From a phage: a DNA stretch of 64,000 nt. A program made the translations under genes and the position numbers. The notes beneath the pieces are model-generated. The model had not been told where the DNA came from and made no database searches. It was given only the letters and a program-made list of their open reading frames with translations. This document shows, in pieces, positions 1 to 64,000 of the stretch (the stretch's first letter is position 1; every line of letters starts with the position of its first letter). The DNA is taken from assembly GCA_027262695.1 (NCBI GenBank), contig GCA_027262695.1_4722.1; one strand, given 5' to 3'.

Positions 1-1451
1 AAATCAAACAAAGCTGGAAAGACGAATTACTTGCATTAGTTAACAGCAAAAACAGTTTACAACTGACATTAGACGACGTAAAGTTTGAATTAACCGAACC
101 GGTAAGCGAAGTGCCCGGAACGGTCGTTGTTACAATCAAACCGAACGATAATAGTCGCTACTTTAACGAGCAGTCTCTGACCTACGTCCGTCGAGACATT
201 GCTAAAAACTTCACCGGGATTCCGTTACGGGTTATCGTTAAGCAAGATACCGCTGTAAGGGATATCATCAATACGATTGCTGAACGTTACGGATTGGTAT
301 TTGACACAACCGTCGACTTCCTCGAATCAGAGCTGAATAAACAAATTACTTTCGCAGACACCGGTATTAAAGACGTTACTGTTCCGGTTGCAAACACGTC
401 TTATGTTTGGGCTGGTAATCTTCAGTTCAATATTGCGAACGATACGTTAAGCTTGATTACTATCATCAAGAAAACCAATCTTACGAATCTGGTTTATCTG
501 GATGGTGTTGAAGCTGACACATCGGGGTCGTTACTGTTAGCCACCACAGCACTTGTTAACGATAGCGTAAATAAGCCGATGGTTGAAAACGAAGATATCG
601 TCGATGAATTCTACAACGTTCTTAATGCTCTAGCCAAATATGGTGACATAACTGGCGATGAATTAAATGCCGCCTTACATGCGTACGATGCAGCAGAAAA
701 CAGGAATAAAACCACGGTAATAACTCTTGGTGATATCCAGTGTGTTGCAACAGAAAAAGACGATTGGGAAATTGGACGTTTACGCGGTCAGATGGTTCTC
801 GCGCTCAAATCCGATAAACAACCTGAGCGCGAGAACACGTTAAGGTTGTTTACGAATGGCGGTGACGTCTCACTAACGTTAAACACAATGAAAGATATCA
901 GTATCGATTGGGGTGATGGGAATAAAGTAACGTTGGATGCTGAAGAAAGATACGCGCACCACACATACGCCGACAATAACCAGTACCAAATCGAAATTGT
1001 GTCTCGTACGGACCCAGATGTGCTGCGACCAAATTATATTTCTGGGAGTGAGATAACCGAAGTAATTCACTGGGCTACTACTTCAACAATAGCTCTGAAT
1101 TTTGTTGGATGCGATAATTTAGCGACTGTTCCAGATGAGATCCCAACTTCGTGGACAACGTTGGACAGCATGTTTGAAAGTTGTACGAATTTGAATGATC
1201 CGTCTATCTCTAACTGGAATACAAGTAACATCACATCAATGAATGGTATGTTCGGCGGATGCACTAAATTTAACCAACCTTTAGCTGCCTGGGATGTCAG
1301 CTCAGTAACTGACATTGGTGGTATGTTTGTCGGATGTGACAGTTTTAACCAAGATTTAAGTGGGTGGCGATTACCGTCAGGAGTAAACCACACCAATTAC
1401 GATGATGGTGCTTTCTCGTGGCAGACGGAACATAAACCGACATTCCAGTAA
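1..1451 (+). CDS. BspA-type leucine-rich repeat (DUF285-like) protein, 5'-partial; possible adhesin or fibre component
   Basis: Frame is open from nt 3 to the stop at 1449-1451 with no upstream stop, so the gene starts before the window; the ORF track's GTG at 111 is probably internal. C-terminus carries tandem repeats 'SMFESCTNLNDPSISNWNTSNITSMNGMFGGCTKFNQPLAAWDVSSVTDIGGMFVGCDSFNQDLSGW' typical of the BspA/DUF285 family. Confidence 0.6.
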   Translation, partial: IKQSWKDELLALVNSKNSLQLTLDDVKFELTEPVSEVPGTVVVTIKPNDNSRYFNEQSLTYVRRDIAKNFTGIPLRVIVKQDTAVRDIINTIAERYGLVFDTTVDFLESELNKQITFADTGIKDVTVPVANTSYVWAGNLQFNIANDTLSLITIIKKTNLTNLVYLDGVEADTSGSLLLATTALVNDSVNKPMVENEDIVDEFYNVLNALAKYGDITGDELNAALHAYDAAENRNKTTVITLGDIQCVATEKDDWEIGRLRGQMVLALKSDKQPERENTLRLFTNGGDVSLTLNTMKDISIDWGDGNKVTLDAEERYAHHTYADNNQYQIEIVSRTDPDVLRPNYISGSEITEVIHWATTSTIALNFVGCDNLATVPDEIPTSWTTLDSMFESCTNLNDPSISNWNTSNITSMNGMFGGCTKFNQPLAAWDVSSVTDIGGMFVGCDSFNQDLSGWRLPSGVNHTNYDDGAFSWQTEHKPTFQ

Positions 1452-1470
1452 AAAAAAATAGTTAGCATAA

Positions 1471-1504
1471 CTTCCTCCCTACCCATAACGGGCGGGGAGG
1501 AAGG
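1471..1504. terminator. Bidirectional intrinsic terminator hairpin between convergent genes
   Basis: Stem CTTCCTCCC / GGGAGGAAG flanked by an A9 run upstream (T-run on minus strand) and TTTAT downstream; lies between the plus-strand stop at 1451 and the minus-strand gene end at 1521. Confidence 0.6.
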
Positions 1505-1520
1505 TTTATGTGGTTATGAC

Positions 1521-1859
1521 TTAGAACCAGAGTTCTTTCATGAAGTAGGCTTCCATATCGTAAATAAGCCACTCATCTGGGATTTCTAAAGGATCGTCTT
1601 CGGTTAAGGTGAGCATGTGCAGGGCGAACGCACGCTTAATATCTTCCAACAGCTTATCATCACCGTAACCTTCGGGTAGTTTACGGTCAACCAGCTGGGT
1701 TTGTTTATAGACATCGCGGAACGCTTCAGGATTATGTTTATCCATCGGGAATTGTTCAGCAGCCTGAACCATCGAAAGCGTCCAGCTTACAACATTGTAA
1801 CGCTCACCGTTAATTTCACTGAACTTATCATCGATTAAACAGATTTGTTGTATATTCAT
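1521..1859 (-). CDS. hypothetical protein (112 aa)
   Basis: ORF on the dominant coding strand; ATGA start/stop overlap with the upstream gene suggests translational coupling. No recognisable motif. Confidence 0.5.
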   Translation of the reverse strand: MNIQQICLIDDKFSEINGERYNVVSWTLSMVQAAEQFPMDKHNPEAFRDVYKQTQLVDRKLPEGYGDDKLLEDIKRAFALHMLTLTEDDPLEIPDEWLIYDMEAYFMKELWF

Positions 1860-2749
1860 ACATTTTCTCCATTCTTATCTTGGCCGCAATCACACTCTTC
1901 GGTGTCTTTCTTACTTAAACGTAAGACACCGAGTGCGGCATGCTTGAGTTCTTGCAAAGCGCTTTTCAGCTGACCTTCTTCATCGAAATCAAAATACTTC
2001 TCGTTGTAGCTTAATGCTGGAATCATATTTACGAGAGGTTCGATGGCAGGCATCAGCATCTCAATCACAACCTTAGGATCAACGAAACGTTCGAACCCTT
2101 CAGGAAGTTTACTGGTGATAACTTTGTCGTTCTTGATGAAGAATTTATTCTTGAACAGATCGTCAAGGATAGCATTCTCTTCATCGGTACGTTCAGCGTA
2201 AGGCCGATCGATCATCTGTACGAAAACACCGTTAAGGGCTTCAGGCATTGCGGGGTTCTCACGAAGGTTAAACCCTGCTGGGATTTCGATATCGATCTTC
2301 GCCCAGTCGATAACCTGATGGTCTCGCGTATAGATGACGTCAACCTCCCACGCCAAGCCATCGGTACCTTCTACGGTATAACGTGTTTTAGCTTGACCTT
2401 CTGGTGCCATACGCTCGATAGCATCGAACATCTCGACCGGAATTTCCACTTCGCTTTCCATGGCATCCCCTGGACCGCGATAAACCTTCGTGGTCATGAA
2501 GTACTTCGGTTCTTCGTTGTCGATCTGGATTGCTCGAGCACGTACCTGGCCTTTAACACCACCCACCGACGTGTTATCGTACAACCACTGGTGTTGCACC
2601 ATGTGTTCAATTTTCGTGGCGTTCTGACGTAGGATATCTACACCGTCTTCAGCCAGTTTACCAAAGAAGACCAGCTCACGTTCCTGCTGTGTCTCTCCGC
2701 TCAACATCATTAAATTGGCGATTTGTCTCACGCCTTTTACTTTCGACAT
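1856..2749 (-). CDS. hypothetical protein (297 aa)
   Basis: Long ORF on the minus strand, tightly packed with neighbours; no recognisable motif. Confidence 0.55.
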   Translation of the reverse strand: MSKVKGVRQIANLMMLSGETQQERELVFFGKLAEDGVDILRQNATKIEHMVQHQWLYDNTSVGGVKGQVRARAIQIDNEEPKYFMTTKVYRGPGDAMESEVEIPVEMFDAIERMAPEGQAKTRYTVEGTDGLAWEVDVIYTRDHQVIDWAKIDIEIPAGFNLRENPAMPEALNGVFVQMIDRPYAERTDEENAILDDLFKNKFFIKNDKVITSKLPEGFERFVDPKVVIEMLMPAIEPLVNMIPALSYNEKYFDFDEEGQLKSALQELKHAALGVLRLSKKDTEECDCGQDKNGENV

Positions 2750-2797
2750 ACATGCTCCGGTTACAAGGGCTTCATCGGAAGCCCTTCTGCTTTAATA

Positions 2798-5059
2798 TTA
2801 CAATTCGAAATCTTCATCGATAACGCGTTGGGTTAGCACCTTGTCGCTGAAGAACTCCACCTTACGTTGATGGTATTTCCGATGTGCTTCAATCGACGTA
2901 CACACCAGATACCAGAACGTGGGTGTCATACCCTCGAACTTCCCTTTCAGCTGACGTAGTCGACCTAACACCTGAATGTTACCAGTTCTCGACCCCATCG
3001 CTAACGTCATGAACGTCATCACCAAGTCAGGAAGATCGATTCCTGTACCAGCCGATTTCACCGTTGTCACACTGATATCATTATCCAGTAACACCATGAA
3101 ATCTTCTTCAGCGGTATAAGGACCTATCTCCAACTCAGGGATACGTTCACTTAAGTAATGCGATAACGACTTGCACATATCAACGGTTGCACAATACACC
3201 AACATCTTCATGCCTTCCTGATATTGGTTCATGAAACCTTTGATAATAACCGTATAGATAAAGTTGAAATAGGCGAGTTTGAGTTGCTTATTCTTCATGA
3301 TAGACTGTTCGAATACCGTGTGAGAATAAGAACCTCCAAAGCCTTTGTATCGGACTTTATCCGTACTGCGTAGTCGATACGTCACCGCATTTACCGCGAT
3401 GTATTTCTTGTATTCACATTTCGCATAACGTGCTTCTTTCGGATACATCAAATACAGCATCCGCTCGATGAACGGATCGTCAGACACCGCCGTTGCCGAC
3501 AGATAAATGATTTCCGGAATATTCGCGTAACACTTCACTTTGAACAAGAAATGCAGAGCTTCGTGACATTCATCGTGGATTAACAATCCAATGCCTGTTT
3601 TCTCCCAGAACTCGACTGGATGGAAAACATAAGGTGCGACACAGTTGTTCTTTTCATAATCGGTTATATAACGCTGAAACATGTTCAGTGAGAATAACGC
3701 AATTTTGAAATCCAACTCACCTTGTTCTACCAGCGTCTGAAATTCCAACATGCTGTAACGAGGAATGTCGGGATGCGGTGGGTCAGACTGGGCTGTACCA
3801 CGTATCTCGATAACATCACCTGGTTCCATACCGAAGAAACTTAGCAGTGAGCTACGCCATCCAGGCATGTACCTCGGTGACAGAATGATGCCCGTCCGTA
3901 CACCACGTCGGAAGGTGATCTCCTGCGACATTGCGGTGTTGTGCGTGACGATATGGTCTTTAATAACATAAAGGCTTTCGTCGTTGTCCACCGTGATGCA
4001 ACGTGCCTTCGCTTTCACCGTCGGCACGATGCCGCCAATCGCTAAACCAGGAAGCGTGTTAACGGGAAGATCATCTGGAATCTCAATGCCGTCAGGAATA
4101 AGCTTAAGCAAATCGGAATGGTAAATTAATGTCTCCATCGTGTAACTATTGATGGGGCATTTATACGCGATTCCCCCTAACCGATAAGCCAACTCCCAGA
4201 CCTCGGTCATTATCTGCGAATCGGTGGTTCTGACCGCAAGGTGAGCCCACCCTTCTTCAACACGCAGTACGCAACGATCTTTGATGAGTTCTCTGAAACG
4301 ATCAAGACCCACGAGTTCTTTCGGTTCGTAAAGTCGGATTCTTACCGGACGAGATCGTGACGATCTGTCATTAAGACGTTCCATGATTTCACTCGTGCTG
4401 AGCACCTTGTCAGGATCCGTGCATTGCCAGAGATGATCACCACACGCTTCAACCATTCGTCCATCTTCAAAGAAGACAGCGTAAAGCTGAATATCGTCAT
4501 GATCAAAGATAGCAGTTACGTTCGTCGGTAAACCATCCGCGCCGATGACCTCATCACCCACCTGGAGCTCACCAATCGGCTTCCAACCGCTTGGAACCTT
4601 AACGGGTGTATGGAGAGCCAATGCTTTCCCAGACCCCGTGCCTGCGGTGTTTAGGCTCATTCTGAAAGGGGTATCCTTACCCCCATCCATGTACTCCAAC
4701 CATTCTTGCTGATCTTCACGCCACGGAAACTTCCAGTTCTTCACAAACTCCACTTCCTTACCTGGAACCGGATCGTGGTAAACGATTTCCAACCACTCCT
4801 TTCGAATTCCTCGAGAAAAGATAAAATCCAAAAACGACTTCAGCTGTTCACGAAGTAAGTAGACCTCGCTATAATCGCTTCTTGCTGCGGCGTAGGTGTT
4901 GATGGTATCGGTGACCATTCTCCGTGTACGAGGGTCGCGTCGTTTCCGTAGATGCAAACAACGGTCTCGAAGGTAATGGCCAATCAAATGGGCAAATCGA
5001 AGTCCGTATCCGCTCAGCTTCATGCCATGCGAGAAGACGTCGATACGAGCTAACTTCAT
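2798..5059 (-). CDS. SF2 DExH-box helicase precursor containing an intein
   Basis: Walker A 'AGTGSGK' followed after a 229 aa insertion by 'T'; motif II 'LLIHDECHEA', motif III 'LSAT', motif VI-like 'QVLGRLRQ'. The Arg-rich N-terminal 47 aa look non-coding-like, so the true start may be the internal Met near 4918. Confidence 0.75.
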   Translation of the reverse strand: MKLARIDVFSHGMKLSGYGLRFAHLIGHYLRDRCLHLRKRRDPRTRRMVTDTINTYAAARSDYSEVYLLREQLKSFLDFIFSRGIRKEWLEIVYHDPVPGKEVEFVKNWKFPWREDQQEWLEYMDGGKDTPFRMSLNTAGTGSGKALALHTPVKVPSGWKPIGELQVGDEVIGADGLPTNVTAIFDHDDIQLYAVFFEDGRMVEACGDHLWQCTDPDKVLSTSEIMERLNDRSSRSRPVRIRLYEPKELVGLDRFRELIKDRCVLRVEEGWAHLAVRTTDSQIMTEVWELAYRLGGIAYKCPINSYTMETLIYHSDLLKLIPDGIEIPDDLPVNTLPGLAIGGIVPTVKAKARCITVDNDESLYVIKDHIVTHNTAMSQEITFRRGVRTGIILSPRYMPGWRSSLLSFFGMEPGDVIEIRGTAQSDPPHPDIPRYSMLEFQTLVEQGELDFKIALFSLNMFQRYITDYEKNNCVAPYVFHPVEFWEKTGIGLLIHDECHEALHFLFKVKCYANIPEIIYLSATAVSDDPFIERMLYLMYPKEARYAKCEYKKYIAVNAVTYRLRSTDKVRYKGFGGSYSHTVFEQSIMKNKQLKLAYFNFIYTVIIKGFMNQYQEGMKMLVYCATVDMCKSLSHYLSERIPELEIGPYTAEEDFMVLLDNDISVTTVKSAGTGIDLPDLVMTFMTLAMGSRTGNIQVLGRLRQLKGKFEGMTPTFWYLVCTSIEAHRKYHQRKVEFFSDKVLTQRVIDEDFEL
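3938..4624 (-). mobile_element. Intein (229 aa, class-3-like: Ala1, block B Trp, block F Cys, block G Thr-His-Asn, +1 Thr) in the helicase P-loop
   Basis: Insertion lies exactly between Lys and Thr of GSGK|T. N-terminal block A-like 'ALALHTPV...GEL', block B-like 'EACGDHLW', block F-like 'ARCITVDNDESLYV', C-terminal 'IVTHN' then Thr. Removing it restores a canonical 'GTGSGKT' P-loop. No endonuclease-sized domain is evident. Confidence 0.6.
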
Positions 5060-7095
5060 AACGTGATTACATCCTCCGGTTTAGGTTCTTTACGCGGTAG
5101 AAGCATGTAGTCGATCGGATGATCTGGCTTCATGGTTGGGATATAACTGTTCGGGTTTTGGAACGCATCCAGTTGCTCTTGGTGAGCGAACTTCATACTC
5201 AAGGAGCGCATGTTCATGTTCTTCTTGAAGGTACTGAAATAACGAGTCGTTCCCTGTTTCGGCATGCGGTAATCTTTCGTGTGTGGTGAACGAATCATAC
5301 TCGCGTAGAGAATAACGTCCAGATGCGATAGATTCATTCGTAAACGTTGCGCACACAGACGATGCCAATAATACAGTACGTTGGCTACTTCTTCTGGTGT
5401 CGCTTCATCTTCCGAAAGGAATCCTGCACTGAACGAACCTTTCCCGAATTTGAATTCACGTTCGATTTCTTTTGCGTATTCCATCATGTTTTTATGGATG
5501 AGTGGCATCTGGAATAGCGTCCGTGAATTGTCCCAATGTTTCAAGTCGAAGATCACAATCCCGTCTGCTGTTACTTCCCAGCTATGGCGTTTGAGATAAC
5601 GGATAAACGCTTTGCTTGGTACAACAGGACGTCCACAGAAATCGAAATTGACTTTGAGTTTACGGTAGCTCTCATCTTTCCTGTCGTAAATCTCCATATC
5701 GCAAAGCGTCATGTTGAACAGACGTTGCGGGATAAGCGAACTGATCTCTTCCGCTTCAGCTACATCGTACAACATGTTCGCCAGACCGAGTTTCATCTTA
5801 ATCAGCACGTGTTTGCCTTTCAGCTCACGGGCTAATTTGATGTCGTTCATGTTCTGGCTGTAACGAAGGATATGTTGATATTCCGGCGGGATTGGTGACG
5901 TAGACACGGTGGACGAACCATCGTGATGTTTGGTCGAAAGAATGTTCTGGGTAACCTGTTGTGAACCTGTACGTGCTGAGCAGTCTCCGATGTTGTCGGT
6001 CAATGCAAAGTTATGGCTTAATTCACCATAGCACGTTGTACAGACACCAGCAGGATCAGAATGATGACAGTAACAAACGGAACGCATGTTCACAATGGTA
6101 CCGATCAATTCTTTCATGTGAGGCTGTATCGACAACAGCGAACCATCTTCACGTAAGATGAATCGACCGTGGAAACCTTTAAGATCGGTTTCATCACGTA
6201 TCGGCATCGGAATGGTTTCTCTGCTTCCACAGTCACCAGGGTGCAGACGCTGTACAACCGCCGTTGCGATTTGCAGCTCACGTCCGAAATATTCTGACTT
6301 CTTAATCTGCTCCTTGTTGAACAACAATGATTTTGCCGCAGAGCGACTTTCTTTCAAACTGTCTGGAAGCGAGATCAAGCCTGCTGCATACGACCGCATC
6401 ACTGGGTCACGGAAGATCTCCGAGTTGATATCGGTTAAGAAGCCACGCATCCCAATACACTGCAATACCTGTCCGATCGATACGTGTTCGGTTCTTACCG
6501 CACGTGCGATAGGGTTGGCATGCAATGTTTTATCGGTACTTAAAACTTTTGTTAGTTTCTTGTATGCGCTCTCAATACCTTCGCGGGTGGGTTCCGCTTC
6601 AGCGATGATTTTCTTCACTTCGGGATGTACGGTAATCTGATAAAAATCATCCGCACAGATGGTCGTTACGTATTCCTCCAACGCATACGTAAAGAAGTTA
6701 TAAACGTGGTTAAACATATCGAACAACGCTTTCCAGAGAACCTCACGATTCTCTTGCGGATACGCATACATGCATTGACGATAGGCTGCGCTTTGTAATG
6801 CAACGGAAGAACCTGCCGTAAACTTGCGTTTATCCACCAGGTTCTCTTTCGTTAACGGTGTCTCAGGATACATGCGATGTAAAGACCAATGCATGTAGCT
6901 AAAGAAAATGCGTCGCGCACGCAATTCATGAACACCATCGTCCATCTCGATATACACACGGTCATTAGGCTGTGCCCACTCGAACACCTCATCAACCGGC
7001 CAATGCATAAGCTCTCGCGCCCGTACACGGCGTTTCGTGGTGATCGTCTGTACTGTATTCATTATTTTTACTTTCCGATTAAGTGGTTTTATCAT
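5056..7095 (-). CDS. Multisubunit RNA polymerase beta-prime subunit, C-terminal fragment
   Basis: 'GMRG' (cf. E. coli beta-prime QLAGMRGLM); zinc-site-like 'RSVCYCHHSDPAGVCTTCYG' (cf. RSVVSCDTDFGVCAHCYG); trigger-loop-like 'GDCSARTGSQQVTQNILSTKHHDG'. Alternative start at Met12 (7060-7062). Confidence 0.7.
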   Translation of the reverse strand: MIKPLNRKVKIMNTVQTITTKRRVRARELMHWPVDEVFEWAQPNDRVYIEMDDGVHELRARRIFFSYMHWSLHRMYPETPLTKENLVDKRKFTAGSSVALQSAAYRQCMYAYPQENREVLWKALFDMFNHVYNFFTYALEEYVTTICADDFYQITVHPEVKKIIAEAEPTREGIESAYKKLTKVLSTDKTLHANPIARAVRTEHVSIGQVLQCIGMRGFLTDINSEIFRDPVMRSYAAGLISLPDSLKESRSAAKSLLFNKEQIKKSEYFGRELQIATAVVQRLHPGDCGSRETIPMPIRDETDLKGFHGRFILREDGSLLSIQPHMKELIGTIVNMRSVCYCHHSDPAGVCTTCYGELSHNFALTDNIGDCSARTGSQQVTQNILSTKHHDGSSTVSTSPIPPEYQHILRYSQNMNDIKLARELKGKHVLIKMKLGLANMLYDVAEAEEISSLIPQRLFNMTLCDMEIYDRKDESYRKLKVNFDFCGRPVVPSKAFIRYLKRHSWEVTADGIVIFDLKHWDNSRTLFQMPLIHKNMMEYAKEIEREFKFGKGSFSAGFLSEDEATPEEVANVLYYWHRLCAQRLRMNLSHLDVILYASMIRSPHTKDYRMPKQGTTRYFSTFKKNMNMRSLSMKFAHQEQLDAFQNPNSYIPTMKPDHPIDYMLLPRKEPKPEDVITL

Positions 7096-7170
7096 ACAGT
7101 GTATTCATTCCGTTGGAATTTACTCCGGGAGTCCCTTCCCTTAGGTTATATAGGTGTTAATATATCTCGG

Positions 7171-7656
7171 TTATCCTGCTTTCTTCTGAAGGCTATAAGG
7201 ATCCATCGCATCGGAGCGGTCGGCAACGATGGTAAGAATGAAGCCTTTTATCTGTCTCACTTCGGTAACCCGGAGTCCCCTATCGTTACGATAAACATTT
7301 TCTTCGCCGACCAGTTTTGGTCGAATAACATAAACCCCATCAACGAACGGAAACGTTGAATACGGATAAATACCAATACGAATAATATTCGGATGATCAC
7401 CTCGAGGGTCACGTCCAAACACATCAACTCTACCGTAAATCGTGCCGTCCGCACCTTCCACTTCAATAAGGTCGTTGCGAATATCCTGAAACAGTTGTTC
7501 TAAGGTCTCTGCGGGATATGTATAAGCGACGCCTAATGCAACATCCTCAATGGTCTTAACGCTAAATCCGTTAAGCCAAATAATCCGATCATCTGTCCAT
7601 GTTTCTTCATACGCTGTTAATCCGTCGCCGTATATGTTGGCGTGTGCTATCTCCAT
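7171..7656 (-). CDS. hypothetical protein (161 aa)
   Basis: ORF on the dominant strand; no recognisable motif. Confidence 0.5.
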   Translation of the reverse strand: MEIAHANIYGDGLTAYEETWTDDRIIWLNGFSVKTIEDVALGVAYTYPAETLEQLFQDIRNDLIEVEGADGTIYGRVDVFGRDPRGDHPNIIRIGIYPYSTFPFVDGVYVIRPKLVGEENVYRNDRGLRVTEVRQIKGFILTIVADRSDAMDPYSLQKKAG

Positions 7657-7768
7657 AATCTCATTTCCTCTTCTCTGTTAGGATAAATGACATGCTGGAT
7701 AACGTTGCCTTTGCATATATTGCTTTATTTCCGTCAGAAATAACGGAAAATAAAAACAACGGCATAAA

Positions 7769-7799
7769 CCCCTCCCACCACCACATGGGAGAGGGAGGG
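7769..7799 (-). terminator. Intrinsic terminator hairpin (CCCCTCCC / GGGAGGG)
   Basis: GC-rich inverted repeat just downstream of the minus-strand gene ending at 7806, with an A-rich tract at lower coordinates on the plus strand (U-run for the minus transcript). Confidence 0.5.
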
Positions 7800-7805
7800 T
7801 GTATG

Positions 7806-8168
7806 TTATTCTACATTATCTTCTACGGCTTCGGATTCATCCGCTTCTGCGAAGCTTTCCTGAACCGCAGTGGTATCCCAGTTCGCTGCGTAATCAGCCA
7901 TGGCTTCGCGCAGCGCTTCTTCACCCGCATCACCAGCCAGGTCAAGTACAACCAACCCTTGTGCGACGTTCTGCGCTACGGTATCGATAACCGTTGCATC
8001 CTCTTCAAAGCTACGTACCGGTTCAATGGTACCAACATCAACAGCGTAGTTCGTGGTTGCGGTAAGGACAGCAACCTGTAATGCGTTGCTGTCTTCGTCA
8101 TGAAGTGCTGCTTCAATACCGATTGGACGGGCCAGTTCTTGCAGTGTCAATTTACGAATTAAGTTCAT
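7806..8168 (-). CDS. small highly acidic protein (120 aa)
   Basis: Asp/Glu-rich throughout, e.g. 'EADESEAVEDNVE' at the C-terminus; no catalytic motif. Confidence 0.5.
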   Translation of the reverse strand: MNLIRKLTLQELARPIGIEAALHDEDSNALQVAVLTATTNYAVDVGTIEPVRSFEEDATVIDTVAQNVAQGLVVLDLAGDAGEEALREAMADYAANWDTTAVQESFAEADESEAVEDNVE

Positions 8169-8191
8169 TATGTCTTTTCCTCAGGTGAATG

Positions 8192-8620
8192 TTAGCAATC
8201 GTTTAAAACTTTTTCGATACGATGGTTGACAAGCTCATTGAACGACTCTTCTGCTTGTTCGATAATTTCATCAACGTCAATATCTAATCGTTGGGGTTGG
8301 ATGACGTGCTCTTTCATGGTTTCCAGCCAGTATTCGGCTTTAATCATGACGTTAACAACATGTTCAACCTGACTGCGTAGGTCGATAATCTGGCAATCAG
8401 GATTATTAATATCGATGACGTGTCCGTGGTGGTTGATAAACCCAAGCTTATTCGATGCTTTTACGGCATCGCGAGTAAGTTCTTGCAGGATTAACGCATT
8501 TACGTAATTCACTGCGACGGAACGATTTTCTTTATCACTCATACCAGGGATCCTCTTTAAGTGTTCACATTCTAGTGTTAAGCAGTTAAAATAAACCGTT
8601 CCTTTAATCAGCATAAACAT
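8192..8620 (-). CDS. hypothetical protein (142 aa)
   Basis: ORF on the dominant strand; terminator-like hairpin downstream. Confidence 0.5.
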   Translation of the reverse strand: MFMLIKGTVYFNCLTLECEHLKRIPGMSDKENRSVAVNYVNALILQELTRDAVKASNKLGFINHHGHVIDINNPDCQIIDLRSQVEHVVNVMIKAEYWLETMKEHVIQPQRLDIDVDEIIEQAEESFNELVNHRIEKVLNDC

Positions 8621-8649
8621 CCTCCTCCCACCACACGGGCAGGAGGAGG
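8621..8649 (-). terminator. Intrinsic terminator hairpin (CCTCCTCC / GGAGGAGG)
   Basis: GC-rich inverted repeat immediately downstream of the minus-strand gene ending at 8661. Confidence 0.5.
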
Positions 8650-8660
8650 CGTAATATGCA

Positions 8661-9098
8661 TCAGAAAGGAGTACGGTTCTTATATTCGAATAGTGTCTGG
8701 AGGACGCATCGCGTTAACGCGTTTTGTAATTCGATACGTCCTTGTTCCCCTAACAGATCCAACACCATCATCCCTTTTGCTGTTTTCTCTGCCACTTCTT
8801 CACAAATCCGTAAATTGTACACATCATCGTCGTCAAGCTCCTTACGACGGTCAGAGCTGAAACGCATCAGCTCACCTTGACTATCACGAACATCAGCGAA
8901 TGCTTCATAGGCTGCATCAATGTTCGCAGAACGCGTCAAACCCTCCGCTTCGCGCCATTCTCGGTATGTACCATCAAGCGTTTGTTCCTCGCCTGAGGTT
9001 GTTGATTCACTGTTGGTGGTTGGGCGAATTAAATGGGGTGTTATCATCGCTATTACGCTATCGTAATGCTCCATCGTATACCTCGTTAGCTTTCGCAA
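8661..9098 (-). CDS. hypothetical protein (145 aa)
   Basis: ORF on the dominant strand; overlaps the upstream gene end by 13 nt. Confidence 0.5.
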   Translation of the reverse strand: MRKLTRYTMEHYDSVIAMITPHLIRPTTNSESTTSGEEQTLDGTYREWREAEGLTRSANIDAAYEAFADVRDSQGELMRFSSDRRKELDDDDVYNLRICEEVAEKTAKGMMVLDLLGEQGRIELQNALTRCVLQTLFEYKNRTPF

Positions 9099-11254
9099 TC
9101 ATCAGCATCGATGATCTGACCACCAGCAACGTTCAACTGATGATACAGAATCCTCAACGCACGGTTACCCCCAATGGGATACTTCTCGAAGTTGGTCGCA
9201 ATCGGAATCGCAGAGGGTTTGTCGGTTGCATAGATGCTTTCCGTGATGCTATCCACCTGTTTCGGGTTGTTCGCGTAATCCATGAATACGCTTGCGAACC
9301 ATCCACCGGCAAAGGCGGTGACTTCGCGATGCTCGGATTCACCACAATAACGTGTCGGTTGCTCTTTACCCGGCGAACTGTACTTATCACTGTTGCTGAG
9401 TTTCGACGGCAAACCGTGTGCTTGCAGTTTAGGAATACCCACCGCAGACCAATCGTTCGCTGTCTTCTCCAACATCATGATGTATGTATCACCAATCGCA
9501 ATATCGTTCTTGGTGGTTCGCCATTGGCCAGAACGTCCACGATAGCGTACTGGACCTTTCTTCAACGGGAACTCTCGGATTAGGTTCTCCATACGTTCCG
9601 AACCTGCTGCGATACTGTCTGTCGGAATATAGACTTCCGTACCGTGGCGTTGTACGTAACGGAGATGATCCCATTTATCTTCGTCTGTGATACAGTGCTT
9701 CTCAACAACCTGTTCCACAAACTCAGGACTAACAATATAGTAGTAACGCATCAATGTGTTCCATGCGGTTTCCAGATCGCCTGCATCCATTACTGGTTTC
9801 AGTTCACGCATAATCTGATCACCAACACCGTTGATATAAGGTGCGTTAACACGGCTTAAACTCATCCTTTTAATTACCGTGCTGTCGTCGAACATAAAGT
9901 CCGCGACATTCCCCCATTGGTCTACGGGCATCTCGTCATCTTCCATGATATCCGTTACGACGAATTTATCACCTGCCATACCGGTAAATTTAAATCCGAT
10001 ACCCGGGACTACATCGTAGGTATACGTGATAGTCACACGCCAGTCGTCAAGATTCTCCTTACGGTAATCACGGGTTGGCAACACATGACGTAGCTGACCG
10101 TTCGGATTGCGAATATCGATACCGTGCTCAGCATCAGCGAGGTTCAACCACCACATCACCGTCTGATGATGTCTGATGGGTGTACCAGCACGTTCACGTT
10201 CGTATTTACGCACCGCATCCTGAATACGGGTATACAGCAGACCGATGGCGTTCTCATATTTCAGGAATTGACGATACGGCGGACGCATCTTCTCTTCCAT
10301 CATAATCGCACGCTCACGGGCTTGACGTCCAGAACGACGATGGCGATCACTAACCACATCGATATCCGTCACACGCGCATTCGGTTCTGCGTAGGTAAGG
10401 TCATCGTAAACGTAGTCGACACGCTGCAGGTTGCAGGTCATCATGTCGACGACGCTCAGAATCGGATCGATTTCACGGGTTGCTGCTAACAGACCATCTT
10501 TACGAATACGTTCACCGTTCTCCGGGATTGCCTGATAGACCTCATCGTCGCCGTAGAGATTAATCGGATACCTCGACTTACCTGACGTGATCGTCCGTTT
10601 CTCGATACCGGTACTGGTGAAGTGTTTCAGTACGCCACGACGGGCAACACCCCCATCCTCAATACATTGATAGAAACTCCCAAAACACACCTTGCAATCA
10701 CGTCCGTAGCCCCACTCACGCGTTTCTTGATTGATCGCCGGGCTTTCCATCAAACGAGAGTATCGAGGTACGATCTGGCCTCGACGAAGGGAATGGAACA
10801 AATTGGTGGGTCGAAAACGGAAACCGTACTGCTGATGCATGATGTGATGCTCGGGCACTTCAAGCAAGCGCAGCTCATGGCGGTTACCATCTTCTTGGTT
10901 TTCATACAGCACGTAATGCATCGTGTTTGTCTTGATGCTATTCGCGGTATGCCCAGGTTGAAAACGTGGGATGATATCTATGACGCGAGATTCAACGGGG
11001 AATTCTACCGACCATGTATTCTGACCATACTGGTATTCAATCCCCGTCGTTAATCGGGACGGCTTCGCATCTTTGATAACCAACGCTTGGCTAAGATGTC
11101 CACCAAACATCGCAGCGCGCTGTGCTGAGTTATAATGCAATAGCCCGTTAAGTCCAGTCCCTACACCCGTATACTCCTGTTTAATGGGAATGATTTTACC
11201 TTCAGCGATTGCCTGCTTCACAGATTCATAAAGAGGTTTTTCTTTATAATGCAT
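9086..11254 (-). CDS. Multisubunit RNA polymerase beta subunit, C-terminal fragment
   Basis: 'NSAQRAAMFGGHLSQALV' (cf. [16 protein letters not shown]), 'KFTGMAGDKFVVTDIMEDDEMPVDQWGNVADFMFD' (cf. [36 protein letters not shown]), 'RYCGESEHREVTAFAGG' (cf. RFGEMEVWALEAYGA). Start trimmed to the ATG at 11252-11254, preceded by a GGAAG RBS; the track start at 11419 would overlap a divergent plus-strand gene. Confidence 0.7.
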   Translation of the reverse strand: MHYKEKPLYESVKQAIAEGKIIPIKQEYTGVGTGLNGLLHYNSAQRAAMFGGHLSQALVIKDAKPSRLTTGIEYQYGQNTWSVEFPVESRVIDIIPRFQPGHTANSIKTNTMHYVLYENQEDGNRHELRLLEVPEHHIMHQQYGFRFRPTNLFHSLRRGQIVPRYSRLMESPAINQETREWGYGRDCKVCFGSFYQCIEDGGVARRGVLKHFTSTGIEKRTITSGKSRYPINLYGDDEVYQAIPENGERIRKDGLLAATREIDPILSVVDMMTCNLQRVDYVYDDLTYAEPNARVTDIDVVSDRHRRSGRQARERAIMMEEKMRPPYRQFLKYENAIGLLYTRIQDAVRKYERERAGTPIRHHQTVMWWLNLADAEHGIDIRNPNGQLRHVLPTRDYRKENLDDWRVTITYTYDVVPGIGFKFTGMAGDKFVVTDIMEDDEMPVDQWGNVADFMFDDSTVIKRMSLSRVNAPYINGVGDQIMRELKPVMDAGDLETAWNTLMRYYYIVSPEFVEQVVEKHCITDEDKWDHLRYVQRHGTEVYIPTDSIAAGSERMENLIREFPLKKGPVRYRGRSGQWRTTKNDIAIGDTYIMMLEKTANDWSAVGIPKLQAHGLPSKLSNSDKYSSPGKEQPTRYCGESEHREVTAFAGGWFASVFMDYANNPKQVDSITESIYATDKPSAIPIATNFEKYPIGGNRALRILYHQLNVAGGQIIDADDCES

Positions 11255-11285
11255 AGGACTTCCTATTATCGAATTGAGGTACGTC

Positions 11286-11639
11286 ATGTCTAATACGCCC
11301 CTGAACGACTTCCTTAAAACAAACCCAGAAGACCTCATCCACAACCTTGATTTCAGGAACGTTGTTGAGATGCATCTGGAATATTTCAAAAATGCCGGTT
11401 TGGTTTCTACGATAGACATACCACCCGAACGCGCCTACGAATTCGATGGTAACTTTTATGGATTATGTCGGGTTATGCTTGGCGAAGGCAGTGAACCTAT
11501 GCACTGGGTTACCCTAAGAATCAACGGTTATCGTGATCCTACGGAATACACCGCCGATGTCCTAACGATGAAGATTGTCGATTCAAGCGCCATCAACACG
11601 TTAAAACAGCAATATCGCACAATCCACTACAGCGCTTAA
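11286..11639 (+). CDS. hypothetical protein (117 aa)
   Basis: Plus-strand ORF with a GAGGT RBS and its own downstream hairpin terminator at 11645-11673; divergent from the RNAP beta gene. Confidence 0.45.
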   Translation: MSNTPLNDFLKTNPEDLIHNLDFRNVVEMHLEYFKNAGLVSTIDIPPERAYEFDGNFYGLCRVMLGEGSEPMHWVTLRINGYRDPTEYTADVLTMKIVDSSAINTLKQQYRTIHYSA

Positions 11640-11644
11640 GATAA

Positions 11645-11673
11645 CCCTCCCACGGCGTAAAGCGGCGGGAGGG
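11645..11673. terminator. Bidirectional terminator hairpin (CCCTCCC / GGGAGGG)
   Basis: Inverted repeat followed by a T-rich tract; sits between the plus-strand gene end at 11639 and the minus-strand gene end at 11706. Confidence 0.55.
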
Positions 11674-11705
11674 CATTTATGCCGTCGTTCGATGCCTTTA
11701 GTGCA

Positions 11706-12986
11706 TCAGAAGCGATTGACGGGACGACCTGTCCACGCGTTCAGGATAGTGTTACGTTCCATCTCAGCGCGACGACGCAGCCCGTTCGGCGTCTGCGGTG
11801 CTGGTGGCATCCCCCATCCTGCAGGTTGCGCACCCATGCCTGGCCAAGCCCCAGTATTGAACATCGTACCGTTACGTTCCGCTACACGGTTCATCAGCAT
11901 ATCGAACGTACTATTACCTCCTGGTTGGTTAGCACCTCCTTCCCACGGATTAGGTTGAACCGGCGCGGTCTTACCTAACAGGTTATCGATGACATTACCT
12001 GATGCAGTAGGACGTGGTTGCATACCTTCATGTGCGGCGGCTGATGGATTTGGCTTAACCGTAGGTTGCGGTCGACTGTTGAGCGTTACACCCATGTTGT
12101 ATTTCGCTGGAGGAATCTGTCCGCGATGCTGATTAATCGGTTCAAAGTCCTCAACCCAGGTAACGTCGCAATACCCATTCTCTTTACCGTCGTACTTATC
12201 ACCAAACAGTTTGATGAGGTTATTCAACGGCTCCATCAGCTTAGCGAAGCTGTGGATAAGGCAATCGAAATACGGTGCATGCGGATCGCTTGACCCAGCG
12301 TTATACGTTTCACTGACTTCGCTTGCGTGCGGGATAACATACTCAACCAGGTTTCTCAGCATGTTAAGATCTTTCTTGGAGATCTCAACACCACACCAGT
12401 ACGTTTTCTTATCTTTCGTGCTGATGTGTTCTTCTTCCATGAACGGGAAAGTAACAACGGCAACACGGGTCATCTTCTTACCCATGTAGGTTGCACCAGT
12501 ACGACGAAGATAGATTTTAGACAGCGTATACGGTGTATCACGTTTCAGCCAAACGGTAACCAGTTTACCCAGGGTCGTTAACGTCTTATCGCTGGCGTCC
12601 GCAAGGATGTTGAAGAACTCTTTCTGCTTCGGACCGAAACGTTTTGCTTCTTTCGGGTTGATCGCGGTTTCAACCATCCAAATCAGCATGGAGCACAGCG
12701 TAGCGTTAAAACGGACAACCATCGCACGACGCAGGAACTGCAGCACTTCCGATTCGCCGTTCATCACGTCTTCACTTAACGGATGGAACAGCACACGTTC
12801 GGCAAGATGGCTTCCTGTACGCACTTCGGTAACCGGCATCAGCAACGGCATGCTTTCCACGGTAGCGGCAACTGCAACAACCTTACCATCACCATCTGTA
12901 AAGCGGTACTCTAACTCATGAGCATCGTTTTCAAAATAGTTAACGCTTTGTAGCGCTTTACGATAAGCTTCAATAAGCTTCGACAT
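11706..12986 (-). CDS. hypothetical protein (426 aa) with a Pro/Gly/Asn-rich low-complexity C-terminus
   Basis: Long ORF; C-terminal about 100 aa are compositionally biased. Confidence 0.55.
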   Translation of the reverse strand: MSKLIEAYRKALQSVNYFENDAHELEYRFTDGDGKVVAVAATVESMPLLMPVTEVRTGSHLAERVLFHPLSEDVMNGESEVLQFLRRAMVVRFNATLCSMLIWMVETAINPKEAKRFGPKQKEFFNILADASDKTLTTLGKLVTVWLKRDTPYTLSKIYLRRTGATYMGKKMTRVAVVTFPFMEEEHISTKDKKTYWCGVEISKKDLNMLRNLVEYVIPHASEVSETYNAGSSDPHAPYFDCLIHSFAKLMEPLNNLIKLFGDKYDGKENGYCDVTWVEDFEPINQHRGQIPPAKYNMGVTLNSRPQPTVKPNPSAAAHEGMQPRPTASGNVIDNLLGKTAPVQPNPWEGGANQPGGNSTFDMLMNRVAERNGTMFNTGAWPGMGAQPAGWGMPPAPQTPNGLRRRAEMERNTILNAWTGRPVNRF

Positions 12987-13004
12987 ATTGTATTTCCTTT
13001 TCTT

Positions 13005-13025
13005 TTACGACAATGGTCCCCCATG
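13005..13025 (-). terminator. Hairpin GGTCCCC-catgaca-GGGGACC
   Basis: Perfect 7 bp stem between two minus-strand genes. Confidence 0.45.
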
Positions 13026-13041
13026 ACAGGGGACCTATGGA

Positions 13042-14628
13042 TTAGAAGTTGCCTTTGGTGGTTACAGCATCAACCAGGTTGAACAAATCGATGCTCAGCT
13101 TATACACTTCCTGCTGGCTACGGTTGAGCAGCGGGCTATAAGCAGAAGGGTTGATGTTCGGCATGGTGTATGGAATCGGGGCAGAGCCATCAACGCTGAT
13201 CTTGAACTGGCTATCCAGGAACAGGTTAATTGCGCCACTTACCATAACCGCATTCGGGTTGTTCCCTAACATCGACGGTAAGATGTTGATGATCATATCG
13301 GAACGCATCTGCTCAGCAGCGCGGTTACAGTCGTAGCCTTTAATGAACGGTACCGCATCGGTAACCGCAACCGCCCACTGACCTGGCATGATACCCAGCT
13401 CTGGGTGACCGTGGTTGTCCGCAATGAAACGGAACGATTCCAGCATGCGGTACGTCATCGCCGCAGGCATCATGGACGCCAGCGAGGAGCAATAGATCGT
13501 TGGATAATCGATCACATCCCAGCTTTGGCTATCCGTTGGCATCCAACCGAATTCGGTGGTTGCTGATGTACCGCGACGGGCTTCCACATACGGGAACAGC
13601 GTCAGGACATCACGGATATGTTCACCGAAATGCCGTTTCATTTCACCCCAGCTCAGGCTACCGTTAAACGAAAAGCCCTCATCACGCATGATCTCATTGA
13701 ACATCGTGTGCGCAACCAGCGGTTGTTCACGGACGTATTGAGAAGCCTCAACGTAAACATCCTCGTTGTTGGCCTCGCCGGGATGAGAACCTAGCTCGAA
13801 GGTCTGACGAACGGTGCCCACGCTATCGAACGCTTTCTTCAGATAGATGGTTGGGATATTTGTATCGATGCTGGCGGGTTTTACCTTCTCTGTTGCAAAA
13901 CACAGCGCAGCATCCATCCCACGAACAACCGGTTCCTGTTGTGGTCGGTATGTTGAGTGGTTCACGACGTCCGCATACATCGGGTCGAACTGTTGCATCA
14001 CGTTCTGCATCGAAGGATCCATGAACTGATTGTCCATACCACCATTACCGAGCCAACGTGCAGTCGATGCGTAGGTCAGCGTATCCTGCACACGGGTACT
14101 GAACTGAACGTCGTTGTTCATTGGGTCATACGCCCCGGTAAGCAGATGGATAGCATCTTGAGGAGCTGCACGTACAACCTGTTTACCGAACATATCAACG
14201 GTGGTTGTTTCCAGCACGATAATGACGTTGGTGAAGAAGAACTGCAATTCGTTCGGCAGATCCTGTACGCGGGTTGTGTATGCATCCAACGGAACAGAAT
14301 AATCGGTGTATCCAGACACGTAATGAACACGTTTGCTTCCTGGAGCTAACGCAACCGATTCTTCTGCTGCCATCATGAAATGGAAACGACGGGTACCCCA
14401 ACCATTAGCAATCTCTGAAACCCCTTCCGGCTGTGCGGTTTGCTCTAACATCCCGGCAGCCAGTTTATTGATCGCTGATGGTGTTGTCGCGGTGCCGAAT
14501 CGCGTTGTGTTAATAAACTCTTCCAGGCTATGCATGCTGTCAGCGTGGAACTGAATTGGACGACGGTGCACATTGTTGTATGGTGCGGTTTCAACCATCA
14601 GGATTTCACGAACATTCATCGATACCAT
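13042..14628 (-). CDS. hypothetical protein (528 aa)
   Basis: Long ORF; start lies 1 nt from the stop of the upstream gene (coupled). Confidence 0.55.
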   Translation of the reverse strand: MVSMNVREILMVETAPYNNVHRRPIQFHADSMHSLEEFINTTRFGTATTPSAINKLAAGMLEQTAQPEGVSEIANGWGTRRFHFMMAAEESVALAPGSKRVHYVSGYTDYSVPLDAYTTRVQDLPNELQFFFTNVIIVLETTTVDMFGKQVVRAAPQDAIHLLTGAYDPMNNDVQFSTRVQDTLTYASTARWLGNGGMDNQFMDPSMQNVMQQFDPMYADVVNHSTYRPQQEPVVRGMDAALCFATEKVKPASIDTNIPTIYLKKAFDSVGTVRQTFELGSHPGEANNEDVYVEASQYVREQPLVAHTMFNEIMRDEGFSFNGSLSWGEMKRHFGEHIRDVLTLFPYVEARRGTSATTEFGWMPTDSQSWDVIDYPTIYCSSLASMMPAAMTYRMLESFRFIADNHGHPELGIMPGQWAVAVTDAVPFIKGYDCNRAAEQMRSDMIINILPSMLGNNPNAVMVSGAINLFLDSQFKISVDGSAPIPYTMPNINPSAYSPLLNRSQQEVYKLSIDLFNLVDAVTTKGNF

Positions 14629-14629
14629 T

Positions 14630-16216
14630 TTATTTTTTTCCTCTTAAATTTACTACATGTTCATTTAATCGAACAACTAATTGCACAAGCTGCTGACGGA
14701 TATCTGCTGGGCAAAGCATCAATCCTTTACGATCAGCGGGGACTTTCTCAAGGATTTCAGGGCCTGCTGCTGAAACATCCCAATCCCATTCACAAAACGC
14801 ATCGGCTACCATGTTAATACCGACAACCGGTAAAGTTGTACGTTCATCTTCATACATGGCATGCGGATACAATTTATTGACGGTAATAATCTCCTGTGGT
14901 TTTAATTGGTGGATAATCTGATAAACATCATCACGTTTAACCTGGATGCCTACGGTTAATGCGGCCAGTTGAGGGAAACCCCAATGGTCTAACAAGCATG
15001 CCGCAATCGCTAACGCTTTTGCCTGATGCACGGCTTCAATCGGTGCCAGACTTCTCGCCGGAAGATGGCTGTCCAACAACCATTGCGCCAGTGCTCGGCA
15101 TCCGCGATTGATCGGTTTTAACTCAACGGTATCATCATGCTTCGCGTAAGTGTATCCATCGTAACGTTTTGCGATACGCGCATACATGTCTTCAACCTTA
15201 CCGTACGGTGCGGTTTCATCAACGTCGTGTAACACCCGTTCCATCTGGGTAAGATAAGCGATATCAAGAATGAGTACACGTGGTGAACGTTTATCTTTCA
15301 CCATCAGCGCATCAATCACACCTTGGCTATCTTCATCTTGCGCATTCCCTCGCGGAGTTTTCTCACGTATGGGTCCGCTGAAACGACGTTCCGTACAGAG
15401 GTTATTCACATAACTGAAAATCAGCGTCACCAGATGCGTACAACTGACCAACACCCCATCTTTAACGACGGGCTGCACGGCTTGGTCCAAATCACGTACC
15501 GCAAGGCGTCTGACGATGGCTTGCGAACGCAACCAACCCGGCACTTTTTCTGTTGACATGTAATCCACGGTCATCGACAACGTGATCTTTTTATCGCCTG
15601 TCTGTGCACGGATATAGTCTTCCAGTCGGTCATAAGCTGCGATATCATGAATGCGTGTTTTATACATCAGCGACATCGCCACTTCTTCTTTACGTACTGT
15701 CCCGTACGTTTTCCCCGCATCAATCAGGAACTCAGCCCAGATAGGCACCATCAAACGAACGTAAATCGCTAACGCGGTTAACTCAACATAATCGTTTCGT
15801 AAATAGGTTTTCTCTGGGATATCATCCTCGCCTAATGTCGTTTTCATGTCTGGCGGTAATTTTACCCAACCTGGGGTATTACACAACGCCAGAATCTCTT
15901 CGTATACAACGGGTTTGTAGATTTCGCCAACGGCGCGACTCAGCTCCTCCATTTGTTGTTGCGGTGCAATGTAATTATCCATCGCTTCACGTGCTTTAAC
16001 GAACCCTTCAAAGATATCATCGGTTCGACGTGGGTTCTTTTGCTCTATCCAGGCAAGATACTTGTTAATCTCTCGCATCTGATTGCTGGCCATATCCCCA
16101 TCGATCTTGATATAACCTTGGCCTGAAAATTCCACGGTCCGTCCATCACGATGTTTGATAAGATAATGGTCTAGCTTTTCTTTGCCTTGCGTCGTAATGA
16201 CGGGCACAATGTGCAT
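14630..16216 (-). CDS. hypothetical protein (528 aa)
   Basis: Long ORF with an AAAAGAGG RBS and the conserved 11-mer about 50 nt upstream. Confidence 0.55.
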   Translation of the reverse strand: MHIVPVITTQGKEKLDHYLIKHRDGRTVEFSGQGYIKIDGDMASNQMREINKYLAWIEQKNPRRTDDIFEGFVKAREAMDNYIAPQQQMEELSRAVGEIYKPVVYEEILALCNTPGWVKLPPDMKTTLGEDDIPEKTYLRNDYVELTALAIYVRLMVPIWAEFLIDAGKTYGTVRKEEVAMSLMYKTRIHDIAAYDRLEDYIRAQTGDKKITLSMTVDYMSTEKVPGWLRSQAIVRRLAVRDLDQAVQPVVKDGVLVSCTHLVTLIFSYVNNLCTERRFSGPIREKTPRGNAQDEDSQGVIDALMVKDKRSPRVLILDIAYLTQMERVLHDVDETAPYGKVEDMYARIAKRYDGYTYAKHDDTVELKPINRGCRALAQWLLDSHLPARSLAPIEAVHQAKALAIAACLLDHWGFPQLAALTVGIQVKRDDVYQIIHQLKPQEIITVNKLYPHAMYEDERTTLPVVGINMVADAFCEWDWDVSAAGPEILEKVPADRKGLMLCPADIRQQLVQLVVRLNEHVVNLRGKK

Positions 16217-16269
16217 AACAACCTCTTTTCGCGGTTCCCTGTTAAACGTTTTCTATAACGCCATCAAGG

Positions 16270-16280
16270 AGGTAATATAA
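16270..16280 (-). promoter_or_regulatory. Candidate phage promoter element TTATATTACCT (minus-strand sense)
   Basis: Identical 11-mer also at 27417-27427, in both cases 50-70 nt upstream of a minus-strand start codon. Confidence 0.35.
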
Positions 16281-16418
16281 GCGTGAATAATTTTGGATTC
16301 CTGCTGAGTCATCGCTCAGCATGCAAGGCATCCCGCCGAAGCGAGACACCTTGCACTAACGGAAAATACTCGCGTTACCTTCTGAATCGAAGACCCAGAA
16401 TGCGATACTAAAGCATCA

Positions 16419-17207
16419 TTAGAATGCTAAGCCATCAAAGGCGATTGACGGATCATCATCGTCATTTGCGCTAGGCGCGTCCCAACGCGTGTCAGGGGCT
16501 GCTGGAGCCGAACTTGAGGCATTAGAGTTACCGTTGTACTGGCCGTTACCAGCATTACGGTTACCGCCACCGTTGTTATTGTTACGATTGTAGCTGTTGT
16601 TACCATTACTTACGCTACGGCTTTCACCGTCAAAGTTGGTTGCGAGGATGCTTGGTAACACCGCACGATGAATACGTACGAATTCCAGCGCACAAAGCGG
16701 AGAAACAACACCGATCTGCAAAGGTTGTCCAGACTCATCAACCAAAGCGTGGAAACGCGGTGGTTTGAACACGAATTGGATGTTCGGTTTTTGGTATGCG
16801 GTTACCGCGATGTACACCGAACCATCGTCATTCTTACCGACCCACGTTGTGCTCTCGGTAATCTGCTTTTTCTTACCTGGGTTATTGCGATCATCGATAA
16901 CCTTTTCGTTCTTCATCGCAAAGCGTTGACCAGGTTTACCCTTAGCAACCTGCTCAAGGATCGCCAGTAGGTTATAGAACGCGTATGAACTCATGCGTGC
17001 CCAAATGCTTTCAGCACGACCCTGTTGGTCTTTACGTCCTGTATAAACCGTAATACGTGGTTGATTTTTAGCGACGCTAATTTTCAATGATGGAATTGAA
17101 TTACCGCCCTCAACCTTCTCGTCCGCCCACAGTTTCCAGTTGTTGTCGTCATAAGCCGTAGGAATGATATTTCCTTGTGGTTTACTGCCCGAATTCCAAT
17201 TGCTCAT
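16419..17207 (-). CDS. putative ssDNA-binding-like protein with Gly/Asn-rich linker and acidic C-terminal tail
   Basis: Globular N-terminal about 190 aa, then 'NGNNSYNRNNNNGGGNRNAGNGQYNGNSNASSS' and a C-terminal 'NDDDDPSIAFDGLAF'. The architecture resembles bacterial SSB; this is inference from architecture, not from an OB-fold alignment. Confidence 0.3.
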   Translation of the reverse strand: MSNWNSGSKPQGNIIPTAYDDNNWKLWADEKVEGGNSIPSLKISVAKNQPRITVYTGRKDQQGRAESIWARMSSYAFYNLLAILEQVAKGKPGQRFAMKNEKVIDDRNNPGKKKQITESTTWVGKNDDGSVYIAVTAYQKPNIQFVFKPPRFHALVDESGQPLQIGVVSPLCALEFVRIHRAVLPSILATNFDGESRSVSNGNNSYNRNNNNGGGNRNAGNGQYNGNSNASSSAPAAPDTRWDAPSANDDDDPSIAFDGLAF

Positions 17208-17281
17208 TTTCAGCCTCGTTACGTAGTGTGAATCAATTTCTGACTTCAGATGATAGTCAATATTAGTTAAAAATTACAGCC

Positions 17282-18070
17282 TCAACGAAACATGTCTAAC
17301 AGAAAACGTTTCGCAAACGGGTCTCGTAATTGGTTAACGCCGAAGCGGGTACGGTCTTCCGTGGTTAACGGATTCCATTGACTTTGTTTCGCAAGGTCTA
17401 ATAACATCCTTTTTACTTTCACCGGTCCGCTATTGAACTGTACCGCTTGGTCACCGAACGTACCCAGGGTCATTTTCGTAAAGGGGAGGTTCGCAACCTC
17501 TGGACGATCACCCCCCGTCAGTTTGGTTGACCATTGATGTTTTCGTTTCAAAGTTCCGGTATGGCTCTCTACCAAAATAAGTTCACCAAAACCGGTTCTT
17601 GCTAACAGGTCAGAAACATAATGGGTGGTGATATACGACGTCTTGGTTATCGTGGGTAATTTACAATCCATTGATTCGATATTCGGAAACTTCTCTACCG
17701 ACGATAGCAACCCATGGTAAAGTGCTGCAAGCCCTTTTTGTTTTTCGGTATGCGGCTCCTTGTGTATGGCATGCGGATAAACACGCTTGATCGATGCGTA
17801 GGTTGGCGCATAAATCCGTAAACGAATATGCGGGATAACTTCGTTAGCCAGTTGTCGTAATTGCATCAGTTCGTTATGGAAATCGCCGTCAATCATTGAC
17901 ACCGGTAATCGGTGCTGCTCAACATCCTCGTAGCTTTCAACGAAGTTACGTGCTAACGTACGCAGGTTAAAAAGCCAATCCATCGGCGTCTCCGGCTGTT
18001 GCTGTATTGCCGTGAGTGTTACCGACGTCCCTACCGATAACGGATAATCACCTAACGAGCGGGTGTACAT
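17282..18070 (-). CDS. hypothetical protein (262 aa)
   Basis: ORF on the dominant strand. Confidence 0.5.
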   Translation of the reverse strand: MYTRSLGDYPLSVGTSVTLTAIQQQPETPMDWLFNLRTLARNFVESYEDVEQHRLPVSMIDGDFHNELMQLRQLANEVIPHIRLRIYAPTYASIKRVYPHAIHKEPHTEKQKGLAALYHGLLSSVEKFPNIESMDCKLPTITKTSYITTHYVSDLLARTGFGELILVESHTGTLKRKHQWSTKLTGGDRPEVANLPFTKMTLGTFGDQAVQFNSGPVKVKRMLLDLAKQSQWNPLTTEDRTRFGVNQLRDPFAKRFLLDMFR

Positions 18071-18081
18071 ATCACTCCCTC

Positions 18082-19227
18082 TTATAGCGGTAACGTATCA
18101 AGCCATGCAGAAACCTTCAGGGCATCAACGTTCGGATATTTATTGCGTACACGTTCAACCAATAAACGCTTCACGTTGTCTTTTGTCAAGTCTCCACCTT
18201 TCTCGATAACATTGTTAACAAAACTGTTCTTTAATAACGATTGGTTATTTTTGGCATCGGTTTTAATCGACCAAATGAAACCTGGGTATAAAGCAGGAAT
18301 AGAACGGAACGTTTTCGCTGCATCATCTTCCTTATCGCAACGGATTCGGATATGATCCCCTTTTTTCAATGAAGCAAGTTCCCGTTCCAAAACCCGTACG
18401 ATTTCATCGCCAACAAGACCATGCAATTTTATCGTCTTGTAGACATCGGCTTTCTTGTTCTCAACGAACTCCCATTGGTCATTGAACGATTCGGTTAATG
18501 CGTATCGAAGATAACCTTTCGGACCTTCTTCTCCATGCGCAAGACGTCCGAACGAACCTCCCACCATGATACGCCCTTTCTGCGACTGTAAGTGAATATG
18601 TCCACTTACAATCCATCCTTGCGTTTTCTCCACCATCGCATTATACGCATCGCTACTATGCACACACGTTGCTTTTAACGCTTCTGGTGGTAGCTGATAT
18701 TCAAACGCACCATGCATCAGAATAAAGTCAGGTGATCCTTTCTCGTCAATGAGTTTGTTCACTGCTGCTAACGTGACGTCTGGGTCATGGCTGTAGTTAT
18801 CAGGAAGATAAAGCACTTTCAACCCGAAGTCTTCATCGACCATGCAGAGATCGTCATAGTAACGAACTTTCGCACCGATTTCCATGACTTCATTCTGTTC
18901 CACAAACCACTGGCTTTGCTTCTGATCGTGTAAGTTGGTGCCCTCAAGAAAGATCAACGTAATATCGTGTTTTCTTGCGTATCTTAACAGCCAGGTACCC
19001 CAGGCACGAACAGCAACCACATCGCTTGTTACAAAGGTCGTAATACGGTCGAAGACATCACCACTGAATGTAATCACGTCGAGTAACGCCGGGTCCTCTT
19101 TCGTGATGTAATAACGCAGCTGGCTAATCAGGTTTACCGTTGGCGTTTGACGATGGATAAAATGAATATCCGATAAATTGATTCCTCGTAATACCCCAGG
19201 CGTTTTATTTCGGCTGAAGTCTCGCAT
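18082..19227 (-). CDS. Mre11/SbcD-like metallophosphoesterase nuclease
   Basis: Calcineurin-like phosphoesterase motifs in canonical order: 'LSDIHF', 'GDVFDR', 'GTNLHD', 'MHGAFE', 'GHIH'. Confidence 0.65.
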   Translation of the reverse strand: MRDFSRNKTPGVLRGINLSDIHFIHRQTPTVNLISQLRYYITKEDPALLDVITFSGDVFDRITTFVTSDVVAVRAWGTWLLRYARKHDITLIFLEGTNLHDQKQSQWFVEQNEVMEIGAKVRYYDDLCMVDEDFGLKVLYLPDNYSHDPDVTLAAVNKLIDEKGSPDFILMHGAFEYQLPPEALKATCVHSSDAYNAMVEKTQGWIVSGHIHLQSQKGRIMVGGSFGRLAHGEEGPKGYLRYALTESFNDQWEFVENKKADVYKTIKLHGLVGDEIVRVLERELASLKKGDHIRIRCDKEDDAAKTFRSIPALYPGFIWSIKTDAKNNQSLLKNSFVNNVIEKGGDLTKDNVKRLLVERVRNKYPNVDALKVSAWLDTLPL

Positions 19228-20003
19228 TAGAATTCCTCTAAATCGTTGCTGCTGATCGTCCCGGTTGTCGACGGAATATTGCTACGACCTGCTGTTGTCG
19301 AAGCCGGTGCGGCCAGGTTCAGTCCGTTCAATAACCCACGCTCTTTTACCGTACGACGTGAGCCGTCACGAACATCATAAAGAGGTACGTTATAATGGTC
19401 GAAAATCCGAAGCCATTGTACGTAATCCGCAACCACATGTTCTTTGCTCTCGTTCGGTGCAAAACGATCGAGTTGGTGGTCAACGTAAGCTTTTGCGCTT
19501 TCAGGATTGAAATTGTACTGTCGGCGGGCCTTGTCCACCATCGCAAGAAAACAGGTGTTAGGGTCGCGGTTGATATACGAACGCGTTCTGATGAAAATCG
19601 CTGGGACCGTAAACAGAACCTTGTTGTTATTTCCATCAGCAACAATGTTAACAGCACGGTGTGGCTGACCGGCGATTTTACACCAGTCATGAACGATGGT
19701 GCTATTACTCAGCATCTCTGCGTATTCAGGGTCCTGCGAAAACATGCCTGCGAACGGATGCAGGAAATGTCTCACGAACAACGATTCAGGCAGGATGTTG
19801 GGACGCGTCATCTCCTGTAACCCTTTTCGTAGAAGCTCGCTGTTGTCGACTAACTCCTGCCATATGTCCGGTCGTGTTTTCGGAATCGAAGGATCCTGAG
19901 CGCGACGGATACGTTCTTCCTCGTTTACAACCACTACCCCAGCCGGATACCCTAGTAAATCCGTTCCTTCGTTAACGTTGCTGTTAGTTTGGCGCGCCTT
20001 CAT
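19227..20003 (-). CDS. hypothetical protein (258 aa)
   Basis: ORF on the dominant strand. Confidence 0.5.
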   Translation of the reverse strand: MKARQTNSNVNEGTDLLGYPAGVVVVNEEERIRRAQDPSIPKTRPDIWQELVDNSELLRKGLQEMTRPNILPESLFVRHFLHPFAGMFSQDPEYAEMLSNSTIVHDWCKIAGQPHRAVNIVADGNNNKVLFTVPAIFIRTRSYINRDPNTCFLAMVDKARRQYNFNPESAKAYVDHQLDRFAPNESKEHVVADYVQWLRIFDHYNVPLYDVRDGSRRTVKERGLLNGLNLAAPASTTAGRSNIPSTTGTISSNDLEEF

Positions 20004-20391
20004 TTACTTCCTCCTGCCATTTAACAAAGTTACCGCGTTCAGATCGCAAAACACCGCTTAAATCGTACGACATGCCTTTCTCTGTGACAATCCCTCCAAT
20101 CTGGAGATCGACACGTTCCGTCGTTGAATCAATATACTTAACACGGACTTTTAGTTCCACGCGATCATAATACCGCATTAAATAGTCGTACAACATTCGA
20201 TACGTCGCATCTTCTAATTTAGGTGCGCTGTATTGCGATGTTGCAATCAGGTACGGTAATGAAACGATGGAACCTTGGTAACAATACGATTGGGAGTAGT
20301 TCGATATTGCAAAATTGGTCATGAGTCCATCTAGCTTCTTACCTGACGCTGTTAAAAAGCTTGATAGTCCTGGTAATGGATTCGACGCCAT
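19984..20391 (-). CDS. hypothetical protein (about 135 aa)
   Basis: Start trimmed to the internal ATG at 20389-20391, preceded by GAGGAG; the track start at 20619 would overlap the upstream gene by about 215 nt. Confidence 0.45.
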   Translation of the reverse strand: MASNPLPGLSSFLTASGKKLDGLMTNFAISNYSQSYCYQGSIVSLPYLIATSQYSAPKLEDATYRMLYDYLMRYYDRVELKVRVKYIDSTTERVDLQIGGIVTEKGMSYDLSGVLRSERGNFVKWQEEVNEGAPN

Positions 20392-20404
20392 GAGGAACTC
20401 CTCG

Positions 20405-20857
20405 TTATTTTCGGTTGAGCGCTGCCAGCGTTTCGTAATCAGGCATGTGCCCCAATTGAAGATCAACAGGAACAGATGTTTGTGCCGCTGGTCCGTGGAA
20501 TATTCGTTTATGCATATCGATATACCCGCATTCCAAACAAACAACATCAGCCAATTCCGACGGGTGATGTGGCGGGTCAATCCGTAAACGTTTATAATAT
20601 TCCAACTGCCACCAGGCATGGAAATAGTTGTTGTATGCTGCTGACTTCTGGTTCGCGCATTTAAGTCCGTAAAGCACCCAAAGCTCAGCCATGAATTTCT
20701 TCATGTTTTCAATCGCGGGTACATCAGGTTTCATCACGGTAGAAATAAAAAGCAACGGTGAGTTATTATCACCAAAACAACCTTGTAGTGTATTACCAAA
20801 ACGTTCAATATCCAGGCAAAGATACTCGCTTGATTTACCCTCAAAATGAACCGTCAT
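20405..20857 (-). CDS. hypothetical protein (150 aa)
   Basis: ORF on the dominant strand. Confidence 0.5.
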   Translation of the reverse strand: MTVHFEGKSSEYLCLDIERFGNTLQGCFGDNNSPLLFISTVMKPDVPAIENMKKFMAELWVLYGLKCANQKSAAYNNYFHAWWQLEYYKRLRIDPPHHPSELADVVCLECGYIDMHKRIFHGPAAQTSVPVDLQLGHMPDYETLAALNRK

Positions 20858-20981
20858 CGATATCTCCCATTAAAAACGTTTTCTATTTCATAGAGTGCTG
20901 GAAATTCGTAGAAAATTACAAAAAGAAAAAGAAGGGCGCGGCCCCTCCCCACCCGAGGGCAGGGAGAAACCGCAGATATAA

Positions 20982-21446
20982 TTAGACCAGCGCCGCGATA
21001 ACGTCGTTGACGTTGCGGCCGCGTAATTCAGCCGCTAAGCGAATCACTTCATCCAGGGAACGCGTTGTACGAATCTTGGCCACTTTCCAATTTTCAGGAT
21101 ACTGTTCGAAGTTCAGCAGCCAGGTCATGACTTTCGCTTGTTCCACACCGTTCAGCTTGATGGTCGTACGCGGATTGGCTTTAAACCACTTCTTGCTTAA
21201 CTGTGCCATACGGCGAACAGGGTAAGCATAAGCGCGAGTCCAGTCTTTGGACAGATTGTCGAGTAATTCACGATAGCTGCTGTCGTAGTCTTTGTTAATA
21301 CGACGTAACAGCCAGTTGGCGGTCATCTGGTAGAGTTTATCGTCTTCACGTAAACGCATACCTGCCATCGCTAAATAAACAATAAGGCCCGCACCCATAA
21401 TCAGAGACAGGATAAACAGAATTTGAGTTTCTTGAGCTAATGTCAT
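20982..21446 (-). CDS. putative membrane protein with one N-terminal transmembrane helix
   Basis: Start trimmed to the Met at 21444-21446 (GAGGAT RBS); hydrophobic segment 'ILFILSLIMGAGLIVYLAMAG'. Confidence 0.45.
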   Translation of the reverse strand: MTLAQETQILFILSLIMGAGLIVYLAMAGMRLREDDKLYQMTANWLLRRINKDYDSSYRELLDNLSKDWTRAYAYPVRRMAQLSKKWFKANPRTTIKLNGVEQAKVMTWLLNFEQYPENWKVAKIRTTRSLDEVIRLAAELRGRNVNDVIAALV

Positions 21447-21573
21447 TTTACTATCCTCGGATTTATTAGGATTTGATTTCCAATATAAGGACAACGCCTT
21501 ATACAGTCGATTGATGTTGTACATCGCATCTGTGATGTATCACAGAAGTAATATAGCCGTGAAAATTATTGTA

Positions 21574-22413
21574 TTAACGTGTTCTCCTGTCACGATGGGT
21601 ATATGACTGTAATCCGATGTCCATATGCGGTAACGTCAATGTTTGCCAGATCTGTTGTGCGTAGCGATCGAGTGTATAGTCGTTGGTAACGCAGTCAACC
21701 GGTTCAATGAGATGCGTCGTGTATTGACTTTTCTCTGAAAACGGATCAACGTTAGCAGTATCTCCTAGTCCGCTTTTCACCGTGAAAACAAGACGAGTAA
21801 CCACCATCGCTTTACGTTGTTGCTCGTTATAACGAAGGCCACGATAAATCGCATAGCTCGCGCCTTTCAGGCTTCGGGTATAACGAAGGTCAGACGTCGT
21901 CCCGCCAATTTGATGCAACATCCAGTCTAATGTATCCCGCCAGTATTTATCATCCGTGTCAGGTACCTCGATACCGTAACGGGTAGGAAGCAGATCCAAA
22001 AGCAGTTTGTAGAGTCCACGACGCAAACCGTGTTCTTCTGTTTCTGATAATGTGTTTCCTCCAACATAACGAGAAATACGTGTTCGTAAATACGCACGAA
22101 TAAACATGCACGTCATTACTGTTTTCGAGTGGCTGGTGATGTCTTCAAAAGTATCAACACTGAAACTCGTTTCGATCAATCGTCCGTTAAAGTACAATGC
22201 AGCTACATACATCGCGCTACTGCTGTCTCGGTCGATGTTCAAACGACCGCAGATATTGGCTGCGTCGTTCATGGTAAATTCGAGTTTGTCGTGTTCAATA
22301 TGGTAGATAATATCTTCTTGGGTTGCCAGGCTCGCAATACGACGATAGCCTGGAGTAGTACGTTTAACGCTCATAATGGTCCTCGATTTCAATTTTAGGA
22401 TTACAGACGGCAT
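21574..22413 (-). CDS. hypothetical protein (279 aa)
   Basis: ORF on the dominant strand. Confidence 0.5.
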   Translation of the reverse strand: MPSVILKLKSRTIMSVKRTTPGYRRIASLATQEDIIYHIEHDKLEFTMNDAANICGRLNIDRDSSSAMYVAALYFNGRLIETSFSVDTFEDITSHSKTVMTCMFIRAYLRTRISRYVGGNTLSETEEHGLRRGLYKLLLDLLPTRYGIEVPDTDDKYWRDTLDWMLHQIGGTTSDLRYTRSLKGASYAIYRGLRYNEQQRKAMVVTRLVFTVKSGLGDTANVDPFSEKSQYTTHLIEPVDCVTNDYTLDRYAQQIWQTLTLPHMDIGLQSYTHRDRRTR

Positions 22414-22425
22414 AAACCCTCCCCG

Positions 22426-22452
22426 CGCTATGCAGGGAGGGTAGCCATTGGT
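22426..22452 (-). terminator. Hairpin ACCCTCCCC / GGGAGGGT
   Basis: GC-rich inverted repeat between minus-strand genes. Confidence 0.4.
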
Positions 22453-22464
22453 TGTCTTCGCCGG

Positions 22465-23103
22465 TTAGCCTAATTTACCTCCGGCGATGTTCGTGAAGTC
22501 TTCACCATCAGGGACCTGCAACAGAATACGTGCCATGTCCCAGTTGGTCAATGTGATTGCTTTATCATCGATACTCAGTTCTGGTAGGTCGAGCTCATGA
22601 TCATCGAACTCGTAGGAAATGCTCCATGTTTCATCAGTTTTAGGATCAGTTATCAGCACACCGTCTGTTACACGCATGTAATCAGGGTGCAGCTCATTAC
22701 TGAACGTGCTGAACGGATCGGTGTAACATTCAGCATAACCCTCGATCTGCTGACGCTGTGCCTTCGTACGTAACTCAGGACACGCCATGATCAGCTGTCG
22801 GGAAATGCCGTTCGCCGCTCGGAAATCTTCCACGGTGATACACGGCATCACCACGTCGTCATGGAAGATATTCTCCGACTGTCTCAACAAGGTCTTACGA
22901 AGTTCAGTATAGTTGATCTGATTGAACGTATCGAATGTTGCTAACGATTCCGCGTAAAAATGCTTTACGTGTTCGTTTGCGCCACCGAGACTGTTCATCA
23001 GCTTATGACCATACTCCATAAAGCTTTTATCGAGCCCAGTATTCATTTCTCCGAACCGTAGTGCACGATAGCTGTCTCGTCCACCTGTAAATATTTGCGC
23101 CAT
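22465..23103 (-). CDS. possible RNAP beta subunit C-terminal piece (GEME-like motif) / hypothetical protein
   Basis: N-terminus 'FTGGRDSYRALRFGEMNTGLDKSFMEYGH' resembles beta 'FGGQRFGEMEVWALEAYGA'. Strong AAAGGAGG RBS; directly downstream of the beta-prime N-terminal gene. Confidence 0.35.
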   Translation of the reverse strand: MAQIFTGGRDSYRALRFGEMNTGLDKSFMEYGHKLMNSLGGANEHVKHFYAESLATFDTFNQINYTELRKTLLRQSENIFHDDVVMPCITVEDFRAANGISRQLIMACPELRTKAQRQQIEGYAECYTDPFSTFSNELHPDYMRVTDGVLITDPKTDETWSISYEFDDHELDLPELSIDDKAITLTNWDMARILLQVPDGEDFTNIAGGKLG

Positions 23104-23118
23104 TACAGGCGTCCTCCT

Positions 23119-23356
23119 TTAGCATTGGTTATTGATTGCTTCTATTTCATCGATATACGGTTCTACGTCATCGCCCTCCACGAATTCGTTGAACCAACAG
23201 TCAATCGTTGAGATAACCGGTGACTGATGTTCACATTTCTTAGATACCTTAAACGGAACGTTGTTATCCATCATACCGAGTTCGGGTCGGAATCGCCCGA
23301 AATGTTTCGCAGTCCAAATGTCTGGGACGATATGGTTGTTCATAGCGTCTCCGTCG
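23119..23356 (-). CDS. RNAP beta-prime N-terminal subunit, downstream exon (boundary approximate)
   Basis: The frame upstream of the annotated Met reads 'SDGDAMNNHIVPDIW...GMMDNNVPF', matching beta-prime 'DGDQMAVHVPL...LMMSTNNILSP' immediately after NADFDGD. The 5' boundary depends on the 3' splice site (candidates 23356-23370). Confidence 0.55.
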
Positions 23357-24248
23357 CTGTTTGTCGACTATATCTTCATCTTCATTGCGAAGAGACTCTC
23401 GTTTGGGTTTGTGTTTAACAAAGCCTACTCTACTCAACATCGCGTCTTTCGATAGTCTGTGAGCACACATCTTAACGAATATTCGTGGGTTCCTACAGAC
23501 AGGTGAATATTCTTGTTGAGATGCTTCGCTGCGGATTATTCCCGTCCTACCTCTTTTACCATACCCAGTTCATTACGCTGGCCCTCATCGATGTCACCAT
23601 GATGAGTTGGTGTGTAGTCCGATTACAGAAACTTCCCGTCAATTAGAGAGTTTTAACTATGCTCCTGTTACCAGGAACCAGATCCCGACGGTATCAATAA
23701 ATCAACGTAAGTTATTGATTTAATTGAAAAAACTGAAATCTGCATTATCTTAATCTTCGATATGGTTCGCTAAGCCATATCCGCACATACGTGCAGCTTA
23801 CGTCTTTCACGTAAGAAGAGACTATATCTTTCACCCTCAGCTTTACCTGTTAGGGGCTCCCATTTCGGCGGTCGTTTGACCGGTGGTTTCCCACGCCGCT
23901 TGGCCCTAACGCCCGTGAGCGATAGTCGTTGAGCACATCTCCGTTCTGGAGACTTCGCTGCGGATTCCTCAATCCTTACTGCTTTTACCGTACCTGAATG
24001 ATTAGTTCAGCCCCACGCTCTGTTCCCAGGCATGGTTGGTGAGCAAGGCTCTAAGTAGGTTCCCGCTATTAGAGAGTTCCTCGTGACAGCATTACTGTGT
24101 CACTGGGCCTAATGACCCTTTCAAGATCATCACGCTTAACCCGATGGTGTTATCCTGCGGGTCGCGTTTAACCTTGGTGATTTCAAGACATTGGTTACTG
24201 CTACGGTCAAGTGATGGATTTCGAACAAAGCCACACACAATCCCATCG
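23357..24248 (-). ncRNA. Two tandem ORF-less group I intron cores inside the beta-prime N-terminal gene (boundaries approximate)
   Basis: Minus-strand elements for core 1: P AATAGCGGGAA (24060-24070), Q AATCCGCAGC (23957-23966), R GCTCAACGACTATC (23921-23934), S AAGATATAGTC (23820-23830). Core 2: P AATTGACGGGAAG (23632-23644), Q AATCCGCAGC (23528-23537), R GCTCACAGACTATC (23451-23464), S AAGATATAGTC (23366-23376). Stops in all frames; no ORF over 70 aa. Confidence 0.65.
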
Positions 24249-25357
24249 AACGGTGTATCAGCAATAAGCTCGTCATGCAGCTCGCTCATCATCGGATGAT
24301 AATTGCGGACATGCTCTGCAACGAACGCACGGGCTGCTCTTGGTGAATAACCACGATGGAATAACTTGGATTGGATATGTTCTTTATTGGTTAGTGTAAA
24401 TGGTGCGTACGGAAAATGCAGATGATAATAACGATGGTTTGCTGTTATCGAACTGATGACCGTACGTGTGGTGAATGGATGTAATGTACCTAATATGTTC
24501 TTACGTGTGATCCCTTTCTTCTTACCAATGAACTCATCGAAAATCGCCGAGTGATACTGCAACAGCTTCAATTGCACTTTCGCCATCCAGTTTTCTTTCT
24601 TTCTGGCGCTTAGTGGCGTGGTTGGATGATAGATGCTATTCAATGTTCCGATGGCGTCTATCGCACCTTCCATTTTGCTGTCAGCGTAACGTCCTGTTGG
24701 CGTGTTCTCGATCACGAACATCATGGCTGCAGGAAAGCTGATGTACTGACTGAAGAATTTATCCCGATGAATACGGATGAATTCGCGTAGCGTATCAACC
24801 TTCTCCATGTTCTTCGGTCCACGTAGTGTGGGTCCTTTATACAAGATCTCCATGATACGATCGAAGTTCTGTATAAAGCTATTTATACCGCGTCGTATTC
24901 CGAATACATCGAATTGCTGTTCCAGATAGTTCTTAAGTTCGATCGGTCGTTTTACGTTCGGACGGTAACTGGCATCAATGAGCCACGTCATCGTTTCAAA
25001 GCTTTTGATATTCAACTCGCTTGCCAGCACGAGATGGACCAACGGGTTAATGAACGCATCGATACCTTCCGGTACGCGCGCCCAGACCGTTGAACGAATC
25101 TCTTGTTCTGCTGGATAAGTGACAACCGTTTTACAGTTCGGGCACACCGTCCCTAATAACTCACCGCGATTATAGAAACCACAACCGCATTGCGGGGTGA
25201 TATCCAAGGTATCGCTCGAGTAAACACGGGTGATGAAACTGTTTAATTTCTTCTTCTCTTCCACGACCTTCGTATCATAATCGTTCAACAATATCGGCGT
25301 AAAAGGAAGTTCTGCGAGCTGTCTATCGAAACTGACGATATCGAGCATGATGGCCAT
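24249..25357 (-). CDS. RNAP beta-prime N-terminal subunit, upstream exon (3' boundary approximate)
   Basis: Zinc ribbon 'CGCGFYNRGELLGTVCPNC' matches the spacing of E. coli beta-prime 'CLCGKYKRLKHRGVICEKC'; 'HPMMSELHDELIAD' resembles 'HPLVCAAYNAD'. The ORF reads on into the intron ('TPFDGIVCG...') to a stop at 24092. Confidence 0.6.
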
Positions 25358-25399
25358 GGGGTATCTCCTGCAAATGAAAAAGAACGTTAGGACGTATAA

Positions 25400-25424
25400 G
25401 GGAGGGAGGTTGCCCTCCCTCCCG
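25400..25424 (-). terminator. Hairpin GGGAGGGAGG / CCTCCCTCCC
   Basis: 10 bp GC-rich stem directly downstream of the 632 aa gene, followed on the minus strand by a T-rich tract. Confidence 0.55.
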
Positions 25425-25449
25425 TCAGTTTACATCGAACGTTCTTCCA

Positions 25450-27348
25450 TTAGAACAGGTTGAATGCCCCGCCCATGCCGTTACCGCCCACATTCGGACG
25501 ATCGTTACGTGCGTAGATGTTGCCGCTGATGGTACCCAGACCGCGAGCACGTGCTGCCATGTTACCACGAACAGCGGTGCCTGCCAGATGCTGGATGTTC
25601 TCAGGACGGATGGTGAAGCCTGCTTCAGCAGCCGCTTCAATCAGTGCCTGCAACGCCAGCGGATCGAAATCATAACGCATCGCCCAGCCGGTTTGTTCCC
25701 AGCTACCAGACAGAACGCGGTCGATGATTTCGTGACGAGCAACCACACGCTGAGACATCGACATATCGGTACGGTCGAAGCTGTCTTCCCAAGCTTCTAC
25801 GGTATCCGGGTTGGTGATGTTCATCATGTACAGATCGTCCATATCACGAATATCGTGACGGTTACCGTCCTGGTGGTTGTAGTGACCCAGCGGGATACGG
25901 TTACCGGTCGCGTAGACCAGCGGTGAGCCGTACGGATATTTCTTGCTGAAGCAACCCAGGGTAACATCATCGAACGCACGGAAGAGGGCTTTGTAGCCTT
26001 CGGAGTATTCCTGTACGTCCCCTTCAACATTACCCGAGAAGATCTTCTCAGCCGCCGGGATCATACGCAGCAGCCAGCTGTACTCGCCTTCTTCTGGTAC
26101 ATCGATAGAGATCAGCAGAGACGGATACAGAACCTGTTGCAGGAACTTGTAAATCTGCTCGTTGGTTTGCGTAGACAGATCCAGCGGTGCAGTCACTTCA
26201 GGATCCAGCACCATCGCCAGAGCACCTGGGTTATGCGGACCAATACCACGAGCCGCGTTGCTGATTAAAGACTGTGCCCATGCCATGCCGCTGTTCAGCG
26301 TAGCGATGGTACCAATCAGACCCAGCACGAAGCTGTTCGGCGTGAACGCATCCAGTTCCAGCGGATACATGCTGGTCATTACGTAGCGCGGCTGGTACTG
26401 AACAGTTGGCGGTACCGGATAACCGTTAACCAGAACAGGACCTTGCTGGAAGGTCGGGTTCTGCGGGCTGTAGGTCAGATCGATATAACCGGTGGATGCA
26501 ACCAGACGCTGCTGGCTATCGTAATCGCCCATCGCTTGACGGATGCGGTTAGAGATAGTTACAGTAATGTCGGAGCGTACCGGGTTACCCGCGATATCAC
26601 TGTCCTGCATGCCGCTGGTGTTATACTGAACGCTGCTGATCGGCTGGTCGCTTGCCATCATACCCAGGTTGAACTGAGGCAGGCCCAGTCTGTCAGCAAA
26701 ACGCATTTCGGTTGCCGTCTGGATCGCGTTATCTGCTGCAGACAGCAGGGTGGTTGCCAGATGCGCAGATTCAGCAGTGATTTCATTGGTCACAACAGCC
26801 AGACCAGCGATACGTACCGTACCGTTGGCTTTACCACCGATAGCCGCATACATCGCTGCCATGACTTCGTTGATGAACGTGCCGTTCAGGTTATCCACCC
26901 AAGTACATGGTACCAGGATGTTACCGTGAGGACCACGTTCTTCACGACGTGGCAGCGGAGCCAGGCCAGCAACCAGCGGAAGGACGTAACCGAAGAAGTG
27001 GTTATGATCGCCCACTTTTACACCGCTCATCACAACCAGGGTCGGATACGGTACGCTGTACTGGTTCGGGTCAACCGCAACAAAGATGAAGTCGTCTTTG
27101 AACTGGGTATCTTCCAGATATTTCTCCATCAGACGACGGAGATTCAGTACCTGCTCGGAGCCGGTATTACGGCTGATACGACGGCTCAGTGTACGGTTGA
27201 TCGTACGCATCGTATGAGTTACTTTAGGACGGTCAGCAAAATCTGCAGCGGTTTCGACCGCTTCGTTAGCGCGCTGCGCCGCGCGGGTTTCAGCTACGCG
27301 GATGTCTACGTTATCGTTACCGTTATTGTTACGTACGTCTAAGCCCAT
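25450..27348 (-). CDS. chmA: candidate chimallin (phage nucleus shell protein) / abundant 632 aa protein
   Basis: The 632 aa size matches known chimallins; the gene lies immediately upstream of the beta-prime N-terminal gene (the gp54-gp55 arrangement of phiKZ as I recall it) and within about 8 kb of PhuZ. It has an AAGAGGA RBS and the conserved 11-mer upstream. No alignment was performed. Confidence 0.45.
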   Translation of the reverse strand: MGLDVRNNNGNDNVDIRVAETRAAQRANEAVETAADFADRPKVTHTMRTINRTLSRRISRNTGSEQVLNLRRLMEKYLEDTQFKDDFIFVAVDPNQYSVPYPTLVVMSGVKVGDHNHFFGYVLPLVAGLAPLPRREERGPHGNILVPCTWVDNLNGTFINEVMAAMYAAIGGKANGTVRIAGLAVVTNEITAESAHLATTLLSAADNAIQTATEMRFADRLGLPQFNLGMMASDQPISSVQYNTSGMQDSDIAGNPVRSDITVTISNRIRQAMGDYDSQQRLVASTGYIDLTYSPQNPTFQQGPVLVNGYPVPPTVQYQPRYVMTSMYPLELDAFTPNSFVLGLIGTIATLNSGMAWAQSLISNAARGIGPHNPGALAMVLDPEVTAPLDLSTQTNEQIYKFLQQVLYPSLLISIDVPEEGEYSWLLRMIPAAEKIFSGNVEGDVQEYSEGYKALFRAFDDVTLGCFSKKYPYGSPLVYATGNRIPLGHYNHQDGNRHDIRDMDDLYMMNITNPDTVEAWEDSFDRTDMSMSQRVVARHEIIDRVLSGSWEQTGWAMRYDFDPLALQALIEAAAEAGFTIRPENIQHLAGTAVRGNMAARARGLGTISGNIYARNDRPNVGGNGMGGAFNLF

Positions 27349-27416
27349 TTGGGAATCCTCTTTTTCTTAACTTTTAAATGACGTCATTGAATCAGCTTTT
27401 TCTCGCTCATTCACCT

Positions 27417-27427
27417 AGGTAATATAA
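27417..27427 (-). promoter_or_regulatory. Candidate phage promoter element TTATATTACCT (minus-strand sense)
   Basis: About 70 nt upstream of the 632 aa gene start at 27348, inside a 238 bp AT-rich divergent intergenic region; identical 11-mer at 16270-16280. Confidence 0.35.
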
Positions 27428-27586
27428 CCCTGAAATTTTTTTCAATATTGGTGTAACCGTATTGAACGATATAAACCCCCAGGTGAATGCTGCCGAGAAG
27501 CAACATTCTATCTACATATAATCAGGATATGTCTGTAAACTTTTACTTCTCGTCATATCCGTTTACTATCTTCTTACGGAGTTCGT

Positions 27587-28681
27587 ATGTTTCGTGTTTT
27601 AAATAACCTCCCGCGAACATCATCGGGTGTGCAACCCATCCCTCAGAAAGACTACCTAATACGCGAAGTGCAAAGAAACCTACAGACAATCCAGAACCAC
27701 TACCAAGGGTTTACCTTCGCGGTTCAGAGCGATCACATCCTTGCATTGCTGCTCGCACAGCTCCCTATGAGATACGACATCTCAGTACAAACTTACTACG
27801 ACATGATCGCTGACCTTACACCAGAATTGGGGAATCGCGTTAAACTAACAACAGCGCGATACGCGGGTAAGTTATTTAACGGTGCGTTCTATCCGGGATT
27901 GCATGAAGCGATCATTGCAACCAGTGAAAGCCGTCTTATATCGCGTGACGTTCTCGATAACTGGCGTAACTGGTCTCCGGTCAGAATCGTGACACACCCC
28001 TACGCGAATCTTCGCTATATCCCTCTACATCGAAAACCGGTTGAAGAAGGACGGGGTTTTGCGGTCATCATGATCGATGTACCTTTATTAGCGTTGCAGT
28101 ATCGCATGTGGTCATTAGTCATGGGTCACAACGTCGATGGTAAATGGGTGGTTAAAGAACCTGTTACAAGTTTCATTGCCAGTTTTCCTTTGGTCAATGC
28201 ATTATACACACACAACGACGTGGCTATCCGCAATCGTTGCTTATGGGTACCTCCGGCTAAGAATCCGCTCAAGTCACCGATTTACGTCAACGATCTGGAT
28301 AACGTTTTCAGTCAAGTGGTGCTGACCGTCCAACATCAGCTATTACGAAGAAAACGTAGTTACACCGATATGTTGAAACAGATACCGAGTTTATACGAGG
28401 ATCAATTTCAAGCAACACGCATGGGTTACACCATCGATCTTCGACAAACACGGTGGGCAAGGGATCTCGGATGTTTGTCTTTATGGCAACAGCTTGTTAC
28501 CTTGCAAAACGTTTCAGAAAGCGTCGGCTTCAGTAGTCAAACCGACAACGACTTATATCGTGCAGCCGATCGAAGTCTAAAAGAAGGGAATTGGGAATCG
28601 TCTCCTTTACCCGGTGATCTACGACGCGAGGTTATCGCACAGGTTGCTGATCTTTTAAAAATACTTCCCGCTGGTGCATAA
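27587..28681 (+). CDS. hypothetical protein (364 aa)
   Basis: Plus-strand ORF with an ACGGAG RBS, divergent from the 632 aa gene; bidirectional hairpin downstream. Confidence 0.5.
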   Translation: MFRVLNNLPRTSSGVQPIPQKDYLIREVQRNLQTIQNHYQGFTFAVQSDHILALLLAQLPMRYDISVQTYYDMIADLTPELGNRVKLTTARYAGKLFNGAFYPGLHEAIIATSESRLISRDVLDNWRNWSPVRIVTHPYANLRYIPLHRKPVEEGRGFAVIMIDVPLLALQYRMWSLVMGHNVDGKWVVKEPVTSFIASFPLVNALYTHNDVAIRNRCLWVPPAKNPLKSPIYVNDLDNVFSQVVLTVQHQLLRRKRSYTDMLKQIPSLYEDQFQATRMGYTIDLRQTRWARDLGCLSLWQQLVTLQNVSESVGFSSQTDNDLYRAADRSLKEGNWESSPLPGDLRREVIAQVADLLKILPAGA

Positions 28682-28683
28682 TC

Positions 28684-28716
28684 CCCTCCTCCTTCCCTGA
28701 TGGGTTGGAGGAGGGT
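28684..28716. terminator. Bidirectional terminator hairpin (CCCTCCTCC / GGAGGAGGG)
   Basis: Between the convergent gene ends at 28681 (+) and 28721 (-). Confidence 0.55.
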
Positions 28717-28720
28717 TATG

Positions 28721-30874
28721 TTACTCTGCGGTTTCTTTTTTCGGTTGGTAGCTTGCAGCGATATCTTGGGCTAACAGTGTGTTGTTCTTATTCGAAATGA
28801 AAATACCGTAACTTTCCATTAATGCGTAATACGAGCGAACGAGTGTAGAAATCAATCGACGAATATCCATACCTTGGATGAAAATATCGGGAAGCCCAGA
28901 GGCTTCGATCACCGGTAATGGTATCGTTAAATTGCTTATCGTTTTCTTATCGTTACGTACAATCCAATCACGGAAACGTTGTTGTAACCCTTTATCCTCC
29001 CAGGAATCAATCCAATCATTAAGAAGCGTTTTGTTCTTCGTTGCCAATGGTACACGAACCCCAACATAAGGCGGTTCAGGGCAATGGCCGTACGATTGCG
29101 CAAACACCTCTTCCCACATGTCGTACGACTGCTTGGTAACCGCAACATGTGGTTTTACTTTAACGCGTGTTAAGAAATCAGGATCGCCGCGTTTCATCGA
29201 TTCCACGATTTCGTTTTCTAACGCGATGATATCATCAAGTACTAATCTGATACTGATCTTCTCGTTACGTAACAGTTTATCCATGATACCGCACATCATG
29301 CGCTCAACACGTTGTACGATCATTTTTGGTGCTGATGCGTCACGCATAACGGGACCTTTCAATTCCAGTTTCGGCGGATTGATTGGAACCCCTTCACGCA
29401 TGGTCATGTAACCGTAATAGTTTTTACCCATTGAAGTCAACGACAGAATCAAGAACATATACTCGTTCTTCATTTCCATCACGTACATATGCTCTTTCGC
29501 GACGCCGATATTACCCGAACACATTGCCATCAGATGAACCGTAATCTGCGTAACCAGGTAGATAAGCGTATTCGCTAAGCGCGTTGAAATCGGATTGATC
29601 TCCATGTTGCCAAACCGCCACTGAACCCACTCCTGACAGGTAAATACCGTTGAGTCGGTATCGGACAACACACCCACTTCACGGATGGCTGACGGAAACG
29701 CATAAACACCCGCGGGTTGGTTCTCGGTGCGCCAGAACGCCATAATCAGGTCAGCGTAACTCTGGATACGTTGTAACATTAATTTTGTCGTGGCAGCGGT
29801 AAGACGATAACCCAGTTCGTTGCCTTTTTCTAACGCAACGTAAATCGCTTCACCATTTAAGAACTCGGTACACTGTGCTGTAATCCAGGCAACCGTGTTA
29901 TTATCCATGGAGGCGATAATGGCTTTCGCCTCTTCCATCGTTTCAACAGGTTCGGTGGCCAATTCACATAACGAATCAAGGAAACCACAAACAAACTCAG
30001 GATTCAGTTCACGCAACGAATACAAGTTGTTACTATACATGTAACAGGCGCGTTCCAACGGCGTTAAACCGTTAATCAACTCCTGAATAACCAGTTCTTT
30101 TTCCGGGTCGAAAATATAGCGATGCAGGCATTTTGATACATTAGCCCAAACCTCTTCCGGTGTAGGGTAATGTAGCTGGTATTTTACCATCACCTGCTCA
30201 ATGGCTTTACGATCGCTGTTACGGACAATGCTTACGATATTTTCAATCGCGATATCACAATCGTAATAATGAAAATTACCCGCCAGGAACCGCTCGTTAT
30301 TCGCATTCGCCGAACCGGAAGCGCATCGGCATGTCGTGGTTAAACTCGGATGTGCGATCGGGTTATAAAACGGATTGAATTTAGATGCCTGTGTTCCCGA
30401 CAAACTGTTGTTGTCTAACTTGGTGTTAGTCTGTCGTTTATCATGCAGTTCCGCTTCGTCTTTACGTCCATGTGCTTGTGCAATAGACATTTGTTTCTTT
30501 TGTTTCTTACGCAACTTACCGTTTTCAACCGCGAAGTCGCTTAACACACTGGAACGTGTTTCACGTGGATAACAGTTCGCCCATACCGGGGTAATGATTA
30601 AATTATTTTCTTTGATATCGTTGATATACTGACTGAACTTAATAACTTCTTTTTCTCGGTTTCCTTCGGTACGTTGTGTTAAAACAAGACAGTCAGGATC
30701 AACCATCCCGTGTGCACCACCTGGCTTGATAGTATCAAGTACGAACCGTAATGCTTCTTGTTGAGAAATACCACGCATGCGCATTAAGAACAGGGTATAA
30801 TCCTGCACCGCTTCTTTGGTCATATCCAACGTACGACCGTATCCGTTTTCATCGTAAAAGAACGGATTTTCCAT
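28721..30874 (-). CDS. putative divergent family-B-like DNA polymerase (catalytic region)
   Basis: 'GVLSDTDSTVF' resembles pol B motif C (YGDTDS), followed about 70 aa later by 'SMGKNYYGY' (KxY-like). Motif A and B assignments ('YSNNLYSL', 'KLMLQRIQSYA') are weak; the motif A-like segment lacks the catalytic Asp. Confidence 0.3.
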   Translation of the reverse strand: MENPFFYDENGYGRTLDMTKEAVQDYTLFLMRMRGISQQEALRFVLDTIKPGGAHGMVDPDCLVLTQRTEGNREKEVIKFSQYINDIKENNLIITPVWANCYPRETRSSVLSDFAVENGKLRKKQKKQMSIAQAHGRKDEAELHDKRQTNTKLDNNSLSGTQASKFNPFYNPIAHPSLTTTCRCASGSANANNERFLAGNFHYYDCDIAIENIVSIVRNSDRKAIEQVMVKYQLHYPTPEEVWANVSKCLHRYIFDPEKELVIQELINGLTPLERACYMYSNNLYSLRELNPEFVCGFLDSLCELATEPVETMEEAKAIIASMDNNTVAWITAQCTEFLNGEAIYVALEKGNELGYRLTAATTKLMLQRIQSYADLIMAFWRTENQPAGVYAFPSAIREVGVLSDTDSTVFTCQEWVQWRFGNMEINPISTRLANTLIYLVTQITVHLMAMCSGNIGVAKEHMYVMEMKNEYMFLILSLTSMGKNYYGYMTMREGVPINPPKLELKGPVMRDASAPKMIVQRVERMMCGIMDKLLRNEKISIRLVLDDIIALENEIVESMKRGDPDFLTRVKVKPHVAVTKQSYDMWEEVFAQSYGHCPEPPYVGVRVPLATKNKTLLNDWIDSWEDKGLQQRFRDWIVRNDKKTISNLTIPLPVIEASGLPDIFIQGMDIRRLISTLVRSYYALMESYGIFISNKNNTLLAQDIAASYQPKKETAE

Positions 30875-31185
30875 AAACCCTCCAAAAGTCGTATAGCCTA
30901 TCTACATCATCTCGTATATCTGTTAAAAAAGAAAGACGGCATAAAAAAGAACCGATCCAGCCGAAGCCAGATCGGTTGAAAGGATAATTAATAACAGGGA
31001 AATGAAAGTGTGACTGAAAGATATCGATGATGTTCGTGAAATAAGATCTTCTCGTCTACAGTGATGCCAGATCAGAGGGAGGTTGTAAACGAGAGACGGT
31101 TCACTAAAGGAGTAACAAACGCGAACCTATCTTATTTCACCGATGGCGCTAACCACTCAAAATATATAGTACCATATGTAAAAGT

Positions 31186-31599
31186 TTACTGATTAATCAA
31201 GTCGTTAGCAACGATCTTGGTGTAACCTGCTTGATTAAGAATCTGATTAATTTTCGTCACATCGGTTGCATCATCAATAACGATGCTGGGTTTATAAATC
31301 AACGTCTTGGTAACAACGATCGTACTCTCCTTAATCCAGGGAATCCCTAGGATCACATACTCGCCATCAGCGGTGATGACCTCAACGTAGTTATATTTCG
31401 TTGGATCATTCGGAACGCTAGACGGAAGCCGGGAATAGATCTGCTGATGGATAGCGTCAACATCACGGCCGTTACGTACAGCGGTACGGTAGTTGTATAC
31501 CGCACTAATTTCCACTCCGTTGAAGTTAACCCCAAGTTCTGAGGCGTACACATCAAAACTCACAACAGAGCCAATCTTTTCTAAATCAGAAGCTGGCAT
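31186..31599 (-). CDS. hypothetical protein (137 aa)
   Basis: ORF on the dominant strand. Confidence 0.45.
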   Translation of the reverse strand: MPASDLEKIGSVVSFDVYASELGVNFNGVEISAVYNYRTAVRNGRDVDAIHQQIYSRLPSSVPNDPTKYNYVEVITADGEYVILGIPWIKESTIVVTKTLIYKPSIVIDDATDVTKINQILNQAGYTKIVANDLINQ

Positions 31600-31610
31600 A
31601 ATAGCATCCT

Positions 31611-32009
31611 TTATTCAAAAATGTATTCATATCCGAACGTTGTCGCTGACCAAACTCGGATAGATGATAATGTTCCGCCACGATAAAACGTTTTTGTAAA
31701 CTCCATATCCTGGACAACACGATAGTAAACACGTGCGATGATACGTACGACAAGATTTCGTGATAACGATCTCTCTTCGCAGTATTCGTCGATAAAGTCA
31801 TCGTCGATATCCGATAAGACAACATCTGCGATTTCTTGCAGGAGATTCCTCATCAGCATCTGCTTTCCTTCGATACCCCATCCAGACAAACAGTAATCGT
31901 CTTCTGCCTGACTGTAGATGTCATAGACCGCCTGTTCAAGCAGTTGCTCAAGATAGTGATCATCGCGTTTTATAACGTGGCGACGGCGCTCAGAGGCGTA
32001 TTTTTCCAT
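31611..32009 (-). CDS. hypothetical protein (132 aa)
   Basis: ORF on the dominant strand. Confidence 0.45.
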   Translation of the reverse strand: MEKYASERRRHVIKRDDHYLEQLLEQAVYDIYSQAEDDYCLSGWGIEGKQMLMRNLLQEIADVVLSDIDDDFIDEYCEERSLSRNLVVRIIARVYYRVVQDMEFTKTFYRGGTLSSIRVWSATTFGYEYIFE

Positions 32010-32452
32010 CCTGTGTTTCTCTTGTTAGGCGTATGTATTAACGACGCCACCGTCTTTTCTGGATCATCCCATAATGCGCGACGAAAACTGGACACCACCA
32101 TAACGGTAGGATAGATCTGTACGACCTCCCAACCGTAACGATGCGCATTCGTCGTGCGCCCAACATTGAACAAACACAATTGATTTAAGAAACAGAGCTG
32201 CATCTTCGTAAACAACAGCGTGTCTTCACGTTTCACGTAACCGAGGATGTAGGCGTTCTCGAACGCTTCACGTGCTAAGACAGGACGGTTAAGATAACGT
32301 AGCGACAACACCAACAACGCAGTGATACGCAACGGATCTTCGGGTCCTTTTAAATCATTCAGCTCGTTCTGCAACCAATCCGGAATCGCCACCGTTAGGC
32401 GATAGGTGTCTGTTCCACGGTCAACCACATTTAATGTTGAAAAAGGCAACAT
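31970..32452 (-). CDS. hypothetical protein (160 aa)
   Basis: ORF on the dominant strand; short overlaps with neighbours. Confidence 0.45.
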   Translation of the reverse strand: MLPFSTLNVVDRGTDTYRLTVAIPDWLQNELNDLKGPEDPLRITALLVLSLRYLNRPVLAREAFENAYILGYVKREDTLLFTKMQLCFLNQLCLFNVGRTTNAHRYGWEVVQIYPTVMVVSSFRRALWDDPEKTVASLIHTPNKRNTGWKNTPLSAVATL

Positions 32453-32933
32453 ACCCGTGAATTCCTTCTAACTCGAGGTCGTTCTCGTCGGTTTTCGGTA
32501 AAAGTCCGTTAGCTGCCAGCATCCTTGTCATCGCGCCATCGAAGCACGGGAAGATAAGGTTAATAGTTTCATTAATCGCATCAACGTAGCTATACACCGC
32601 TTCGAAGTAATCGCCGTCATGATCGATACTCACCAGATCTTGACATAGGTCTTCGGCAATCGTTTCATATACCGGCGGATACCACGAATGAAACGGTCGC
32701 TGCATACGTAACGACCAATACTCATACGTCGTATACTGAAGCACGTCATAGGCTGATACGTTAATGCAGTCAAAGAAAGCATACGTGTCCATGTGTTGGT
32801 ACAACATCGCCAACACGGTTTCCAAACACACAGCTATCCGCACGCCATCATCTTTCCCGTTAAGGAAATTCGGTTTCTGCCGGTAACGCACGAATGCCGA
32901 TAGCCTTGATTGTACTATTCCACCACCAACCAT
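32421..32933 (-). CDS. hypothetical protein (about 170 aa)
   Basis: Start trimmed to the internal Met at 32931-32933 to avoid a 130 nt overlap with the upstream gene. Confidence 0.4.
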   Translation of the reverse strand: MVGGGIVQSRLSAFVRYRQKPNFLNGKDDGVRIAVCLETVLAMLYQHMDTYAFFDCINVSAYDVLQYTTYEYWSLRMQRPFHSWYPPVYETIAEDLCQDLVSIDHDGDYFEAVYSYVDAINETINLIFPCFDGAMTRMLAANGLLPKTDENDLELEGIHGYVAFFNIKCG

Positions 32934-33472
32934 AATGTCATACTCGTATCTAACGTGAAATTGAAATGCCACCAATCTTCCACGCGTGGAATCCAGGTGC
33001 GGAGGATCTGATGAACCTCGCTTCGCATCACGGACAACCGACAACGGAAATCAAACTTCTCATCACGGCCGTAGTCTTCATGCAGGAAAACTTCATCCAA
33101 AACAAACTCAAGTTGTGTATCGACATCACGACCCGAGATATTTCGTTTGTACAGATAAAGTTCAATCGTGTCATAAAGCAACGTATGGATATCGTAATTG
33201 CCATTCGGTGAGAAATAAGGTAAGCGCTCATCGAACATCAAAAACAGATATTCACTGTAGTTTAAGAACGGGATGATGTACCGACGTCCTGTCTGTGGTG
33301 CGCGAATATGTATCGAAACCTGACCTGGACGCGGAATCGCCGACGGTTTAGCATCGTCTCTCTGAAATTGCTCTAAAGATCGCAACAAAGGTGGCCGCAT
33401 TGTAACTCTCCAACGCCCAATTGTAAGGCCCTTCCAACATATGTTCCCATACGTGAATAAACTCACTACCAA
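32915..33472 (-). CDS. hypothetical protein (185 aa)
   Basis: ORF on the dominant strand. Confidence 0.45.
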   Translation of the reverse strand: MVVSLFTYGNICWKGLTIGRWRVTMRPPLLRSLEQFQRDDAKPSAIPRPGQVSIHIRAPQTGRRYIIPFLNYSEYLFLMFDERLPYFSPNGNYDIHTLLYDTIELYLYKRNISGRDVDTQLEFVLDEVFLHEDYGRDEKFDFRCRLSVMRSEVHQILRTWIPRVEDWWHFNFTLDTSMTLWLVVE

Positions 33473-33977
33473 AAACCGGTTCTAACGTCATCGTAAGATG
33501 CGTAAGTTCAGAAGCTGCAGCGTGATACGCGTCCACGTGTCTTTCCATCGAAGGTTCGTCTTCGTTGAAAATCCGCTCGGTATCACCAGCGCATTCAATA
33601 AGTTCGGTAATGAGATCGATCCAGGTTTCGTGGCATGTCAGCGTTTCCTGTTCTCGACTTTGTATGCCGATGTCGGCGTGTACGCTGGACTCGAACCGGT
33701 CGAAAAGGACCCGAAGAACGTGCACCTTGTCGATGTATTTCACCGTTATCCAGGAAAGCGGTTGCCATCGACTCAGCATCCATCCGGTGCTCGGGAACCC
33801 CAAACTCATATAGTACGGGTTGCACGGGGCCAAGGACGGAACGGCGTTGTTTGTAGCGTTCCTTAACGGCGAGGCCTTGTTTAACATAAATGGGTTCATT
33901 GGCGAGTTCTGCGGCTTTTCGTTTTGCGTGGGCCAATCGAAGTTCTTCCAATTGTCCAAGCCATTCAAATTGTTCAT
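33348..33977 (-). CDS. hypothetical protein (start uncertain)
   Basis: Overlaps the 3' end of the next ORF by about 380 nt in another frame; its N-terminal part looks non-coding-like, so the true start is probably internal. Confidence 0.35.
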   Translation of the reverse strand: MNNLNGLDNWKNFDWPTQNEKPQNSPMNPFMLNKASPLRNATNNAVPSLAPCNPYYMSLGFPSTGWMLSRWQPLSWITVKYIDKVHVLRVLFDRFESSVHADIGIQSREQETLTCHETWIDLITELIECAGDTERIFNEDEPSMERHVDAYHAAASELTHLTMTLEPVFGSEFIHVWEHMLEGPYNWALESYNAATFVAIFRAISERRC

Positions 33978-34572
33978 CTGTTAGCTCCTGGGGACGTTCA
34001 ACAACCACGCCCGATGGGCAGACATTGATCGTAATGTTAATTGATGGCATCGCCATCACGCGAGGATGACTGTTGCGCATCCGAACAACGTGTTGACCTG
34101 CATTCTTACGATCGACATGAAATTCTGTTTCCTTAAAGTCAAAGGCTTGTACAGGAACAGGTTTCCTTTTACGTTTCGGAACGCGGCCAAGATCGACGAT
34201 GAAAATGTAATCACAAACACGCTCGACCCCATAAACACGATTTTCAGACCAACTCTTACCGAATACATTCGGATGGTAATACGACAAATACTCGGTTACC
34301 ATTCCCTGGACAAGATCGAAGTCTTCTCGAAATTCAGGTTGGTACCAAATCGGACCGAGGATTTCTGCAAACGCTTCATGTCGATAGCGGCAATCATGCC
34401 GTGTCCAGGGCATTCTCTGATTAAGATCGAAATCCACCAACAATTCGGTTAATTGCAGTTTTGCCTTCGGAGAAAGCTGGCGTTGATGATGCAAACTCAG
34501 GCAATCGATAAGCGGTAACGAAACCCACGACGCTAACGTATACAAATCGATCCTGGCTAATCTCTTGGTCAT
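33595..34572 (-). CDS. hypothetical protein (3' end uncertain)
   Basis: The Arg-rich C-terminal tail 'RPVRVQRTRRHRHTKSRTG' looks like out-of-frame read-through; possible frameshift or true overlap with the downstream ORF. Confidence 0.4.
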   Translation of the reverse strand: MTKRLARIDLYTLASWVSLPLIDCLSLHHQRQLSPKAKLQLTELLVDFDLNQRMPWTRHDCRYRHEAFAEILGPIWYQPEFREDFDLVQGMVTEYLSYYHPNVFGKSWSENRVYGVERVCDYIFIVDLGRVPKRKRKPVPVQAFDFKETEFHVDRKNAGQHVVRMRNSHPRVMAMPSINITINVCPSGVVVERPQELTDEQFEWLGQLEELRLAHAKRKAAELANEPIYVKQGLAVKERYKQRRSVLGPVQPVLYEFGVPEHRMDAESMATAFLDNGEIHRQGARSSGPFRPVRVQRTRRHRHTKSRTGNADMPRNLDRSHYRTY

Positions 34573-34663
34573 ACTCTTTTCCTAAGTCCCCATTGTTTAT
34601 ACACACGATATCTGGGAATAGTTAAAATATACGGCGTAAAACGAAACAGGAGAGTTTCTCGCG

Positions 34664-34984
34664 CTATTTTCTTCCTCTTTTGATACAACCGATACCCCTT
34701 TCATTTAAAGCCCCCCAGGCGCGGTTTATTTCATCTTCTGTTGCTCGCGTATCTCGCGGAACCACCATCACGCAGTCTTCTATCGGCCAATGCGTCGGTC
34801 GAGGATCAGCAAATAAATCGTCCCACTCAAACGTCCATTTCCTCTTCGAACGGTTATAGTAAAGCGTGAGGTACGTACGCGTATACGCTGGGTAGCCTTG
34901 TAACACGGCGAAGTCTTTTCGATCCTGATGTGCTTGATTCCATTCGTTAAAACGGTTTCTTATTCTTGTCCACCATTTTCCCAT
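34664..34984 (-). CDS. hypothetical protein (106 aa)
   Basis: ORF on the dominant strand. Confidence 0.45.
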   Translation of the reverse strand: MGKWWTRIRNRFNEWNQAHQDRKDFAVLQGYPAYTRTYLTLYYNRSKRKWTFEWDDLFADPRPTHWPIEDCVMVVPRDTRATEDEINRAWGALNERGIGCIKRGRK

Positions 34985-35041
34985 AAACTCTCCTACACGG
35001 CATAAAAGCCTGCCCCGAAGGACAGGCTCATCATGATACTT

Positions 35042-35239
35042 TTAACCTTCCATCTTCAATGAGGGATGGTTGACGATATGTGCATGTTTGGTTGGGTCGT
35101 ACGACTGATAAGGGAAATAGCCATGCCATTGACGGCCTTGACATTTCGTACACAGGAACTGACCATCACGGCGTTGATGCTCGTAGGCCAGTTCAGTGCT
35201 ATCAACGTGACCGCAACGTTCGCAGATAAACAGCGACAT
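35042..35239 (-). CDS. small zinc-ribbon protein (65 aa)
   Basis: Two CxxC pairs: 'CERCGH ... CTKCQG'. Confidence 0.45.
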   Translation of the reverse strand: MSLFICERCGHVDSTELAYEHQRRDGQFLCTKCQGRQWHGYFPYQSYDPTKHAHIVNHPSLKMEG

Positions 35240-35255
35240 AGCGCATCTCCATGGA

Positions 35256-36236
35256 TTAGAAAAGCAAGAAACCGCTGTTCTTCGCTTCCGCTACGGTTTC
35301 ATCACCCACCTTCGGTGCTTGTTGACGTGCGTTACGATGTTCAACAAAACGTTTTGCTTCGTCCGCGATTTGTTTGATAATACCCCCTAAACGATCGGTG
35401 CTTAATACGAACGATGTCGCTTCACGAATCGGGCTGCTTTCCGGCACAAAACCATCACAGCTATAAATAGCATTAACACCCATGACTTTCGTCGCGTCTT
35501 TCGGATACAACGTACAGAAAGCAATCGGGCTATCATGCTCTTTGGTCCACTCGTATCCCATGAACGTGTTCAATTCGGTGATGGTCGGTTCCAAACCGGT
35601 AACACGAGGATGGTTTAAGAAGTTCTCCAGATCAGCGCTATCCAAGCGACGGTTCTCACCAGAGAACAACACACAGAGTTGGCTGATAACGATCTGGACA
35701 TCCAGGTTAACGTCTTGCTCTGATTTTCCGTTTTCGCCATTCATGTGGTAGCTGACAATCACAGGACGTTTCAACCCTTCTGCGGCTGCCATCAGTCCTT
35801 TGAACGTACGGTCAGCATTGATGGTCTGACGTTCATCGTCAAAGGAGGCAACGATACAGCAAACAACACGCTCACCGCGTTCCAGCAGGTTAGCGACCAG
35901 CGCAGGGCCTGCAACGGAACCCGAACCACCGCTTAAGCTGAAGACGACGATGTTGAATTTACCTGGCGTATGCTTATTAAGAATACCTGGGATTTGTGAG
36001 CAGATCAGTTCAGCATTCTCATCGCGTTTCTTACCGGAACCATCAAGCTCGCGGCCTGCTGCATCTTTAAAGATGTAAATGTGATCATCGTCCAGTGCGC
36101 TATCACGTAGGTTAGCACGGCTGGTATCAACATACGTCATGCTGTGTAATCCTTTCGCGACTTCGCCTTCAAATGCTGAGCCGATTTCGCCACCACAACC
36201 ACCAACCGCCCAAATATGTACTTGGTTCTCTTGCAT
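35256..36236 (-). CDS. phuZ: PhuZ-like phage tubulin
   Basis: Tubulin-type GTP-binding loops 'AVGGCGGEIG' and 'FSLSGGSGSVAGP' (cf. PhuZ 'YSLGGGSGSVLGP'); 326 aa matches PhuZ size; AGGAG RBS. Confidence 0.75.
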   Translation of the reverse strand: MQENQVHIWAVGGCGGEIGSAFEGEVAKGLHSMTYVDTSRANLRDSALDDDHIYIFKDAAGRELDGSGKKRDENAELICSQIPGILNKHTPGKFNIVVFSLSGGSGSVAGPALVANLLERGERVVCCIVASFDDERQTINADRTFKGLMAAAEGLKRPVIVSYHMNGENGKSEQDVNLDVQIVISQLCVLFSGENRRLDSADLENFLNHPRVTGLEPTITELNTFMGYEWTKEHDSPIAFCTLYPKDATKVMGVNAIYSCDGFVPESSPIREATSFVLSTDRLGGIIKQIADEAKRFVEHRNARQQAPKVGDETVAEAKNSGFLLF

Positions 36237-36300
36237 GTGAACTCCTAACTTGATATGTATTTAACGCACAATGAATCTTTCTTTACTAAAGGGGTGACCC

Positions 36301-37143
36301 ATGGGTGCTATTGACTACAGTGTCGATCGTATCTGCCGTACAATACCGGCAGATATTCTACAGTATTGCTATATCGATCGTTACGATTGGCGTAACCGCT
36401 ATCCGCGTTCCGTTGAAGATATCATTACCGATTGGGTAATCCGTAAACGGGTTATCGGGGACATCGACATCTACGGGGGACTACAAACCGTTATCCCTCT
36501 TGATGATGCAGGCGTTACGATTGAAGAAGTCACCATTAACTGTTATGTTTTCCATATTCCGCTGGAAGCGACACAGGGACGTTACATCACGTCAGCCTTG
36601 TCGATTATCTCCGGAAGCGTGAATAACTACGGAATCAACTATAACGGTCAATGGGGGGCGTTCAACCAAACCCAGTTCCAACGTCAACTTTGCGGATGGA
36701 ACCCCGCAAGCAACGCATTGCAACAAGGAATGAATGCATTCGGTCCTGTGAACATCCTCAGTACCGCTAACGTTGACATCATCGCACCTAACACCATCAT
36801 GGTGAACAACGTCACACCGGTTCAATTCCCGTTGAGCTTACGCTGTTTCCTTGCCCATGATCCAGAACTAACCAACCTCAGCATGGAAGTCTGGAACGAC
36901 TTTTACAAGCTCTGTTTATACGCCACACAAAGTGACATCTATAACAGAACCGTTATTCGTCTCGATCGTGGTGTTACCGCACAAGGTCAAGAAGTCGGTG
37001 CATTCAAGGAATACATCGATCGCTTCGCTGATGCGGAAAACACCTACCAGGAATTCCTGAACGAGACGTGGGCAGGCGTTGCTGCATGGAACGACCCACA
37101 AACGAAACGTCGGGCAATACGTCTGCAAACCGGTTACTTCTAA
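36301..37143 (+). CDS. hypothetical protein (280 aa)
   Basis: Plus-strand ORF divergent from phuZ, with an RBS-like AAAGGGG upstream. Confidence 0.5.
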   Translation: MGAIDYSVDRICRTIPADILQYCYIDRYDWRNRYPRSVEDIITDWVIRKRVIGDIDIYGGLQTVIPLDDAGVTIEEVTINCYVFHIPLEATQGRYITSALSIISGSVNNYGINYNGQWGAFNQTQFQRQLCGWNPASNALQQGMNAFGPVNILSTANVDIIAPNTIMVNNVTPVQFPLSLRCFLAHDPELTNLSMEVWNDFYKLCLYATQSDIYNRTVIRLDRGVTAQGQEVGAFKEYIDRFADAENTYQEFLNETWAGVAAWNDPQTKRRAIRLQTGYF

Positions 37144-37146
37144 AGA

Positions 37147-37668
37147 CTATGCCGCCTTTTCCAACAATGTTGGTTGAGGCGGTTGTTGTTTGAAAACCAC
37201 CATCATATCAGCAAACATCGCAGCCACAGTCCCTACGGACGTCGCTAACTGAATGCTCAATTCGACATCAGGTGGAAGACAATCAAAATGAACACCGTAT
37301 TGCGTATGTGTCTGTTCAACAACGATACGGGGAACGATCTTGCTCTTAACCGCATCGGTCATGAACAAACGTAAGAACGTTTCACCGTCTTCGCTATCCG
37401 TAAAGCGATACGCGTTACCAGAAAACTCGACGCTTGGCGTAACGATAAACTGCACGCGATCGTCAGTCGGATGGATATTTAGCCACCGTGCAACATCGTC
37501 CGTGTTAACGTTACGCATACTCAGCACGGTATACGCAAACAACGTATCATGGTGTTTAGAATAATGCAGTACATAAGCCGCATCTTTCTTTTTGTGAACC
37601 CCTTCATTGTATTCTATTGTCGTGTAGCCTGATTTATATAGCTTTACTTGCGGTTTCTCGCTCATCAT
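37147..37668 (-). CDS. hypothetical protein (about 173 aa)
   Basis: Start trimmed to the Met at 37666-37668, which forms an ATGA overlap with the stop of the upstream gene. Confidence 0.45.
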   Translation of the reverse strand: MMSEKPQVKLYKSGYTTIEYNEGVHKKKDAAYVLHYSKHHDTLFAYTVLSMRNVNTDDVARWLNIHPTDDRVQFIVTPSVEFSGNAYRFTDSEDGETFLRLFMTDAVKSKIVPRIVVEQTHTQYGVHFDCLPPDVELSIQLATSVGTVAAMFADMMVVFKQQPPQPTLLEKAA

Positions 37669-37964
37669 AACAACCCTTCCCGTTTCATCGCAGAACGCAT
37701 ACTTGCGTAAAGCGCATTCTTCATTGCACCTGGACGTAACGGATAACAAATCTCATATCGACGTCCTTGTTTTACAGCGATCTTTCTTCCATTCAAAAAC
37801 AACGTTCCATTATCCAGCAAGAGCTCACCTTGCAATACCATGAGCCCTGCCTTAACATGCCGTCCTTCTTCTTTGGTTAACACTTTGTAGCCGTGTTTAT
37901 CCAATAACCACAACTCGTAAATACCGTGCGCAGCCTTTGGCGTTACTTTCTTTTTCGTCGTCAT
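37665..37964 (-). CDS. hypothetical protein (99 aa)
   Basis: ORF on the dominant strand. Confidence 0.45.
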   Translation of the reverse strand: MTTKKKVTPKAAHGIYELWLLDKHGYKVLTKEEGRHVKAGLMVLQGELLLDNGTLFLNGRKIAVKQGRRYEICYPLRPGAMKNALYASMRSAMKREGLL

Positions 37965-37976
37965 GATCGATCCTCC

Positions 37977-38357
37977 TTAAACTCCTTGTCGGATCATCAC
38001 CAACCGGAGCATATTGTATTCCAACGTGGCGCTTTCTAATTCGAATTCATATCGATACCAGAAATTCGGCTCCAATTGGTTTACAATACAACAACGCACC
38101 TTCGTTTGCACCTTCCTTGACAGCTCACGTAAGAAACGGGTTACCTCCGGTTTGAAGTAATACGCCAAACCTAACTGATCGGAATAAAACAGGCCGCTAT
38201 CATTCGCAGCCTGCAGGATAACATATTCGACCATCAGATGACGTACATTCGGTTCAGGTACCGACGAACATAACGCAAGATCCAACACATCAACGATCGG
38301 ACCAACGTACACGGCAGCACGGTATTCACGAATAACATCAACGTTATCCATGGCCAC
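37977..38357 (-). CDS. hypothetical protein (126 aa)
   Basis: ORF on the dominant strand. Confidence 0.45.
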   Translation of the reverse strand: MAMDNVDVIREYRAAVYVGPIVDVLDLALCSSVPEPNVRHLMVEYVILQAANDSGLFYSDQLGLAYYFKPEVTRFLRELSRKVQTKVRCCIVNQLEPNFWYRYEFELESATLEYNMLRLVMIRQGV

Positions 38358-38364
38358 CTACTGA

Positions 38365-39189
38365 TTAGTTGTTGTTTTCCGATAAGCTGATATAGTTAAA
38401 CGTACGATCGCGTAAACAGGCATAGCGCGGTAATGCGCTAAGGATGATCATCTTCAGCTGCATCGCAAGCGATGTGCGTTCTTCATCGGTCGCATCATCC
38501 CCCCATTTACCCGGTTTAACCTGGATGGGTTCCTGAGGATCCTGCGGAAAGATAAAACTCAACAGCAGGTAATCCGTGCGGAATTCCCATACCTCCCGTC
38601 CATCGCTATTGGTTTCTTTACGCAACGTGAACGGCTGACGCTCCGTGGTAGGATCCAACATCAGTGGACGACCACGAACAACCTCAAGTTTACGTGGGCT
38701 GACGAACGTTGTTCGTTCTGGAAGATGCTTTTCAACCTCGTCGGTATCTAACAAGAACAAAATGATATCATCAAAATGCTCGGGTGCGAACGTGTGTATT
38801 GGCTCACCGTCGGTGTAGGAACAGATCGCCTGGAGTATGGGTGTTTTATCCGAGAAGCTCTGGCATGACCCGCGCGTGATCGGTAAGGTATTCCAAAGAT
38901 GTTCTGTAGACAACTCCACCGGCACCAACGGCTGATCATCGATGAACACCACGCAGGTCATCCCAACAGGAATATGTCCGTCGTTATTCGGTTCGAAGAC
39001 CAAGCGAAGTTTACCGGTGATCAATGCTAACTCATCCGGCAGTAAACGATTCGCTGAACGCGCCAAACGGAATCCGGTTGCTTGGTGATACGGTTCGGGT
39101 TTATAACCACGGACAATAAGGGAAACCTCCGCAAGTTCGATGCTTACGAAGGCGTTTTTGATGTCCTTATTGTTCATCGTTAACGTCAT
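38365..39189 (-). CDS. hypothetical protein (274 aa)
   Basis: ORF on the dominant strand. Confidence 0.5.
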   Translation of the reverse strand: MTLTMNNKDIKNAFVSIELAEVSLIVRGYKPEPYHQATGFRLARSANRLLPDELALITGKLRLVFEPNNDGHIPVGMTCVVFIDDQPLVPVELSTEHLWNTLPITRGSCQSFSDKTPILQAICSYTDGEPIHTFAPEHFDDIILFLLDTDEVEKHLPERTTFVSPRKLEVVRGRPLMLDPTTERQPFTLRKETNSDGREVWEFRTDYLLLSFIFPQDPQEPIQVKPGKWGDDATDEERTSLAMQLKMIILSALPRYACLRDRTFNYISLSENNN

Positions 39190-40204
39190 TGTTCATTTTC
39201 TCCGTTGCAACAAATCGTTCAAGTTCATTCAGTAAACGTGCTTTTAACGTCGCATCCACGTCTGGTGCATGTTTATCACGGTACCATTCTGTTCCGTTGT
39301 ACTGTAAACTTACATGCCATGTGCCTAATGGACTATCTTCTGCCGCTGCGATGAAGTTCTTAACACCGGTTTTGGTTGGATACTTCATGATCGGCACGGC
39401 TTTATCTGGATCCATCAGTGTAAGATCCTGGAAGTTATAATCCAGAAGCGTCAACATGCGTTGCTTGCGTAATAACACCCCGCATTGCAGGATGGTAAAA
39501 TCGATTCCCCAGAAACGAAGTTTACCTCCTACGCCTATTGGCGTATGCCCACGATAAACCGCAAGATAGATTTCCCCTTTATCGGTTTCTTTGTTGTAGC
39601 CTGCGATGAATGCCGCGGTGATCAACGGTTGATCGCCTTTCGCTAAAAAAGCGGGATGGCTACGATACAACCAATCGCTACGGATCAAATCGGTAACCTG
39701 ACCTAAACGTGCGGTTGGTACCATCGTTGATCCTAAAGTTTCATCAACAGGAATCTGATAATACTCGAACAGAACCCCATCGATTTCTTCGGTTGCATAA
39801 GGCGTACGCTCTGGATCGTTAAGCACCTTACGAAGTTTCTCATCGATTTCGTTTACACGATCGTCATGCGCTTTCTCACGGCTTCCAACAACGAAAGCAA
39901 CCAGATTGCGTACACTTACGAAGACGTCATCTTTTTCGGTCTCGGTAAGATCTTCCGCATCAGGCATCGTTGTCCAGTGCAAAGGACCTTCTACCACCTT
40001 AAGCCACTTATCTTCACGTTCAGGATAAACAAACGGTTTATGAACAGGAACATCCGTGTGTTGAACACGTAACAGTAAATTGCATAACGGAGGTAATGTT
40101 TTCTCTAACGGTGGAACAATACCTGATGTAACAGCAATGACATAACGGTTAAGAACAAGAGAAGCGGAATAGGTAATGTTATCTAATCCTGGTAATTGAT
40201 CCAT
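39167..40204 (-). CDS. hypothetical protein (345 aa)
   Basis: ORF on the dominant strand; a 340 bp AT-rich non-coding region lies upstream. Confidence 0.5.
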   Translation of the reverse strand: MDQLPGLDNITYSASLVLNRYVIAVTSGIVPPLEKTLPPLCNLLLRVQHTDVPVHKPFVYPEREDKWLKVVEGPLHWTTMPDAEDLTETEKDDVFVSVRNLVAFVVGSREKAHDDRVNEIDEKLRKVLNDPERTPYATEEIDGVLFEYYQIPVDETLGSTMVPTARLGQVTDLIRSDWLYRSHPAFLAKGDQPLITAAFIAGYNKETDKGEIYLAVYRGHTPIGVGGKLRFWGIDFTILQCGVLLRKQRMLTLLDYNFQDLTLMDPDKAVPIMKYPTKTGVKNFIAAAEDSPLGTWHVSLQYNGTEWYRDKHAPDVDATLKARLLNELERFVATEKMNNDVNDEQ

Positions 40205-40541
40205 GATAGAAATCCTTATTGGTTTTGATCTGTTGTTTAATTAACATATTAAGTTTTAAAGAGGTTATGTTTTACGTCATATTCGATGTTTGTATTGATG
40301 AATTAGAATACTTGTATTTTTAAGCGAGTATAATAATAGTAATAAACCTAAATTAATCTCTGTTACTTACTGTTCTATCTAAAGATAGTAAACTGATATA
40401 ATGCTCCCCACCACCCCATTCTCCCAAGTAATACTGGCCTACCGGCCCTCTCCTTTTTAGGGAGAGAGGTAAGCAACCAGTATTGCTCAAATGAATAAGC
40501 AAAGCTGTAGAGATTTACTGCCGCTTTACCTCTCTTATCTA

Positions 40542-40892
40542 TCAACACCCTATCTCTGCATAAACCTTCAATGCTTCGAATGCATCTCCCTTCTTTGTCA
40601 TCGTCTTGTACAGACGTGATTGAGCAATGATTTTTACCCATTGCTTAGGATCATGAAAATTCACGTTTTCAAAATGAGGTGTGTGATCATCATTGAATTT
40701 GATGTACCCTAAAAGCAATCCGGTATGAGAACCTCGACGGAGTTCGATATGGGGTTTGAAGAAGATACGATTGTCTGGTGGATACCAGCTTACCGTGTAG
40801 TAATGGTTTCCCGAAACAACGATTTCATGAACCTGTTTTGTTTCGTCATCGATAACCGCGTTCACGCAAGGAATCATTAATTTTTGAAGCAT
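40542..40892 (-). CDS. hypothetical protein (116 aa)
   Basis: ORF on the dominant strand. Confidence 0.45.
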   Translation of the reverse strand: MLQKLMIPCVNAVIDDETKQVHEIVVSGNHYYTVSWYPPDNRIFFKPHIELRRGSHTGLLLGYIKFNDDHTPHFENVNFHDPKQWVKIIAQSRLYKTMTKKGDAFEALKVYAEIGC

Positions 40893-41476
40893 GGGACATA
40901 AACCTCCATCAACATCGCATAAAGCGCACCAAGCCCGTGTAGGACTCGGTTAGGGGCAAAGGTAGGTGTATAGCAGACTTGTTCAGTGGGCGCTTGCTGA
41001 CGCAGATCGAGAGGATCCCCGTTGATAAGCATTTGCAGAAGGTCGGTGTCGTCCTGTAAGGTATCTTCATCGATATATGCATCAACACAGAGCAGTCGAT
41101 GTAACTGTTCGGGTTTAATTGAAATGCCGACAACCATGCAGTTGTTGTAGGTCGCGTTGTCCAGAAAGAAGTGAATAACCCCTGCCTGCGGATCGCCGCT
41201 GTAATGTAGCCATTGAGTAAAACCCGCCGACATCATCCACAACGGGTTATGTTGCAATGCGCCGACAACACGGGTTTCGAATTCCAAACCGAACTTCTGG
41301 AAGATCGCGCCCATCTGGAAACGATCTTCATCCAAACGGTAACGGAAGATACAGGCATCAGAGCCTGTTGAGTTATCATACACCGAAAGATACCCACGAT
41401 GGATTTCCACGGTAACGTTGTTATCATTAAGCGTAGCGCTTGCGACGCCGTTAGCAAAGGTTGGTACAAAGCTCAT
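40877..41476 (-). CDS. hypothetical protein (199 aa)
   Basis: ORF on the dominant strand. Confidence 0.5.
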   Translation of the reverse strand: MSFVPTFANGVASATLNDNNVTVEIHRGYLSVYDNSTGSDACIFRYRLDEDRFQMGAIFQKFGLEFETRVVGALQHNPLWMMSAGFTQWLHYSGDPQAGVIHFFLDNATYNNCMVVGISIKPEQLHRLLCVDAYIDEDTLQDDTDLLQMLINGDPLDLRQQAPTEQVCYTPTFAPNRVLHGLGALYAMLMEVYVPCFKN

Positions 41477-42051
41477 CTTGTAATCCTTAATTTACCTGAA
41501 TGAATGATTGTTGTTGGGTCGACGACGCGACCGTATTTCGCGTTACGTAGTACACGATGCCCAAAGAAGTCAGCGGTTTCTAACACAACCGTATAACAAC
41601 CCAGTTGATGTTGGTGCCCCCAAAACCGCTCAATGGGAATCCAGCATGGTGTCATGCCTTTATGTCGCCAATCGGTAACGCAACCAAATTCAGCAAACTG
41701 CTCAGTAAACCACTCGTCGATATCGGTATCCGTAAAGAGAAAGACATGATCTCTAACCAGATAAGCGAATCCAGGATAAAAAAGCTGCGGGTCGTCAGCG
41801 TCACGAAGATAGACACGAAGTTTATCTAACGTGCCCTCGATAACGATCGTATCGGGTAATCCTGGCGGTGTGAATCGAAGTTGGAAATTATCCTCGTTTG
41901 CTGAAGCGTTAACCAAATACCCCAATTGAAGAGGTCGATGCAATTCGAAGAGATTGAACGTTAGTGCATATTCGATATACTCTAATCCTATATTCATGTT
42001 TGACCTATGTGGTATGGATGACATTACGTTGCCTTCCGCGGATATAATCAT
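41473..42051 (-). CDS. hypothetical protein (192 aa)
   Basis: ORF on the dominant strand; ATGA coupling with the downstream gene. Confidence 0.5.
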   Translation of the reverse strand: MIISAEGNVMSSIPHRSNMNIGLEYIEYALTFNLFELHRPLQLGYLVNASANEDNFQLRFTPPGLPDTIVIEGTLDKLRVYLRDADDPQLFYPGFAYLVRDHVFLFTDTDIDEWFTEQFAEFGCVTDWRHKGMTPCWIPIERFWGHQHQLGCYTVVLETADFFGHRVLRNAKYGRVVDPTTIIHSGKLRITR

Positions 42052-42135
42052 GAAGGTAATGTAGGTTTATTTTAATCTCCATTTCGCGATGATATGACAG
42101 TCTTTATTACGTTTACCATCTGAGGGAGCATGCTC

Positions 42136-43374
42136 ATGTCTTCTATTTTACAGGTGTTTAATGCGCATGCGGAAGGCATTGACATCGACGAGTATTTTGT
42201 TAATCAGGTTATCCGTTACGCAACACGCTTCCGTACGCAAGACCAAGAACACATGCGTTTTTTCGGTGGGGTTTTATTAGGCGTACAGAAAATCCGATTC
42301 ACAACAAGACATAACGATATGTGGTTTTCCGACGTCTTGATGATGGATGAAGAAAGCTTACGACGCGATTTAAGTAAACTACCTTTTTACAACACGCAAA
42401 CCAACCGTGTTGCGTCAAACGCGTTTAACCTTAGCTGCTGTTGGTTGCTTCATGCGATTTTCCACAGCAAACAGATCAAAAAAGAAAAGGTTCGTGAAGC
42501 CGGGATGCTTGCAGCAATGCAAGTCCTTCATTATAAATTCATTTGTGGCCTGGTGGCACGCCGTTATCCGTACAACGCTGATCCAGCGATTGCTATTAAG
42601 GCGTATGATGAGTTGACCCTCAAATCAGGCATCAAGCGCATGAACAGCTGGAACGAGTATATCGATGAACGCTGTAATGCCATCATTGCGCGTAACAGTA
42701 CCCACTTCAGTCGTTGGTCGACCTTAGAACCGGATAGCGTTGCTGAGCGTTTCGTACGTGACGTGAATACGGGGATTCGTAAAGTGATCAACCGTATCAC
42801 CGACACCTATTACGCGATGTATGAAGAAGGTAAGAAAATCGGCACGTCATCACAAACCGTAGAATTAGATGACGGTCTCGCTGTTCGCGACATTAAACGT
42901 AACGAAACCACCTACCGGCAATACCTGTTCGAAATCGCTTATGACCGAACAAGTTTCGTTAAACGCGAACTAATGGTGGTTATCCTCGACGTGCATCATA
43001 CAACCAACCTCCTGTCTCTTGAACGCGCATTAAGCTATATCAGCGCTAATGTAGAACGTCCAACGAAAGACGGAAAACAGGTCTCTCAAATGCTGCGGCT
43101 TGTAATGGAACATGCGATCGAATACATCATCTTGAATAAAGTCGATATGCGTGACTTAACGTTCTTATTCTACATGCGTAACGTCTACACGTCTAACCGT
43201 ACCAGCAACCCGAAACTGTTAGAACTTCGTAAGATCGGCTCTGAAGTCATTAAGAAAGCAACCAACGCAAGAAACGATGCTGAAGCAGCAGCAACCCGCA
43301 CCGGGGTCTTTCTGTATATCCTGCTTCGTGTGTTTAGTCGCAACTATTACGTTCGTCGTGCGATGTCACGGTAA
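42136..43374 (+). CDS. hypothetical protein (about 412 aa)
   Basis: Plus-strand ORF; the second ATG (42136) has better spacing from the GAGGGAG RBS than the track start at 42130. Confidence 0.5.
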   Translation: MSSILQVFNAHAEGIDIDEYFVNQVIRYATRFRTQDQEHMRFFGGVLLGVQKIRFTTRHNDMWFSDVLMMDEESLRRDLSKLPFYNTQTNRVASNAFNLSCCWLLHAIFHSKQIKKEKVREAGMLAAMQVLHYKFICGLVARRYPYNADPAIAIKAYDELTLKSGIKRMNSWNEYIDERCNAIIARNSTHFSRWSTLEPDSVAERFVRDVNTGIRKVINRITDTYYAMYEEGKKIGTSSQTVELDDGLAVRDIKRNETTYRQYLFEIAYDRTSFVKRELMVVILDVHHTTNLLSLERALSYISANVERPTKDGKQVSQMLRLVMEHAIEYIILNKVDMRDLTFLFYMRNVYTSNRTSNPKLLELRKIGSEVIKKATNARNDAEAAATRTGVFLYILLRVFSRNYYVRRAMSR

Positions 43375-43562
43375 AGTTTTACTGCCGTTGGTTATTATTT
43401 GAAGCATAGGGCTTCACCCAGGAGTACCATCCCTTTAAGCCATTTATCCTCTCCTGGTTAACTGTCGTTCTCTCACAGTGCTCGACAGACCAAAAATGCT
43501 CAGGCCCCATAGTCCTCCTCTGGGAATGGAACCCAGAGGAGGCTATGTTTATTATGCTGTCG

Positions 43563-43883
43563 TTAAAACTCAATTCGACCTTTTGTGGTAAATAATACAC
43601 CTCTTTGCCAACAGAAAAGATCCTCCGATTGCGCACATACACGAATACCCGCATCGAACAAATGTTTTGTTCTGGCGCTTAAACAATCTGAATCTTCTAC
43701 GTACAACAGAAGACGTTGACATTTATTCTGAATGCGTTCAACAAGAATGTTCTTATCGCTTAAAATAGAATGCGCGTTATCCGTTAAGTTATCGTCTGTT
43801 TCCAGCTGTTTAACAAGTTTGATTAAAATACGTAATTGCTCGAGTGTGTCATGATCAAGTGAATCGCCCATGGCGTACCTCAA
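43563..43883 (-). CDS. hypothetical protein (106 aa)
   Basis: GAGGT RBS; flanked by hairpins at 43914-43941 and 43514-43542. Confidence 0.4.
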   Translation of the reverse strand: MRYAMGDSLDHDTLEQLRILIKLVKQLETDDNLTDNAHSILSDKNILVERIQNKCQRLLLYVEDSDCLSARTKHLFDAGIRVCAQSEDLFCWQRGVLFTTKGRIEF

Positions 43884-43913
43884 CGTTATACGTCGTTCGT
43901 ATTATAATACTTA

Positions 43914-43941
43914 GACTCCCCATCGGAATTAACGGGGAGTC
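43914..43941 (-). terminator. Hairpin GACTCCCC / GGGGAGTC downstream of the terminase gene
   Basis: 8 bp perfect stem 13 nt downstream of the terminase stop. Confidence 0.5.
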
Positions 43942-43953
43942 TGCAAATCGTGC

Positions 43954-46185
43954 TTAGAAAAAACCTCCCGGACGGTATTGTCCCATCGTCATCCACGCGT
44001 TACGAGAAATATTCCGTTCGTTTGAGGAGCGGCTTATTTGACGATACGTGTTCGCGCGTTCTTCCCTTGCTTTCGTGATCATCGCGTCAATAGAAACAGA
44101 CGCTGAATCCTCCCCACGTATCTTCCCTTTATACGTAAGAAGCTCTGCCTCCAAACGATCCAAAATGAGGCCGTTGGTTTCGGTTTTGAGCAGCTCATAG
44201 ATTTCAGCAACACGTTGACGTAACTTCGCCTGCTGTTGGTTCAGATACGCTTCGTAGGGGTCTATTTCACCGGTCACCGATGCCGGTAAACGACTCATGA
44301 CTTTAAGGGGATCGATACCATAATGGATCTGTTTCTTAGCACGCTTAATGAACCACATCGCCAACATCCACGCAAAGGTCATGTCATCATGCATTCCATC
44401 TTGGTGGTCAACACGTCCGTCTTTAATCACCAGTCCGAGAATCTCAGAACACAGCATCTTGTCGCGTAATTGTCCACGCGTTTCTACAATACCTTCCATC
44501 AAGATGTCGGAATATAATTCCATACGTTTGCGCGCATCCGTGGTGAAACCCAGATGCTTCTTACGTTGTGCGTACCAGCTTTCATCACGCATGCTTAACG
44601 GTAATTTCAAGTCTTCAAACATCGCCGGGTTGTCAGCATGTCTGTCCACAATGGTGTTATAGACACGTTTGAATACATCGATACCCGCTTGTCTTAGGAA
44701 CTCCTCGATCGCGTCTAACAGCATAATCGCACTGCTTTTACGTTCAGGAATCAACGTCACATTTTTATATCGCATCAGGAAGTTCGCTATCCAGCGCGCA
44801 AATGAAAGCAAGCTTAACTTATTAAAACGACCTGTCGCCACAACCTCTGCTGTTTCCACGTCAACCATGACCAGACCGATAGCATCTCGACCAATCGCAT
44901 CACTGGTATCCAAACCCGCAACCACCTTATTGTTCTGCATGTAGGTTTCGATCTGACCTCGAGGGATATACCAGTTAACGCAGTAGCCTTCAGGTGAAAT
45001 CTCAATGTGGTCGATTTCACGTTGTCCCGCCATGATCATTTCAACCATCTCAGCGGTTAACGGGCTTTCTGCTGAACCGTTGGTCCAGATGTTCATGTAG
45101 TCGCGGTCTTTCTGGAGTTTGTCACCTTCCGTTTCGTTCATGGTTTTCGCTAACCATTCATCACTGAATCCCAGCTGGGCATGGTTCCATTGCGCACCAA
45201 TCCTGACGGTCGCCTTGCTAAGTTCGCACGGTACATTGTTCAATACCGTTTGATGTAAATGTTTTTCGTTACGGCAATCAAAGAAACTTTCAGAGAACGG
45301 CGCTGAACGCATGAAAACTTCATACGCCCATTTTCCTTCACGTTTATCCAATTCCCCAGCCGTTGTTGTGTAGATGATACTGGTTAAGTCACCGTTACTT
45401 AACGCTTCATCACGTGCCGCACCCATCGCACCGATACCGGCAGGAACAATGATTTCAATGTATTTCGTAAACGCGGTTTCGTCGCTATGGAATATCGGGG
45501 TGGTTAGACCACGGCCGATGTTCGTGGCTTGTTTCTTATCCGATCGCGGAATCTTCACCGAAAGCTTGTTCTTAAAACGCGTGTAGGTGACGTTTTCTTT
45601 GTTCGATGAGTCACGGCTATCCAGCGTCCAGAGATACGCCGGTAACAGATCACGGATACTACGCACGTCTTCTACTGTTTTCGTACGCGCATCACCGTCT
45701 TTTGTTAGCTGGATGACTTCGGTGTTACGACTGCGTACATACGTCAGATAGCAAAACAAACCTAACATGGTCATGGATTTACCAGTCTGACGTATCTGTA
45801 TCTGATACCAGTTCGTTCGTGTGAATATCCCCCACAGCATCGGAATATTACCGCGGTTAGCACGGAATGAGATTTTGTTGTCACCCGCTTTTGCTGGGAC
45901 ACGCATCACTTCACGGAAGAAGTACCATGGATTGAGGTAACATTCTGCACTGATCATCTGAATCTGTTCAGACGTCAAATTCGGCGCATGAGGATCCACA
46001 CCAATCAATCTTGGATTCAACAACGCCATGAAGAACGCGGAGTTACGAACGCCGAATTCACGACGGTATAAAATCGCTAAATCACGCCAACTTGTGTTTG
46101 TTGTTTCCCAGTGCGGAACCGCTTGAGGAAAATAATCCCAATCCTCCTCAAACAGAATGATTTTCTTCGGATCAACAATCGACAT
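43954..46185 (-). CDS. terL: terminase large subunit
   Basis: Walker A-like 'IRQTGKS', RNase H-like nuclease region 'VVAGLDTSDAIGRDAIGLVMVD', and C-terminal 'HQDGMHDDMTFAWMLAMW' typical of terminase nuclease domains. Confidence 0.7.
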   Translation of the reverse strand: MSIVDPKKIILFEEDWDYFPQAVPHWETTNTSWRDLAILYRREFGVRNSAFFMALLNPRLIGVDPHAPNLTSEQIQMISAECYLNPWYFFREVMRVPAKAGDNKISFRANRGNIPMLWGIFTRTNWYQIQIRQTGKSMTMLGLFCYLTYVRSRNTEVIQLTKDGDARTKTVEDVRSIRDLLPAYLWTLDSRDSSNKENVTYTRFKNKLSVKIPRSDKKQATNIGRGLTTPIFHSDETAFTKYIEIIVPAGIGAMGAARDEALSNGDLTSIIYTTTAGELDKREGKWAYEVFMRSAPFSESFFDCRNEKHLHQTVLNNVPCELSKATVRIGAQWNHAQLGFSDEWLAKTMNETEGDKLQKDRDYMNIWTNGSAESPLTAEMVEMIMAGQREIDHIEISPEGYCVNWYIPRGQIETYMQNNKVVAGLDTSDAIGRDAIGLVMVDVETAEVVATGRFNKLSLLSFARWIANFLMRYKNVTLIPERKSSAIMLLDAIEEFLRQAGIDVFKRVYNTIVDRHADNPAMFEDLKLPLSMRDESWYAQRKKHLGFTTDARKRMELYSDILMEGIVETRGQLRDKMLCSEILGLVIKDGRVDHQDGMHDDMTFAWMLAMWFIKRAKKQIHYGIDPLKVMSRLPASVTGEIDPYEAYLNQQQAKLRQRVAEIYELLKTETNGLILDRLEAELLTYKGKIRGEDSASVSIDAMITKAREERANTYRQISRSSNERNISRNAWMTMGQYRPGGFF

Positions 46186-46196
46186 ATAAACTCCTC

Positions 46197-46223
46197 CGAT
46201 GGAGGGTGCTCGGCACCCTCCAT
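46197..46223 (-). terminator. Hairpin GATGGAGGGTGC / GCACCCTCCATC
   Basis: 12 bp perfect inverted repeat between the gene ending at 46236 and the terminase start. Confidence 0.5.
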
Positions 46224-46235
46224 CGTTGTATTACC

Positions 46236-47975
46236 TTATGCGACTTTACTAATAACGACGGCAGTGATACCGAGATGGAGGTCAACGCCGTTCTGTACTT
46301 TAATCCAGCGGATATACAGGTTAGCGTTATCCTGTCCCGTACCACCTGGGACGTTATTGTTCTTATTCCATTGTGAGATTTCGAAACGTTTCTGCACGTT
46401 AGGGCCAACCATGATTTCAAAGTGGGTTGGTTCTGGTGCTTTCGATTCCGTCTTCTCAAGATAAAGCGGATGGGTTGAGTAGTAAAGCTGATTCAACCAT
46501 TCACCCAGGTCTGAGTGTTTGTTCGTCAAGTCAACGTACGCGTTACCGGCAACGTCGTAAGAGAACAACGCTTTCGTATTACGGCCGTATACATCCGTTG
46601 TTGTTGGGGTGGTCTGCGAACTGAAGGTAACTGTCCAGTAATCACCGGATGTTGCCGAACCGGCTTGCAGCAACGTCATGCGAATCGTCTGTGTATGACG
46701 TACACGTTTGTAAACGGTAGGGTCGACTTCATCCAGCCAGATGTTGTACGCAAACTCTTGAGGTTGTCCGTATTTCTTCGGACTGAACTCAGGACTGTTC
46801 AACGCTAATTGGACTTTGTCGGTAACGTTGTAATACCGTTCACGGTCAACGTTATACAGCCAGAACACCAGCTCGTAACCCACAGCGTCAGATACCCATT
46901 GCGGATAACAGAACAGCTTAACGCTATACGCGCCCTTCGCTTCTTTCGAAACGACGGTGTATGGAACACTGATGTGTTTCACTGCACCTGGTAATGCGTA
47001 GGAGGTATCTTCATCATCATCCAGGTAGTAGTGCAGCGCCAGTGGGTGTTTGCTGTTAATGACCTGAGACGTGAAGACGTTAAGGCCATCCAACACAACC
47101 TTGTTCCCGGTAACAGGCCAGTACTTGATAGAACCGTCGCTGTACGTGACTTCTGCCTGAAGGTCGACGGAGTCCAAGTTGACGTTGATTGGTAGCTCAA
47201 GGAGTTTGGAATCGCTGCTGCTAAGCCAGGTCGATTTCAGTCGTACTCCGTCTTCCAGGATGTACTTAATACCTTGGTCTGGTGTACGGACATAATCAGT
47301 AATACGAACGATCATGCGTTTCATCGACAACGGTTGTGGACCATCACCGTAACCGACCACCATCACTTGTTCGAAGTCTTCTACAGGTTTAATGCAGTAG
47401 CCTTCACGGGGTGCCCAGATGGCTTTGTTCGTTCCGTCTTTATAAGCGATAAGCTGACAGGGAATAAAATCGCTGATCTTATTACCGCTATTATCATACA
47501 TCGCACTGATGATTTCGCCGTTGGCGCTGATATCAGAACCACGGAAGACCGCAATACGTCGAATATCCGAACCGTGTAGATGGAAACGACGGTCGATGTT
47601 CATCGTTGCTGGAATAGTGTTCGTATTAATCAATACCCGCCAGGTATCGTACGACCAGGTTGGGTCGATCCCTTCAAAGGTTGTTGTTTCATCACCTTTG
47701 CCATCGAAGGGCGCTGACAATTGACCAATGAGCTTAAGGGTACTCAGTTTCGTTCTGTCATCAACAGCGATAACCCGATACACCGCGTTGGTGTCCCAGT
47801 CTTCAACTTTATCATCCACGTTAGGAACATAAAGCTTCCAGTCTTCTTCAACACCATTGTAGATCTCTTTATACGCATATGTGGTATAGCGTCTGTCGAG
47901 ATCCTGAATAGCGAGTTTATCCGGATGCTGTTGTGCGTAAAGCACCGGATTGGTAATCTCTCTTCCCATTATCAC
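46236..47975 (-). CDS. hypothetical protein (579 aa), possibly virion-associated
   Basis: Large ORF directly upstream of the terminase gene; no motif recognised. Confidence 0.5.
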   Translation of the reverse strand: MIMGREITNPVLYAQQHPDKLAIQDLDRRYTTYAYKEIYNGVEEDWKLYVPNVDDKVEDWDTNAVYRVIAVDDRTKLSTLKLIGQLSAPFDGKGDETTTFEGIDPTWSYDTWRVLINTNTIPATMNIDRRFHLHGSDIRRIAVFRGSDISANGEIISAMYDNSGNKISDFIPCQLIAYKDGTNKAIWAPREGYCIKPVEDFEQVMVVGYGDGPQPLSMKRMIVRITDYVRTPDQGIKYILEDGVRLKSTWLSSSDSKLLELPINVNLDSVDLQAEVTYSDGSIKYWPVTGNKVVLDGLNVFTSQVINSKHPLALHYYLDDDEDTSYALPGAVKHISVPYTVVSKEAKGAYSVKLFCYPQWVSDAVGYELVFWLYNVDRERYYNVTDKVQLALNSPEFSPKKYGQPQEFAYNIWLDEVDPTVYKRVRHTQTIRMTLLQAGSATSGDYWTVTFSSQTTPTTTDVYGRNTKALFSYDVAGNAYVDLTNKHSDLGEWLNQLYYSTHPLYLEKTESKAPEPTHFEIMVGPNVQKRFEISQWNKNNNVPGGTGQDNANLYIRWIKVQNGVDLHLGITAVVISKVA

Positions 47976-50566
47976 TCACCTTTGATTGTGTAAAACTTCG
48001 TGAAGTCCACGCGATCTTTCAAGAACTCACGACTGACACGTTCTAAGAACCGCAACTGTTTAACTGTGACTTCAAGCGGTGTCCAACTGTCGTGTGGATG
48101 AATAGAAACCATCCGCCAATCGTAATTGCGTAACGCAGGATCGTAATCATAGAACCATTTATACGGTTTCATGAAATCCATCAACTTAACGTCCTGCATA
48201 TCGGGATCGGGATCGATAACACCGTTGATAAGATCGTACGTTACCGCCATCAGCGTTGGACTGATCAGCTGATATTTGTTTTCGATCGTGACCGGCGTAT
48301 CGTACTGCACGCGAGGGAAATACAAGGACATATAGTCTTCAACGCGTTTGTCGGTTTCAAGACTCTTATCACGCAGGTAATACGTGTCTGTATTAACCAG
48401 ACCACGGATGGGGGCAATAACACGGTAAATCGCATAAGGCAATCCATCATTGACTTTGATGGTTGCTGGGTATTGGGTATCTTCAGCCAACACCACTTCG
48501 CTGCGATCCCAAATCCGACCACCGGCAACGATACGAACAACATGATCGTCACGAACGTTGAACACATCATCGTAAGACAGCTGACCATGCATCGTCCAAC
48601 CGGTGTCATACACGGTTTCACCGGTTAAGTCCGTACGTGGGAAACCCGTGCATCTTATCGTGACCGTATGTGTATTCCCTTCACCGAAATAACGCTTCGC
48701 ATTGATGACGATCGTTGGCCATTTTACGATATAGTCGATATCGCGTACCAGACTGTAGCTCTTAGTAGCTTTTTCGTCACCTAACCAGACTTCGATTTGA
48801 CCGGGTTCGAACGGCAGCGGGTATTCGATATCGATACCCGTAGTAACGTCCAACCACACGGTATGGTTACGATGTTGTATGGTGGTCTTGTAGGCCAAGA
48901 AGTAGGTGTCGAACAATACCAACCCGGTTTGTTTTCTTCCATCCAACGACCACTTAATCACACCGTTCTCTTCCGTTACCACAGAAGCATCATCGGTAAC
49001 ATCTTTCCATGTGTTTGCGACAGGTTGCCCATTACGAAGATTGACGCTATAGCAGCGATAACTTGCCCATTCACGAACAGGTACATCAGCAACACCCTTC
49101 ACGTAATCAAGCGTTCTTCCACCGACACCTGAACGACCCTCAACATACGACGTTGTTGGGTATTGTGGATAGAAATGTCGTCCAGCAGGATGTTGGGTGA
49201 TCCCTAACAAAAGGCCATTGCTATCATACTCGAAGAACGTTGCATTTGCACGCAACCCCCATGGGACTTCAGCAGCAGGCGTACCCATATCGTCGGTAAC
49301 ACGTTGTGGGCTATCCGCAACCAGTTTCGCCATCGCGTTATACCCGTAAGCAGAAGTCACCATGTCGATCGTGATATTGCTTTCCTTATTACGCATGATG
49401 CGTGTATAGTTGCTGGCTTCAAGTGTGCGTGCAAAGAACTCGGGTATATTCGCGTTCTGTTCTAACATCGCACCGATAATGACGTCGTCTGGAAGTTTAT
49501 ACAACTCGTGGATGCGATTATGTTCGAAGGTCAAATGCGTTTTCAAGCCGCTATCACGGACAATAACTTCCAACGTTAAATCGCGAAGTGATTCAGCCCC
49601 ATCAACACGTTCAACGAAATAGCTGACGTAATCAACAGGAATCCCGTAATCACGATGCGTAAGCATGCGGATACTATTTTCCTGGTTGGTGTGGTAGTAA
49701 CGTCCTTTTCCGTTAGGGCCTTTCACGTAAATATCGACATCATCACGATACTGAATCTTAATATCTTTCTCATCTTTCGGTGGATGAATCAGATACTTCA
49801 CTTTCTTGTCCAGATCGCTGTTATACGTTTTAAGGTCTTCGACACGGAAACTGTAACGATGGACAACCGTACCGTCGTAAACGACCTGAATGCTATCACC
49901 GATCTTAAAACTTGACGGCGGAATGTCTTCAACCGCTTCACCATTGATGCTGCAGTGCGTCCAGCCGATACCGGTTTCCTGGATCTTTTTACGCCATGCG
50001 TATAGCTGACGTTGCCACTGCAGAACCTGTGTGGAACTCGTCACGATACCGCCCAGGATATGCACTTCACGACCCGTCGGTTTTGTATACGCTGGATAAC
50101 CTTCAGCGAAGTCTGCGTTGAGATAGGTACGCCAGTAATAATCACCAACACCAAGATCGGCGATATTCGGTTGATCCAGTACGCAGATCAACATCGTTTC
50201 ATTTTCCAGGTTACCGGTCCACGTCAGTGTTAACGGGAATTCTTTACCGTCTTCGGTATAGATGTTGTAATAAGACCCTTTCACTTCGCAGAACTTGCTC
50301 AGTTCTCGCCACCATAACCGACCCGCCCCGACATTAAAATCCTCCCCCATATGGCGTCCGATAACAAACACATGGAACGTATTGGTATCATCAGGAAGAT
50401 TGAAGGTTCGATGCCAAGCGGTAAAATTTTTTACAGCGCCGGTTTTTCCGGTGATACGACGCATCTTGATACGATGCTGGTTGTCCATTAACGGACGGCA
50501 GTTCACGTTCAGCGCAGCATGATTGATCAAGTATTGCGCGGTAGGATTAGAAGCGTTCAACACCAC
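47972..50566 (-). CDS. hypothetical protein (864 aa), possibly virion-associated
   Basis: Large ORF, ATGA-coupled to the downstream gene. Confidence 0.55.
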   Translation of the reverse strand: MVLNASNPTAQYLINHAALNVNCRPLMDNQHRIKMRRITGKTGAVKNFTAWHRTFNLPDDTNTFHVFVIGRHMGEDFNVGAGRLWWRELSKFCEVKGSYYNIYTEDGKEFPLTLTWTGNLENETMLICVLDQPNIADLGVGDYYWRTYLNADFAEGYPAYTKPTGREVHILGGIVTSSTQVLQWQRQLYAWRKKIQETGIGWTHCSINGEAVEDIPPSSFKIGDSIQVVYDGTVVHRYSFRVEDLKTYNSDLDKKVKYLIHPPKDEKDIKIQYRDDVDIYVKGPNGKGRYYHTNQENSIRMLTHRDYGIPVDYVSYFVERVDGAESLRDLTLEVIVRDSGLKTHLTFEHNRIHELYKLPDDVIIGAMLEQNANIPEFFARTLEASNYTRIMRNKESNITIDMVTSAYGYNAMAKLVADSPQRVTDDMGTPAAEVPWGLRANATFFEYDSNGLLLGITQHPAGRHFYPQYPTTSYVEGRSGVGGRTLDYVKGVADVPVREWASYRCYSVNLRNGQPVANTWKDVTDDASVVTEENGVIKWSLDGRKQTGLVLFDTYFLAYKTTIQHRNHTVWLDVTTGIDIEYPLPFEPGQIEVWLGDEKATKSYSLVRDIDYIVKWPTIVINAKRYFGEGNTHTVTIRCTGFPRTDLTGETVYDTGWTMHGQLSYDDVFNVRDDHVVRIVAGGRIWDRSEVVLAEDTQYPATIKVNDGLPYAIYRVIAPIRGLVNTDTYYLRDKSLETDKRVEDYMSLYFPRVQYDTPVTIENKYQLISPTLMAVTYDLINGVIDPDPDMQDVKLMDFMKPYKWFYDYDPALRNYDWRMVSIHPHDSWTPLEVTVKQLRFLERVSREFLKDRVDFTKFYTIKGE

Positions 50567-51539
50567 GGCATGCCTCCAGGAGGTATTTCATGTTGGCTTG
50601 GAAGTCGTTGACGTCACGCGCCATGCGACGCTGATCCGCCATGAGACGAGCCAACACGGTATCACGATAACCACGGTCGTGGTCAGCAGCAGAGCATAAA
50701 AGAATAAATGTTGGCGGATGCTCTAAAGCGATCCCGGCAACTTCTTTACTGTACCCCCCAACCCAACTGTAGGCGGTAATCTCAAACAACAGCGCTTGCG
50801 TTAACGTGTTCAAACGTGGGCTGATATTGCTTTCTTTTAATGCGGTAACAAAAGCCGCCATGTTAGGGATAAAGCCCAGGTTCTCGGTAACGATTCCGAT
50901 GCTCGCAAAGTCGTAACGAAGCGTTGTCTGGATGGTGCGTACCATCGTGAGTCTTTCATTATTTGTAAGGCTATCTTTAAATAAGCAAAGATAGTACCAC
51001 GCTGTTATGATGGCAACATCACGACGTTGTTGGAGATCCAGACCTAAACGTTGAGTAATTTGTCCGCTGATCCAATCGCAGAAGACACGCATTGGGATAG
51101 GACCAAGGCGTTCAAAAGGACGTGTGCCCAAGGATTCCCATCCTACCTGAAGATACGCACGTGATTGAAGAAAGTTATATTCACGTTCGTTAACGACGGT
51201 AGTACGCGATCCTGGGCGTGAAGTGTCAGTTGGTGTGCGGGCATAGGCACGCTGGTCGATGACGACGCGTTGCCCATCCATCACCGTTTTAATCACCAGC
51301 GGATGACCGAAGGAAGGAATATCGTCTAACGTGTTTTTGTTACCGATAACTTCTAAGACGGGGGTGTTTACACCATTTTCTTCTCCGGGTGCGCTTAACA
51401 ACCCACCGACATAAGCAACCTCGATGGCGGTGCGAATACGGTCAATCCCTTTGAGTTTTGTTCCAACAGTTGTGTCGTAAGGAGAGATGAACATAGATAA
51501 TTCCTTTATTACGGCATAGTAAGAAAACGGGTTACGCAC
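50547..51539 (-). CDS. hypothetical protein (330 aa)
   Basis: ORF on the dominant strand; divergent from the plus-strand sheath-like gene. Confidence 0.5.
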   Translation of the reverse strand: MRNPFSYYAVIKELSMFISPYDTTVGTKLKGIDRIRTAIEVAYVGGLLSAPGEENGVNTPVLEVIGNKNTLDDIPSFGHPLVIKTVMDGQRVVIDQRAYARTPTDTSRPGSRTTVVNEREYNFLQSRAYLQVGWESLGTRPFERLGPIPMRVFCDWISGQITQRLGLDLQQRRDVAIITAWYYLCLFKDSLTNNERLTMVRTIQTTLRYDFASIGIVTENLGFIPNMAAFVTALKESNISPRLNTLTQALLFEITAYSWVGGYSKEVAGIALEHPPTFILLCSAADHDRGYRDTVLARLMADQRRMARDVNDFQANMKYLLEACRGVERF

Positions 51540-51640
51540 ACAGATTTAAGCATAATGGTAATATTTTACGTAATGCCTATGACATTGTGTCACGTGTGCA
51601 ATTATGTCATACAATTTCCTTAATTTAAGGAGAGTTATAA

Positions 51641-53718
51641 TGAGGCTCAAAAACAGTACGCCTCGCGCGATTTTCACGGGCTTTAAAGAGGGTCTCACTA
51701 CGGATCCGGTAACCGCCCCTGAGATCACGCCCATTCACCTCCCGTATGTATACATTCAGGGTGGTCGTGGTAAAGAGGATACCTTGCTTTTAACAGGGGA
51801 CGCCCTGTCCACCGTTTACGGTGACGAAATGTTGAATTACCGTAGTAAGTATGCTTCTCCTGCAACACTGATTGCACGTCAAGCGGCTTCAACCGGTAGC
51901 GCAATTTTCACCAAACGTTTGGTATCACCCGATGCAAAATACGCACGTATTCGTATCGGCGTAGAAGTGGTTGACGATGTTCTTCCGGTATGGCAACGTA
52001 ACCCCGACGGTTCCTATAAAAAGGATCAGGACGGCAACCGTATTCAGGACGGCGACAAAGTCACCAATAAAATCAAAATGCGTTGGGTCGTTAACCACGA
52101 CAAAGACGCTGACTCACCGCATGAATTCGGTAAAGATGAAGCCACTATCGGATCAATGACCGCAACCGCGGACGACGCTCAGAGTAACTACTATCCGATT
52201 CTGGATGGTCTGGTAAGCTGGCGCGGTGAGGAAGGTAACAATATCGGTCTGCGTTTAGAAGCGCCGACCGCATTGAGCAGCAATCCGACCCGTACCGACA
52301 TCATCGAACGCATCGGTGCATTCCTGTACCGCATCCAGTTCGTTGAACGTAAGTCTGCACGTACTGCGCCGACGGTCATCCGTACCATCAGCGGTATGGA
52401 GCAAGAAACGTTCGCATTGCAGACAGGTGTTATCCATCCGGACGACGAGACCGATCTGTCCTTTGATAAAGTCGTTGTTGATGCCTACGAGTACAATGAA
52501 ACGGGGAATACCCCGATCTTTGCACCGATGGATCAACTCCACATTTATCAGAAGAATATCGACGAGCTGACTAAGCGTCTGTATGATGCTGAGAAAGCGG
52601 AAGCCGGAAACCATCTGCTGACCGACGTGGAATTCGTTGAAGGTCAGATGAACATCCTTACCGGTGTTGACTATAACGGTATTCCGTACTACGCGGTGGA
52701 AGTCCTGGATGCAGACGAAGGCGGCGTTATCTTTGATGGCAGCAGCACCTTCTACGCGATCGACGGTAGCGATGGCACCGTTGACTGGGATACCTTCGAT
52801 GCGTTAGCGCAACAGCAGTTCGCGTCGTTCGGTAACATGGGTGAAGACCTGGAAGACATGGCGTATTATCCGTTCTCTATCGTGTACGACATTGGTTACA
52901 AAGTCGATACGAAGAAAGCAATGGCTAATGTCTTGTCCCTGCGTCCAGACGTCATGATCATTGCGTCAACCCATACCTGGAAAGGTGTGGAACTGAACGT
53001 CGACGAAGAAAGCTCCATGGGTGCAATGCTACGTAACTATTACCGCCTGCATCCAGAAAGCGTGCTTTACAACACCCCAGCGTGTCGTGCTGCTGTGTTC
53101 ATGCAGTACGGTGAAAGCATCGAAGCGCCGAGCTTAGGTAAAGTTCCATTAACCATGGAAGTGGCTAACAAGCTGGCAACCTACATGGGTGCTTCCGATG
53201 GGGTTATTCGTGGAACCCGCATCGATAACAACCCTGGTAACGTTGTCACAACGATGCGTAAAATCAACAAGACGTATCGTAACGCAACGGTTCGCGATCG
53301 TGATTGGGAAAACGGTTTGAACTATGTTCAGACTTATAACCGTAATTCCAACTTCTTCCCAGCGTGGGGCACGATATACAACAACGACCGTTCGGTATGG
53401 CGTTCGTTGATCAACGTGATCATCGGTTGCGATCTGACTCGCGTGTGCTATCGTCTCTGGGCAGAAACCACCGGTACAACAGGAATGGATGAAACCCTGT
53501 TCCTGAAACTGATGGGCGAACGCTTCCTGGAATACACCACGGGTCGTTATAACGACCACGTGACTGTTAAGGGACGTTTCTACCTGGATAAAGAAGACGG
53601 TTATAACGGCTTCAGCTATCATGGTGATATTAGCCTGATCGGTGATCCGGGTATGACCGTGGGTACGTTTACCATCACCGGGCTGCGTCGTAACACCGAA
53701 GCAGCTGAAGCGGCGTAA
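51641..53718 (+). CDS. candidate contractile tail sheath protein
   Basis: About 692 aa from the ATG at 51641, preceded by TAAGGAGAG; the track start at 51604 lacks an RBS. Size and the immediately following tube-sized gene fit the phiKZ sheath/tube pair as I recall it; no sequence motif was verified. Confidence 0.4.
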
Positions 53719-53733
53719 TGAGAGGAGTCCATA

Positions 53734-54624
53734 ATGCGTCCTGATAATACCCTACTCGGTGAACAGGGTGTTGGTGCTCTTAGCAACGCGGCTATGGTCG
53801 ATATTCGTGCAGGTGCCCAAAACGGGTACATCAGCAATATCGGTACGTACGTTGCTAACGCCAACTACATTCCGAACCAAATGTTCTGCCTCCTGCTGGA
53901 GGCACCACGTGGTTTCAACTACCTGCCTAACCCGGATGTCCAGATCGGCTATCTGAAAGCGCTGGTAGAAGAAGTTGCGCATTCGATTACCGGTCTGCAA
54001 CGTGGACTGGAAGTTGAATTCGTTAGCGTCCCGGTTTCTGGTTCCGGTGAAATCCAGGAAGAAGTCTCTGACGTTAAACGTCCTCGCTCTAACCCGACCT
54101 TCGGGATCTATGAGAAAGAAGGTCGTTCCGTTAGTTACTTCCTGGAACAATGGATCACGTATTTGTTGATGGATCCGGATGCCAAATACCCGATGTTGTC
54201 GTCTATCGTATCCACCGGTGGTCCAACCGACCTGCTGGCGGATTATCGTAGCGCAACAATGCTGTTCGTTGAGCCAGACCGTCAACACAAGAAAGTGGTT
54301 AACGCCTGGCTGTGCACGAACATGATGCCTCACGGTACCGGTGACTGGACATCACGTCGTAATAAGAACGACGCACCGAACGTTGTAGAACTGAGTATTC
54401 AGTTCACCGCGTTAACGCAGACCAACTACGGCGTGCGTGCATTTGCACAACGTCTGCTGGATAAGATGAACCTGCTCAAAGTTAACCCGGATTTCCGTCC
54501 GGCTTACTTAAGCGATATCGATCCGGCTGTTGCTGCACAGAAGGTGGGTTATACCTTCGACTTTGATAACAACGATACCTTCGAGGTACCGAGCGCTTAT
54601 CAAAACGTAACACCTCGCGTGTAA
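53734..54624 (+). CDS. candidate tail tube protein
   Basis: 296 aa ORF 15 nt after the sheath-like gene, with a GAGAGGAG RBS; followed by a strong bidirectional terminator. Confidence 0.35.
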   Translation: MRPDNTLLGEQGVGALSNAAMVDIRAGAQNGYISNIGTYVANANYIPNQMFCLLLEAPRGFNYLPNPDVQIGYLKALVEEVAHSITGLQRGLEVEFVSVPVSGSGEIQEEVSDVKRPRSNPTFGIYEKEGRSVSYFLEQWITYLLMDPDAKYPMLSSIVSTGGPTDLLADYRSATMLFVEPDRQHKKVVNAWLCTNMMPHGTGDWTSRRNKNDAPNVVELSIQFTALTQTNYGVRAFAQRLLDKMNLLKVNPDFRPAYLSDIDPAVAAQKVGYTFDFDNNDTFEVPSAYQNVTPRV

Positions 54625-54645
54625 CGTAAAAAAAAAAAATATTAC

Positions 54646-54683
54646 ATCCTCCTTCCCTAGCCATCAGGCCGGGGAAGGAGGAT
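54646..54683. terminator. Bidirectional terminator hairpin (ATCCTCCTTCCC / GGGAAGGAGGAT)
   Basis: 12 bp stem flanked by an A11 run and a T-rich tract, between convergent gene ends. Confidence 0.6.
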
Positions 54684-54693
54684 TATGGTTTAT

Positions 54694-55233
54694 TTACTGT
54701 TGGTTCTTAGCTTCACGAATGAAAATGACATCAGGGTATTCTTGGGATTCAATGAATTCAGGATTACGATAACGACGAATATGACGCATCGTCGTACAGG
54801 CAAGTTTGTAAAGGTGTTCCTCCTCACGTTGGGTTAACAACATCAATTGCGCATCAGGGATCACAAAAGGAAGCCTCTCATTCACGTATTCTCGCAGATC
54901 ATCGAGATCGTCATGATGTATCCCCTCTGAGAGTTTGTAGAGCGCTTCTAATAGCTCCAAACCACCGAACTGGTAGCTTCCTATTGTTGTTTTAAACAAT
55001 GCGCCAGAACGCGTGGTGGATGCCCTATCGGCAACATCGTACTGTTCTAGCATATAACCATAAACCATGCTGCGTTTATCTAGCGTATCCTTAACGAGAT
55101 TACGCCATCGTTCTAACCTTTCGAGTGCCTTGTCGATAGAATAGACGATCATACCGTGCTCATCTAACTCTTCGGCGATACCCAGAAGTTCTGTATCGTT
55201 AGGTTTTGCAGCACCGATAAGAAAAACGCTCAT
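54694..55233 (-). CDS. hypothetical protein (179 aa)
   Basis: ORF on the dominant strand. Confidence 0.5.
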   Translation of the reverse strand: MSVFLIGAAKPNDTELLGIAEELDEHGMIVYSIDKALERLERWRNLVKDTLDKRSMVYGYMLEQYDVADRASTTRSGALFKTTIGSYQFGGLELLEALYKLSEGIHHDDLDDLREYVNERLPFVIPDAQLMLLTQREEEHLYKLACTTMRHIRRYRNPEFIESQEYPDVIFIREAKNQQ

Positions 55234-55646
55234 TACTCAAACTCCTTATTCCAAAACTCGATTAATGAATCGAGCTGTTCCTTACTGGTTATCTCACCCC
55301 CTCTAACAAAATGGAATCGTTCTTGGATTGCGATCTTTTCAAGAATGTCGGTGAGTAAGTGACGGTGACAGAAACTCCCTGCCGGACAGTAACACCCTAA
55401 CACAACAACTGGATGGGAAAATAACGCCAGCCATGACGGGGTGTTTTCAACGAAGCTTTTACGCATCATCGCGTAAAAGCCTGCTGTGTATTCATCCTCG
55501 GTTAACGTTTTTGATTTGATTCCGGTAACAAGCTCCCATGAGGGTGCAAAAAGCGGGTTACCTGTTTTCACCGTCGTGTCCAGTAGGAACGCTCGTGTGT
55601 CTGAAAGCCAACGGTATTTGGCTAATTGAAGGGTATATAAAAACAC
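55233..55646 (-). CDS. hypothetical protein (137 aa)
   Basis: ORF on the dominant strand. Confidence 0.5.
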   Translation of the reverse strand: MFLYTLQLAKYRWLSDTRAFLLDTTVKTGNPLFAPSWELVTGIKSKTLTEDEYTAGFYAMMRKSFVENTPSWLALFSHPVVVLGCYCPAGSFCHRHLLTDILEKIAIQERFHFVRGGEITSKEQLDSLIEFWNKEFE

Positions 55647-55752
55647 AGCGCTAACCCCAAAGGATAAAAATAAAACCGTAACATAGCCACCACCGCAACC
55701 CCATGACAGGGCTACGGTGGGGTTTATACAGAGAGACGAGTTAAATTACAAA

Positions 55753-56232
55753 TTAGCCTTTCAGCAGCTCAGCGGCATATGCACTGATGTTATCGCGAAT
55801 ATGCTTAACCTGAGTTGTTGGGAAGGATTTCTTATACGCGGTAGTCAGACGTCCGTAAACCTGTTTCTTCTCGTTAGAACCGAAACCAACTTCAGCGCTA
55901 CGTTGAACGGTTGCTGATACAACGTCTTTACCCAGCGGCAGCGTAACAGAAACAACGTCAACCTGCTTGTTGTCTGCCATGAACTGCGCACCAACGCGAC
56001 CTACTGCCAGACCATGAGCCAGACCGATGTCTGTTGTCAGTTTCTGTGCTTTTTCCAGGATTTCTTTTTCTTCTGGTGTTACCAGCGTACCAATGAAATC
56101 ACTGCCCAGCTTCTGGCTACCTGATTCGTCCAGTTTGAGACCAGCAGCGATTTTATCAGAAAGAGCCTGAACTTCCGGACGTACGTTAGAAGTGGTTTCA
56201 GTCGCTACGGTGGTTTCTACAGCTTCAGACAT
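55753..56232 (-). CDS. hypothetical protein (about 159 aa)
   Basis: Start trimmed to the Met at 56230-56232, preceded by GGAG. Confidence 0.45.
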   Translation of the reverse strand: MSEAVETTVATETTSNVRPEVQALSDKIAAGLKLDESGSQKLGSDFIGTLVTPEEKEILEKAQKLTTDIGLAHGLAVGRVGAQFMADNKQVDVVSVTLPLGKDVVSATVQRSAEVGFGSNEKKQVYGRLTTAYKKSFPTTQVKHIRDNISAYAAELLKG

Positions 56233-56367
56233 GTTAATACTCCAATTAGTTTTTCGATCGATCAAAAGGATAAAATCAGAAGATTCATTTCTTCATAGGG
56301 AAAACACAAGTCGGTTAAGGTTTACTTCTCAAACTCCTTGCGTTCTATCAGTTAGGTAATATAGACC

Positions 56368-57165
56368 TCAACTTTTTTCCAATAATGTCGCAACGGAACG
56401 GGCGAATCGGATAACCTTGTAGTTGCGTGTCTGTGTGACATCTTCCCCATCGCTGTCCTCTTCGGACGGATCTTCCCACGTGAACTCTTGTTCCTCCGCT
56501 TTCTGGAGGTAACGATACAACTGCACCATACTGCGGGCTGTCGGAGAGATCGCTTGAAGTTCAGTTAAGTCATCTTCCGTCAACAACACGTGCGGTGAAC
56601 GCAGCGGTTCCATCGTGGTATTGCATAACAGACGAATCAGAAGATCCACGCATGGAATAATCGAACCTGGTGACGCGATTTCAGGATGCAGCGTATACTG
56701 CCAATATACGGTGTTGTAATACGTCAATACCGCAGGTAACGACGGGTGTTCCATTACACGTGCGATTTGCTGTCTTACGATAGAAGCGCGATCATTCAGA
56801 ACATCAAGCGTGATCTGTTGTGGTTCCATCACCGCCATTGAAATGCCGTATGCGTCAGCCACGCCCAGGATTTCATGAAGGGACTGACGTTCTTCTTCAA
56901 CAGATGTTGTTCCAACGGCTTTACGTCCAGCCAGCTCAATAAGCATGGGTGTAACGGTCTCTTTAACCGCGTTAAAAGAAGCCTGGTAAGCATGCTTGTG
57001 GAGATACAACGTCCAGGCTAATGCACGTTCTGCCGTATGCAGAAGATCAACATAAGACAGATCTTGATAACAAGGTCCGTATACGCTTACGGCAAGCTTG
57101 GTGGCTTTCTCGGATGCAGCCATAATAGCATCTGGTGATTTAGGCATATCGCGTTCTTCTTGCAT
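56368..57165 (-). CDS. hypothetical protein (265 aa)
   Basis: ORF on the dominant strand. Confidence 0.5.
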   Translation of the reverse strand: MQEERDMPKSPDAIMAASEKATKLAVSVYGPCYQDLSYVDLLHTAERALAWTLYLHKHAYQASFNAVKETVTPMLIELAGRKAVGTTSVEEERQSLHEILGVADAYGISMAVMEPQQITLDVLNDRASIVRQQIARVMEHPSLPAVLTYYNTVYWQYTLHPEIASPGSIIPCVDLLIRLLCNTTMEPLRSPHVLLTEDDLTELQAISPTARSMVQLYRYLQKAEEQEFTWEDPSEEDSDGEDVTQTRNYKVIRFARSVATLLEKS

Positions 57166-57449
57166 CTTTTTAATTCCTACTCAACAAAAGGTTCATGTTC
57201 GACATCACGTGTCATGTATCCGTAGAATAATGAGTCCTGGTAAGCTTTTACATCAAAAGGCGGCATAAAAAGTACCTCCTCACCCACAAGGGGCAAGGAG
57301 GTTCGTCCATCACGACGGAAGGACGTTATGTGACGCGGTGTCCATAACGGCCCTGGTAGCAGGCATTAAAGATAACAAAAAGGATGTAAGTTGAGCTAAA
57401 CCACCTAAATACGGTAACGATGACTTCCGTACACAATATACTGCAACAC

Positions 57450-58259
57450 TTACCACTGATTAAAGCTTCCTGCTTTAACGACGTCGCAACGCAGATGGTT
57501 ACGTAATTGATCCAGGAAGACAACCGGGCTATCGCCGGATAGCATGGTCAGGGCGTGCTGCCCACCGGAACGAACAACCAGCTCATCAACCATCGGTGCG
57601 GTAATCGGAAGATCGTACGCATCCATGATGGCTTTAGCTTCCTGTTCGAGGTCTTTCTGGAAGCCTTCCATCGTCGGAGAGTCGTATTTGGTTGCAAACT
57701 CGATCCCAGGTAAGTTGACATAATCGTACGTCATAACGCGGGTCATTACACGACGTCGCTCACGTTGCCAAATCTGAGGATCGGTTAACGCACGTACTGA
57801 AAAACACACGTTCACCAACGGCGTTTCAAAGTCTTTACGTAACGCATCGCCATACGGACCACAAGGAATAACATCCCCCATCACCATCACGACAGGACGA
57901 CCGCGACGATCGCGTCCCGATTCCTCTAACCAAATCTTAGAAAAGCAATGGCTTACCTTGGTTTCTTCGATTCGTAACGCACGCTGTAAAAAACTGGTTG
58001 CGTCCTGCCCAACTTCTGGTTTCGGATGACCGTACTCACCTTTCAATGAACGGTTACGTGCGTTCGTTTGCAACAAGCTGTTTTCTAAGAACAGCGGTTT
58101 CGAACGTTCAAGTTCGTAATATTCTTCGGTATTGTTAAAGCAGTTAAATCCGCCTATGACACAGGTGTAGGCACCGTCGGCGTTAGGACGGATAATGCCT
58201 TTCTTATTCACACCAAGATAACTGGTGCAAACAAGATTACTAATTGGTGGTTGCATCAT
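57450..58259 (-). CDS. hypothetical protein (269 aa)
   Basis: ORF on the dominant strand. Confidence 0.5.
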   Translation of the reverse strand: MMQPPISNLVCTSYLGVNKKGIIRPNADGAYTCVIGGFNCFNNTEEYYELERSKPLFLENSLLQTNARNRSLKGEYGHPKPEVGQDATSFLQRALRIEETKVSHCFSKIWLEESGRDRRGRPVVMVMGDVIPCGPYGDALRKDFETPLVNVCFSVRALTDPQIWQRERRRVMTRVMTYDYVNLPGIEFATKYDSPTMEGFQKDLEQEAKAIMDAYDLPITAPMVDELVVRSGGQHALTMLSGDSPVVFLDQLRNHLRCDVVKAGSFNQW

Positions 58260-58292
58260 AACCCCTTAATAAGCAACTAAATGAAAACACGA

Positions 58293-59024
58293 TTACCACG
58301 CATACGATCCAGCGCTTTGATGTCCTAAAAGGACTAACGCATCATCTTTAGCAGCCAGGTATTTATCCATTGTAATTTTCGTTACCGACACATTGGAAAA
58401 ATCCATAACCCCCAATCGATGATCGTAATGGTTAATTTGCATTCGGTAATACCCTTTCTTTACAACCAGGAACTCACCTTGACGCAACCATAACGGAACA
58501 TCATCGACTTCCGCATGAATGTAGAACACAGGACACTCTGTCGATACGGAGCTGTCTTTTCCGTCTTTGTCCTTGATCTTACCTTTGGGTATAGCCGCAA
58601 TAAAACATTCGCCAATACGCTTGGTGTGATAACCTTCCGGGTATCGTGGGTCGTGAAATAACCAATGTTCGTCACTGATATCAACATCAGATAACAGCGT
58701 ACGATGAGGACGTAATGCAAGATCGAATGGAACCCGATAGATGACATACCCGCCCAACCAGTGCGCGAGATTACCACCGGAATAGTACTGCTTAATGGCG
58801 GTGCTATAACCGTATATGCAACCCATCAGGCTGCTGGATACACAAATCCGTGGAAATGAACCATCCTCCATTCTCAAGGTACGCTGAGGAATACGAGGTG
58901 TCATCGTTTTCAATTCGGTATCGGTGCTGATGTGTAATAAGCCGAACGGTAACGTTCTGCTGGGTACCCACGCACAGCGTTCCATAATTGCTCTTGGGAC
59001 AATTGTCTCGATAGCCGATAACAT
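58293..59024 (-). CDS. hypothetical protein (243 aa)
   Basis: ORF on the dominant strand. Confidence 0.5.
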   Translation of the reverse strand: MLSAIETIVPRAIMERCAWVPSRTLPFGLLHISTDTELKTMTPRIPQRTLRMEDGSFPRICVSSSLMGCIYGYSTAIKQYYSGGNLAHWLGGYVIYRVPFDLALRPHRTLLSDVDISDEHWLFHDPRYPEGYHTKRIGECFIAAIPKGKIKDKDGKDSSVSTECPVFYIHAEVDDVPLWLRQGEFLVVKKGYYRMQINHYDHRLGVMDFSNVSVTKITMDKYLAAKDDALVLLGHQSAGSYAW

Positions 59025-59025
59025 A

Positions 59026-59736
59026 TTACCCCCTCAGAATCGCTTCTGTTTCGCTGATCGTATCCGCAGGATAAACCAAACTACTGTCGATGGCGTTATT
59101 GACGTAACCACCCATTAAGTTGGTGATGGTGTTTGTACCGCTATCGATGATGTTTCGTAATCCGATATCGATGGCTTTTAACGTACTGCGTTCCTCATCA
59201 GAAAGCAAACGCCAGGCTCGACGACGGTCGTTGGGATCACGCGTGGTGATAGACGCCAGAACAGAATAAATGCTGCTGTCTGCGTTCAGCTTAACCCCAG
59301 CTAATTTTGCAGAGGTATACAACAACTGATATTTCTCTTTCTCGGTGTACCACCATGGCACCTTACCGAGTGTATAGATCTCGTTATACATCAACCAAGG
59401 AAAAGAGTTGCGCATAACAACATCGGTCGATACCAACACGGTATCACCTGGAAGAAAGACAAATTCATAAAACGGTTGACCATCCATGGTAATCTCACGG
59501 ATGTCGGACGGGTCGATATGGAGCTGGGTCAATGCGTGGCTGACACCATACTGACCATCGGGAAGAATAATCGGGCAGCACGCACAAACCCGGTTCTCAC
59601 TCCCGATGATAGATAAACCCAATCCCTCGTAACGGACGGGTGTCAGAATCGAACACCCGCCACGAGTAACAACAGATTTATCTTCTTGTATGTCCCAGTC
59701 CGCAAGCACCGCAGCACCGTTGCGGACAAGCGCCAT
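59026..59736 (-). CDS. hypothetical protein (236 aa)
   Basis: ORF on the dominant strand. Confidence 0.5.
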   Translation of the reverse strand: MALVRNGAAVLADWDIQEDKSVVTRGGCSILTPVRYEGLGLSIIGSENRVCACCPIILPDGQYGVSHALTQLHIDPSDIREITMDGQPFYEFVFLPGDTVLVSTDVVMRNSFPWLMYNEIYTLGKVPWWYTEKEKYQLLYTSAKLAGVKLNADSSIYSVLASITTRDPNDRRRAWRLLSDEERSTLKAIDIGLRNIIDSGTNTITNLMGGYVNNAIDSSLVYPADTISETEAILRG

Positions 59737-61257
59737 TTACACCTCGCTAATCTGGATAACGTAAAGCTGCTGGGCCACGTAATCGGTGGTCAGATGCATC
59801 GTTGCGATCGTTGCAGCTTCGAAAACGGTAAGCTCCGGACGTTCGCGCATGATCAAATCGATCTCGTCGATCAAACGGTTAACGCCCTGGGCGTCTTCAT
59901 GATGCATGACTTTGACGTATAGCGTACGGAAGTATTGCTGGAAGTTAGCCACGTCGGTATCGGTCAGATTAGCCACTTCACCACGCACGATTTCCAACAC
60001 TTTCTTACGGGTGTCTTCATCAAGGTCTACCGTAATCAAATCAGCAAATACGCCTTGCAGCGCCAACGCGTATGCGCGTAAGCGGTTTGCAGCTTGCTGG
60101 CTGGCTTTCATGTTAATATAATTACGATAGTGCTGCATGAAGCCTGCACCGTTCGCTAACAGTTCATCTTTGCTGATGAGTTCACGTTCCAACAGAACCG
60201 CTGCGGTTAATGCTTCTGGTGATCCACCTTCTTGCAGATAACTCATGTAGACGTCAGCATTCACGAAGATCGTCATCGTTGATGCATCTTCGGCGCGTTG
60301 AATCTGAGACACGGATGGCGCAGAAAGAATCAGTTCGCCACGCTCCATACGCAGGATACGATCACGACCAATACGTGCCATCCCGTTGATCGCTGCACTA
60401 CGGGCCTGTTGCATCTTCGCACGATAGTTCTCGAGCATCATGTCGTTACCGTCCTGGATATCTTCCAGTAGGTTAACCGCCCACATATAGCAGAGGAAAG
60501 CCGGTGTTGCAGCAGCACGTGAACCCTGGAAGGCGACGTTGTCGCTATCTGGATACGTGATCAGGAAAACGTTGTTGGTAGCGGACGCCGAACCACGGAA
60601 GAAATGATTGTAAATATCTTCCAGTGCTTGATCGCTCATTCCTTCGGTCGCTTGCTGTACGAAACGATCCAGGTTTTCATTACCGGTATACAACAAATTG
60701 CGGAGTTTGTCGCCGGTGATATAAGCCAGCTTCTCGGTTGGGGTAAATTCATTGTTAACATCGATCAGGCCGTTAAGGTTATACTCGCCCACCAACGCCT
60801 GATATTCTTCAGAGTTATAAAACTCAGGATAGTAACTCAAACTTACTGTCGGGATCAGTTTAGGTGCCAGGATGATCGCGTCGATGCGTTTCTCCAGTTC
60901 CGGGTACAAGGCACGGCATTTCGGCAGGATGGTATTACGTGCCAGCTCTTTGGCATACACCACCTTTTCCACCACGTCTTGAACTGCGGTCTGTAGAACT
61001 TCATCATGGATATAAACCTCGCGTTCACCAGCAGGTCGTACGGCACCGTCCTCGGTTTCATCAAGGGTTTCAGCGACCATCACACGCTCAGCACTCAGCT
61101 GTACTAACGCATCAGCATCTTCTGGCGGTTGGTTCCAATGCATGGTTTCACAAACCGCAGCAAGCGGGGTACCTGGAATTGCTGCAACGATTTGATTGCG
61201 TTTAATAAACCCTTCAACGATCGGCTCAACAGCATAAACGGTTTTATTGGTAATCAT
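59737..61257 (-). CDS. hypothetical protein (506 aa)
   Basis: ORF on the dominant strand. Confidence 0.5.
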   Translation of the reverse strand: MITNKTVYAVEPIVEGFIKRNQIVAAIPGTPLAAVCETMHWNQPPEDADALVQLSAERVMVAETLDETEDGAVRPAGEREVYIHDEVLQTAVQDVVEKVVYAKELARNTILPKCRALYPELEKRIDAIILAPKLIPTVSLSYYPEFYNSEEYQALVGEYNLNGLIDVNNEFTPTEKLAYITGDKLRNLLYTGNENLDRFVQQATEGMSDQALEDIYNHFFRGSASATNNVFLITYPDSDNVAFQGSRAAATPAFLCYMWAVNLLEDIQDGNDMMLENYRAKMQQARSAAINGMARIGRDRILRMERGELILSAPSVSQIQRAEDASTMTIFVNADVYMSYLQEGGSPEALTAAVLLERELISKDELLANGAGFMQHYRNYINMKASQQAANRLRAYALALQGVFADLITVDLDEDTRKKVLEIVRGEVANLTDTDVANFQQYFRTLYVKVMHHEDAQGVNRLIDEIDLIMRERPELTVFEAATIATMHLTTDYVAQQLYVIQISEV

Positions 61258-61490
61258 TACTGCGCTCCCTCCAACGCGTTATTACGTACCGGCTCTTTGG
61301 TTTCCAGACGGCTGTTCAAGCGCGCAGCAACCGCATCTTCCAATCCCAACGGCATAACCTTTTTATTCACATCAGGATCCGCTGCATCGTTACCGACGGT
61401 CTGACGGACGACCTCAGCAACCAACGTTACCGCGTTCGTCAGCGCAACAAAGCTCGCTGCCCGAGCCGTATTAAGTTGTTCTTGGTTCAT
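61257..61490 (-). CDS. hypothetical protein (77 aa)
   Basis: Small ORF, ATGA-coupled to the downstream gene. Confidence 0.4.
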   Translation of the reverse strand: MNQEQLNTARAASFVALTNAVTLVAEVVRQTVGNDAADPDVNKKVMPLGLEDAVAARLNSRLETKEPVRNNALEGAQ

Positions 61491-61524
61491 TCACTTTTCC
61501 TTTACCACGTTCAGCGAAATAAAT

Positions 61525-61550
61525 GAGCAGGGGCATAACGCCCCTTGCTC
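61525..61550 (-). terminator. Hairpin GAGCAGGGGC / GCCCCTTGCTC
   Basis: Immediately downstream of the beta gene stop at 61551, followed on the minus strand by a T-rich tract. Confidence 0.5.
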
Positions 61551-62696
61551 TTATTTGGCTTCGTTAAAATAAATATCAACGGCACGTTCCGTTGCGTAGA
61601 GAAGACCCAGATTCACGGTCCCTACCACTTCCGGTGAACCGATGATACGGTTAGCGATACTGGTGCCACTGAAGATAGCATCAAGGGTGTGCCCGTCTTC
61701 GGTTTTGTTCACACCATGACCCACGGAAGAGACAACGGATTTTGCCTGTGCTGCGAAGGTACCTTTATCCCCCATTCCCGCACCCAGGTCGTAACGCATG
61801 AAAATACGGATGGCGATCTGGTTCTCGCCTAACGGATTACCGTCTATTCTCACGTTACTGTTGTTGATGCGTCCCGTTGTTGCTTCGTTGAGTTTCAGTT
61901 CCTTAACGCGTTTAGCTCGCGCTTTATCCGCTTCACCCACAAGTGCTGCCATGGTTTCACTCATGTCTTCAATCTGGGCACGATACAACACATCGATCTG
62001 TACGACTTCACCATGCACGTCAGCCCGTGGGTTATACTGACTCATACGGCGTAACGCTTCAACCGCTTCCTGACTTTCATCGCTCAGATCGGTCGCAATC
62101 GGTTCTTCCAGTGTTGCCAGGATCGTCCGAGGTTCAACATGATCGCCGATTTTCACCAAACCACGAATGTTGAGATGAGCGTCAACAATGAGCGTACGAC
62201 TCTTAATCGATGGTGTTACGAGACGATCAGCGAGATTGTCGAAGATATACGAACTGTCCTCGTGCGTTTCTGGAATATCCAAAATACCAACCAAAGACAG
62301 AACGCCTGCGCGCCAAACCACCTGACCTGGGTTCCACCAATCCCGTTTGAAATAAAGACGATGGAATACCACTACATCCTGATCCTTAACGCGATCACCA
62401 ACTTTATAATCGGTAATGAGATCGTGAGGATAATACTTACCTGGTCCTTTCCCGATTATCGTACCGAGTTGGAAAACCTCTTCCCCTAATTCTGGATCGT
62501 CGTATTGTATCGTAAGCGCTGTTTTGGTGACCTTCTTCACAACACCATCGCCTTGAGCAGCTGCTGCGAAGAGTTTACCAACACGATGCGCGATAACAGT
62601 CTCACCACCTGTACGCCATGGTTGTACGTCGTAACCTTCAGCAGCTATCATGCGGTTGTGCTGTATACCTATAAATACGAGACGCTTTGGCGAAAT
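61551..62696 (-). CDS. RNAP beta subunit fragment, downstream exon (5' boundary approximate)
   Basis: The frame opened upstream of the annotated Met reads 'RLVFIGIQHNRMIAAEGYDVQPW' (cf. beta '[25 protein letters not shown]'); also 'HEDSSYIF' (cf. NFEDSI) and 'GAGMGDKGTFAAQA' (cf. [13 protein letters not shown]). Confidence 0.55.
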   Translation of the reverse strand: MSPKRLVFIGIQHNRMIAAEGYDVQPWRTGGETVIAHRVGKLFAAAAQGDGVVKKVTKTALTIQYDDPELGEEVFQLGTIIGKGPGKYYPHDLITDYKVGDRVKDQDVVVFHRLYFKRDWWNPGQVVWRAGVLSLVGILDIPETHEDSSYIFDNLADRLVTPSIKSRTLIVDAHLNIRGLVKIGDHVEPRTILATLEEPIATDLSDESQEAVEALRRMSQYNPRADVHGEVVQIDVLYRAQIEDMSETMAALVGEADKARAKRVKELKLNEATTGRINNSNVRIDGNPLGENQIAIRIFMRYDLGAGMGDKGTFAAQAKSVVSSVGHGVNKTEDGHTLDAIFSGTSIANRIIGSPEVVGTVNLGLLYATERAVDIYFNEAK

Positions 62697-63208
62697 CCAG
62701 CAAAATACAATTACTGTGCGTCTAGATTGTTCAGATAAGGTCGTTAATCTTATCCCGGTGGTGATGATAGGTGCATCACCAACCCGCTTGCGCTCTCACG
62801 CAAGAGCAGACTATATCACATCTCGTTTCAAACGGTGCTTCTTCAGCGCCTCAACGAGAGTTCACTTCTTCCCAGCGCATCCAGCGCCATTCTCTTATCC
62901 AAGGAGAATGCCTCACTCGAGGGGTACAGGGGGATGAATCCCTTAGTCGTTGAACCGTCACCCTAGAACGTTTCACAACGATCCTTAGGCGATTGGCTGC
63001 GGATTGTCCTTAAGCTATTATCTGTTTTATAACCATACCGTCTTTCTTTTCAGAATCCGTTTTGGTCGATAACAGCGATGGATGTCTTCGCAATTCAGTG
63101 AATCTCATCTACATGTCGCCATATAGACGGACCCTGCTATTAAAAGCGTTAATCATCTCTGTCGGCAGCAGGTACTGCAAGTGCCGATGTACTCATTATT
63201 GACGAGCT
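62697..63208 (-). ncRNA. ORF-less group I intron in the RNAP beta gene (boundaries approximate)
   Basis: Minus-strand P AATAGCAGGGT (63131-63141), Q AATCCGCAGC (62996-63005), R GGTTCAACGACTAAGG (62941-62956), S GATATAGTC (62809-62817), then three P9-like hairpins (CTTGCG/CGCAAG, GGTGATG/CATCACC, GATAAG/CTTATC). It separates two in-frame beta segments. Confidence 0.6.
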
Positions 63209-64000
63209 ACCATCCGTTTTCTCGTCGTAAGGTTTTGTTTCACCGTATACAGACACGATGTTTGCGTTAGGTGCAAGATAAGCAGAGATACCTACATCGC
63301 CACTGTCCTTCGTACCTTCAGATACCACACCGATGTCTGACTTGTCGTATTCACGATCGCGTGCGCGTCGAAGCGATGTTTTCGAACGACCCCCGATACC
63401 GGTCATCGTTGCTTCTTCACCCTGCTTGATATCCAACATCGGGTTGGTTTCATCGATGACAATAGAAGCACTGTCGTCAAGGATTTGGTTCCAAACGCTC
63501 ACCGGACTGATTGAGATCTTCTGTCGGTTGCCTTGGCTGCTGTTCTCGTTTTGACGAATAGCACCAACCAGATCCTTATACACCAACTCAGCGAACTTAT
63601 CGTACGTTTTGAAGCGCTGGTAGTTCACATCGTTCGTGTTCGGTGCCCAATCATCCAGAAGCAGTTCAACAGCACGTAATAACAACATGGCGAAATCAGT
63701 CGGTTCACCCATGTTCTGCAATAATGTACGACTTACCGGGTCGACGAAAAGACGCTCCATGAGTTCAAGTTCGCGAAGATGACGAACCTTAAGACCTGCA
63801 CCATCGACAACGTTAAAATAGATATCCCGATTGTCAAAAGCGCCGCGAGCGTAACCGATGTAATTACGGTATTCGTTAAATCCACCCAACAACAATGTCG
63901 TCATTCGATCATCTTTACTGAAGATCAAACTTTCATCGTCGAAGCTTACCGCGAATTCATCCGATGCTAAGCCCATACGAGAACCACGAACTACCGTACG
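63209..64000 (-). CDS. RNAP beta subunit fragment, upstream exon (5'-partial; continues beyond the window)
   Basis: 'GIGGRSKTSLRRARDREYDKSDIGVVSEGTKDSGDVGISAYLAPNANIVSVYGETKPYDEKTDG' aligns with E. coli beta '[64 protein letters not shown]'. The frame is open to nt 64000; after 'KTDG' it runs into the intron and stops at 63149. Confidence 0.6.

Follow-up and report, generated by a model that had tools for sequence, protein, structure and literature searches.

Gene content and organization of the locus

The window, by which is meant the whole 64-kb stretch of DNA that was analysed, shows in this region 81% DNA identity to the Escherichia phage vB_EcoM_Goslar, a jumbo phage of the Chimalliviridae that forms a nucleus, and by its sequence it belongs to a Goslar-like chimallivirus. 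The ORF considered here is, by homology, the ortholog of Goslar gp168 (HOV27_gp168, YP_009820853.1), which is annotated as a hypothetical protein. The two inferred proteins have equal length and matching neighbour genes, and are 90% identical over their whole length and 99% identical over residues 1–100, the acidic tail being the sole difference noted between them, with a tail of the ESFAEADESEAVEDNVE type in the window and of the KTFDGSEEDCAEEDSIE type in Goslar (45% identity). The positions of all features are collected in Table 1.

Table 1. Features in and around the gp168 ortholog, with positions counted from the first nucleotide of the window.
Feature	Position	Strand	Remarks
nvRNAP beta'(2) gene	5056–7095		PHROG RNA polymerase match
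Island of five small genes, orthologs of gp166–gp170	7171–9074	minus	about 2 kb, between the two nvRNAP genes
T-rich tract	7736–7769	minus	beyond the hairpin of the gp168 ortholog
G+C-rich hairpin	7770–7799	minus	starts 7 nt past the stop codon of the gp168 ortholog
CDS of the acidic protein (gp168 ortholog), stop codon included	7806–8168	minus	ATG start, 120 aa; from the ORF list
Variable poly-acidic C-terminal tail, residues 101–120	7809–7868	minus	8 D/E, no K/R
Conserved core, residues 1–100, with invariant motif LTATTNYAVDVGTIE	7869–8168	minus	alignments, dN/dS
Shared module of 38 residues, residues 56–93, EDATVIDTVAQNVAQGLVVLDLAGDAGEEALREAMADY	7890–8003	minus	blastp
Shine-Dalgarno sequence GAGG	8179–8182	minus	10 nt before the ATG of the gp168 ortholog
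gp169 ortholog	8192–8542	minus	116 aa, immediately upstream of the gp168 ortholog
Second hairpin copy	8621–8649	minus	12 nt past the stop codon of the paralog; terminator-like match
gp170 ortholog, tandem paralog	8661–9074	minus	137 aa, pI 4.6, 16 K+R; blastp, hhalign
Shared module in the gp170 ortholog	8706–8819	minus	
nvRNAP beta(2) gene	9086–11419		PHROG RNA polymerase match

The labels of the two flanking genes as non-virion RNA polymerase (nvRNAP) subunits come also from the Goslar proteomics table and from homology to PhiKZ gp71–73 and to the RAY protein named nvRNAP beta subunit 2. PhiKZ (gp71–73 with gp74) and RAY (gp248 with gp249) have the beta(2) and beta'(2) genes side by side, and about 2 kb with the five small genes separates them in Goslar-like phages, indicating that the island is lineage-specific and accessory. 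The gp168 ortholog is probably co-transcribed with the gp169 ortholog, which has no counterpart in the divergent relative L002, and the initiation region of the gp168 ortholog resembles that of the gp166 ortholog (direct repeat D5). No relation to gp168 was found for gp158, gp162, gp166 or gp169.

The relationship between the gp168 and gp170 orthologs was detected with blastp over the shared module (E = 6e-6), and independently with the paralog of L002, which matches the gp168 ortholog of the window with E = 7e-5. The hhalign probability for the paralog pair rose from 23% to 63% with added sequence diversity, and no third copy of the module was found in a six-frame translation of the 64-kb window. 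The two genes have the module, the downstream hairpin, the strand and the island in common, but the gp170 ortholog is less acidic and evolves fast; it exists as two alleles that are about 55% identical, and its protein shows 56% identity to that of Goslar. In Goslar virions gp170 is present in about 3 copies per particle (10.64898/2026.04.21.720040).

Identity between the two hairpins is 84%, and each of them is conserved in Goslar. They are the only copies in the 64 kb, where 0.04 would be expected by chance. The module together with the homologous hairpins supports an old duplication of a unit made up of gene plus hairpin, and the strength of this reading, made from sequence comparison, is moderate and not conclusive. 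The region around the hairpin downstream of the gp168 ortholog (81 nt, positions 7735–7815) has a predicted RNA folding energy of -22.8 kcal/mol with z = -2.0, and a consensus terminator scan did not report this hairpin because its loop exceeds the limits of the scan. It is likely a terminator, an attenuator or a stabiliser of the RNA 3'-end. In Goslar, the RNA-seq reads per nucleotide amount to about 1.6 over gp168 and about 0.4 over gp167. Rfam gave no match over positions 7000–9300.

Composition, conservation and relatives of the protein

Among the 120 residues of the inferred 13-kDa protein there are 26 Asp and Glu (21.7%) and 5 Lys and Arg (4.2%), so that the net charge amounts to -21. 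With the EMBOSS pKa values a pI of 3.54 was calculated, and another routine returned 4.05, which is apparently its floor as T7 Ocr and three fragments of gp168 gave the identical figure. No other of the 85 listed ATG-started ORFs with 100 aa or more in the window has a pI or a K+R fraction as low as this ORF. T7 Ocr, with 117 aa, has a pI of 3.64; its net charge is -28 when residues are counted and -27.0 at pH 7, and it also ends in an acidic tail. The protein falls within the charge density applied here for DNA mimics, which is roughly 20–30% D+E and a pI below 4.5. An earlier note made from the DNA alone had described a strongly acidic protein of 120 aa with a composition like that of DNA mimics and anti-restriction proteins of phages and had proposed that the pI be calculated, and this description agrees with the size, pI and charge found here, all of them close to those of T7 Ocr. 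The same note was mistaken in recognising no hydrophobic core motif by eye, since 55 of the 120 residues (46%) are A, V, L, I, M, F or W, the GRAVY value is -0.06 as compared to -0.58 for T7 Ocr, and residues 1–100 are placed on the folded side of a charge-hydropathy plot. Residues 101–120 taken alone are located on the disordered side.

Codons 1–100 differ from those of Goslar by 38 synonymous and 2 non-synonymous changes, corresponding to a dS of 0.89 and a dN/dS of 0.01. The flanking nvRNAP genes have dN/dS values of 0.004 and 0.026 in the same comparison, and among the neighbours in the island the values are 0.059 for gp166 and 0.14 for gp169. The core of the protein is under extreme purifying selection, with a constraint equal to that on the RNA polymerase of the phage, and an invariant core of this kind implies a specific and conserved partner. 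Genes engaged in an arms race are usually fast-evolving. The low dN/dS, and the peptides of the Goslar ortholog in published mass spectrometry, show that the ORF is a real gene and not a chance ORF. The acidity of the tail is kept although its sequence is not: at least two tail types occur among the homologs, and in every homolog the final 23–28 residues contain 9–10 D/E and at most one basic residue. By sequence, the protein would consist of an invariant core, which is probably folded, and a tail that is variable in sequence and always acidic.

A word-indexed search of 5.8 billion proteins returned only matches with at least 87% identity, located on contigs about 240 kb long that come from assemblies of E. 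coli, Shigella and Salmonella and from metagenomes. When 1.84 billion representatives were searched exhaustively with HMMER, only two clusters were obtained, that of the protein itself and one represented by a protein of 126 aa (P0032) with 54% identity, which shares the acidic end described above. P0032 is encoded on a contig of 3.9 kb with the gene order gp172, nvRNAP beta(2) (65% identity), gp170-like and gp168-like, where gp169 is missing. All eight Goslar-like loci that were examined have a gene of the gp168 type, as has the divergent relative L002, and scans of IMG/VR and metagenome contigs added further Goslar-like genomes and no new lineage. One metagenome match (L014) was spurious, as it is located in a bacterial contig with high GC content. 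As far as these searches indicate, the gp168 family is an ORFan confined to the Goslar lineage of phages of E. coli, Shigella and Salmonella.

Pfam gave no family for the protein at E ≤ 1, which includes Ocr, PF12699 and DUF7941, and searches of Pfam, PHROGs, NCBIfam and PADLOC with the protein, P0032 and the neighbours yielded no family. The profiles for ArdA, ArdB/KlcA and other anti-restriction proteins in Pfam, PHROGs and PADLOC match neither the protein nor P0032, and blastp against T7 Ocr aligned 13 residues only, with E = 22. Profile searches against PDB sequences gave sub-threshold matches to unrelated alpha/beta enzymes, and these are regarded as noise because they changed whenever the profile was changed. 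An RraA-like fold was considered from matches to TIGR01935 (E = 0.02, scoring 14.7 bits where the cut-off is 123.8) and to PDB entry 1nxj (E = 1.4), and was rejected as both matches were lost once P0032 was included in the profile, being replaced by unrelated alpha/beta enzymes. AlphaFold2 reached a mean pLDDT of 37.7 with 23 sequences and of 40.2 with a de-duplicated alignment including P0032, and with pLDDT values of only about 40 or less no fold comparison is justified. In the literature no DNA mimic of nucleus-forming phages was found, and the virion paper cited below was the only study found to deal with gp168.

Virion association and expression of the Goslar ortholog

All expression and proteomic data come from Goslar, the protein of which is 90% identical, and not from the phage of the window. 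In CsCl-purified Goslar virions gp168 was estimated at about 219 copies per particle (range 146–344), with 8 peptides covering 50% of the sequence (10.64898/2026.04.21.720040); the estimate stems from a single preparation and one peptide contributes 228,000 of the 301,000 area units. It is among ten virion-associated proteins of more than 200 copies that are absent from the model and for which neither sequence nor AlphaFold 3 gave a function (10.64898/2026.04.21.720040). The same preparation contained about 126 copies of chimallin, about 171 of PhuZ and about 78 of ChmC, which were attributed by the authors to co-purifying fragments of the phage nucleus and PhuZ filaments, while the nvRNAP subunits were found at 0–0.6 copies and gp166 at about 1 copy per virion (10.64898/2026.04.21.720040). 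The GFP-fusion assays for packaging and injection in that study covered gp60, gp61, gp208 and gp209 (10.64898/2026.04.21.720040).

In whole-cell TMT proteomics at 110 min post infection the intensity is 8.5e6 for gp168, 1.9e9 for chimallin and 7.2e8 for PhuZ (10.1101/2023.09.22.559000, Table S4). A recovery ratio was calculated by dividing the copies in the virion preparation by the TMT intensity per Da that was measured in whole cells at 110 min. The ratio relative to chimallin is about 70 for gp168, a value that mixes two experiments (LFQ and TMT) for a protein in which tryptic sites are few, so that it may be wrong by several-fold. The corresponding values are 1.8 for PhuZ, 1.9 for ChmC and 0.4 for gp166, and 7–20 for the packaged proteins gp53 and gp209 and the late, unmodelled high-copy proteins gp7 and gp88. 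The recovery of gp168 surpasses that of PhuZ 39-fold and that of gp166 about 180-fold, gp166 being a protein with whole-cell intensity and transcription class equal to those of gp168. Recovery above that of the shell and PhuZ fragments indicates that gp168 is not simply riding on them and that its carrier is most likely the virion. Two properties expected of packaged cargo, detection in purified virions and enrichment over whole cells, are accordingly found for the Goslar ortholog, the enrichment being a cross-dataset estimate, and the presence and specific enrichment of gp168 in purified Goslar virions are shown. That gp168 is an early protein of high abundance brought along as a contaminant, as the chimallin and PhuZ in the preparation had suggested, is no longer the leading explanation in view of its recovery of about 70 times that of chimallin. 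Two small proteins of the early programme, gp158 and gp162, are enriched to a similar degree as gp168.

The protein of the window has the sequences L-x-E at residues 9–11 and G-x-E at residues 17–19. A peptide starting with AALHDEDS, as would result from cleavage by a prohead protease after G-I-E (residue 19), is not among the peptides listed in the part of the Goslar table that was available.

Knockdown of ChmA (chimallin) halts Goslar at the stage of the EPI vesicle, where only the early programme of the virion RNA polymerase runs (10.1101/2023.09.20.558163). The log2 fold change of gp168 in knockdown over control is +0.84 to +1.12 (10.1101/2023.09.20.558163, Supplementary Table 2), similar to that of the chimallin, PhuZ and nvRNAP genes (10.1101/2023.09.20.558163). 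The genes for virion, packaged and injected proteins, namely the MCP gp41, gp53, gp58, gp60/61, gp208/209 and the vRNAP gene gp196, change by -3 to -6, and the unmodelled high-copy proteins gp7, gp22, gp23 and gp88 by -3.5 to -7 (10.1101/2023.09.20.558163). The transcripts of Goslar gp168 belong to the early, ChmA-independent programme, and the late or morphogenetic expression expected of packaged cargo is not seen for this gene. Every packaged or injected Goslar protein that was checked belongs to the late programme, which depends on the nucleus, and gp168 to the early one, which speaks against reading gp168 as packaged cargo.

Possible roles of gp168

The likeness to T7 Ocr in size, pI, net charge and acidic C-terminal tail, the transcription of the Goslar ortholog in the early programme and the location of the gene in a lineage-specific accessory island would all suit a free, cytoplasmic and early DNA mimic that is not packaged and acts against restriction enzymes or other DNA-binding defence enzymes, as T7 Ocr or ArdA do. 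The enrichment in virions about 180-fold above that of gp166 is unexpected of a free soluble inhibitor, and the whole-cell signal of gp168 lies about 200-fold below that of chimallin. Moreover, gp168 is much more hydrophobic than Ocr, it has no similarity to Ocr, ArdA or the anti-defence families in the searches of Pfam, PHROGs and PADLOC or, for Ocr, with blastp, and its core is nearly invariant (dN/dS 0.01) in a gene that is present in every relative examined. Chimalliviruses also shield their DNA from restriction already, by the EPI vesicle and the phage nucleus. We therefore regard a free mimic as improbable, and gp168 is more likely to be cargo of the particle than a free cytoplasmic anti-restriction mimic. 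Even lower is the probability that gp168 is an accessory factor of the nvRNAP. The gene is flanked by those of the beta'(2) and beta(2) subunits and is of the same transcription class, and acidic tails are found in accessory proteins of RNA polymerase such as the delta subunit of Gram-positive bacteria, but about 219 copies of gp168 per virion stand against the 0–0.6 copies of the nvRNAP subunits, the polymerase genes of PhiKZ and RAY adjoin with no such gene between them, and there are no homologs in the other chimalliviruses that have the same polymerase.

Two further readings accept that gp168 is found with the particle. It could be an early, non-packaged protein that acts elsewhere in the cell and adheres to the exterior of the particle, or to another assembly that is well recovered; filaments of DUF7941, membrane remnants or remnants of the EPI vesicle are candidate carriers. 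Transcription in the early programme, like that of non-virion proteins, is consistent with this, as are the similar enrichment of gp158 and gp162, likewise early and small, and the statement of the authors that the preparation also captures large non-virion assemblies (10.64898/2026.04.21.720040). However, the recovery is 37–70 fold over that of chimallin, PhuZ and ChmC and exceeds that of validated packaged proteins, so that a non-virion carrier would need a recovery at least equal to that of virions, and adherence is on the whole unlikely, if with some weight left to it. We consider it slightly less probable still that gp168 is a purely structural component of the head interior, a polyanionic filler that tunes packaging density, pressure or ejection and has no role after injection, which may be likened to T4's acidic internal peptides. 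A copy number in the hundreds per virion, the lack of a cryo-EM model for it, strong acidity and strong conservation would fit, but transcription in the early programme is atypical of head morphogenesis proteins, a mere filler has no need of 100 near-invariant residues, and the family is missing from other chimalliviruses that build similar heads.

The explanation that we favour, tentatively and at somewhat less than even chances, is a packaged 'first-responder' role for gp168 with electrostatics like those of Ocr, and most of its weight comes from the virion association. The protein would be carried in the virus particle in roughly 150–350 copies, most probably as loose cargo inside the capsid, as a protein with no place in the ordered cryo-EM model is probably internal to it. 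The near-invariant core, if folded, would bind a conserved partner, which may be a component of the head or the inner body, the eventual target, or both. Its charge of -21, together with the acidic and disordered tail, would prevent sticking to the packaged DNA and allow gp168 to exit with the genome at injection. In the first minutes of infection it might then occupy a basic surface that binds nucleic acids, in a mode of action resembling that of the packaged proteins IPI* of T4 and Dar of P1 with the addition of Ocr-like electrostatics, and transcription in the early programme by the virion RNA polymerase would top up the injected protein. The location inside the capsid, the injection and the electrostatic action are what we infer for this protein.

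In a more far-reaching version, which we hold to be a long shot, gp168 would be a packaged and co-injected nucleic-acid mimic, entering in about 200 copies with the genome and re-supplied by the very first transcripts. The role of such a mimic could be to neutralise a host sensor or nuclease that binds nucleic acids, or to guard the genome before any compartment of the phage is complete, and the guarding would be placed at the formation of the EPI vesicle and the transfer to the nucleus.

Among known systems, T7 Ocr (gp0.3) is expressed early, like gp168, and is not known as a virion protein; the gp168 ortholog differs from it by its virion enrichment, its far higher hydrophobicity and the lack of sequence similarity. 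T4 IPI* and P1 Dar are small or accessory, lineage-specific proteins that are present in tens to hundreds of copies in the head outside the ordered shell, are delivered with the DNA and act at time zero. The copy number and enrichment of gp168 fit this cargo pattern, but there is no sequence relation, and gp168 is transcribed early and is cargo only putatively. The inner-body proteins with PF12699 (PhiKZ gp93, Goslar gp58 and gp53) are capsid contents of high copy number that are invisible in cryo-EM, and several of them are injected (10.64898/2026.04.21.720040). They are unrelated to gp168 in size and sequence, their genes are late (log2 fold change about -3.7 to -4.2) whereas gp168 is early, and they occur throughout the chimalliviruses whereas gp168 is restricted to the Goslar lineage.

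The gene had been annotated before, and gp168 was flagged as virion-associated in a preprint of 2026 (10.64898/2026.04.21.720040). What is added here is the contrast between its early programme and its virion enrichment, the constrained core with a free-running acidic tail, the duplication of paralog plus hairpin and the context of the island. Nucleus-forming jumbo phages must survive from the injection of the DNA until their protective compartments are complete, and the proteins borne by the particle, most of them without known function, are the sole tools present at time zero. If gp168 is injected cargo, it would be a handle of tractable size (120 aa) on the earliest contact between host and phage, for which CRISPRi-ART knockdown and GFP-virion assays already exist in Goslar, and the content of the virion would not be restricted to the products of late genes. 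If it is a sticky contaminant, gp168 would be useful for the interpretation of virion proteomes. Should it be a co-injected mimic, the protein would have a novel fold and would be the first case of an Ocr-like countermeasure borne by the virion of a nucleus-forming phage, and gp168, gp158 and gp162 would constitute a class of virion cargo encoded by early genes.

The accessory island between the polymerase genes

In PhiKZ and RAY the genes for nvRNAP beta'(2) and nvRNAP beta(2) adjoin directly, while here five small genes lie between them, and this interval is a hotspot for accessory genes within a conserved core block. For both nvRNAP genes the mechanical ORFs begin further upstream than the Goslar annotation places the start (in beta(2), the equivalent of the Goslar start MHYKE is at position 11254 of the window), and these longer versions probably do not use the true start.

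The gp170 ortholog, the tandem paralog of the gp168 ortholog, occurs as two alleles with an identity of only about 55%, and genomes with differing alleles have flanking nvRNAP beta(2) genes that are 99–100% identical. The Goslar-like genome L008 has a gp168 identical to that of the window, yet carries the opposite gp170 allele, and together these comparisons indicate recombination or mosaicism within the island. Each of the two paralogs is followed by a G+C-rich hairpin of the CCCTCCC...GGGAGGG type. The two hairpins are homologous, with TTTATGC next after each, are the only copies in the 64 kb and are both kept in Goslar; they may act as a terminator, an attenuator or an RNA-stability element.

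Features of the island and the neighbouring genes
Feature	Coordinates	Strand	Remark
gp162 ortholog	1521-1859	-	small acidic protein, 112 aa
SF2 helicase gene (gp164 ortholog)	2798-5059	-	ORF
Insertion in helicase gene	3938-4621	-	228 aa, in frame; missing from Goslar
nvRNAP beta'(2) gene	5056-7095	-	mechanical ORF
Five small genes	7171-9074		between the two nvRNAP genes
Hairpin	7770-7799	-	3' of gp168 ortholog
Hairpin	8621-8649	-	3' of gp170 ortholog
gp170 ortholog	8661-9074	-	compared across loci L001 and L007-L013
nvRNAP beta(2) gene	9086-11419	-	mechanical ORF

A candidate intein in the helicase gene

The insertion in the helicase gene interrupts the Walker A motif (GTGSGK|...|T), starts with ALALHT and ends with IVTHN followed by T. 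These features make up the signature of an intein whose position 1 is Ala, and the insertion is a candidate intein. A Pfam search gave no match. The long form of the gene is also found in the Goslar-like genomes L008, L010 and L011.

Occurrence of related phages and virion-enriched early products

Assemblies that bear the labels Shigella sonnei, Shigella flexneri, E. coli O157 and Salmonella Enteritidis contain Goslar-like contigs of about 240 kb (labels from protein clusters P0001, P0012, P0013, P0015 and P0020 of the database searches), suggesting that clinical isolates often carry these jumbo phages or are sequenced together with them.

The gp162 ortholog, with 23 D+E and a pI of about 4.3, is a second small acidic protein of the window beside the gp168 ortholog, and no family was assigned to it. 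Goslar gp162 belongs to the early programme (log2FC about +0.4, ChmA knockdown over control) and is strongly enriched in the virion preparation, with about 127 copies and a recovery, relative to whole-cell intensity per Da, 47 times that of chimallin. Goslar gp158 behaves in the same way (39 times), and gp168, gp162 and gp158 together suggest a class of early-gene products that are enriched in virions.

Follow-up and report, generated by a model that had tools for sequence, protein, structure and literature searches.

The analysed stretch, which we call the window, comprises 64,000 nucleotides of phage DNA. Its closest match is Escherichia phage vB_EcoM_Goslar, to which it is colinear and 87% identical at the nucleotide level over 14 kb (megablast), and its sequence marks it as a relative of this nucleus-forming jumbo phage of the Chimalliviridae. 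Two more Goslar-like genomes are present in IMG/VR (UViG_3300011560_000001 and UViG_3300045988_173921), both of which differ from the window. About 7.6% of the window is intergenic. Besides nvRNAP subunits, it encodes part of a large subunit of the vRNAP type, and a block of its genes is colinear with phiKZ gp65-gp75. The genes that matter for the analysis are the following:

2798-5059: helicase (gp65-gp75-colinear block)
5056-7095: nvRNAP beta'-C (same block)
9086-11419: nvRNAP beta (same block)
11706-12986: gp70-like gene (same block)
13042-14628, minus strand: homolog of phiKZ gp69 (Imp1/PicA, nuclear import factor; BLASTP E = 1e-15)
14630-16216, minus strand: 528-aa gene, homolog of phiKZ gp68 (BLASTP 24% identity, full length, E = 4e-34)
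16419-17207, minus strand: ChmC homolog (Goslar gp176 by position, phiKZ gp67)
18082-19227: SbcD-like gene (same block)
24092-25357, minus strand: nvRNAP beta'-N, homolog of phiKZ gp55 (BLASTP 31% identity, E = 2e-67; phrog_2987)
25450-27348, minus strand: chimallin (ChmA, nuclear shell protein), 632 aa, 94% identical to Goslar gp246
61551-62651 and 63149-63976: large RNAP subunit in two exons, ~1,424 aa (phrog_3148; Goslar gp207 by position)

The gp68 protein is the fifth, sigma-like, promoter-specificity subunit of the phiKZ nvRNAP (PMC13282480), Goslar gp176 is ChmC (PMC11077065), and the imp1/orf69 naming follows 10.1101/2025.11.23.690004. We infer that the gp207-like protein is a subunit of the virion RNAP (vRNAP), through which the genome would encode a multisubunit virion polymerase; the only vRNAP subunit named in the Goslar work is gp196 (10.1101/2023.09.20.558163).

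In the original prediction, an 11-mer shared by two minus-strand sites was singled out as a candidate phage promoter that could mark early transcription by a virion RNAP. Its description of the repeat is accurate: an exact-match search finds TTATATTACCT exactly twice in the window, at 16270-16280 and 27417-27427 and in the minus-strand sense at both, and the claimed 50-70 nt to the start codons were measured as 54 nt (ATG 16216) and 69 nt (ATG 27348), counted from the 11-mer's 3' end to the first base of the start codon, each ATG being preceded by a good Shine-Dalgarno sequence (AAGAGG). The second gene, put forward as a chimallin candidate, has its 94% identical counterpart in the protein annotated as 'nuclear shell protein' in Goslar. 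Where the prediction fell short was in extent: two is the correct count of the exact 11-mer, but the strong copies of the motif number four, and although the 11-mer is part of a real signal, the unit that appears to function spans ~40 bp rather than 11.

A chance repeat in AT-rich intergenic DNA, devoid of function, could account for the 11-mer taken by itself, as 1,886 distinct 11-mers are found two or more times in the window; significance of the repeat as such was rejected on this ground and, the repeat alone being uninformative, the case for the motif rests on its context. The raw count of the exact 8-nt core, TATATTAC, likewise shows no over-representation (4 copies vs 2.4 expected). Against chance, however, all four copies of the core lie on the minus strand and in intergenic DNA, directly upstream of minus-strand genes and co-oriented with them, and an unbiased scan of the window returns TATATTAC as the top intergenic-enriched 8-mer (4/4, P = 3e-5). 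When at most one mismatch is allowed, the 11-mer has 4 matches vs 0.77 expected, a number that none of 100 shuffles reaches. The P1 and P2 sites agree at 30 of 50 positions, and a pattern of ~40 bp, tAaTncAAaAnntTTCAcGgc-TATATTAC-yTAngTGA, is common to all four sites, which are listed here together with two doubtful variants:

16260-16309, minus strand: motif site P1, core TATATTAC at 16272-16279, first site of the original prediction; 31.3 bits (independent matrix), 27.8 bits (short matrix)
27407-27456, minus strand: motif site P2, upstream of chimallin, core at 27419-27426, second site of the original prediction; 55.1 bits, and 40.0 bits with the short matrix
21536-21585, minus strand: motif site P3, core at 21548-21555, missed by the original prediction; 52.3 bits, and 45.7 bits with the independent matrix
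56344-56393, minus strand: motif site P4 (CTATATTACCT), core at 56356-56363, also missed; 48.4 bits
7145-7152, minus strand: doubtful variant TATATAAC, upstream of the nvRNAP beta'-C gene; 14.7 bits
42056-42063, minus strand: doubtful variant AAACCTACATTACC, upstream of ORF 41473-42051; 13.1 bits

With an independent weight matrix, trained only on the eight Goslar sites without an ortholog in the window, the four sites score 30.6-45.7 bits, against a mean of 4.0 and a maximum of 15.3 for the best hit in 100 random windows. That the motif exceeds random frequency thus holds for its placement and its matrix scores, both far above random, but not for the count of the exact core, which is near chance. 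Placement and matrix tests together rule out a chance repeat, which is left with practically no probability also by the position upstream of chimallin, kept in nine genera (see below).

The complete Goslar genome (237 kb) was assembled for a motif scan. The core is TATATTAC in eight of its sites and TACATTAC in the other four, the flanking context being shared by all 12, and from these the consensus tAaTncAAaAnntTTCAcGgc-TA[T/C]ATTAC-yTAngTGA is obtained. Scores are bimodal with the short weight matrix, the 12 sites lying at 32-43 bits and the next best at 13.9, and the best score in random sequence of Goslar length has a mean of 11.7 and a maximum of 17.0 bits. Every one of the 12 sites is on the minus strand and 11 are intergenic by annotation, the twelfth overlapping the start of a 62-aa hypothetical ORF. 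At orthologous positions of the TACATTAC sites, the IMG/VR relatives carry TATATTAC, so that the two cores look interchangeable. P1 has orthologous sites in Goslar (at 160791) and in UViG_3300011560, the ortholog of P4 is the Goslar site at 201944, upstream of gp214, and P2 is the same in all four Goslar-like genomes compared. Footprinting inside this genus does not make the motif distinct, the whole chimallin upstream region being 92% identical among four genomes. The variants at 7145-7152 and 42056-42063 are left as doubtful because their scores fall within the random range of a Goslar-length sequence, despite their conservation and right placement: the former is a conserved island in the Goslar alignment with a diverging upstream flank, and the latter is conserved in Goslar and resembles the EL consensus WTTTYAAACCTACATTATY (PMC7058600). 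Many single pattern matches in short IMG/VR contigs were dismissed as coincidental, having one unrelated flank in common and no flanking promoter elements.

The likeness to the early promoter motif of phiKZ, pointed out in the original prediction, extends to identity in the core, as Table 2 of PMC7058600 gives precisely TATATTAC for phiKZ. The same table holds predicted early promoters for 201phi2-1 (TTAWTAVAA_HYWTTTRARR_BTATATTACDWHDGTG), OBP (...WWWWWTTTYARRYAKATATTATYWWADTG), EL (WTTTYAAACCTACATTATY) and N1M2 (a related string). A motif of this kind can be identified ahead of the presumed early operons of every RNAP-encoding jumbo phage and equals the early-promoter consensus wherever transcripts have been profiled; it has its centre near -10, and the virion RNAP 'must' be the enzyme that recognises it (PMC7598289). 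Early promoters of 201phi2-1 determined by ONT-cappable-seq are conserved at -10, -20 and -30 (PMC11512511). What characterises early promoters of the Chimalliviridae is found in the window as well: an AT-rich core of ~8-10 nt, TATATTAC at 4/4 sites; elements near -20 (TTTsAsR) and -30 (A/T-rich), contained in tAaTncAAaAnntTTCAcGgc upstream of the core and in keeping with the 201phi2-1 and OBP strings; and multiple co-oriented, strand-biased copies in intergenic DNA (4/4 sites in the window, 11/12 in Goslar).

The accounts of the phiKZ early promoters drawn on here (Ceyssens 2014 as cited; Wicke 2021, PMC8244752) give 28-32 sites and a consensus made of the AT-rich TATATTAC and a T-rich element upstream of -19. 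With these the window sites share the identical 8-nt core, the A/T-rich tract and TTTsAsr upstream of it, the strand bias and the genes served (gp54/chimallin and gp68), but they differ in coming from another genus with another host (E. coli, ~47% GC), in the -20 element (TTTCAsG here, TTTGAGA in phiKZ), in the stronger conservation of the downstream yTAnGTGA, and in copy number, Goslar having only 12 per 237 kb, with transcription start sites (TSS) that are predicted rather than experimental. The string tAaTncAAaAnntTTCAcGgcTATATTACyTAngTGA aligns with the 201phi2-1 consensus in all four blocks, and the Goslar variant TACATTAC matches the EL consensus CCTACATTATY. OBP and N1M2 have ATATTAT where the window has TATATTAC, and copy numbers differ from that of Goslar in N1M2 (31) and in 201phi2-1 (6 mapped and more predicted).

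Other phages bring their own polymerase as well. In coliphage N4, too, an injected virion polymerase transcribes the early genes, but the N4 vRNAP is a single-subunit giant polymerase recognising DNA hairpin promoters, and the motif described here contains no hairpin. Phages of the AR9/PBS1 type likewise inject a multisubunit vRNAP and have a ~10-nt AT-rich element centred near -10 (PMC7598289), but the sequence of this element differs, and by their descriptions these phages are set apart by having uracil DNA and no nucleus.

The motif also keeps its place across chimalliviruses. We compared the chimallin loci of phages from eight genera besides that of the window (phiKZ, PhiPA3, RAY, Eowyn, RTH11, Noxifer, RP12 and SA002), whose chimallins are only ~22-29% identical to the window's. 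The gene order of a divergent gene, chimallin and nvRNAP beta' is kept in 8/8, and a matching motif, weakest in RTH11, precedes the annotated chimallin start by 64-150 nt in 8/8. In phiKZ, the copy upstream of gp54 (GAAAAAAATTTGAGATTTATATTACTAAATTGAAT) is nearly superimposable on that of the window (GAAAAAAATTTCAGGGTTATATTACCTAGGTGAAT), and by dRNA-seq it is the early motif that stands at the primary TSS of gp54, a middle motif standing at a secondary one (PMC8244752); the window site thereby has a positional ortholog among mapped early promoters. phiKZ gp68, to which the 528-aa gene is homologous, is likewise preceded by the motif, and in IMG/VR the sequence ...TTTTTTTCGGACAGATATTACTACATGG precedes a distant homolog of gp68. 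Hosts of the phages with the motif include Pseudomonas, Erwinia, Ralstonia, Salmonella and Klebsiella.

Sequence alone cannot separate a promoter from an operator that always stands beside one, and the motif could instead be bound by a phage or host DNA-binding protein, as a repressor or nucleoid-protein site or as a signal for packaging or replication. We consider this very improbable, as the motif has no dyad symmetry and a strict orientation to the downstream gene, lies at a fixed distance from the mapped starts of phiKZ and 201phi2-1, where it is centred at -10 (PMC7598289, PMC11512511, PMC8244752), and occupies the heads of operons, directly after terminator hairpins.

If the motif is a promoter, it could in principle serve any of three polymerases. 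The host enzyme comes to mind because, as in sigma-70 promoters, an AT-rich hexamer lies ~10 nt upstream of the start, here TATATT, 5/6 identical to TATAAT, and because the A-rich tract further upstream could play the part of an UP element. A scan of P1 and P2, however, found no pair of sigma-70 hexamers with 16-18 nt spacing at either site; on its upstream side, the core is separated from the conserved TTTCAsG by only 2 nt and from TTGAAA, in sites that have it, by only 13 nt. Extra conserved elements take the place of a -35 box, at -20 and at +1, and neither the conserved C after TATATTA nor the GTGA element has a sigma-70 counterpart. Infection of the phiKZ type is moreover rifampicin-resistant (PMC7598289, PMC13282480), the promoters of the model phages being independent of the host polymerase, and the same motif recurs in phages of very different hosts. 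Recognition by E. coli RNA polymerase through sigma-70 thus has only a slim chance of being the correct explanation.

Somewhat less improbable, though still unlikely, is that the motif is a genuine phage promoter of a middle or continuous class, used also or instead by the nvRNAP. The secondary, middle-motif TSS of phiKZ gp54 (PMC8244752), the continuously expressed classes of AR9 and PhiR1-37 (PMC7598289) and the need for chimallin throughout infection all speak for it. The published middle and late motifs are different, though, consisting of TACT or an AT-rich stretch near -22/-24 and of TATG at +1 (PMC7598289, PMC8244752), and the window motif fits the early consensus in all three elements (PMC7058600). 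Chimallin knockdown in Goslar further stalls infection at the vesicle stage with normal chmA, picA and chmC transcripts (10.1101/2023.09.20.558163), that is, these genes are transcribed normally in arrested vesicles where only the vRNAP is at work.

We therefore favour the reading, with high though not complete confidence, that the 11-mer is the most conserved part, a -10-like core with two flanking bases, of a ~40-bp early promoter for the vRNAP of a Goslar-like phage. The original proposal of an early promoter for a virion RNAP is in this respect supported by homology, recognition by the vRNAP and early timing in the window phage being extrapolated; the assignment to the vRNAP draws on the physiology of phiKZ, where the virion carries a multisubunit RNAP that is injected with the DNA and transcribes early genes, including those of nvRNAP subunits, with rifampicin resistance and with no need for host RNAP or new protein synthesis (PMC7598289, PMC13282480). 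In Goslar, the early infection (EPI) vesicle holds the injected DNA and, colocalised with it, GFP-tagged gp196, a vRNAP subunit (10.1101/2023.09.20.558163).

In the proposed layout, an A-rich tract lies around -30 and TTTCAsG around -20, TATATTAC would occupy about -14 to -7, and yTAnGTGA would extend across the start. If the core is set at these positions, with its centre at about -10, and the conserved G at -2 as in 201phi2-1, the predicted starts fall on the G of GTGA, which follows the C of the core by ~7 nt. P1 would accordingly be placed to start near G16265 (+/-3 nt), with a 5' UTR of ~49 nt to ATG 16216, and P2 near G27412, with ~64 nt to ATG 27348. For P3 the predicted start is near G21541, with ~95 nt to ATG 21446, which comparison with Goslar gp182 indicates is probably the true start codon of the first gene, and for P4 it is near G56349, with ~117 nt to ATG 56232, a start codon taken from the Goslar protein. 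A Goslar preprint gives a chmA 'TSS' sequence that begins 91 nt upstream of the ATG (10.1101/2023.09.20.558163); taken as a literal +1, it would put the start on the opposite side of the core, 11 nt upstream of it, but as 91 is given for a second gene too, we read it as a display convention and not as a mapped +1.

Three of these leader regions show peculiarities of their own. Just downstream of the P1 core, there are indels among three Goslar-like genomes, with TG kept at the same offset. At ~21526-21547 (minus strand), around the predicted +1 of P3, the window has a 16-nt insertion relative to Goslar that includes the palindrome CTGTGATACATCACAG and re-forms GTGA at the right spacing from the core. 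The predicted 5' UTR of P4 (56233-56349, minus strand) is near-invariant relative to Goslar, and in it an SD-like AAGGAG precedes a very short ORF.

In the course of infection, the multisubunit vRNAP would enter together with the DNA and, inside the vesicle, recognise these sites ahead of all phage protein synthesis and without host sigma factors, the four promoters of the window firing leftwards along the minus strand. The first and second genes downstream of P2 are those of chimallin and nvRNAP beta'-N, which this promoter would supply. P1, with the ChmC homolog as the last gene upstream of it, is followed by the gp68 homolog and then the gp69 homolog, and would drive the gp68-like nvRNAP specificity subunit, PicA/Imp1, the gp70 homolog and probably nvRNAP beta. 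P3 is at the head of a gene array that runs down to chmC and would be expressed from it, and P4 would serve three small genes. The motif would in this way start the two things needed first, the nuclear shell and the second polymerase for middle and late transcription, with the shell protein and the specificity subunit of that polymerase each under an early promoter of its own, as in phiKZ.

For the lineage as a whole, it is possible, though we would not wager on it, that Goslar-like phages run their entire first programme from about 12 near-identical vRNAP promoters on one strand. At 5 min after infection, 175/249 Goslar genes are detected (10.1101/2023.09.20.558163), for which twelve promoters seem few; such a programme would imply either very long transcripts that pass through phiKZ-type terminators or a second, unrecognised class of early starts. 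With chimallin promoters near-identical between phages whose chimallins are only ~24% identical, promoter recognition by the vRNAP would also rank among the most strongly conserved traits of the family, and such promoters might function in other genera.

That promoters of this class exist, are attributed to the virion polymerase and occur throughout the family is already established, and conceptually little is added here. Within the literature searched, no promoter analysis or early-promoter motif was found for Goslar: its RNA-seq preprint does not mention promoters (10.1101/2023.09.20.558163), and its public GenBank record annotates terminators and no promoters. The sites described here provide a concrete, testable promoter map for a lineage of nucleus-forming phages that infects E. 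coli, and the ~40-bp consensus could become a transferable element for early expression in engineered phages of the Goslar type, a use to which the consensus early promoter of phiKZ has already been put (10.1101/2025.11.23.690004).

A second recurrent element of the window is a GC-rich hairpin, often CCCTCCC...GGGAGGG, directly followed by T(T)TATGCCGT, of which there are six copies in the window and about 14 in Goslar. The 5' base of TATGCCG in the six copies is at the following positions:

7766, minus strand
11678, plus strand
22414, minus strand
30943, minus strand
35004, minus strand
57267, minus strand

The six hairpins, followed by TTATGCCGT, match the intrinsic terminator motif of phiKZ, BCCYCCCCHWWDGGGRRGGBYTTATKYYGT (PMC10914365), and judging from this match the phiKZ-type terminator is conserved in Goslar-like phages too. 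We had considered the hairpin with TTATGCCG as a late promoter, TATG being the late core, and rejected this reading on account of the same match. Only 2-5 T's follow the stem in these terminators, with no long T-run, and a search for canonical intrinsic terminators in two ~300-nt stretches at P1 and P2, neither of which holds a copy of the hairpin with TTATGCCG, found none. In promoters and terminators alike, the window appears to follow the grammar of phiKZ. Between the chmC stop codon and P1 there are strong hairpins at ~16300-16365 (minus strand; 141 nt, -56 kcal/mol, z = -5.3), namely a 16-bp hairpin with a UUCG loop and then a second hairpin, with no TTATGCCG tail; this fold may stabilise the 3' end of the abundant chmC mRNA or act as its alternative terminator.

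Beyond the Goslar-like phages, six IMG/VR contigs (L006, L011, L018, L021, L030 and L036; five of 214-228 kb and one 23-kb fragment) form a second clade of uncultivated jumbo phages. Their closely related promoter string, TTTAAGATACAnnnnTTTCAsGTCTATATTACTTGnGTGATTAAGAC, suggests the same early-promoter grammar in an undescribed lineage.

The large RNAP subunit gene of the window is split by a group I intron (Rfam RF00028, 51 bits) at 62787-63153 (minus strand), and the two ORFs on either side, 61551-62651 and 63149-63976, match phrog_3148 positions 1065-1422 and 778-1050, respectively. Goslar gp207 is annotated as a single unbroken CDS of 1,448 aa, with the annotated intron lying further upstream, so intron content differs between these close relatives. 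Two further group I intron matches in the window lie where it is ~1 kb shorter than Goslar and lacks gp186, the HNH endonuclease gene that goes with the intron there in Goslar. They are below the gathering score of 50, one just so (23357-23726, minus strand, 49.2 bits) and the other by more (23798-24135, minus strand, 26.9 bits), and both are located directly downstream of, or overlap, the end of the nvRNAP beta'-N gene.

Follow-up and report, generated by a model that had tools for sequence, protein, structure and literature searches.

A probable chmC (imp6) gene of a Goslar-like nucleus-forming jumbo phage and the SSB-type C-terminal tip of its protein family

The chmC locus and its gene neighbourhood

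The window (the whole stretch of 64,000 nucleotides of phage DNA that was analysed) contains, on its minus strand, one ATG-to-TAA open reading frame (ORF) that spans exactly positions 16419-17207, as established from the ORF list and the sequence. The ORF encodes a protein of 262 aa, its TAA stop occupies 16419-16421, and a Shine-Dalgarno sequence, GAGG, can be read on the same strand at 17214..17217, 6 nt 5' of the ATG. In a tblastn search of phage genomes, the product was 99.2% identical in amino acid sequence, over its full length, to Goslar_00176 of Escherichia phage vB_EcoM_Goslar, and the weaker matches (~32% identity) belonged to phiKZ-like jumbo phages. Alignment with PhiPA3 gp61 and phiKZ gp67 gave ~30% identity. 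These orthologues have been described under two names: Enustun et al. 2024 (PMC11077065) refer to PhiPA3 gp61, phiKZ gp67 and Goslar gp176 as "Chimallin C" (ChmC), the phiKZ orthologue is Imp6 in a preprint on import factors (bioRxiv 10.1101/2024.03.27.586873), and "ChmC/Imp6" is used in a 2026 review. [quoted passage not shown]

The DNA of the window phage was 81-92% identical to that of Goslar gene by gene, as in a close relative and not Goslar itself. Codon comparison of chmC with the gene for Goslar gp176 gave 65 synonymous and 2 non-synonymous differences; the tail accounted for 15 of the synonymous ones and for both amino acid changes, the conservative P235S and I255V, and the linker within it (aa 194-246) contained 12 synonymous differences and 1 non-synonymous difference. 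These codon differences establish that the tail of chmC is translated and under selection.

Sequence databases added little to this identification. The protein was assigned to PHROG 3284 ("unknown function") with an E value of 1e-35, a Pfam scan of ChmC returned zero families, the SSB and Whirly models included, and a PDB sequence search yielded chance WD40 matches only (E >0.1). When E. coli SSB was compared with ChmC by phmmer, using an approximate query sequence, there was no match. A scan for sigma-70 promoters around chmC found 0 sites, a terminator scan returned two terminator-like sites that lie on the wrong strand within the ORF and are at chance level, and an Rfam search of 12-21 kb, at E values up to 0.1, gave nothing.

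The flanking genes, all on the minus strand, are also related to those of phiKZ. Upstream of chmC lie a gene for a gp66-like protein of unknown function (17282-18070; PHROG 3229) and one for an SbcD-like nuclease resembling phiKZ gp65 (18082-19227; PHROG 100). [quoted passage not shown] PhiKZ gp68 is described as part of the nvRNAP complex (bioRxiv 10.1101/2024.03.27.586873), and the gp68-like neighbour is labelled "Sigma factor" in the ASO table of PMC12571901. A Pfam scan of five neighbour proteins returned zero families. PhiKZ, PhiPA3 and Bacillus phage AgentSmith, as well as a metagenomic contig, have the same arrangement of the genes for the SbcD-like nuclease, gp66-like protein, ChmC, gp68-like protein and PicA. 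The annotated phage records among the matches listed (40 of 115) were all at least 222 kb in size, which suggests a family restricted to chimallivirus-like phages.

The predicted core and the published biology of ChmC

The structure of ChmC was predicted with AlphaFold2 from an alignment of 122 sequences. The mean pLDDT was 82.9, with values >95 at ~aa 12-192 and of 42-58 at aa 195-262, confirming a folded core and a disordered tail. The core (~aa 12-193; 16629..17174, minus strand) is predicted to consist of three strands and a helix followed by four strands and a second helix (beta-beta-beta-alpha, then beta-beta-beta-beta-alpha), and the predicted structure contains the two beta-sheets packed on two helices that characterise a Whirligig fold. 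This model gives the core a Whirly/PUR fold, as does the ChmC paper, where the fold of the PhiPA3 protein was likewise an AlphaFold prediction (PMC11077065). With 24 K+R vs 18 D+E, the folded part has a basic character (pI 9.4). Of the six basic residues that were mutated in PhiPA3 ChmC, three (R35, R44 and R63, changed in the mutant Rmut) align with basic residues of the protein studied here (K42, R51 and R71), and Lys or Arg triple mutants of the PhiPA3 protein lost binding (PMC11077065).

The nearest structural relatives of ChmC are the plant Whirly proteins, which are abundant organellar ssDNA-binding tetramers with a disordered acidic/aromatic C-terminus. Sequence identity to ChmC is ~10% for the plant proteins StWhy1/PBF-2 (1L3A) and StWhy2 (3N1H) and for MRP1/MRP2 of T. 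brucei (2GIA). On direct reading, the KGKAAL motif of plant Whirly proteins is absent from ChmC at the equivalent strand. Unlike the plant proteins, ChmC has a long N/G-rich linker and lacks a match to the Pfam Whirly model, and the repeats of PhiPA3 ChmC are described in the published account as having three strands, compared with four in Whirly proteins.

The biochemistry of ChmC comes from the PhiPA3 and phiKZ orthologues, which are ~30% identical to the protein in the window, and the Goslar protein has been studied by genetics and localisation only. Few early non-structural proteins of PhiPA3 are as abundant as ChmC, which was first detected when ChmA or the RecA-like UvsX served as the bait in proximity labelling (PMC11077065). 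ChmB, ribosomal proteins and subunits of both phage RNA polymerases co-purify with PhiPA3 ChmC, which is located at the shell and in the cytoplasm, not in the DNA mass (PMC11077065). It forms a homotetramer by SEC-MALS and binds ssRNA and ssDNA with Kd values of 58 nM and 184 nM, respectively (PMC11077065). Its C-terminal 50-70 residues are disordered and comprise ~40 N/G-rich residues followed by an "electronegative cluster" of ~15 residues rich in S, D and E; the N/G-rich region of Goslar gp176 is described in Fig. 3A of the same paper (PMC11077065). Deletion of the PhiPA3 tail abolished condensates and shell localisation, with the tetramer and RNA binding retained (PMC11077065). In phiKZ, gp67 binds Imp1/PicA (gp69) directly, at ~2:1 (bioRxiv 10.1101/2024.03.27.586873). 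The pulled-down protein is named both gp67-FLAG and FLAG-Imp6 in that preprint, which leaves the position of the tag ambiguous; a C-terminal tag that left binding intact would mean that Imp1 needs no free C-terminus on gp67.

The cellular role was addressed in Goslar by knock-down of gp176 with dCas13d, which reduced the efficiency of plating to ~4% and resulted in smaller nuclei with less DNA (PMC11077065). Phage mRNA accumulated in the nucleus upon ChmC knock-down and phage proteins fell globally, and eCLIP showed that ChmC binds phage mRNA (PMC11077065). Goslar gp176 forms puncta within the nucleus and on the shell; in rescue experiments the RNA-binding mutant, Rmut, failed, and ChmC lacking its tail supported nucleus growth but not titre (PMC11077065).

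These published data bear directly on the preliminary description of the ORF, which had compared its product with bacterial SSB, proposed a search for an OB fold and suggested a single-stranded DNA-binding or protein-recruiting hub. The likeness to SSB holds for the architecture and for the tip of the family but not for the fold or the family itself, since structure prediction returned a Whirly/PUR fold in place of the OB fold and there is no sequence homology to SSB. Binding of ssDNA is documented for the PhiPA3 orthologue; the ligand documented in cells is phage mRNA and not ssDNA at a replication fork. The two observations named as counting against the proposal therefore divided, as no OB fold was predicted and binding of ssDNA by the PhiPA3 orthologue was on record. 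The suggestion of a protein-recruiting hub was supported by direct binding of Imp1/PicA by phiKZ gp67 and by the association of PhiPA3 ChmC with ChmB and RNA polymerase subunits.

The disordered tail and the conserved tip

In the window, the tail consists of a disordered linker (aa 194-246; 16470..16628, minus strand), with an Asn/Gly/Ser-rich core at aa 199-233 (16509-16613), and an acidic C-terminal tip, ANDDDDPSIAFDGLAF (aa 247-262; 16422..16469, minus strand), which appears to be a diverged form of the tip found elsewhere in the family. The linker core is 77% G+N+S and 60% N+G. The best 40-aa segment reaches 75% G+N+S, a value attained in 0 of 2000 shuffles of ChmC and the highest among ORFs of at least 100 aa in the window and the rest of the Goslar genome, where the runner-up reached 57.5%. 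The C-terminal end of the protein reads ...SANDDDDPSIAFDGLAF, the final residues of the acidic tip being ...NDDDDPSIAFDGLAF, and the last 16 residues include 5 acidic and 0 basic residues. The Gly/Asn/Ser-rich segment of 40 aa noticed in the preliminary description is therefore real and its quoted C-terminal sequence was correct, the minus strand being a detail missing from that description, and the overall plan of a globular domain, a Gly/Asn-rich linker and an acidic tail ending in Phe was borne out by the pLDDT profile, the composition and the ORF.

To place the tip in its family, homologues were collected with an exhaustive phmmer search using aa 1-205, which retrieved 476 cluster representatives at E values up to 1e-3; a word-indexed homologue search had found only 8 matches, and the exhaustive search was needed to reveal the family. 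A 945-aa protein with 11 matched stretches (P0009) was rejected as a member, its score being inflated by repetition in a tandem-repeat artefact. Statistics on the tip were obtained from the 149 members of 190-310 aa among the best 150 of the 476 representatives. Counted from the C-terminus, position -7 is F in 37 of these 149 proteins, -6 is D in 77, -5 is D in 107, -4 is D in 113, -3 is I, L or F in 119, -2 is P in 104, and -1 is F, M, W or L in 125, giving F-D-D-D-[ILF]-P-[FMWL] as the consensus of the last seven residues. An exact DDD[IL]PF end is present in 18 of the 149, several of which end in DFDDDIPF. The pattern [DE][DE][ILMFV]P[FWMLIYV] is found at the C-terminus of 77 members, and 0.03 would be expected when the last 20 residues of each protein are shuffled; the order of the residues and their anchoring to the C-terminus are thus conserved, and more so than N/G composition. 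Linkers differ greatly in length and sequence from one member to another, and the tip is retained in 35 of the 41 members that have no N/G-rich linker. Among cultured phages, the tips read EDLPF (FLC9), DDIPW (RP12), DFADDLPF (Bosolaphorus), FDESIPF (SA002), FDTDVPM (AgentSmith), FDEDMPSF (phiKZ), FDDEIPNF (PhiPA3) and ...AFDGLAF (Goslar).

Judged by its residues, the family consensus is the C-terminal motif of bacterial SSB itself. The hexapeptide DDDIPF at the C-terminus of E. coli SSB recruits partner proteins, according to the abstracts of PMC5872125 and PMC10018359. SSB is nowhere mentioned in the ChmC paper (PMC11077065) or the Imp6 preprint (10.1101/2024.03.27.586873), and a link between the ChmC tail and the SSB C-terminal motif was not found in the literature searched, the coverage of which is incomplete. 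The putative SSB-type tip of the family would thus go beyond the published accounts of ChmC that were found.

Within this family the Goslar clade is an outlier, with a tip that is diverged as far as the alignment tells. The Goslar tip peptide, WDAPSANDDDDPSIAFDGLAF, differs from the ends of PhiPA3 and phiKZ ChmC in having 8 residues inserted after the Pro and before the final Phe. MAFFT aligned its DDDP and terminal F to the DDIP-F of other members, and the Goslar-type tip DDDDPSIAFDGLAF fits the SSB motif only loosely, its acidic run and Pro being separated from the Phe at the end by the insertion. The end AF[DQ]GL[AP][FL] is kept in 64%-identical relatives of the Goslar clade whose linkers differ. 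With a tip off the family consensus, the action of the canonical tip may be altered in the window phage and Goslar.

Possible roles of the tip

A mechanism can be proposed from the predicted fold and the published work on the orthologues. The core, as a homotetramer like that of PhiPA3 ChmC, would bind single-stranded nucleic acid on a basic beta-sheet face with little sequence specificity and would prefer RNA over DNA by ~3x, taking the PhiPA3 values, and weak multivalent contacts made by the Asn/Gly-rich disordered linker would drive the formation of condensates with RNA. Located in the nucleus and at the shell, ChmC would bind phage mRNA and would be needed for mRNA exit, nucleus growth and virion production, with the tail needed for a late step, as published. 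The tip would act as a short linear motif resembling the C-terminus of SSB and dock into a pocket on a partner at the nuclear shell, which may be Imp1/PicA, ChmB or another phage protein; alternatively, it may, like the SSB tip, fold back to occupy the basic face where ChmC itself binds nucleic acid. From these comparisons we infer a docking or auto-inhibitory function for the tip. The N/G-rich linker and the tip are both lost in the published tail deletion, and the phenotype of the Goslar deletion, in which the nucleus grows and no progeny is made, could reflect loss of either part.

A further reading, which is possible but doubtful, is that ChmC is the missing SSB of phiKZ-like phages, in which a Whirly tetramer replaces the OB-fold SSB and the tip recruits replication, recombination and repair proteins, perhaps in addition to the role in RNA metabolism. 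A genome-wide survey found phiKZ-like phages to be without an SSB and suggested non-orthologous displacement (Kazlauskas et al. 2016, PMC4889955); given phages with no detectable SSB, ChmC may also serve as an SSB-like hub. Its resemblance to E. coli SSB, an OB homotetramer ending in ...DFDDDIPF, extends to a tetramer, single-strand binding, a disordered low-complexity linker (Gly-rich in both) and an acidic tip that ends in an aromatic residue, and tail-dependent condensates are common to PhiPA3 ChmC and, reportedly, bacterial SSB. The match of the family tip to E. coli DDDIPF is consistent with this reading, as are the affinity of the PhiPA3 orthologue for ssDNA, its proximity to UvsX and high early abundance, the reduced DNA content of knock-down nuclei, the puncta of Goslar ChmC inside the nucleus and the example of the plant Whirly tetramers with their acidic/aromatic tails. 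No ORF resembling E. coli SSB was found in the Goslar genome: phmmer with full-length E. coli SSB and its OB domain against 701 ORFs from the window and the rest of Goslar gave a best E value of 0.24, in a search with a single approximate query that is low in sensitivity and insensitive to divergent OB folds. The stretches of the Goslar record listed contain no annotated SSB, with ~168-207 kb covered by the ORF searches on the related window only. Among the same 701 ORFs, a search for other acidic, hydrophobic-terminated tails returned two cases, neither of them convincing, and no further tail of the SSB kind.

Other phage SSBs offer a parallel. As far as their descriptions go, T7 gp2.5 (which ends in Phe), N4 SSB and the DUF669 proteins resemble ChmC in having an acidic C-terminal tail for docking or auto-inhibition and differ from it in being OB-fold or OB-like. 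The DUF669 proteins were assigned as SSBs from their acidic tail and the absence of another SSB (PMC4889955), and the same logic fits ChmC. A broader form of the proposal, to which we would give the same tentative standing, is that ChmC is a Whirly-fold analogue of SSB with a genuine SSB docking peptide, and is either the SSB missing from phiKZ-like phages or, more modestly, a recruitment hub of the SSB type inside and at the nucleus. As a hub, it might conceivably bind, through the tip, proteins of genome maintenance or transport, encoded by the phage or imported from the host, with mRNA export as only part of its role; this, too, is put forward with considerable reserve.

Several observations stand against ChmC as an SSB. 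Unlike E. coli SSB, it has a Whirly/PUR core without sequence homology to SSB and prefers RNA, and the Goslar tip has diverged. RNA is bound ~3x more tightly than ssDNA, and the ligand recovered by eCLIP was mRNA. The trapping of mRNA and the lower levels of phage proteins upon knock-down could alone explain the reduced DNA, and PhiPA3 ChmC is found at the shell and in the cytoplasm and not in the DNA mass. Tail-less Goslar ChmC still supports growth of the nucleus, which argues against a requirement for the tip in bulk DNA replication.

Rather unlikely is the view that the tail is compositionally constrained disorder, with an N/G-rich portion that promotes condensates and an acidic portion that, as a generic electronegative cluster without a docking motif, maintains solubility and dampens non-specific binding. 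It matches the published interpretation (PMC11077065) and agrees with the wide variation of linker length and sequence in the family and with the Goslar tip, which is off consensus in a protein that still functions. A generic tail would not readily explain an ordered motif in 77 of 149 members (0.03 expected from shuffled tails) or the fixed distances from the C-terminus at which Pro (-2, in 104 of 149) and a closing hydrophobic residue (-1, in 125 of 149) occur, nor would it account for the persistence of the tip in 35 of 41 members without an N/G-rich linker and of AF[DQ]GL[AP][FL] at 64% identity as the linkers of the Goslar clade change. If the tip were a mere acidic solubility tag, nothing would change and the finding would be an ordinary one.

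It is improbable that the tip mimics host SSB, with ChmC in the cytoplasm or at the shell either capturing or decoying proteins that interact with host SSB, for instance nucleases or helicases, or swaying defences that sense phage SSBs. Many members do end in the bacterial DFDDDIPF and ChmC is partly cytoplasmic, and a defence system controlled by the host exonuclease SbcB and a phage SSB-like protein has reportedly been described in a recent preprint, which would count in favour of mimicry. The SSBs of E. coli and Pseudomonas end in DDDIPF, from which Goslar ...AFDGLAF, phiKZ DEDMPSF and PhiPA3 DDEIPNF all differ; altered tips in phages of hosts with DDDIPF fit co-evolution with a phage partner better than mimicry of the host. 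That ChmC is a canonical OB-fold homologue of SSB is extremely improbable and is refuted at the level of prediction; the layout of the tail and an acidic tip with a final Phe are all that speaks for it, against the negative Pfam, PDB and phmmer comparisons with SSB described above.

The preferred reading thus remains ChmC with a predicted Whirly/PUR core, a condensate linker and an SSB-type tip that would dock a partner or regulate the protein's own core. Few non-structural proteins of nucleus-forming phages have been characterised, and ChmC is among them; conservation within its tail is highest not in the N/G-rich region emphasised in the literature but in an ordered, C-terminally anchored peptide that shares the consensus of the bacterial SSB tip. 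The conserved tip would provide a way to split the two halves of the tail-deletion phenotype, through mutants altered in the tip only, and suggests a possible tether of ChmC to the shell or to Imp1/PicA. It also makes ChmC a candidate for the SSB that the genome-wide survey did not find in phiKZ-like phages.

Uneven divergence between the window phage and Goslar

The segment at 13042–20003 of the window was compared gene by gene with the corresponding locus of Escherichia phage vB_EcoM_Goslar (L001; Goslar 154934–167719). Divergence was strongly uneven between genes. ChmC (16419–17207, minus strand) and the gp68-like nvRNAP subunit (14630–16216, minus strand) each retain >99% protein identity to their Goslar counterparts, with 2 changes apiece, and in both cases DNA divergence is ~8.5%. 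The gp66-like protein (17282–18070, minus strand) is 91% identical. In contrast to ChmC, the homologue of PicA/Imp1 (13042–14628, minus strand), whose gene adjoins the gp68-like gene in the block, shares just 86% protein identity with Goslar (74 changes in 528 aa). The import-specificity factor PicA/Imp1 therefore evolves far more rapidly than ChmC, the protein it binds.

A spacer with predicted RNA structure downstream of chmC

The chmC and gp68-like genes are separated by a spacer of 202 nt (16217–16418, minus strand), and RNA folding predicted an unusually stable structure for its transcript (−71 kcal/mol, z −4.5), equaled by none of 200 shuffled sequences. The predicted fold contains a perfect 16-bp stem closed by a UUCG loop (hairpin at 16321–16356, minus strand) and then a second hairpin of 6 bp. 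No U-run follows the two hairpins. The spacer is 92.6% identical to its Goslar counterpart, where the Goslar record carries no terminator annotation, and it has no match in Rfam. The spacer may act as a phage-polymerase terminator or as a processing or stability element.

Distribution and variants of the ChmC family

A 99% identical ChmC protein (P0001, Goslar-like contig of 241,126 bp; 263 aa, with one additional Gly in the linker) has an NCBI entry under Salmonella enterica serovar Schwarzengrund, where it is called a hypothetical protein. It belongs to a cluster of 145 member sequences; Goslar-like phage genomes therefore occur in enterobacterial assemblies labeled as bacterial.

In some metagenomic family members of 419–466 aa (P0015, P0020, and P0058; also P0039), the ChmC-like core is present as two complete tandem modules. 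A single linker rich in Q/N/G comes next, and the chain ends in one SSB-type tip (...FDTDIPF, ...DFDDSIPF, or ...DFDTDIPF). These proteins represent a duplicated-domain variant, two chains of which could make a tetramer-equivalent. The second-ranked match of the exhaustive phmmer search, P0009 (945 aa), consists of an 84-residue Arg/Ala-rich unit occurring 11 times; it lacks ChmC features, its score was raised by repetition, and it was rejected as a family member and is to be omitted from family alignments.

The same block is present in the 200-kb Bacillus phage vB_BspM_AgentSmith (L009; 129493–138059), where it comprises an SbcD-like gene, a gp66-like gene with the annotation structural protein, a ChmC-like gene, and two genes of ~490 aa. 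The linker of the AgentSmith ChmC homologue (220 aa) is short and not N/G-rich, yet the protein terminates in ...DSFDTDVPM. Both block and tip thus occur in phages of Gram-positive hosts as well.

Follow-up and report, generated by a model that had tools for sequence, protein, structure and literature searches.

NADFDGD is the motif with which all multisubunit RNA polymerases hold the catalytic Mg2+, and the locus studied here raises the question of how a phage gene can encode this motif when its codons are interrupted in the DNA. The window, by which we mean the whole 64 000-nucleotide stretch of DNA analyzed, comes from a Goslar-related giant phage of E. coli/Salmonella. The interrupted gene, a homologue of phiKZ gp55, spans 25357-23119 on the minus strand, adjoins the chimallin gene as its counterpart does in phiKZ, and codes for the beta-prime N-terminal subunit of the non-virion RNA polymerase. 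The original prediction, made from the bare sequence, placed two tandem group I introns in this gene inside the NADFDGD motif, and our analysis supports it: judging from sequence comparison, two independent, ORF-less, self-splicing group I introns, designated X and A, very probably interrupt the codons of the catalytic loop Y-N-A-D-F-D-G-D. The features are as follows:

Exon 1, 24115..25357, minus strand: ends ...AAA GGG T, which is ...ILKG plus base 1 of the Tyr codon
Intron X, 23749..24114, minus strand: predicted group I intron of 366 nt, ORF-less, terminal G at 23749
Internal guide sequence of intron X, 24105..24114, minus strand: read directly from the sequence
Micro-exon ATAATGCAGATTT, 23736..23748, minus strand: 13 nt between introns X and A
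Intron A, 23357..23735, minus strand: predicted group I intron of 379 nt, ORF-less, without a P9 hairpin, terminal G at 23357
Internal guide sequence of intron A, 23679..23691, minus strand: P1 and P10 pairings
Exon 3, 23119..23356, minus strand: opens C GAC GGA GAC GCT ATG... and closes at the stop codon
Third intron of the window, about 63151-62690: contains AATCCGCAGC at 62996-63005

Intron X is positioned inside the Tyr codon and intron A inside the Phe codon of the catalytic loop. The micro-exon codes for the rest of the Tyr codon, Asn-Ala-Asp and the two leading Phe bases, and exon 3 starts with the last Phe base, followed by DGDAMNNHIVP.... Exon 1 matches the uninterrupted Goslar exon at 92% identity down to 24117, and its translation aligns with phiKZ gp55 (PDB 7OGP_A) through ...GLSVMILKG; across its boundary with the micro-exon, alleles without X run GG(T/A) TA(T/C) AA(T/C) unbroken. 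Exon 3 is homologous to Goslar, L004 and other alleles from 23343 on, and its translation aligns with phiKZ gp55 residues 440-495. Its first 13 nt are contiguous with the rest in alleles lacking a further intron, B, and form a separate micro-exon where B is present. At this junction, the original prediction was correct both in the 3' end of the insertion, at G 23357, and in the opening of the downstream exon, which reads (F)DGDAMNNHIVP.

Conceptual joining of the exons gives an in-frame 497-aa protein reading ...ILKGYNADFDGDAMNNH..., which keeps NADFDGD (local reading ...KGYNADFDGDAMN...) and is collinear both with phiKZ gp55 and with homologues that have no interruption. It matches PDB 7OGP_A (PHIKZ055) over residues 21-476 with an E-value of 8e-75, and the alignment to phiKZ gp55 is gapless over both junctions (...lkgynadfdgdamn... 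versus ...lkapnadfdgdqln...). This homology to a solved N-terminal subunit includes the NADFDGD Mg-binding loop and identifies the product as a beta-prime subunit; bacterial beta-prime and eukaryotic RPB1 are matched in the same region more weakly, and Pfam PF00623 is present in homologues of the subunit. The nearest uninterrupted homologues read ILKGYNADFDGDAMNHH in P0002 (65% identity) and TAYNADFDGDEMNNH in P0003, and 82 other jumbo-phage records cross the site in one tblastn piece. The predicted tryptic peptide covering both junctions is GYNADFDGDAMNNHIVPDIWTAK. A search of a 5.8-billion-protein collection found no full-length protein at ≥90% identity, only split fragments, a result that is uninformative on splicing because the collection is derived from DNA.

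These alignments bear directly on whether the gap could be removed as a single intron, in one excision of 890 nt that starts behind CCGUU (about 24249), ends with the G at 23357 and would give ...ADTPFDGDAMN.... The U/G rule formally holds at both positions, and 'FDG' does occur at 24250-24258. However, this is a chance occurrence, with TPFDG outside the catalytic loop, and in proposing the product ADTPFDGD the original prediction had taken it for the motif. Positions 24248-24115, which such an excision would discard, are coding: they share 92% identity with the Goslar exon, and the 44 codons they contain (...IVCGFVRNPSLDRSSNQCLEITKVKRDPQDNTIGLSVMILKG) follow phiKZ gp55 residue for residue in the alignment. 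The upstream exon thus does not end at HDELIAD(TPFDG) as had been supposed, and the 5' splice site proposed at about 24249 was off by 134 nt, the alignments with Goslar and phiKZ gp55 placing it at 24115/24114. The expectation that the 890-nt gap holds no substantial ORF was borne out, but since 24248-24115 is coding, the non-coding sequence is 366 + 379 nt around a 13-nt exon and not one 890-nt gap. A single excision would also cost the first catalytic Asp and 49 conserved residues, CACCGUU lacks any pairing guide sequence, and X and A are each exactly absent from some relatives. We see practically no chance that the single-intron reading is right. The alternative that the original prediction favored, a micro-exon between separate introns restoring the D-x-D-x-D spacing, is the one that held.

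Both introns show the sequence elements of group I cores. The Q consensus had been noted in two copies about 430 nt apart, and we indeed find AATCCGCAGC twice at the locus on the minus strand (23528-23537 and 23957-23966; spacing 429 nt) and only once elsewhere in the window, at 62996-63005 inside the third intron, compared to a chance expectation of 0.10 per window. The S element was likewise found in both copies, AAGATATAGTC lying at 23366-23376 and 23820-23830 (chance expectation 0.06). A covariance model search of the minus strand with Rfam RF00028, as the original prediction had suggested, matched both copies end to end. The match at intron A (23726-23357) scores 49.2 bits over the full model 1-253, with an E-value of 4e-11 in a 1.6-kb search and 1.7e-9 for the whole window, and that at intron X (24135-23798) scores 26.9 bits, with E-values of 2e-4 in the local search and 8e-3 for the whole window; against the RF00028 gathering score of 50, A is 0.8 bit short and X far short. 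The Goslar orthologue of A, annotated as Intron_gpI, scores 46.9 bits with the same model, and the L005 orthologue of X 30.3 bits. A blastn search also found core blocks of X in Bacillus, Pseudoalteromonas, Enterococcus and E. coli phages, within their group I introns.

The core helices P3-P8, which arise from the P, Q, R and S elements and include the P3/P7 pseudoknot, can all be drawn in both X and A. In P1-P10 models with seven sequences each, 99% (X) and 100% (A) of the cells are paired, compared to 33-43% in slid controls in which the 3' partners were shifted; with larger sets of 11 (X) and 13 (A) distinct sequences, the values are 99.5% and 100%, the models having been partly built from the same sequences used for these counts. 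Five pairs in the X model are changed on both sides (seven with the 11 distinct sequences), as are six in the A model, whereas P7 (5-6 bp) and P4 are invariant across the aligned sequences of either intron. The covariation is thin because the related sequences are 92-99% identical. Minimum free energy folding of the lone introns (z -3.1 for X and -1.5, not exceptional, for A) did not reproduce P4/P7 and was left out of the evidence. Past the Rfam match, the 3' ~50 nt of X (23798-23749) hold two extra hairpins (P9.1 and P9.2), and A has an oddity of its own, a ~35-nt hairpin within the P1 loop. Two placements of the first Rfam stem were rejected: in X (24135-24112) it lies partly in exon 1 and would, with the splice site at its U.G pair, cost conserved codons, and in A it is the hairpin inside the P1 loop and not P2. 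Descent of X and A from a tandem duplication was also rejected, since outside the core blocks they are no more alike than shuffled sequences (global identity 0.61 versus 0.58).

The internal guide sequence of each ribozyme would direct it to its own splice sites, and both introns have U at exon position -1, a terminal G and a P10 pairing. Intron X would form P1 between GCCC (24108-24105) and exon 1 GGGU, only 4 bp long with a U.G at the splice site and kept in 7/7 sequences, and a 5-bp P10 between CAUUA (24114-24110) and UAAUG of the micro-exon, paired in 6/7. The Gly codon ahead of this splice site is GGG in all alleles that carry X and GGT or GGA in those without. For intron A, the predicted P1 pairs GGAUCUG (23685-23679) with CAGAUUU of the micro-exon, again with U.G at the splice site and in 7/7 sequences, and was predicted by RNAalifold unaided; in Goslar the exon reads CCGACUU and the guide GGAGUCGG, so that two pairs are changed on both sides. 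The 6-bp P10 of A joins CCGUCG (23691-23686) to CGACGG, the first six bases of exon 3, and is paired in 6/6 sequences that include the 3' exon. The micro-exon is thereby divided, nt 2-6 going to P10 of X and nt 7-13 to P1 of A, and because the guides occupy non-overlapping halves, either intron could splice first. Double excision would then yield an mRNA for the 497-aa protein with NADFDGD intact. From the sequence, we infer both that X and A are spliced and that their splicing is autocatalytic.

A variant is that at least one intron, most plausibly X, is real and self-splices inefficiently, needing a phage or host factor or a set order of removal. Active beta-prime would then be gated, and exon-skipped 24115|23356 frameshifted products could arise as a by-product or as regulation. 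The weak Rfam score and short P1 of X fit this variant, as does the very short intervening exon, but P10 of X and P1 of A use separate, non-overlapping parts of the micro-exon, which speaks against a forced order. We consider it unlikely on the whole. It is a refinement of the main explanation, with nothing directly against it.

Comparison of about 20 distinct related alleles, among them the intron-less homologues that the original prediction had proposed to consult, defined exact insertion boundaries at each site. Intron X is exactly missing from Goslar, L004, L009 and L010, and intron A, which is 92% identical to the annotated 'Intron_gpI' of Goslar, is missing from L004, L008, L009, L010 and L021. 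The two occur independently of each other, X without A in L008 and L021 and A without X in Goslar, with unchanged boundaries in each case, and the micro-exon bases are contiguous with their neighbors where either X (Goslar) or A (L008, L021) is absent. This decides against a twintron, the other arrangement envisaged in the original prediction, in which one intron would be nested within the other and the outer could be removed only after the inner. Both cores do lie in one stretch with almost no ORF-sized gap and just 13 nt between them, but those 13 nt are coding bases required for NADF, so that X and A are adjacent and not nested, and each has its own P1 and P10 to flanking exon bases. We discarded the twintron as extremely improbable.

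With two separate introns retained, the alleles also place X and A in a broader setting. Two more introns, B and C, occupy neighboring sites, bringing the total to four sites in 31 nt, each of which is occupied in some alleles and empty in others. The states found are X+A, X+A+B, X+B, A+B, C, C+B and X alone, and HNH genes may or may not accompany them. The HNH ORFs in orthologous copies of X and A are I-HmuI-like (323 aa in X of L008; a 336-aa HNH/NUMOD1 ORF within the 12-bp P9 stem of A in Goslar and L016), whereas the copies in the window are ORF-less. X and A may be degenerate derivatives of mobile introns whose relatives carry HNH homing endonuclease genes, and X, A, B and C would have been gained and lost independently at the four sites; we attribute this polymorphism, by inference, to homing. 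The X+A arrangement is one state of a polymorphic hot spot common in Goslar-like phages. It is therefore less exceptional than first thought: the introns themselves are ordinary, and what stands out as unusual is that several are packed together in ~30 coding bases of the active site.

The same alleles speak to the idea that the interruptions are kept, the locus being either a pseudogene or the source of two polypeptides, from a 421-aa ORF and a 74-aa ORF beginning at MNNH, that assemble. Beta and beta-prime of jumbo phages are elsewhere split into separate genes, gene callers working on hundreds of contigs give only fragments, of 421-449 aa and 74-81 aa, and in this allele GGAG lies 5 nt upstream of the ATG of the 74-aa ORF. 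However, this GGAG belongs to the codons for DGD, and other alleles read GGTG or GGGG in its place, and NADFDGD is in neither fragment, NADF being coded solely by the micro-exon. The exons are conserved as protein in every intron state, and compensatory changes maintain the intron cores and guide pairings. An unspliced gene is accordingly very unlikely, and removal of both introns is the reading we adopt.

The closest known system is the locus of Escherichia phage vB_EcoM_Goslar (NC_048170), comprising gp247, 'Intron_gpI', HNH gp186 and gp185. It is the same gene at 91-92% nucleotide identity, and its annotated Intron_gpI is intron A, inserted at the same site after GAYTT. In contrast to the window, Goslar is without X, its intron A is 1440 nt long with the HNH/NUMOD1 ORF in P9, and it has an extra 355-nt intron B after a 13-nt micro-exon of its own (CGACGGTGACGCT). 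The GenBank record lists three separate CDS and one ncRNA with no spliced gene, leaving intron B and the micro-exon unannotated, and none of the papers we searched discusses introns in the Goslar beta-prime gene. In Staphylococcus phage Twort, orf142 is said, in work by Landthaler and Shub from 1999, to hold three group I introns and to undergo exon skipping. Gene and host differ there, and the present introns lie 13 nt apart in an active-site motif with population-level presence and absence at four sites. Fungal mini-exons, which range from a few nucleotides to a few tens, have group I introns on both sides and are easily missed in annotation. They are found in mitochondrial genes such as cox1 (PMC12308204). 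Those systems are organellar and often maturase-dependent, whereas the present one is in a phage.

Crowding of several homing elements at neighboring sites of one conserved active-site region has a parallel in haloarchaeal MCM, with four closely spaced intein sites (PMC10643990); those inteins interfere with one another's homing but, unlike introns, act by protein splicing. Two cases are known from the nucleus-forming jumbo phage PhiPA3. Its gp210, an HNH homing endonuclease, is encoded within a group I intron that interrupts a beta-subunit gene of the virion RNA polymerase (Birkholz et al. 2024, PMC11620839); this intron is similarly placed at conserved catalytic Asp codons and HNH-associated. 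There, one ORF-bearing intron interrupts a virion beta subunit, whereas here two ORF-less tandem introns interrupt non-virion beta-prime. The self-splicing intron of the gp65-66 gene pair (Enustun et al. 2024, PMC11077065) likewise interrupts a subunit gene of the non-virion RNA polymerase, but it is a lone intron in another subunit gene, with no micro-exon or multi-site hot spot described. The third intron of the window may be the closer counterpart of the gp210 intron. Its Rfam match ends about 100 nt short of the 3' boundary, and a PDB search with the spliced product of its host gene gave no match.

For Goslar-like phages, these results mean that every database entry for this essential subunit is a truncated fragment of 421-449 or 74-81 aa. 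Such fragments are found on hundreds of contigs, many of them labeled as Salmonella, E. coli, Shigella or Enterobacter proteins, and all lack the catalytic motif because four of its residues sit on an unannotated 13-nt exon. The locus provides a natural allele series for testing how neighboring homing introns interfere with or protect one another, extending the recent finding that a jumbo-phage RNA polymerase intron endonuclease decides competition in co-infection. It is also a compact system in which to ask how a 13-nt exon shared by two or three ribozymes escapes skipping when the compartment in which the transcript is made has no ribosomes.

More tentatively, and with the odds somewhat against it, the 31-nt G-Y-N-A-D-F-D-G-D-A-M stretch might be an arena in which four mobile introns and their HNH endonucleases compete. 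An occupied site would then destroy or shield the recognition sequence of a neighbor's endonuclease, and such shielding would account for the finding of nearly all combinations of X, C, A and B and for the persistence of ORF-less copies. What would allow the introns to coexist at all is the exact split of the 13-nt micro-exons between the P10 of the upstream intron and the P1 of the downstream one. All middle and late transcription depends on the beta-prime gene, which would itself be transcribed away from ribosomes, in the phage nucleus or an early vesicle. Serial self-splicing could therefore impose a delay or checkpoint on the infection program, and could decide the outcome of co-infection among Goslar-like phages.

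The region shares 91% identity with vB_EcoM_Goslar, an Escherichia jumbo phage that forms a nucleus, and a 248-kb contig of NCBI assembly GCA_027262755.1 matches the window at 100% identity over 2.3 kb. On the minus strand, the RNA polymerase beta-prime gene immediately follows the chimallin (nuclear shell) gene (27348-25450). In comparison with Goslar (NC_048170), window 25400-24117 corresponds to the first exon without interruption, 23748-23361 matches the GenBank-annotated 'Intron_gpI', and the sequence from 23343 on matches the last exon.

Parts of the interrupted beta-prime gene
25357-24115, minus strand: exon 1, from the Goslar comparison
24114-23749, minus strand: intron X, 366 nt
23748-23736, minus strand: micro-exon, 13 nt
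23735-23357, minus strand: intron A, 379 nt
23356-23119, minus strand: exon 3, from the Goslar comparison

With carets marking boundaries, Goslar reads ...ATC CTC AAA GGT TAT AAT GCC GAC TT^CAGTTTC..., and the window reads ...ATC TTG AAA GGG T^CATTAGG...(366 nt)...ATTAAG^ from exon 1 through X, then ^AT AAT GCA GAT TT^CAGTTTT...(379 nt)...AAACAG^C GAC GGA GAC GCT ATG AAC from the micro-exon through A to exon 3. Both introns end in G, and the exon base before each is U.

Conceptual joining of the exons keeps the reading frame and yields a 497-aa protein containing ...GLSVMILKGYNADFDGDAMNNHIVP..., which aligns (E 8e-75) with phiKZ gp55 (PDB 7OGP chain A), the non-virion RNA polymerase's N-terminal beta-prime subunit, gapless over both junctions (...lkgynadfdgdamn... 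in the window, ...lkapnadfdgdqln... in gp55). This agrees with one of the two options originally proposed, two introns with a micro-exon between them. The splice site originally placed near 24249 has to be moved: exon 1 runs 134 nt further by the Goslar comparison, and 44 residues assigned to the intron (IVCGFVRNPSLDR...SVMILKG) align with gp55 residues, so that 'TPFDG', once read as the catalytic loop, is a chance resemblance. On the sequence evidence, we consider it very probable that X and A are two independent group I introns without ORFs, descended from mobile introns that carried HNH genes, and that each would be excised by self-splicing, with the 13-nt exon retained after both excisions and the catalytic Mg-binding loop NADFDGD thereby rebuilt. 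Excision of the 890-nt gap in a single step would delete conserved codons and the first catalytic Asp. An unspliced split gene would have the Mg-binding loop in neither ORF, and we know of no multisubunit RNA polymerase in which this loop is dispensable.

The sequence elements originally noted in both copies recur far above chance frequency: AATCCGCAGC is found at 23528-23537 and 23957-23966, with a single further window copy in a third intron (0.10 expected per window), and AAGATATAGTC at 23366-23376 and 23820-23830 (0.06 expected). Searched with an E-value threshold, the group I covariance model matches both copies at full length on the minus strand, with 49.2 bits at 23726-23357 (E 4e-11; 1.7e-9 for the whole window) and 26.9 bits at 24135-23798 (E 2e-4; 8e-3 for the whole window). 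At the Rfam gathering threshold, the sole report over the window is the third, unrelated intron (63153-62787). Two cores exist, the downstream one essentially at the family threshold and the upstream one weak by model score alone.

The guide of intron X occupies its first ten bases, where GCCC (24108-24105) is predicted to pair with GGGU of exon 1, with a U.G wobble at the splice site, and CAUUA (24114-24110) to form P10 with micro-exon bases 2-6 (UAAUG). The guide of intron A lies about 45 nt inside the intron, past a P1-loop hairpin of 13 bp; GGAUCUG (23685-23679) pairs in P1 with micro-exon bases 7-13 (CAGAUUU), as predicted unaided by RNAalifold, and CCGUCG (23691-23686) in P10 with CGACGG, the six bases that open exon 3. 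Goslar intron A has exon CCGACUU and guide GGAGUCGG, with two pairs changed on both sides. In these pairing models, the upstream ribozyme (P10) and the downstream one (P1) use non-overlapping parts of the micro-exon, and its first base alone is unused. Coadaptation is also hinted at by the Gly codon that precedes X: it is GGG in all X-bearing alleles and GGT or GGA in X-less ones. The 4-bp P1 and low model score of X would fit an intron that splices poorly or needs a factor, for which exon skipping (24115 joined to 23356, frameshifted) or an obligatory removal order would matter; we regard this as unlikely.

For the two introns taken as independent ribozymes, we built complete models running from P1 to P10, with the P3/P7 pseudoknot and with extra stems between P7 and P3', which we take to be typical of subgroup IA, the candidate subgroup of both. 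Counted on seven orthologues per intron, 99.0% of cells for X and 100% for A are in standard pairs (slid controls 33-43% and 37-40%), with 5 and 6 pairs changed on both sides. In the enlarged allele set, the values are 99.5% for X (11 distinct sequences, 7 intron-internal pairs changed on both sides) and 100% for A (13 distinct sequences, 4 such pairs). Because identity among the orthologues is 92-99% and these same sequences went in part into building the models, these counts support the models without proving them.

The global identity of X and A (0.61, versus 0.58 for shuffled sequence), with core blocks alone in common, rules out duplication of one intron. The core blocks of X resemble group I introns of Bacillus, Pseudoalteromonas, Enterococcus and E. 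coli phages. Its last ~46 nt, within a tail of two hairpins (window 23749-23798), share 83% identity with the 3' tail of intron C of related alleles L004 and L009, to which X is otherwise unrelated; the tail is also similar to that of intron B, and B and C are 71-76% identical. The shared tails suggest that the introns are mosaics and point to recombination between neighbouring introns.

About 20 distinct alleles of the gene, from Goslar, IMG/VR, one metagenome scan and the assembly index, have four insertion sites within 31 nt of coding sequence.

Insertion sites (carets) and intron content of related alleles
Site X: Tyr codon, GGN T^AT
Site C: between Ala and Asp, GCT^GAC
Site A: Phe codon, GAY TT^C
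Site B: between Ala and Met, GCN^ATG
X+A: window, L015, L017-L020, L022, L024
X+A+B: L005, L006, L007, L012 (= L023), L013
X+A(HNH)+B: L016
X+B: L021
A(HNH)+B: Goslar
C+B': L004
C alone: L009, L010, L011 (partial)
X(HNH) alone: L008

The same exon bases are left in every allele, so each boundary is confirmed by alleles lacking the intron. Their distribution clearly marks X and A as separate units and thereby rules out the twintron originally proposed as the other option. The three-intron alleles have two 13-nt micro-exons each, and the micro-exon of L004 is 18 nt. Among the ~20 alleles we found no Goslar-like one without any intron; the nearest uninterrupted homologues (65% and 61% identical) read ILKGYNADFDGDAMNHH and TAYNADFDGDEMNNH, and 82 other jumbo-phage records match across the site as one tblastn piece.

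Two of the introns carry I-HmuI-like HNH ORFs, 27% identical to each other: one of 323 aa in X of L008 (NFYZ01000026.1), in the P1 loop between 5' splice site and guide, and one of 336 aa in A of Goslar, in the 12-bp P9 stem. L008, with no other intron, has an X copy of 1381 nt whose P10 guide is ACAUA versus CAUUA in ORF-less copies. The B-type intron of L004 (IMGVR_UViG_3300011560_000001, 5619-5975) follows GAT GCC; with C as last exon base, not the near-universal U, its 5' splice site would have C-G in place of U.G. For B-type introns, P1 seems to be just ~3 bp long (GCU or GCC with GGC). Goslar itself has an unannotated, group I-like intron B (4253-4607, 355 nt; Rfam just 16.7 bits, E 0.38), preceded by a 13-nt micro-exon at 4240-4252, CGACGGTGACGCT. 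Its record annotates one Intron_gpI plus an HNH gene at this locus, and the sequence suggests that a single 497-aa gene underlies three of the annotated CDS, gp247 being its exon 1, gp186 (HNH) an intron ORF and gp185 its exon 3.

The third group I intron (62690-63151, minus strand; RF00028 51 bits at 63153-62787) is an insert of ~461-463 nt by Goslar comparison, its 3' end ~100 nt beyond the Rfam match. It has no coding-strand ORF of at least 60 aa. The gene it interrupts, right after codons ...A-D-R-D-D, is homologous to Goslar gp207, which is large, labelled 'RNA polymerase beta subunit' and uninterrupted in Goslar. The insertion site may be of the kind occupied by the intron of PhiPA3 gp210 ('after two conserved Asp').

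It is a classical finding that essential phage genes harbour group I introns at codons for their active sites. Nucleus-forming jumbo phages provide earlier examples in RNA polymerase genes (PMC11620839, PMC11077065): the PhiPA3 gp210 HNH intron follows two conserved Asp codons of a virion-polymerase beta gene (PMC11620839), and the non-virion polymerase genes gp65-66 of PhiPA3 contain an intron (PMC11077065). Some huge phages have ~18 introns per genome (PMC12880540). In the literature searched, we found nothing on tandem introns separated by a 13-nt micro-exon for the core of the catalytic loop, on the exact partition of this exon between two guides, on four sites occupied independently of each other in a 31-nt stretch, or on intron B and its micro-exon in Goslar, all of which appear undescribed so far.

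The codons GAC GGA GAC (DGD, window 23341-23352) create GGAG 5 nt before the ATG of a 74-aa ORF, a ribosome-binding-site mimic that is probably coincidental, since other alleles read GGTG or GGGG. The protein collection holds the gene only as fragments, truncated products of 421-449 aa and 74-81 aa (protein cluster P0001) on hundreds of contigs; these contigs are ~240 kb, and the fragments are filed as 'hypothetical protein' under Salmonella enterica, E. coli, Shigella and Enterobacter isolate assemblies. Goslar-like phages would thus be common passengers in enterobacterial isolate sequencing, with this polymerase subunit systematically mis-annotated.
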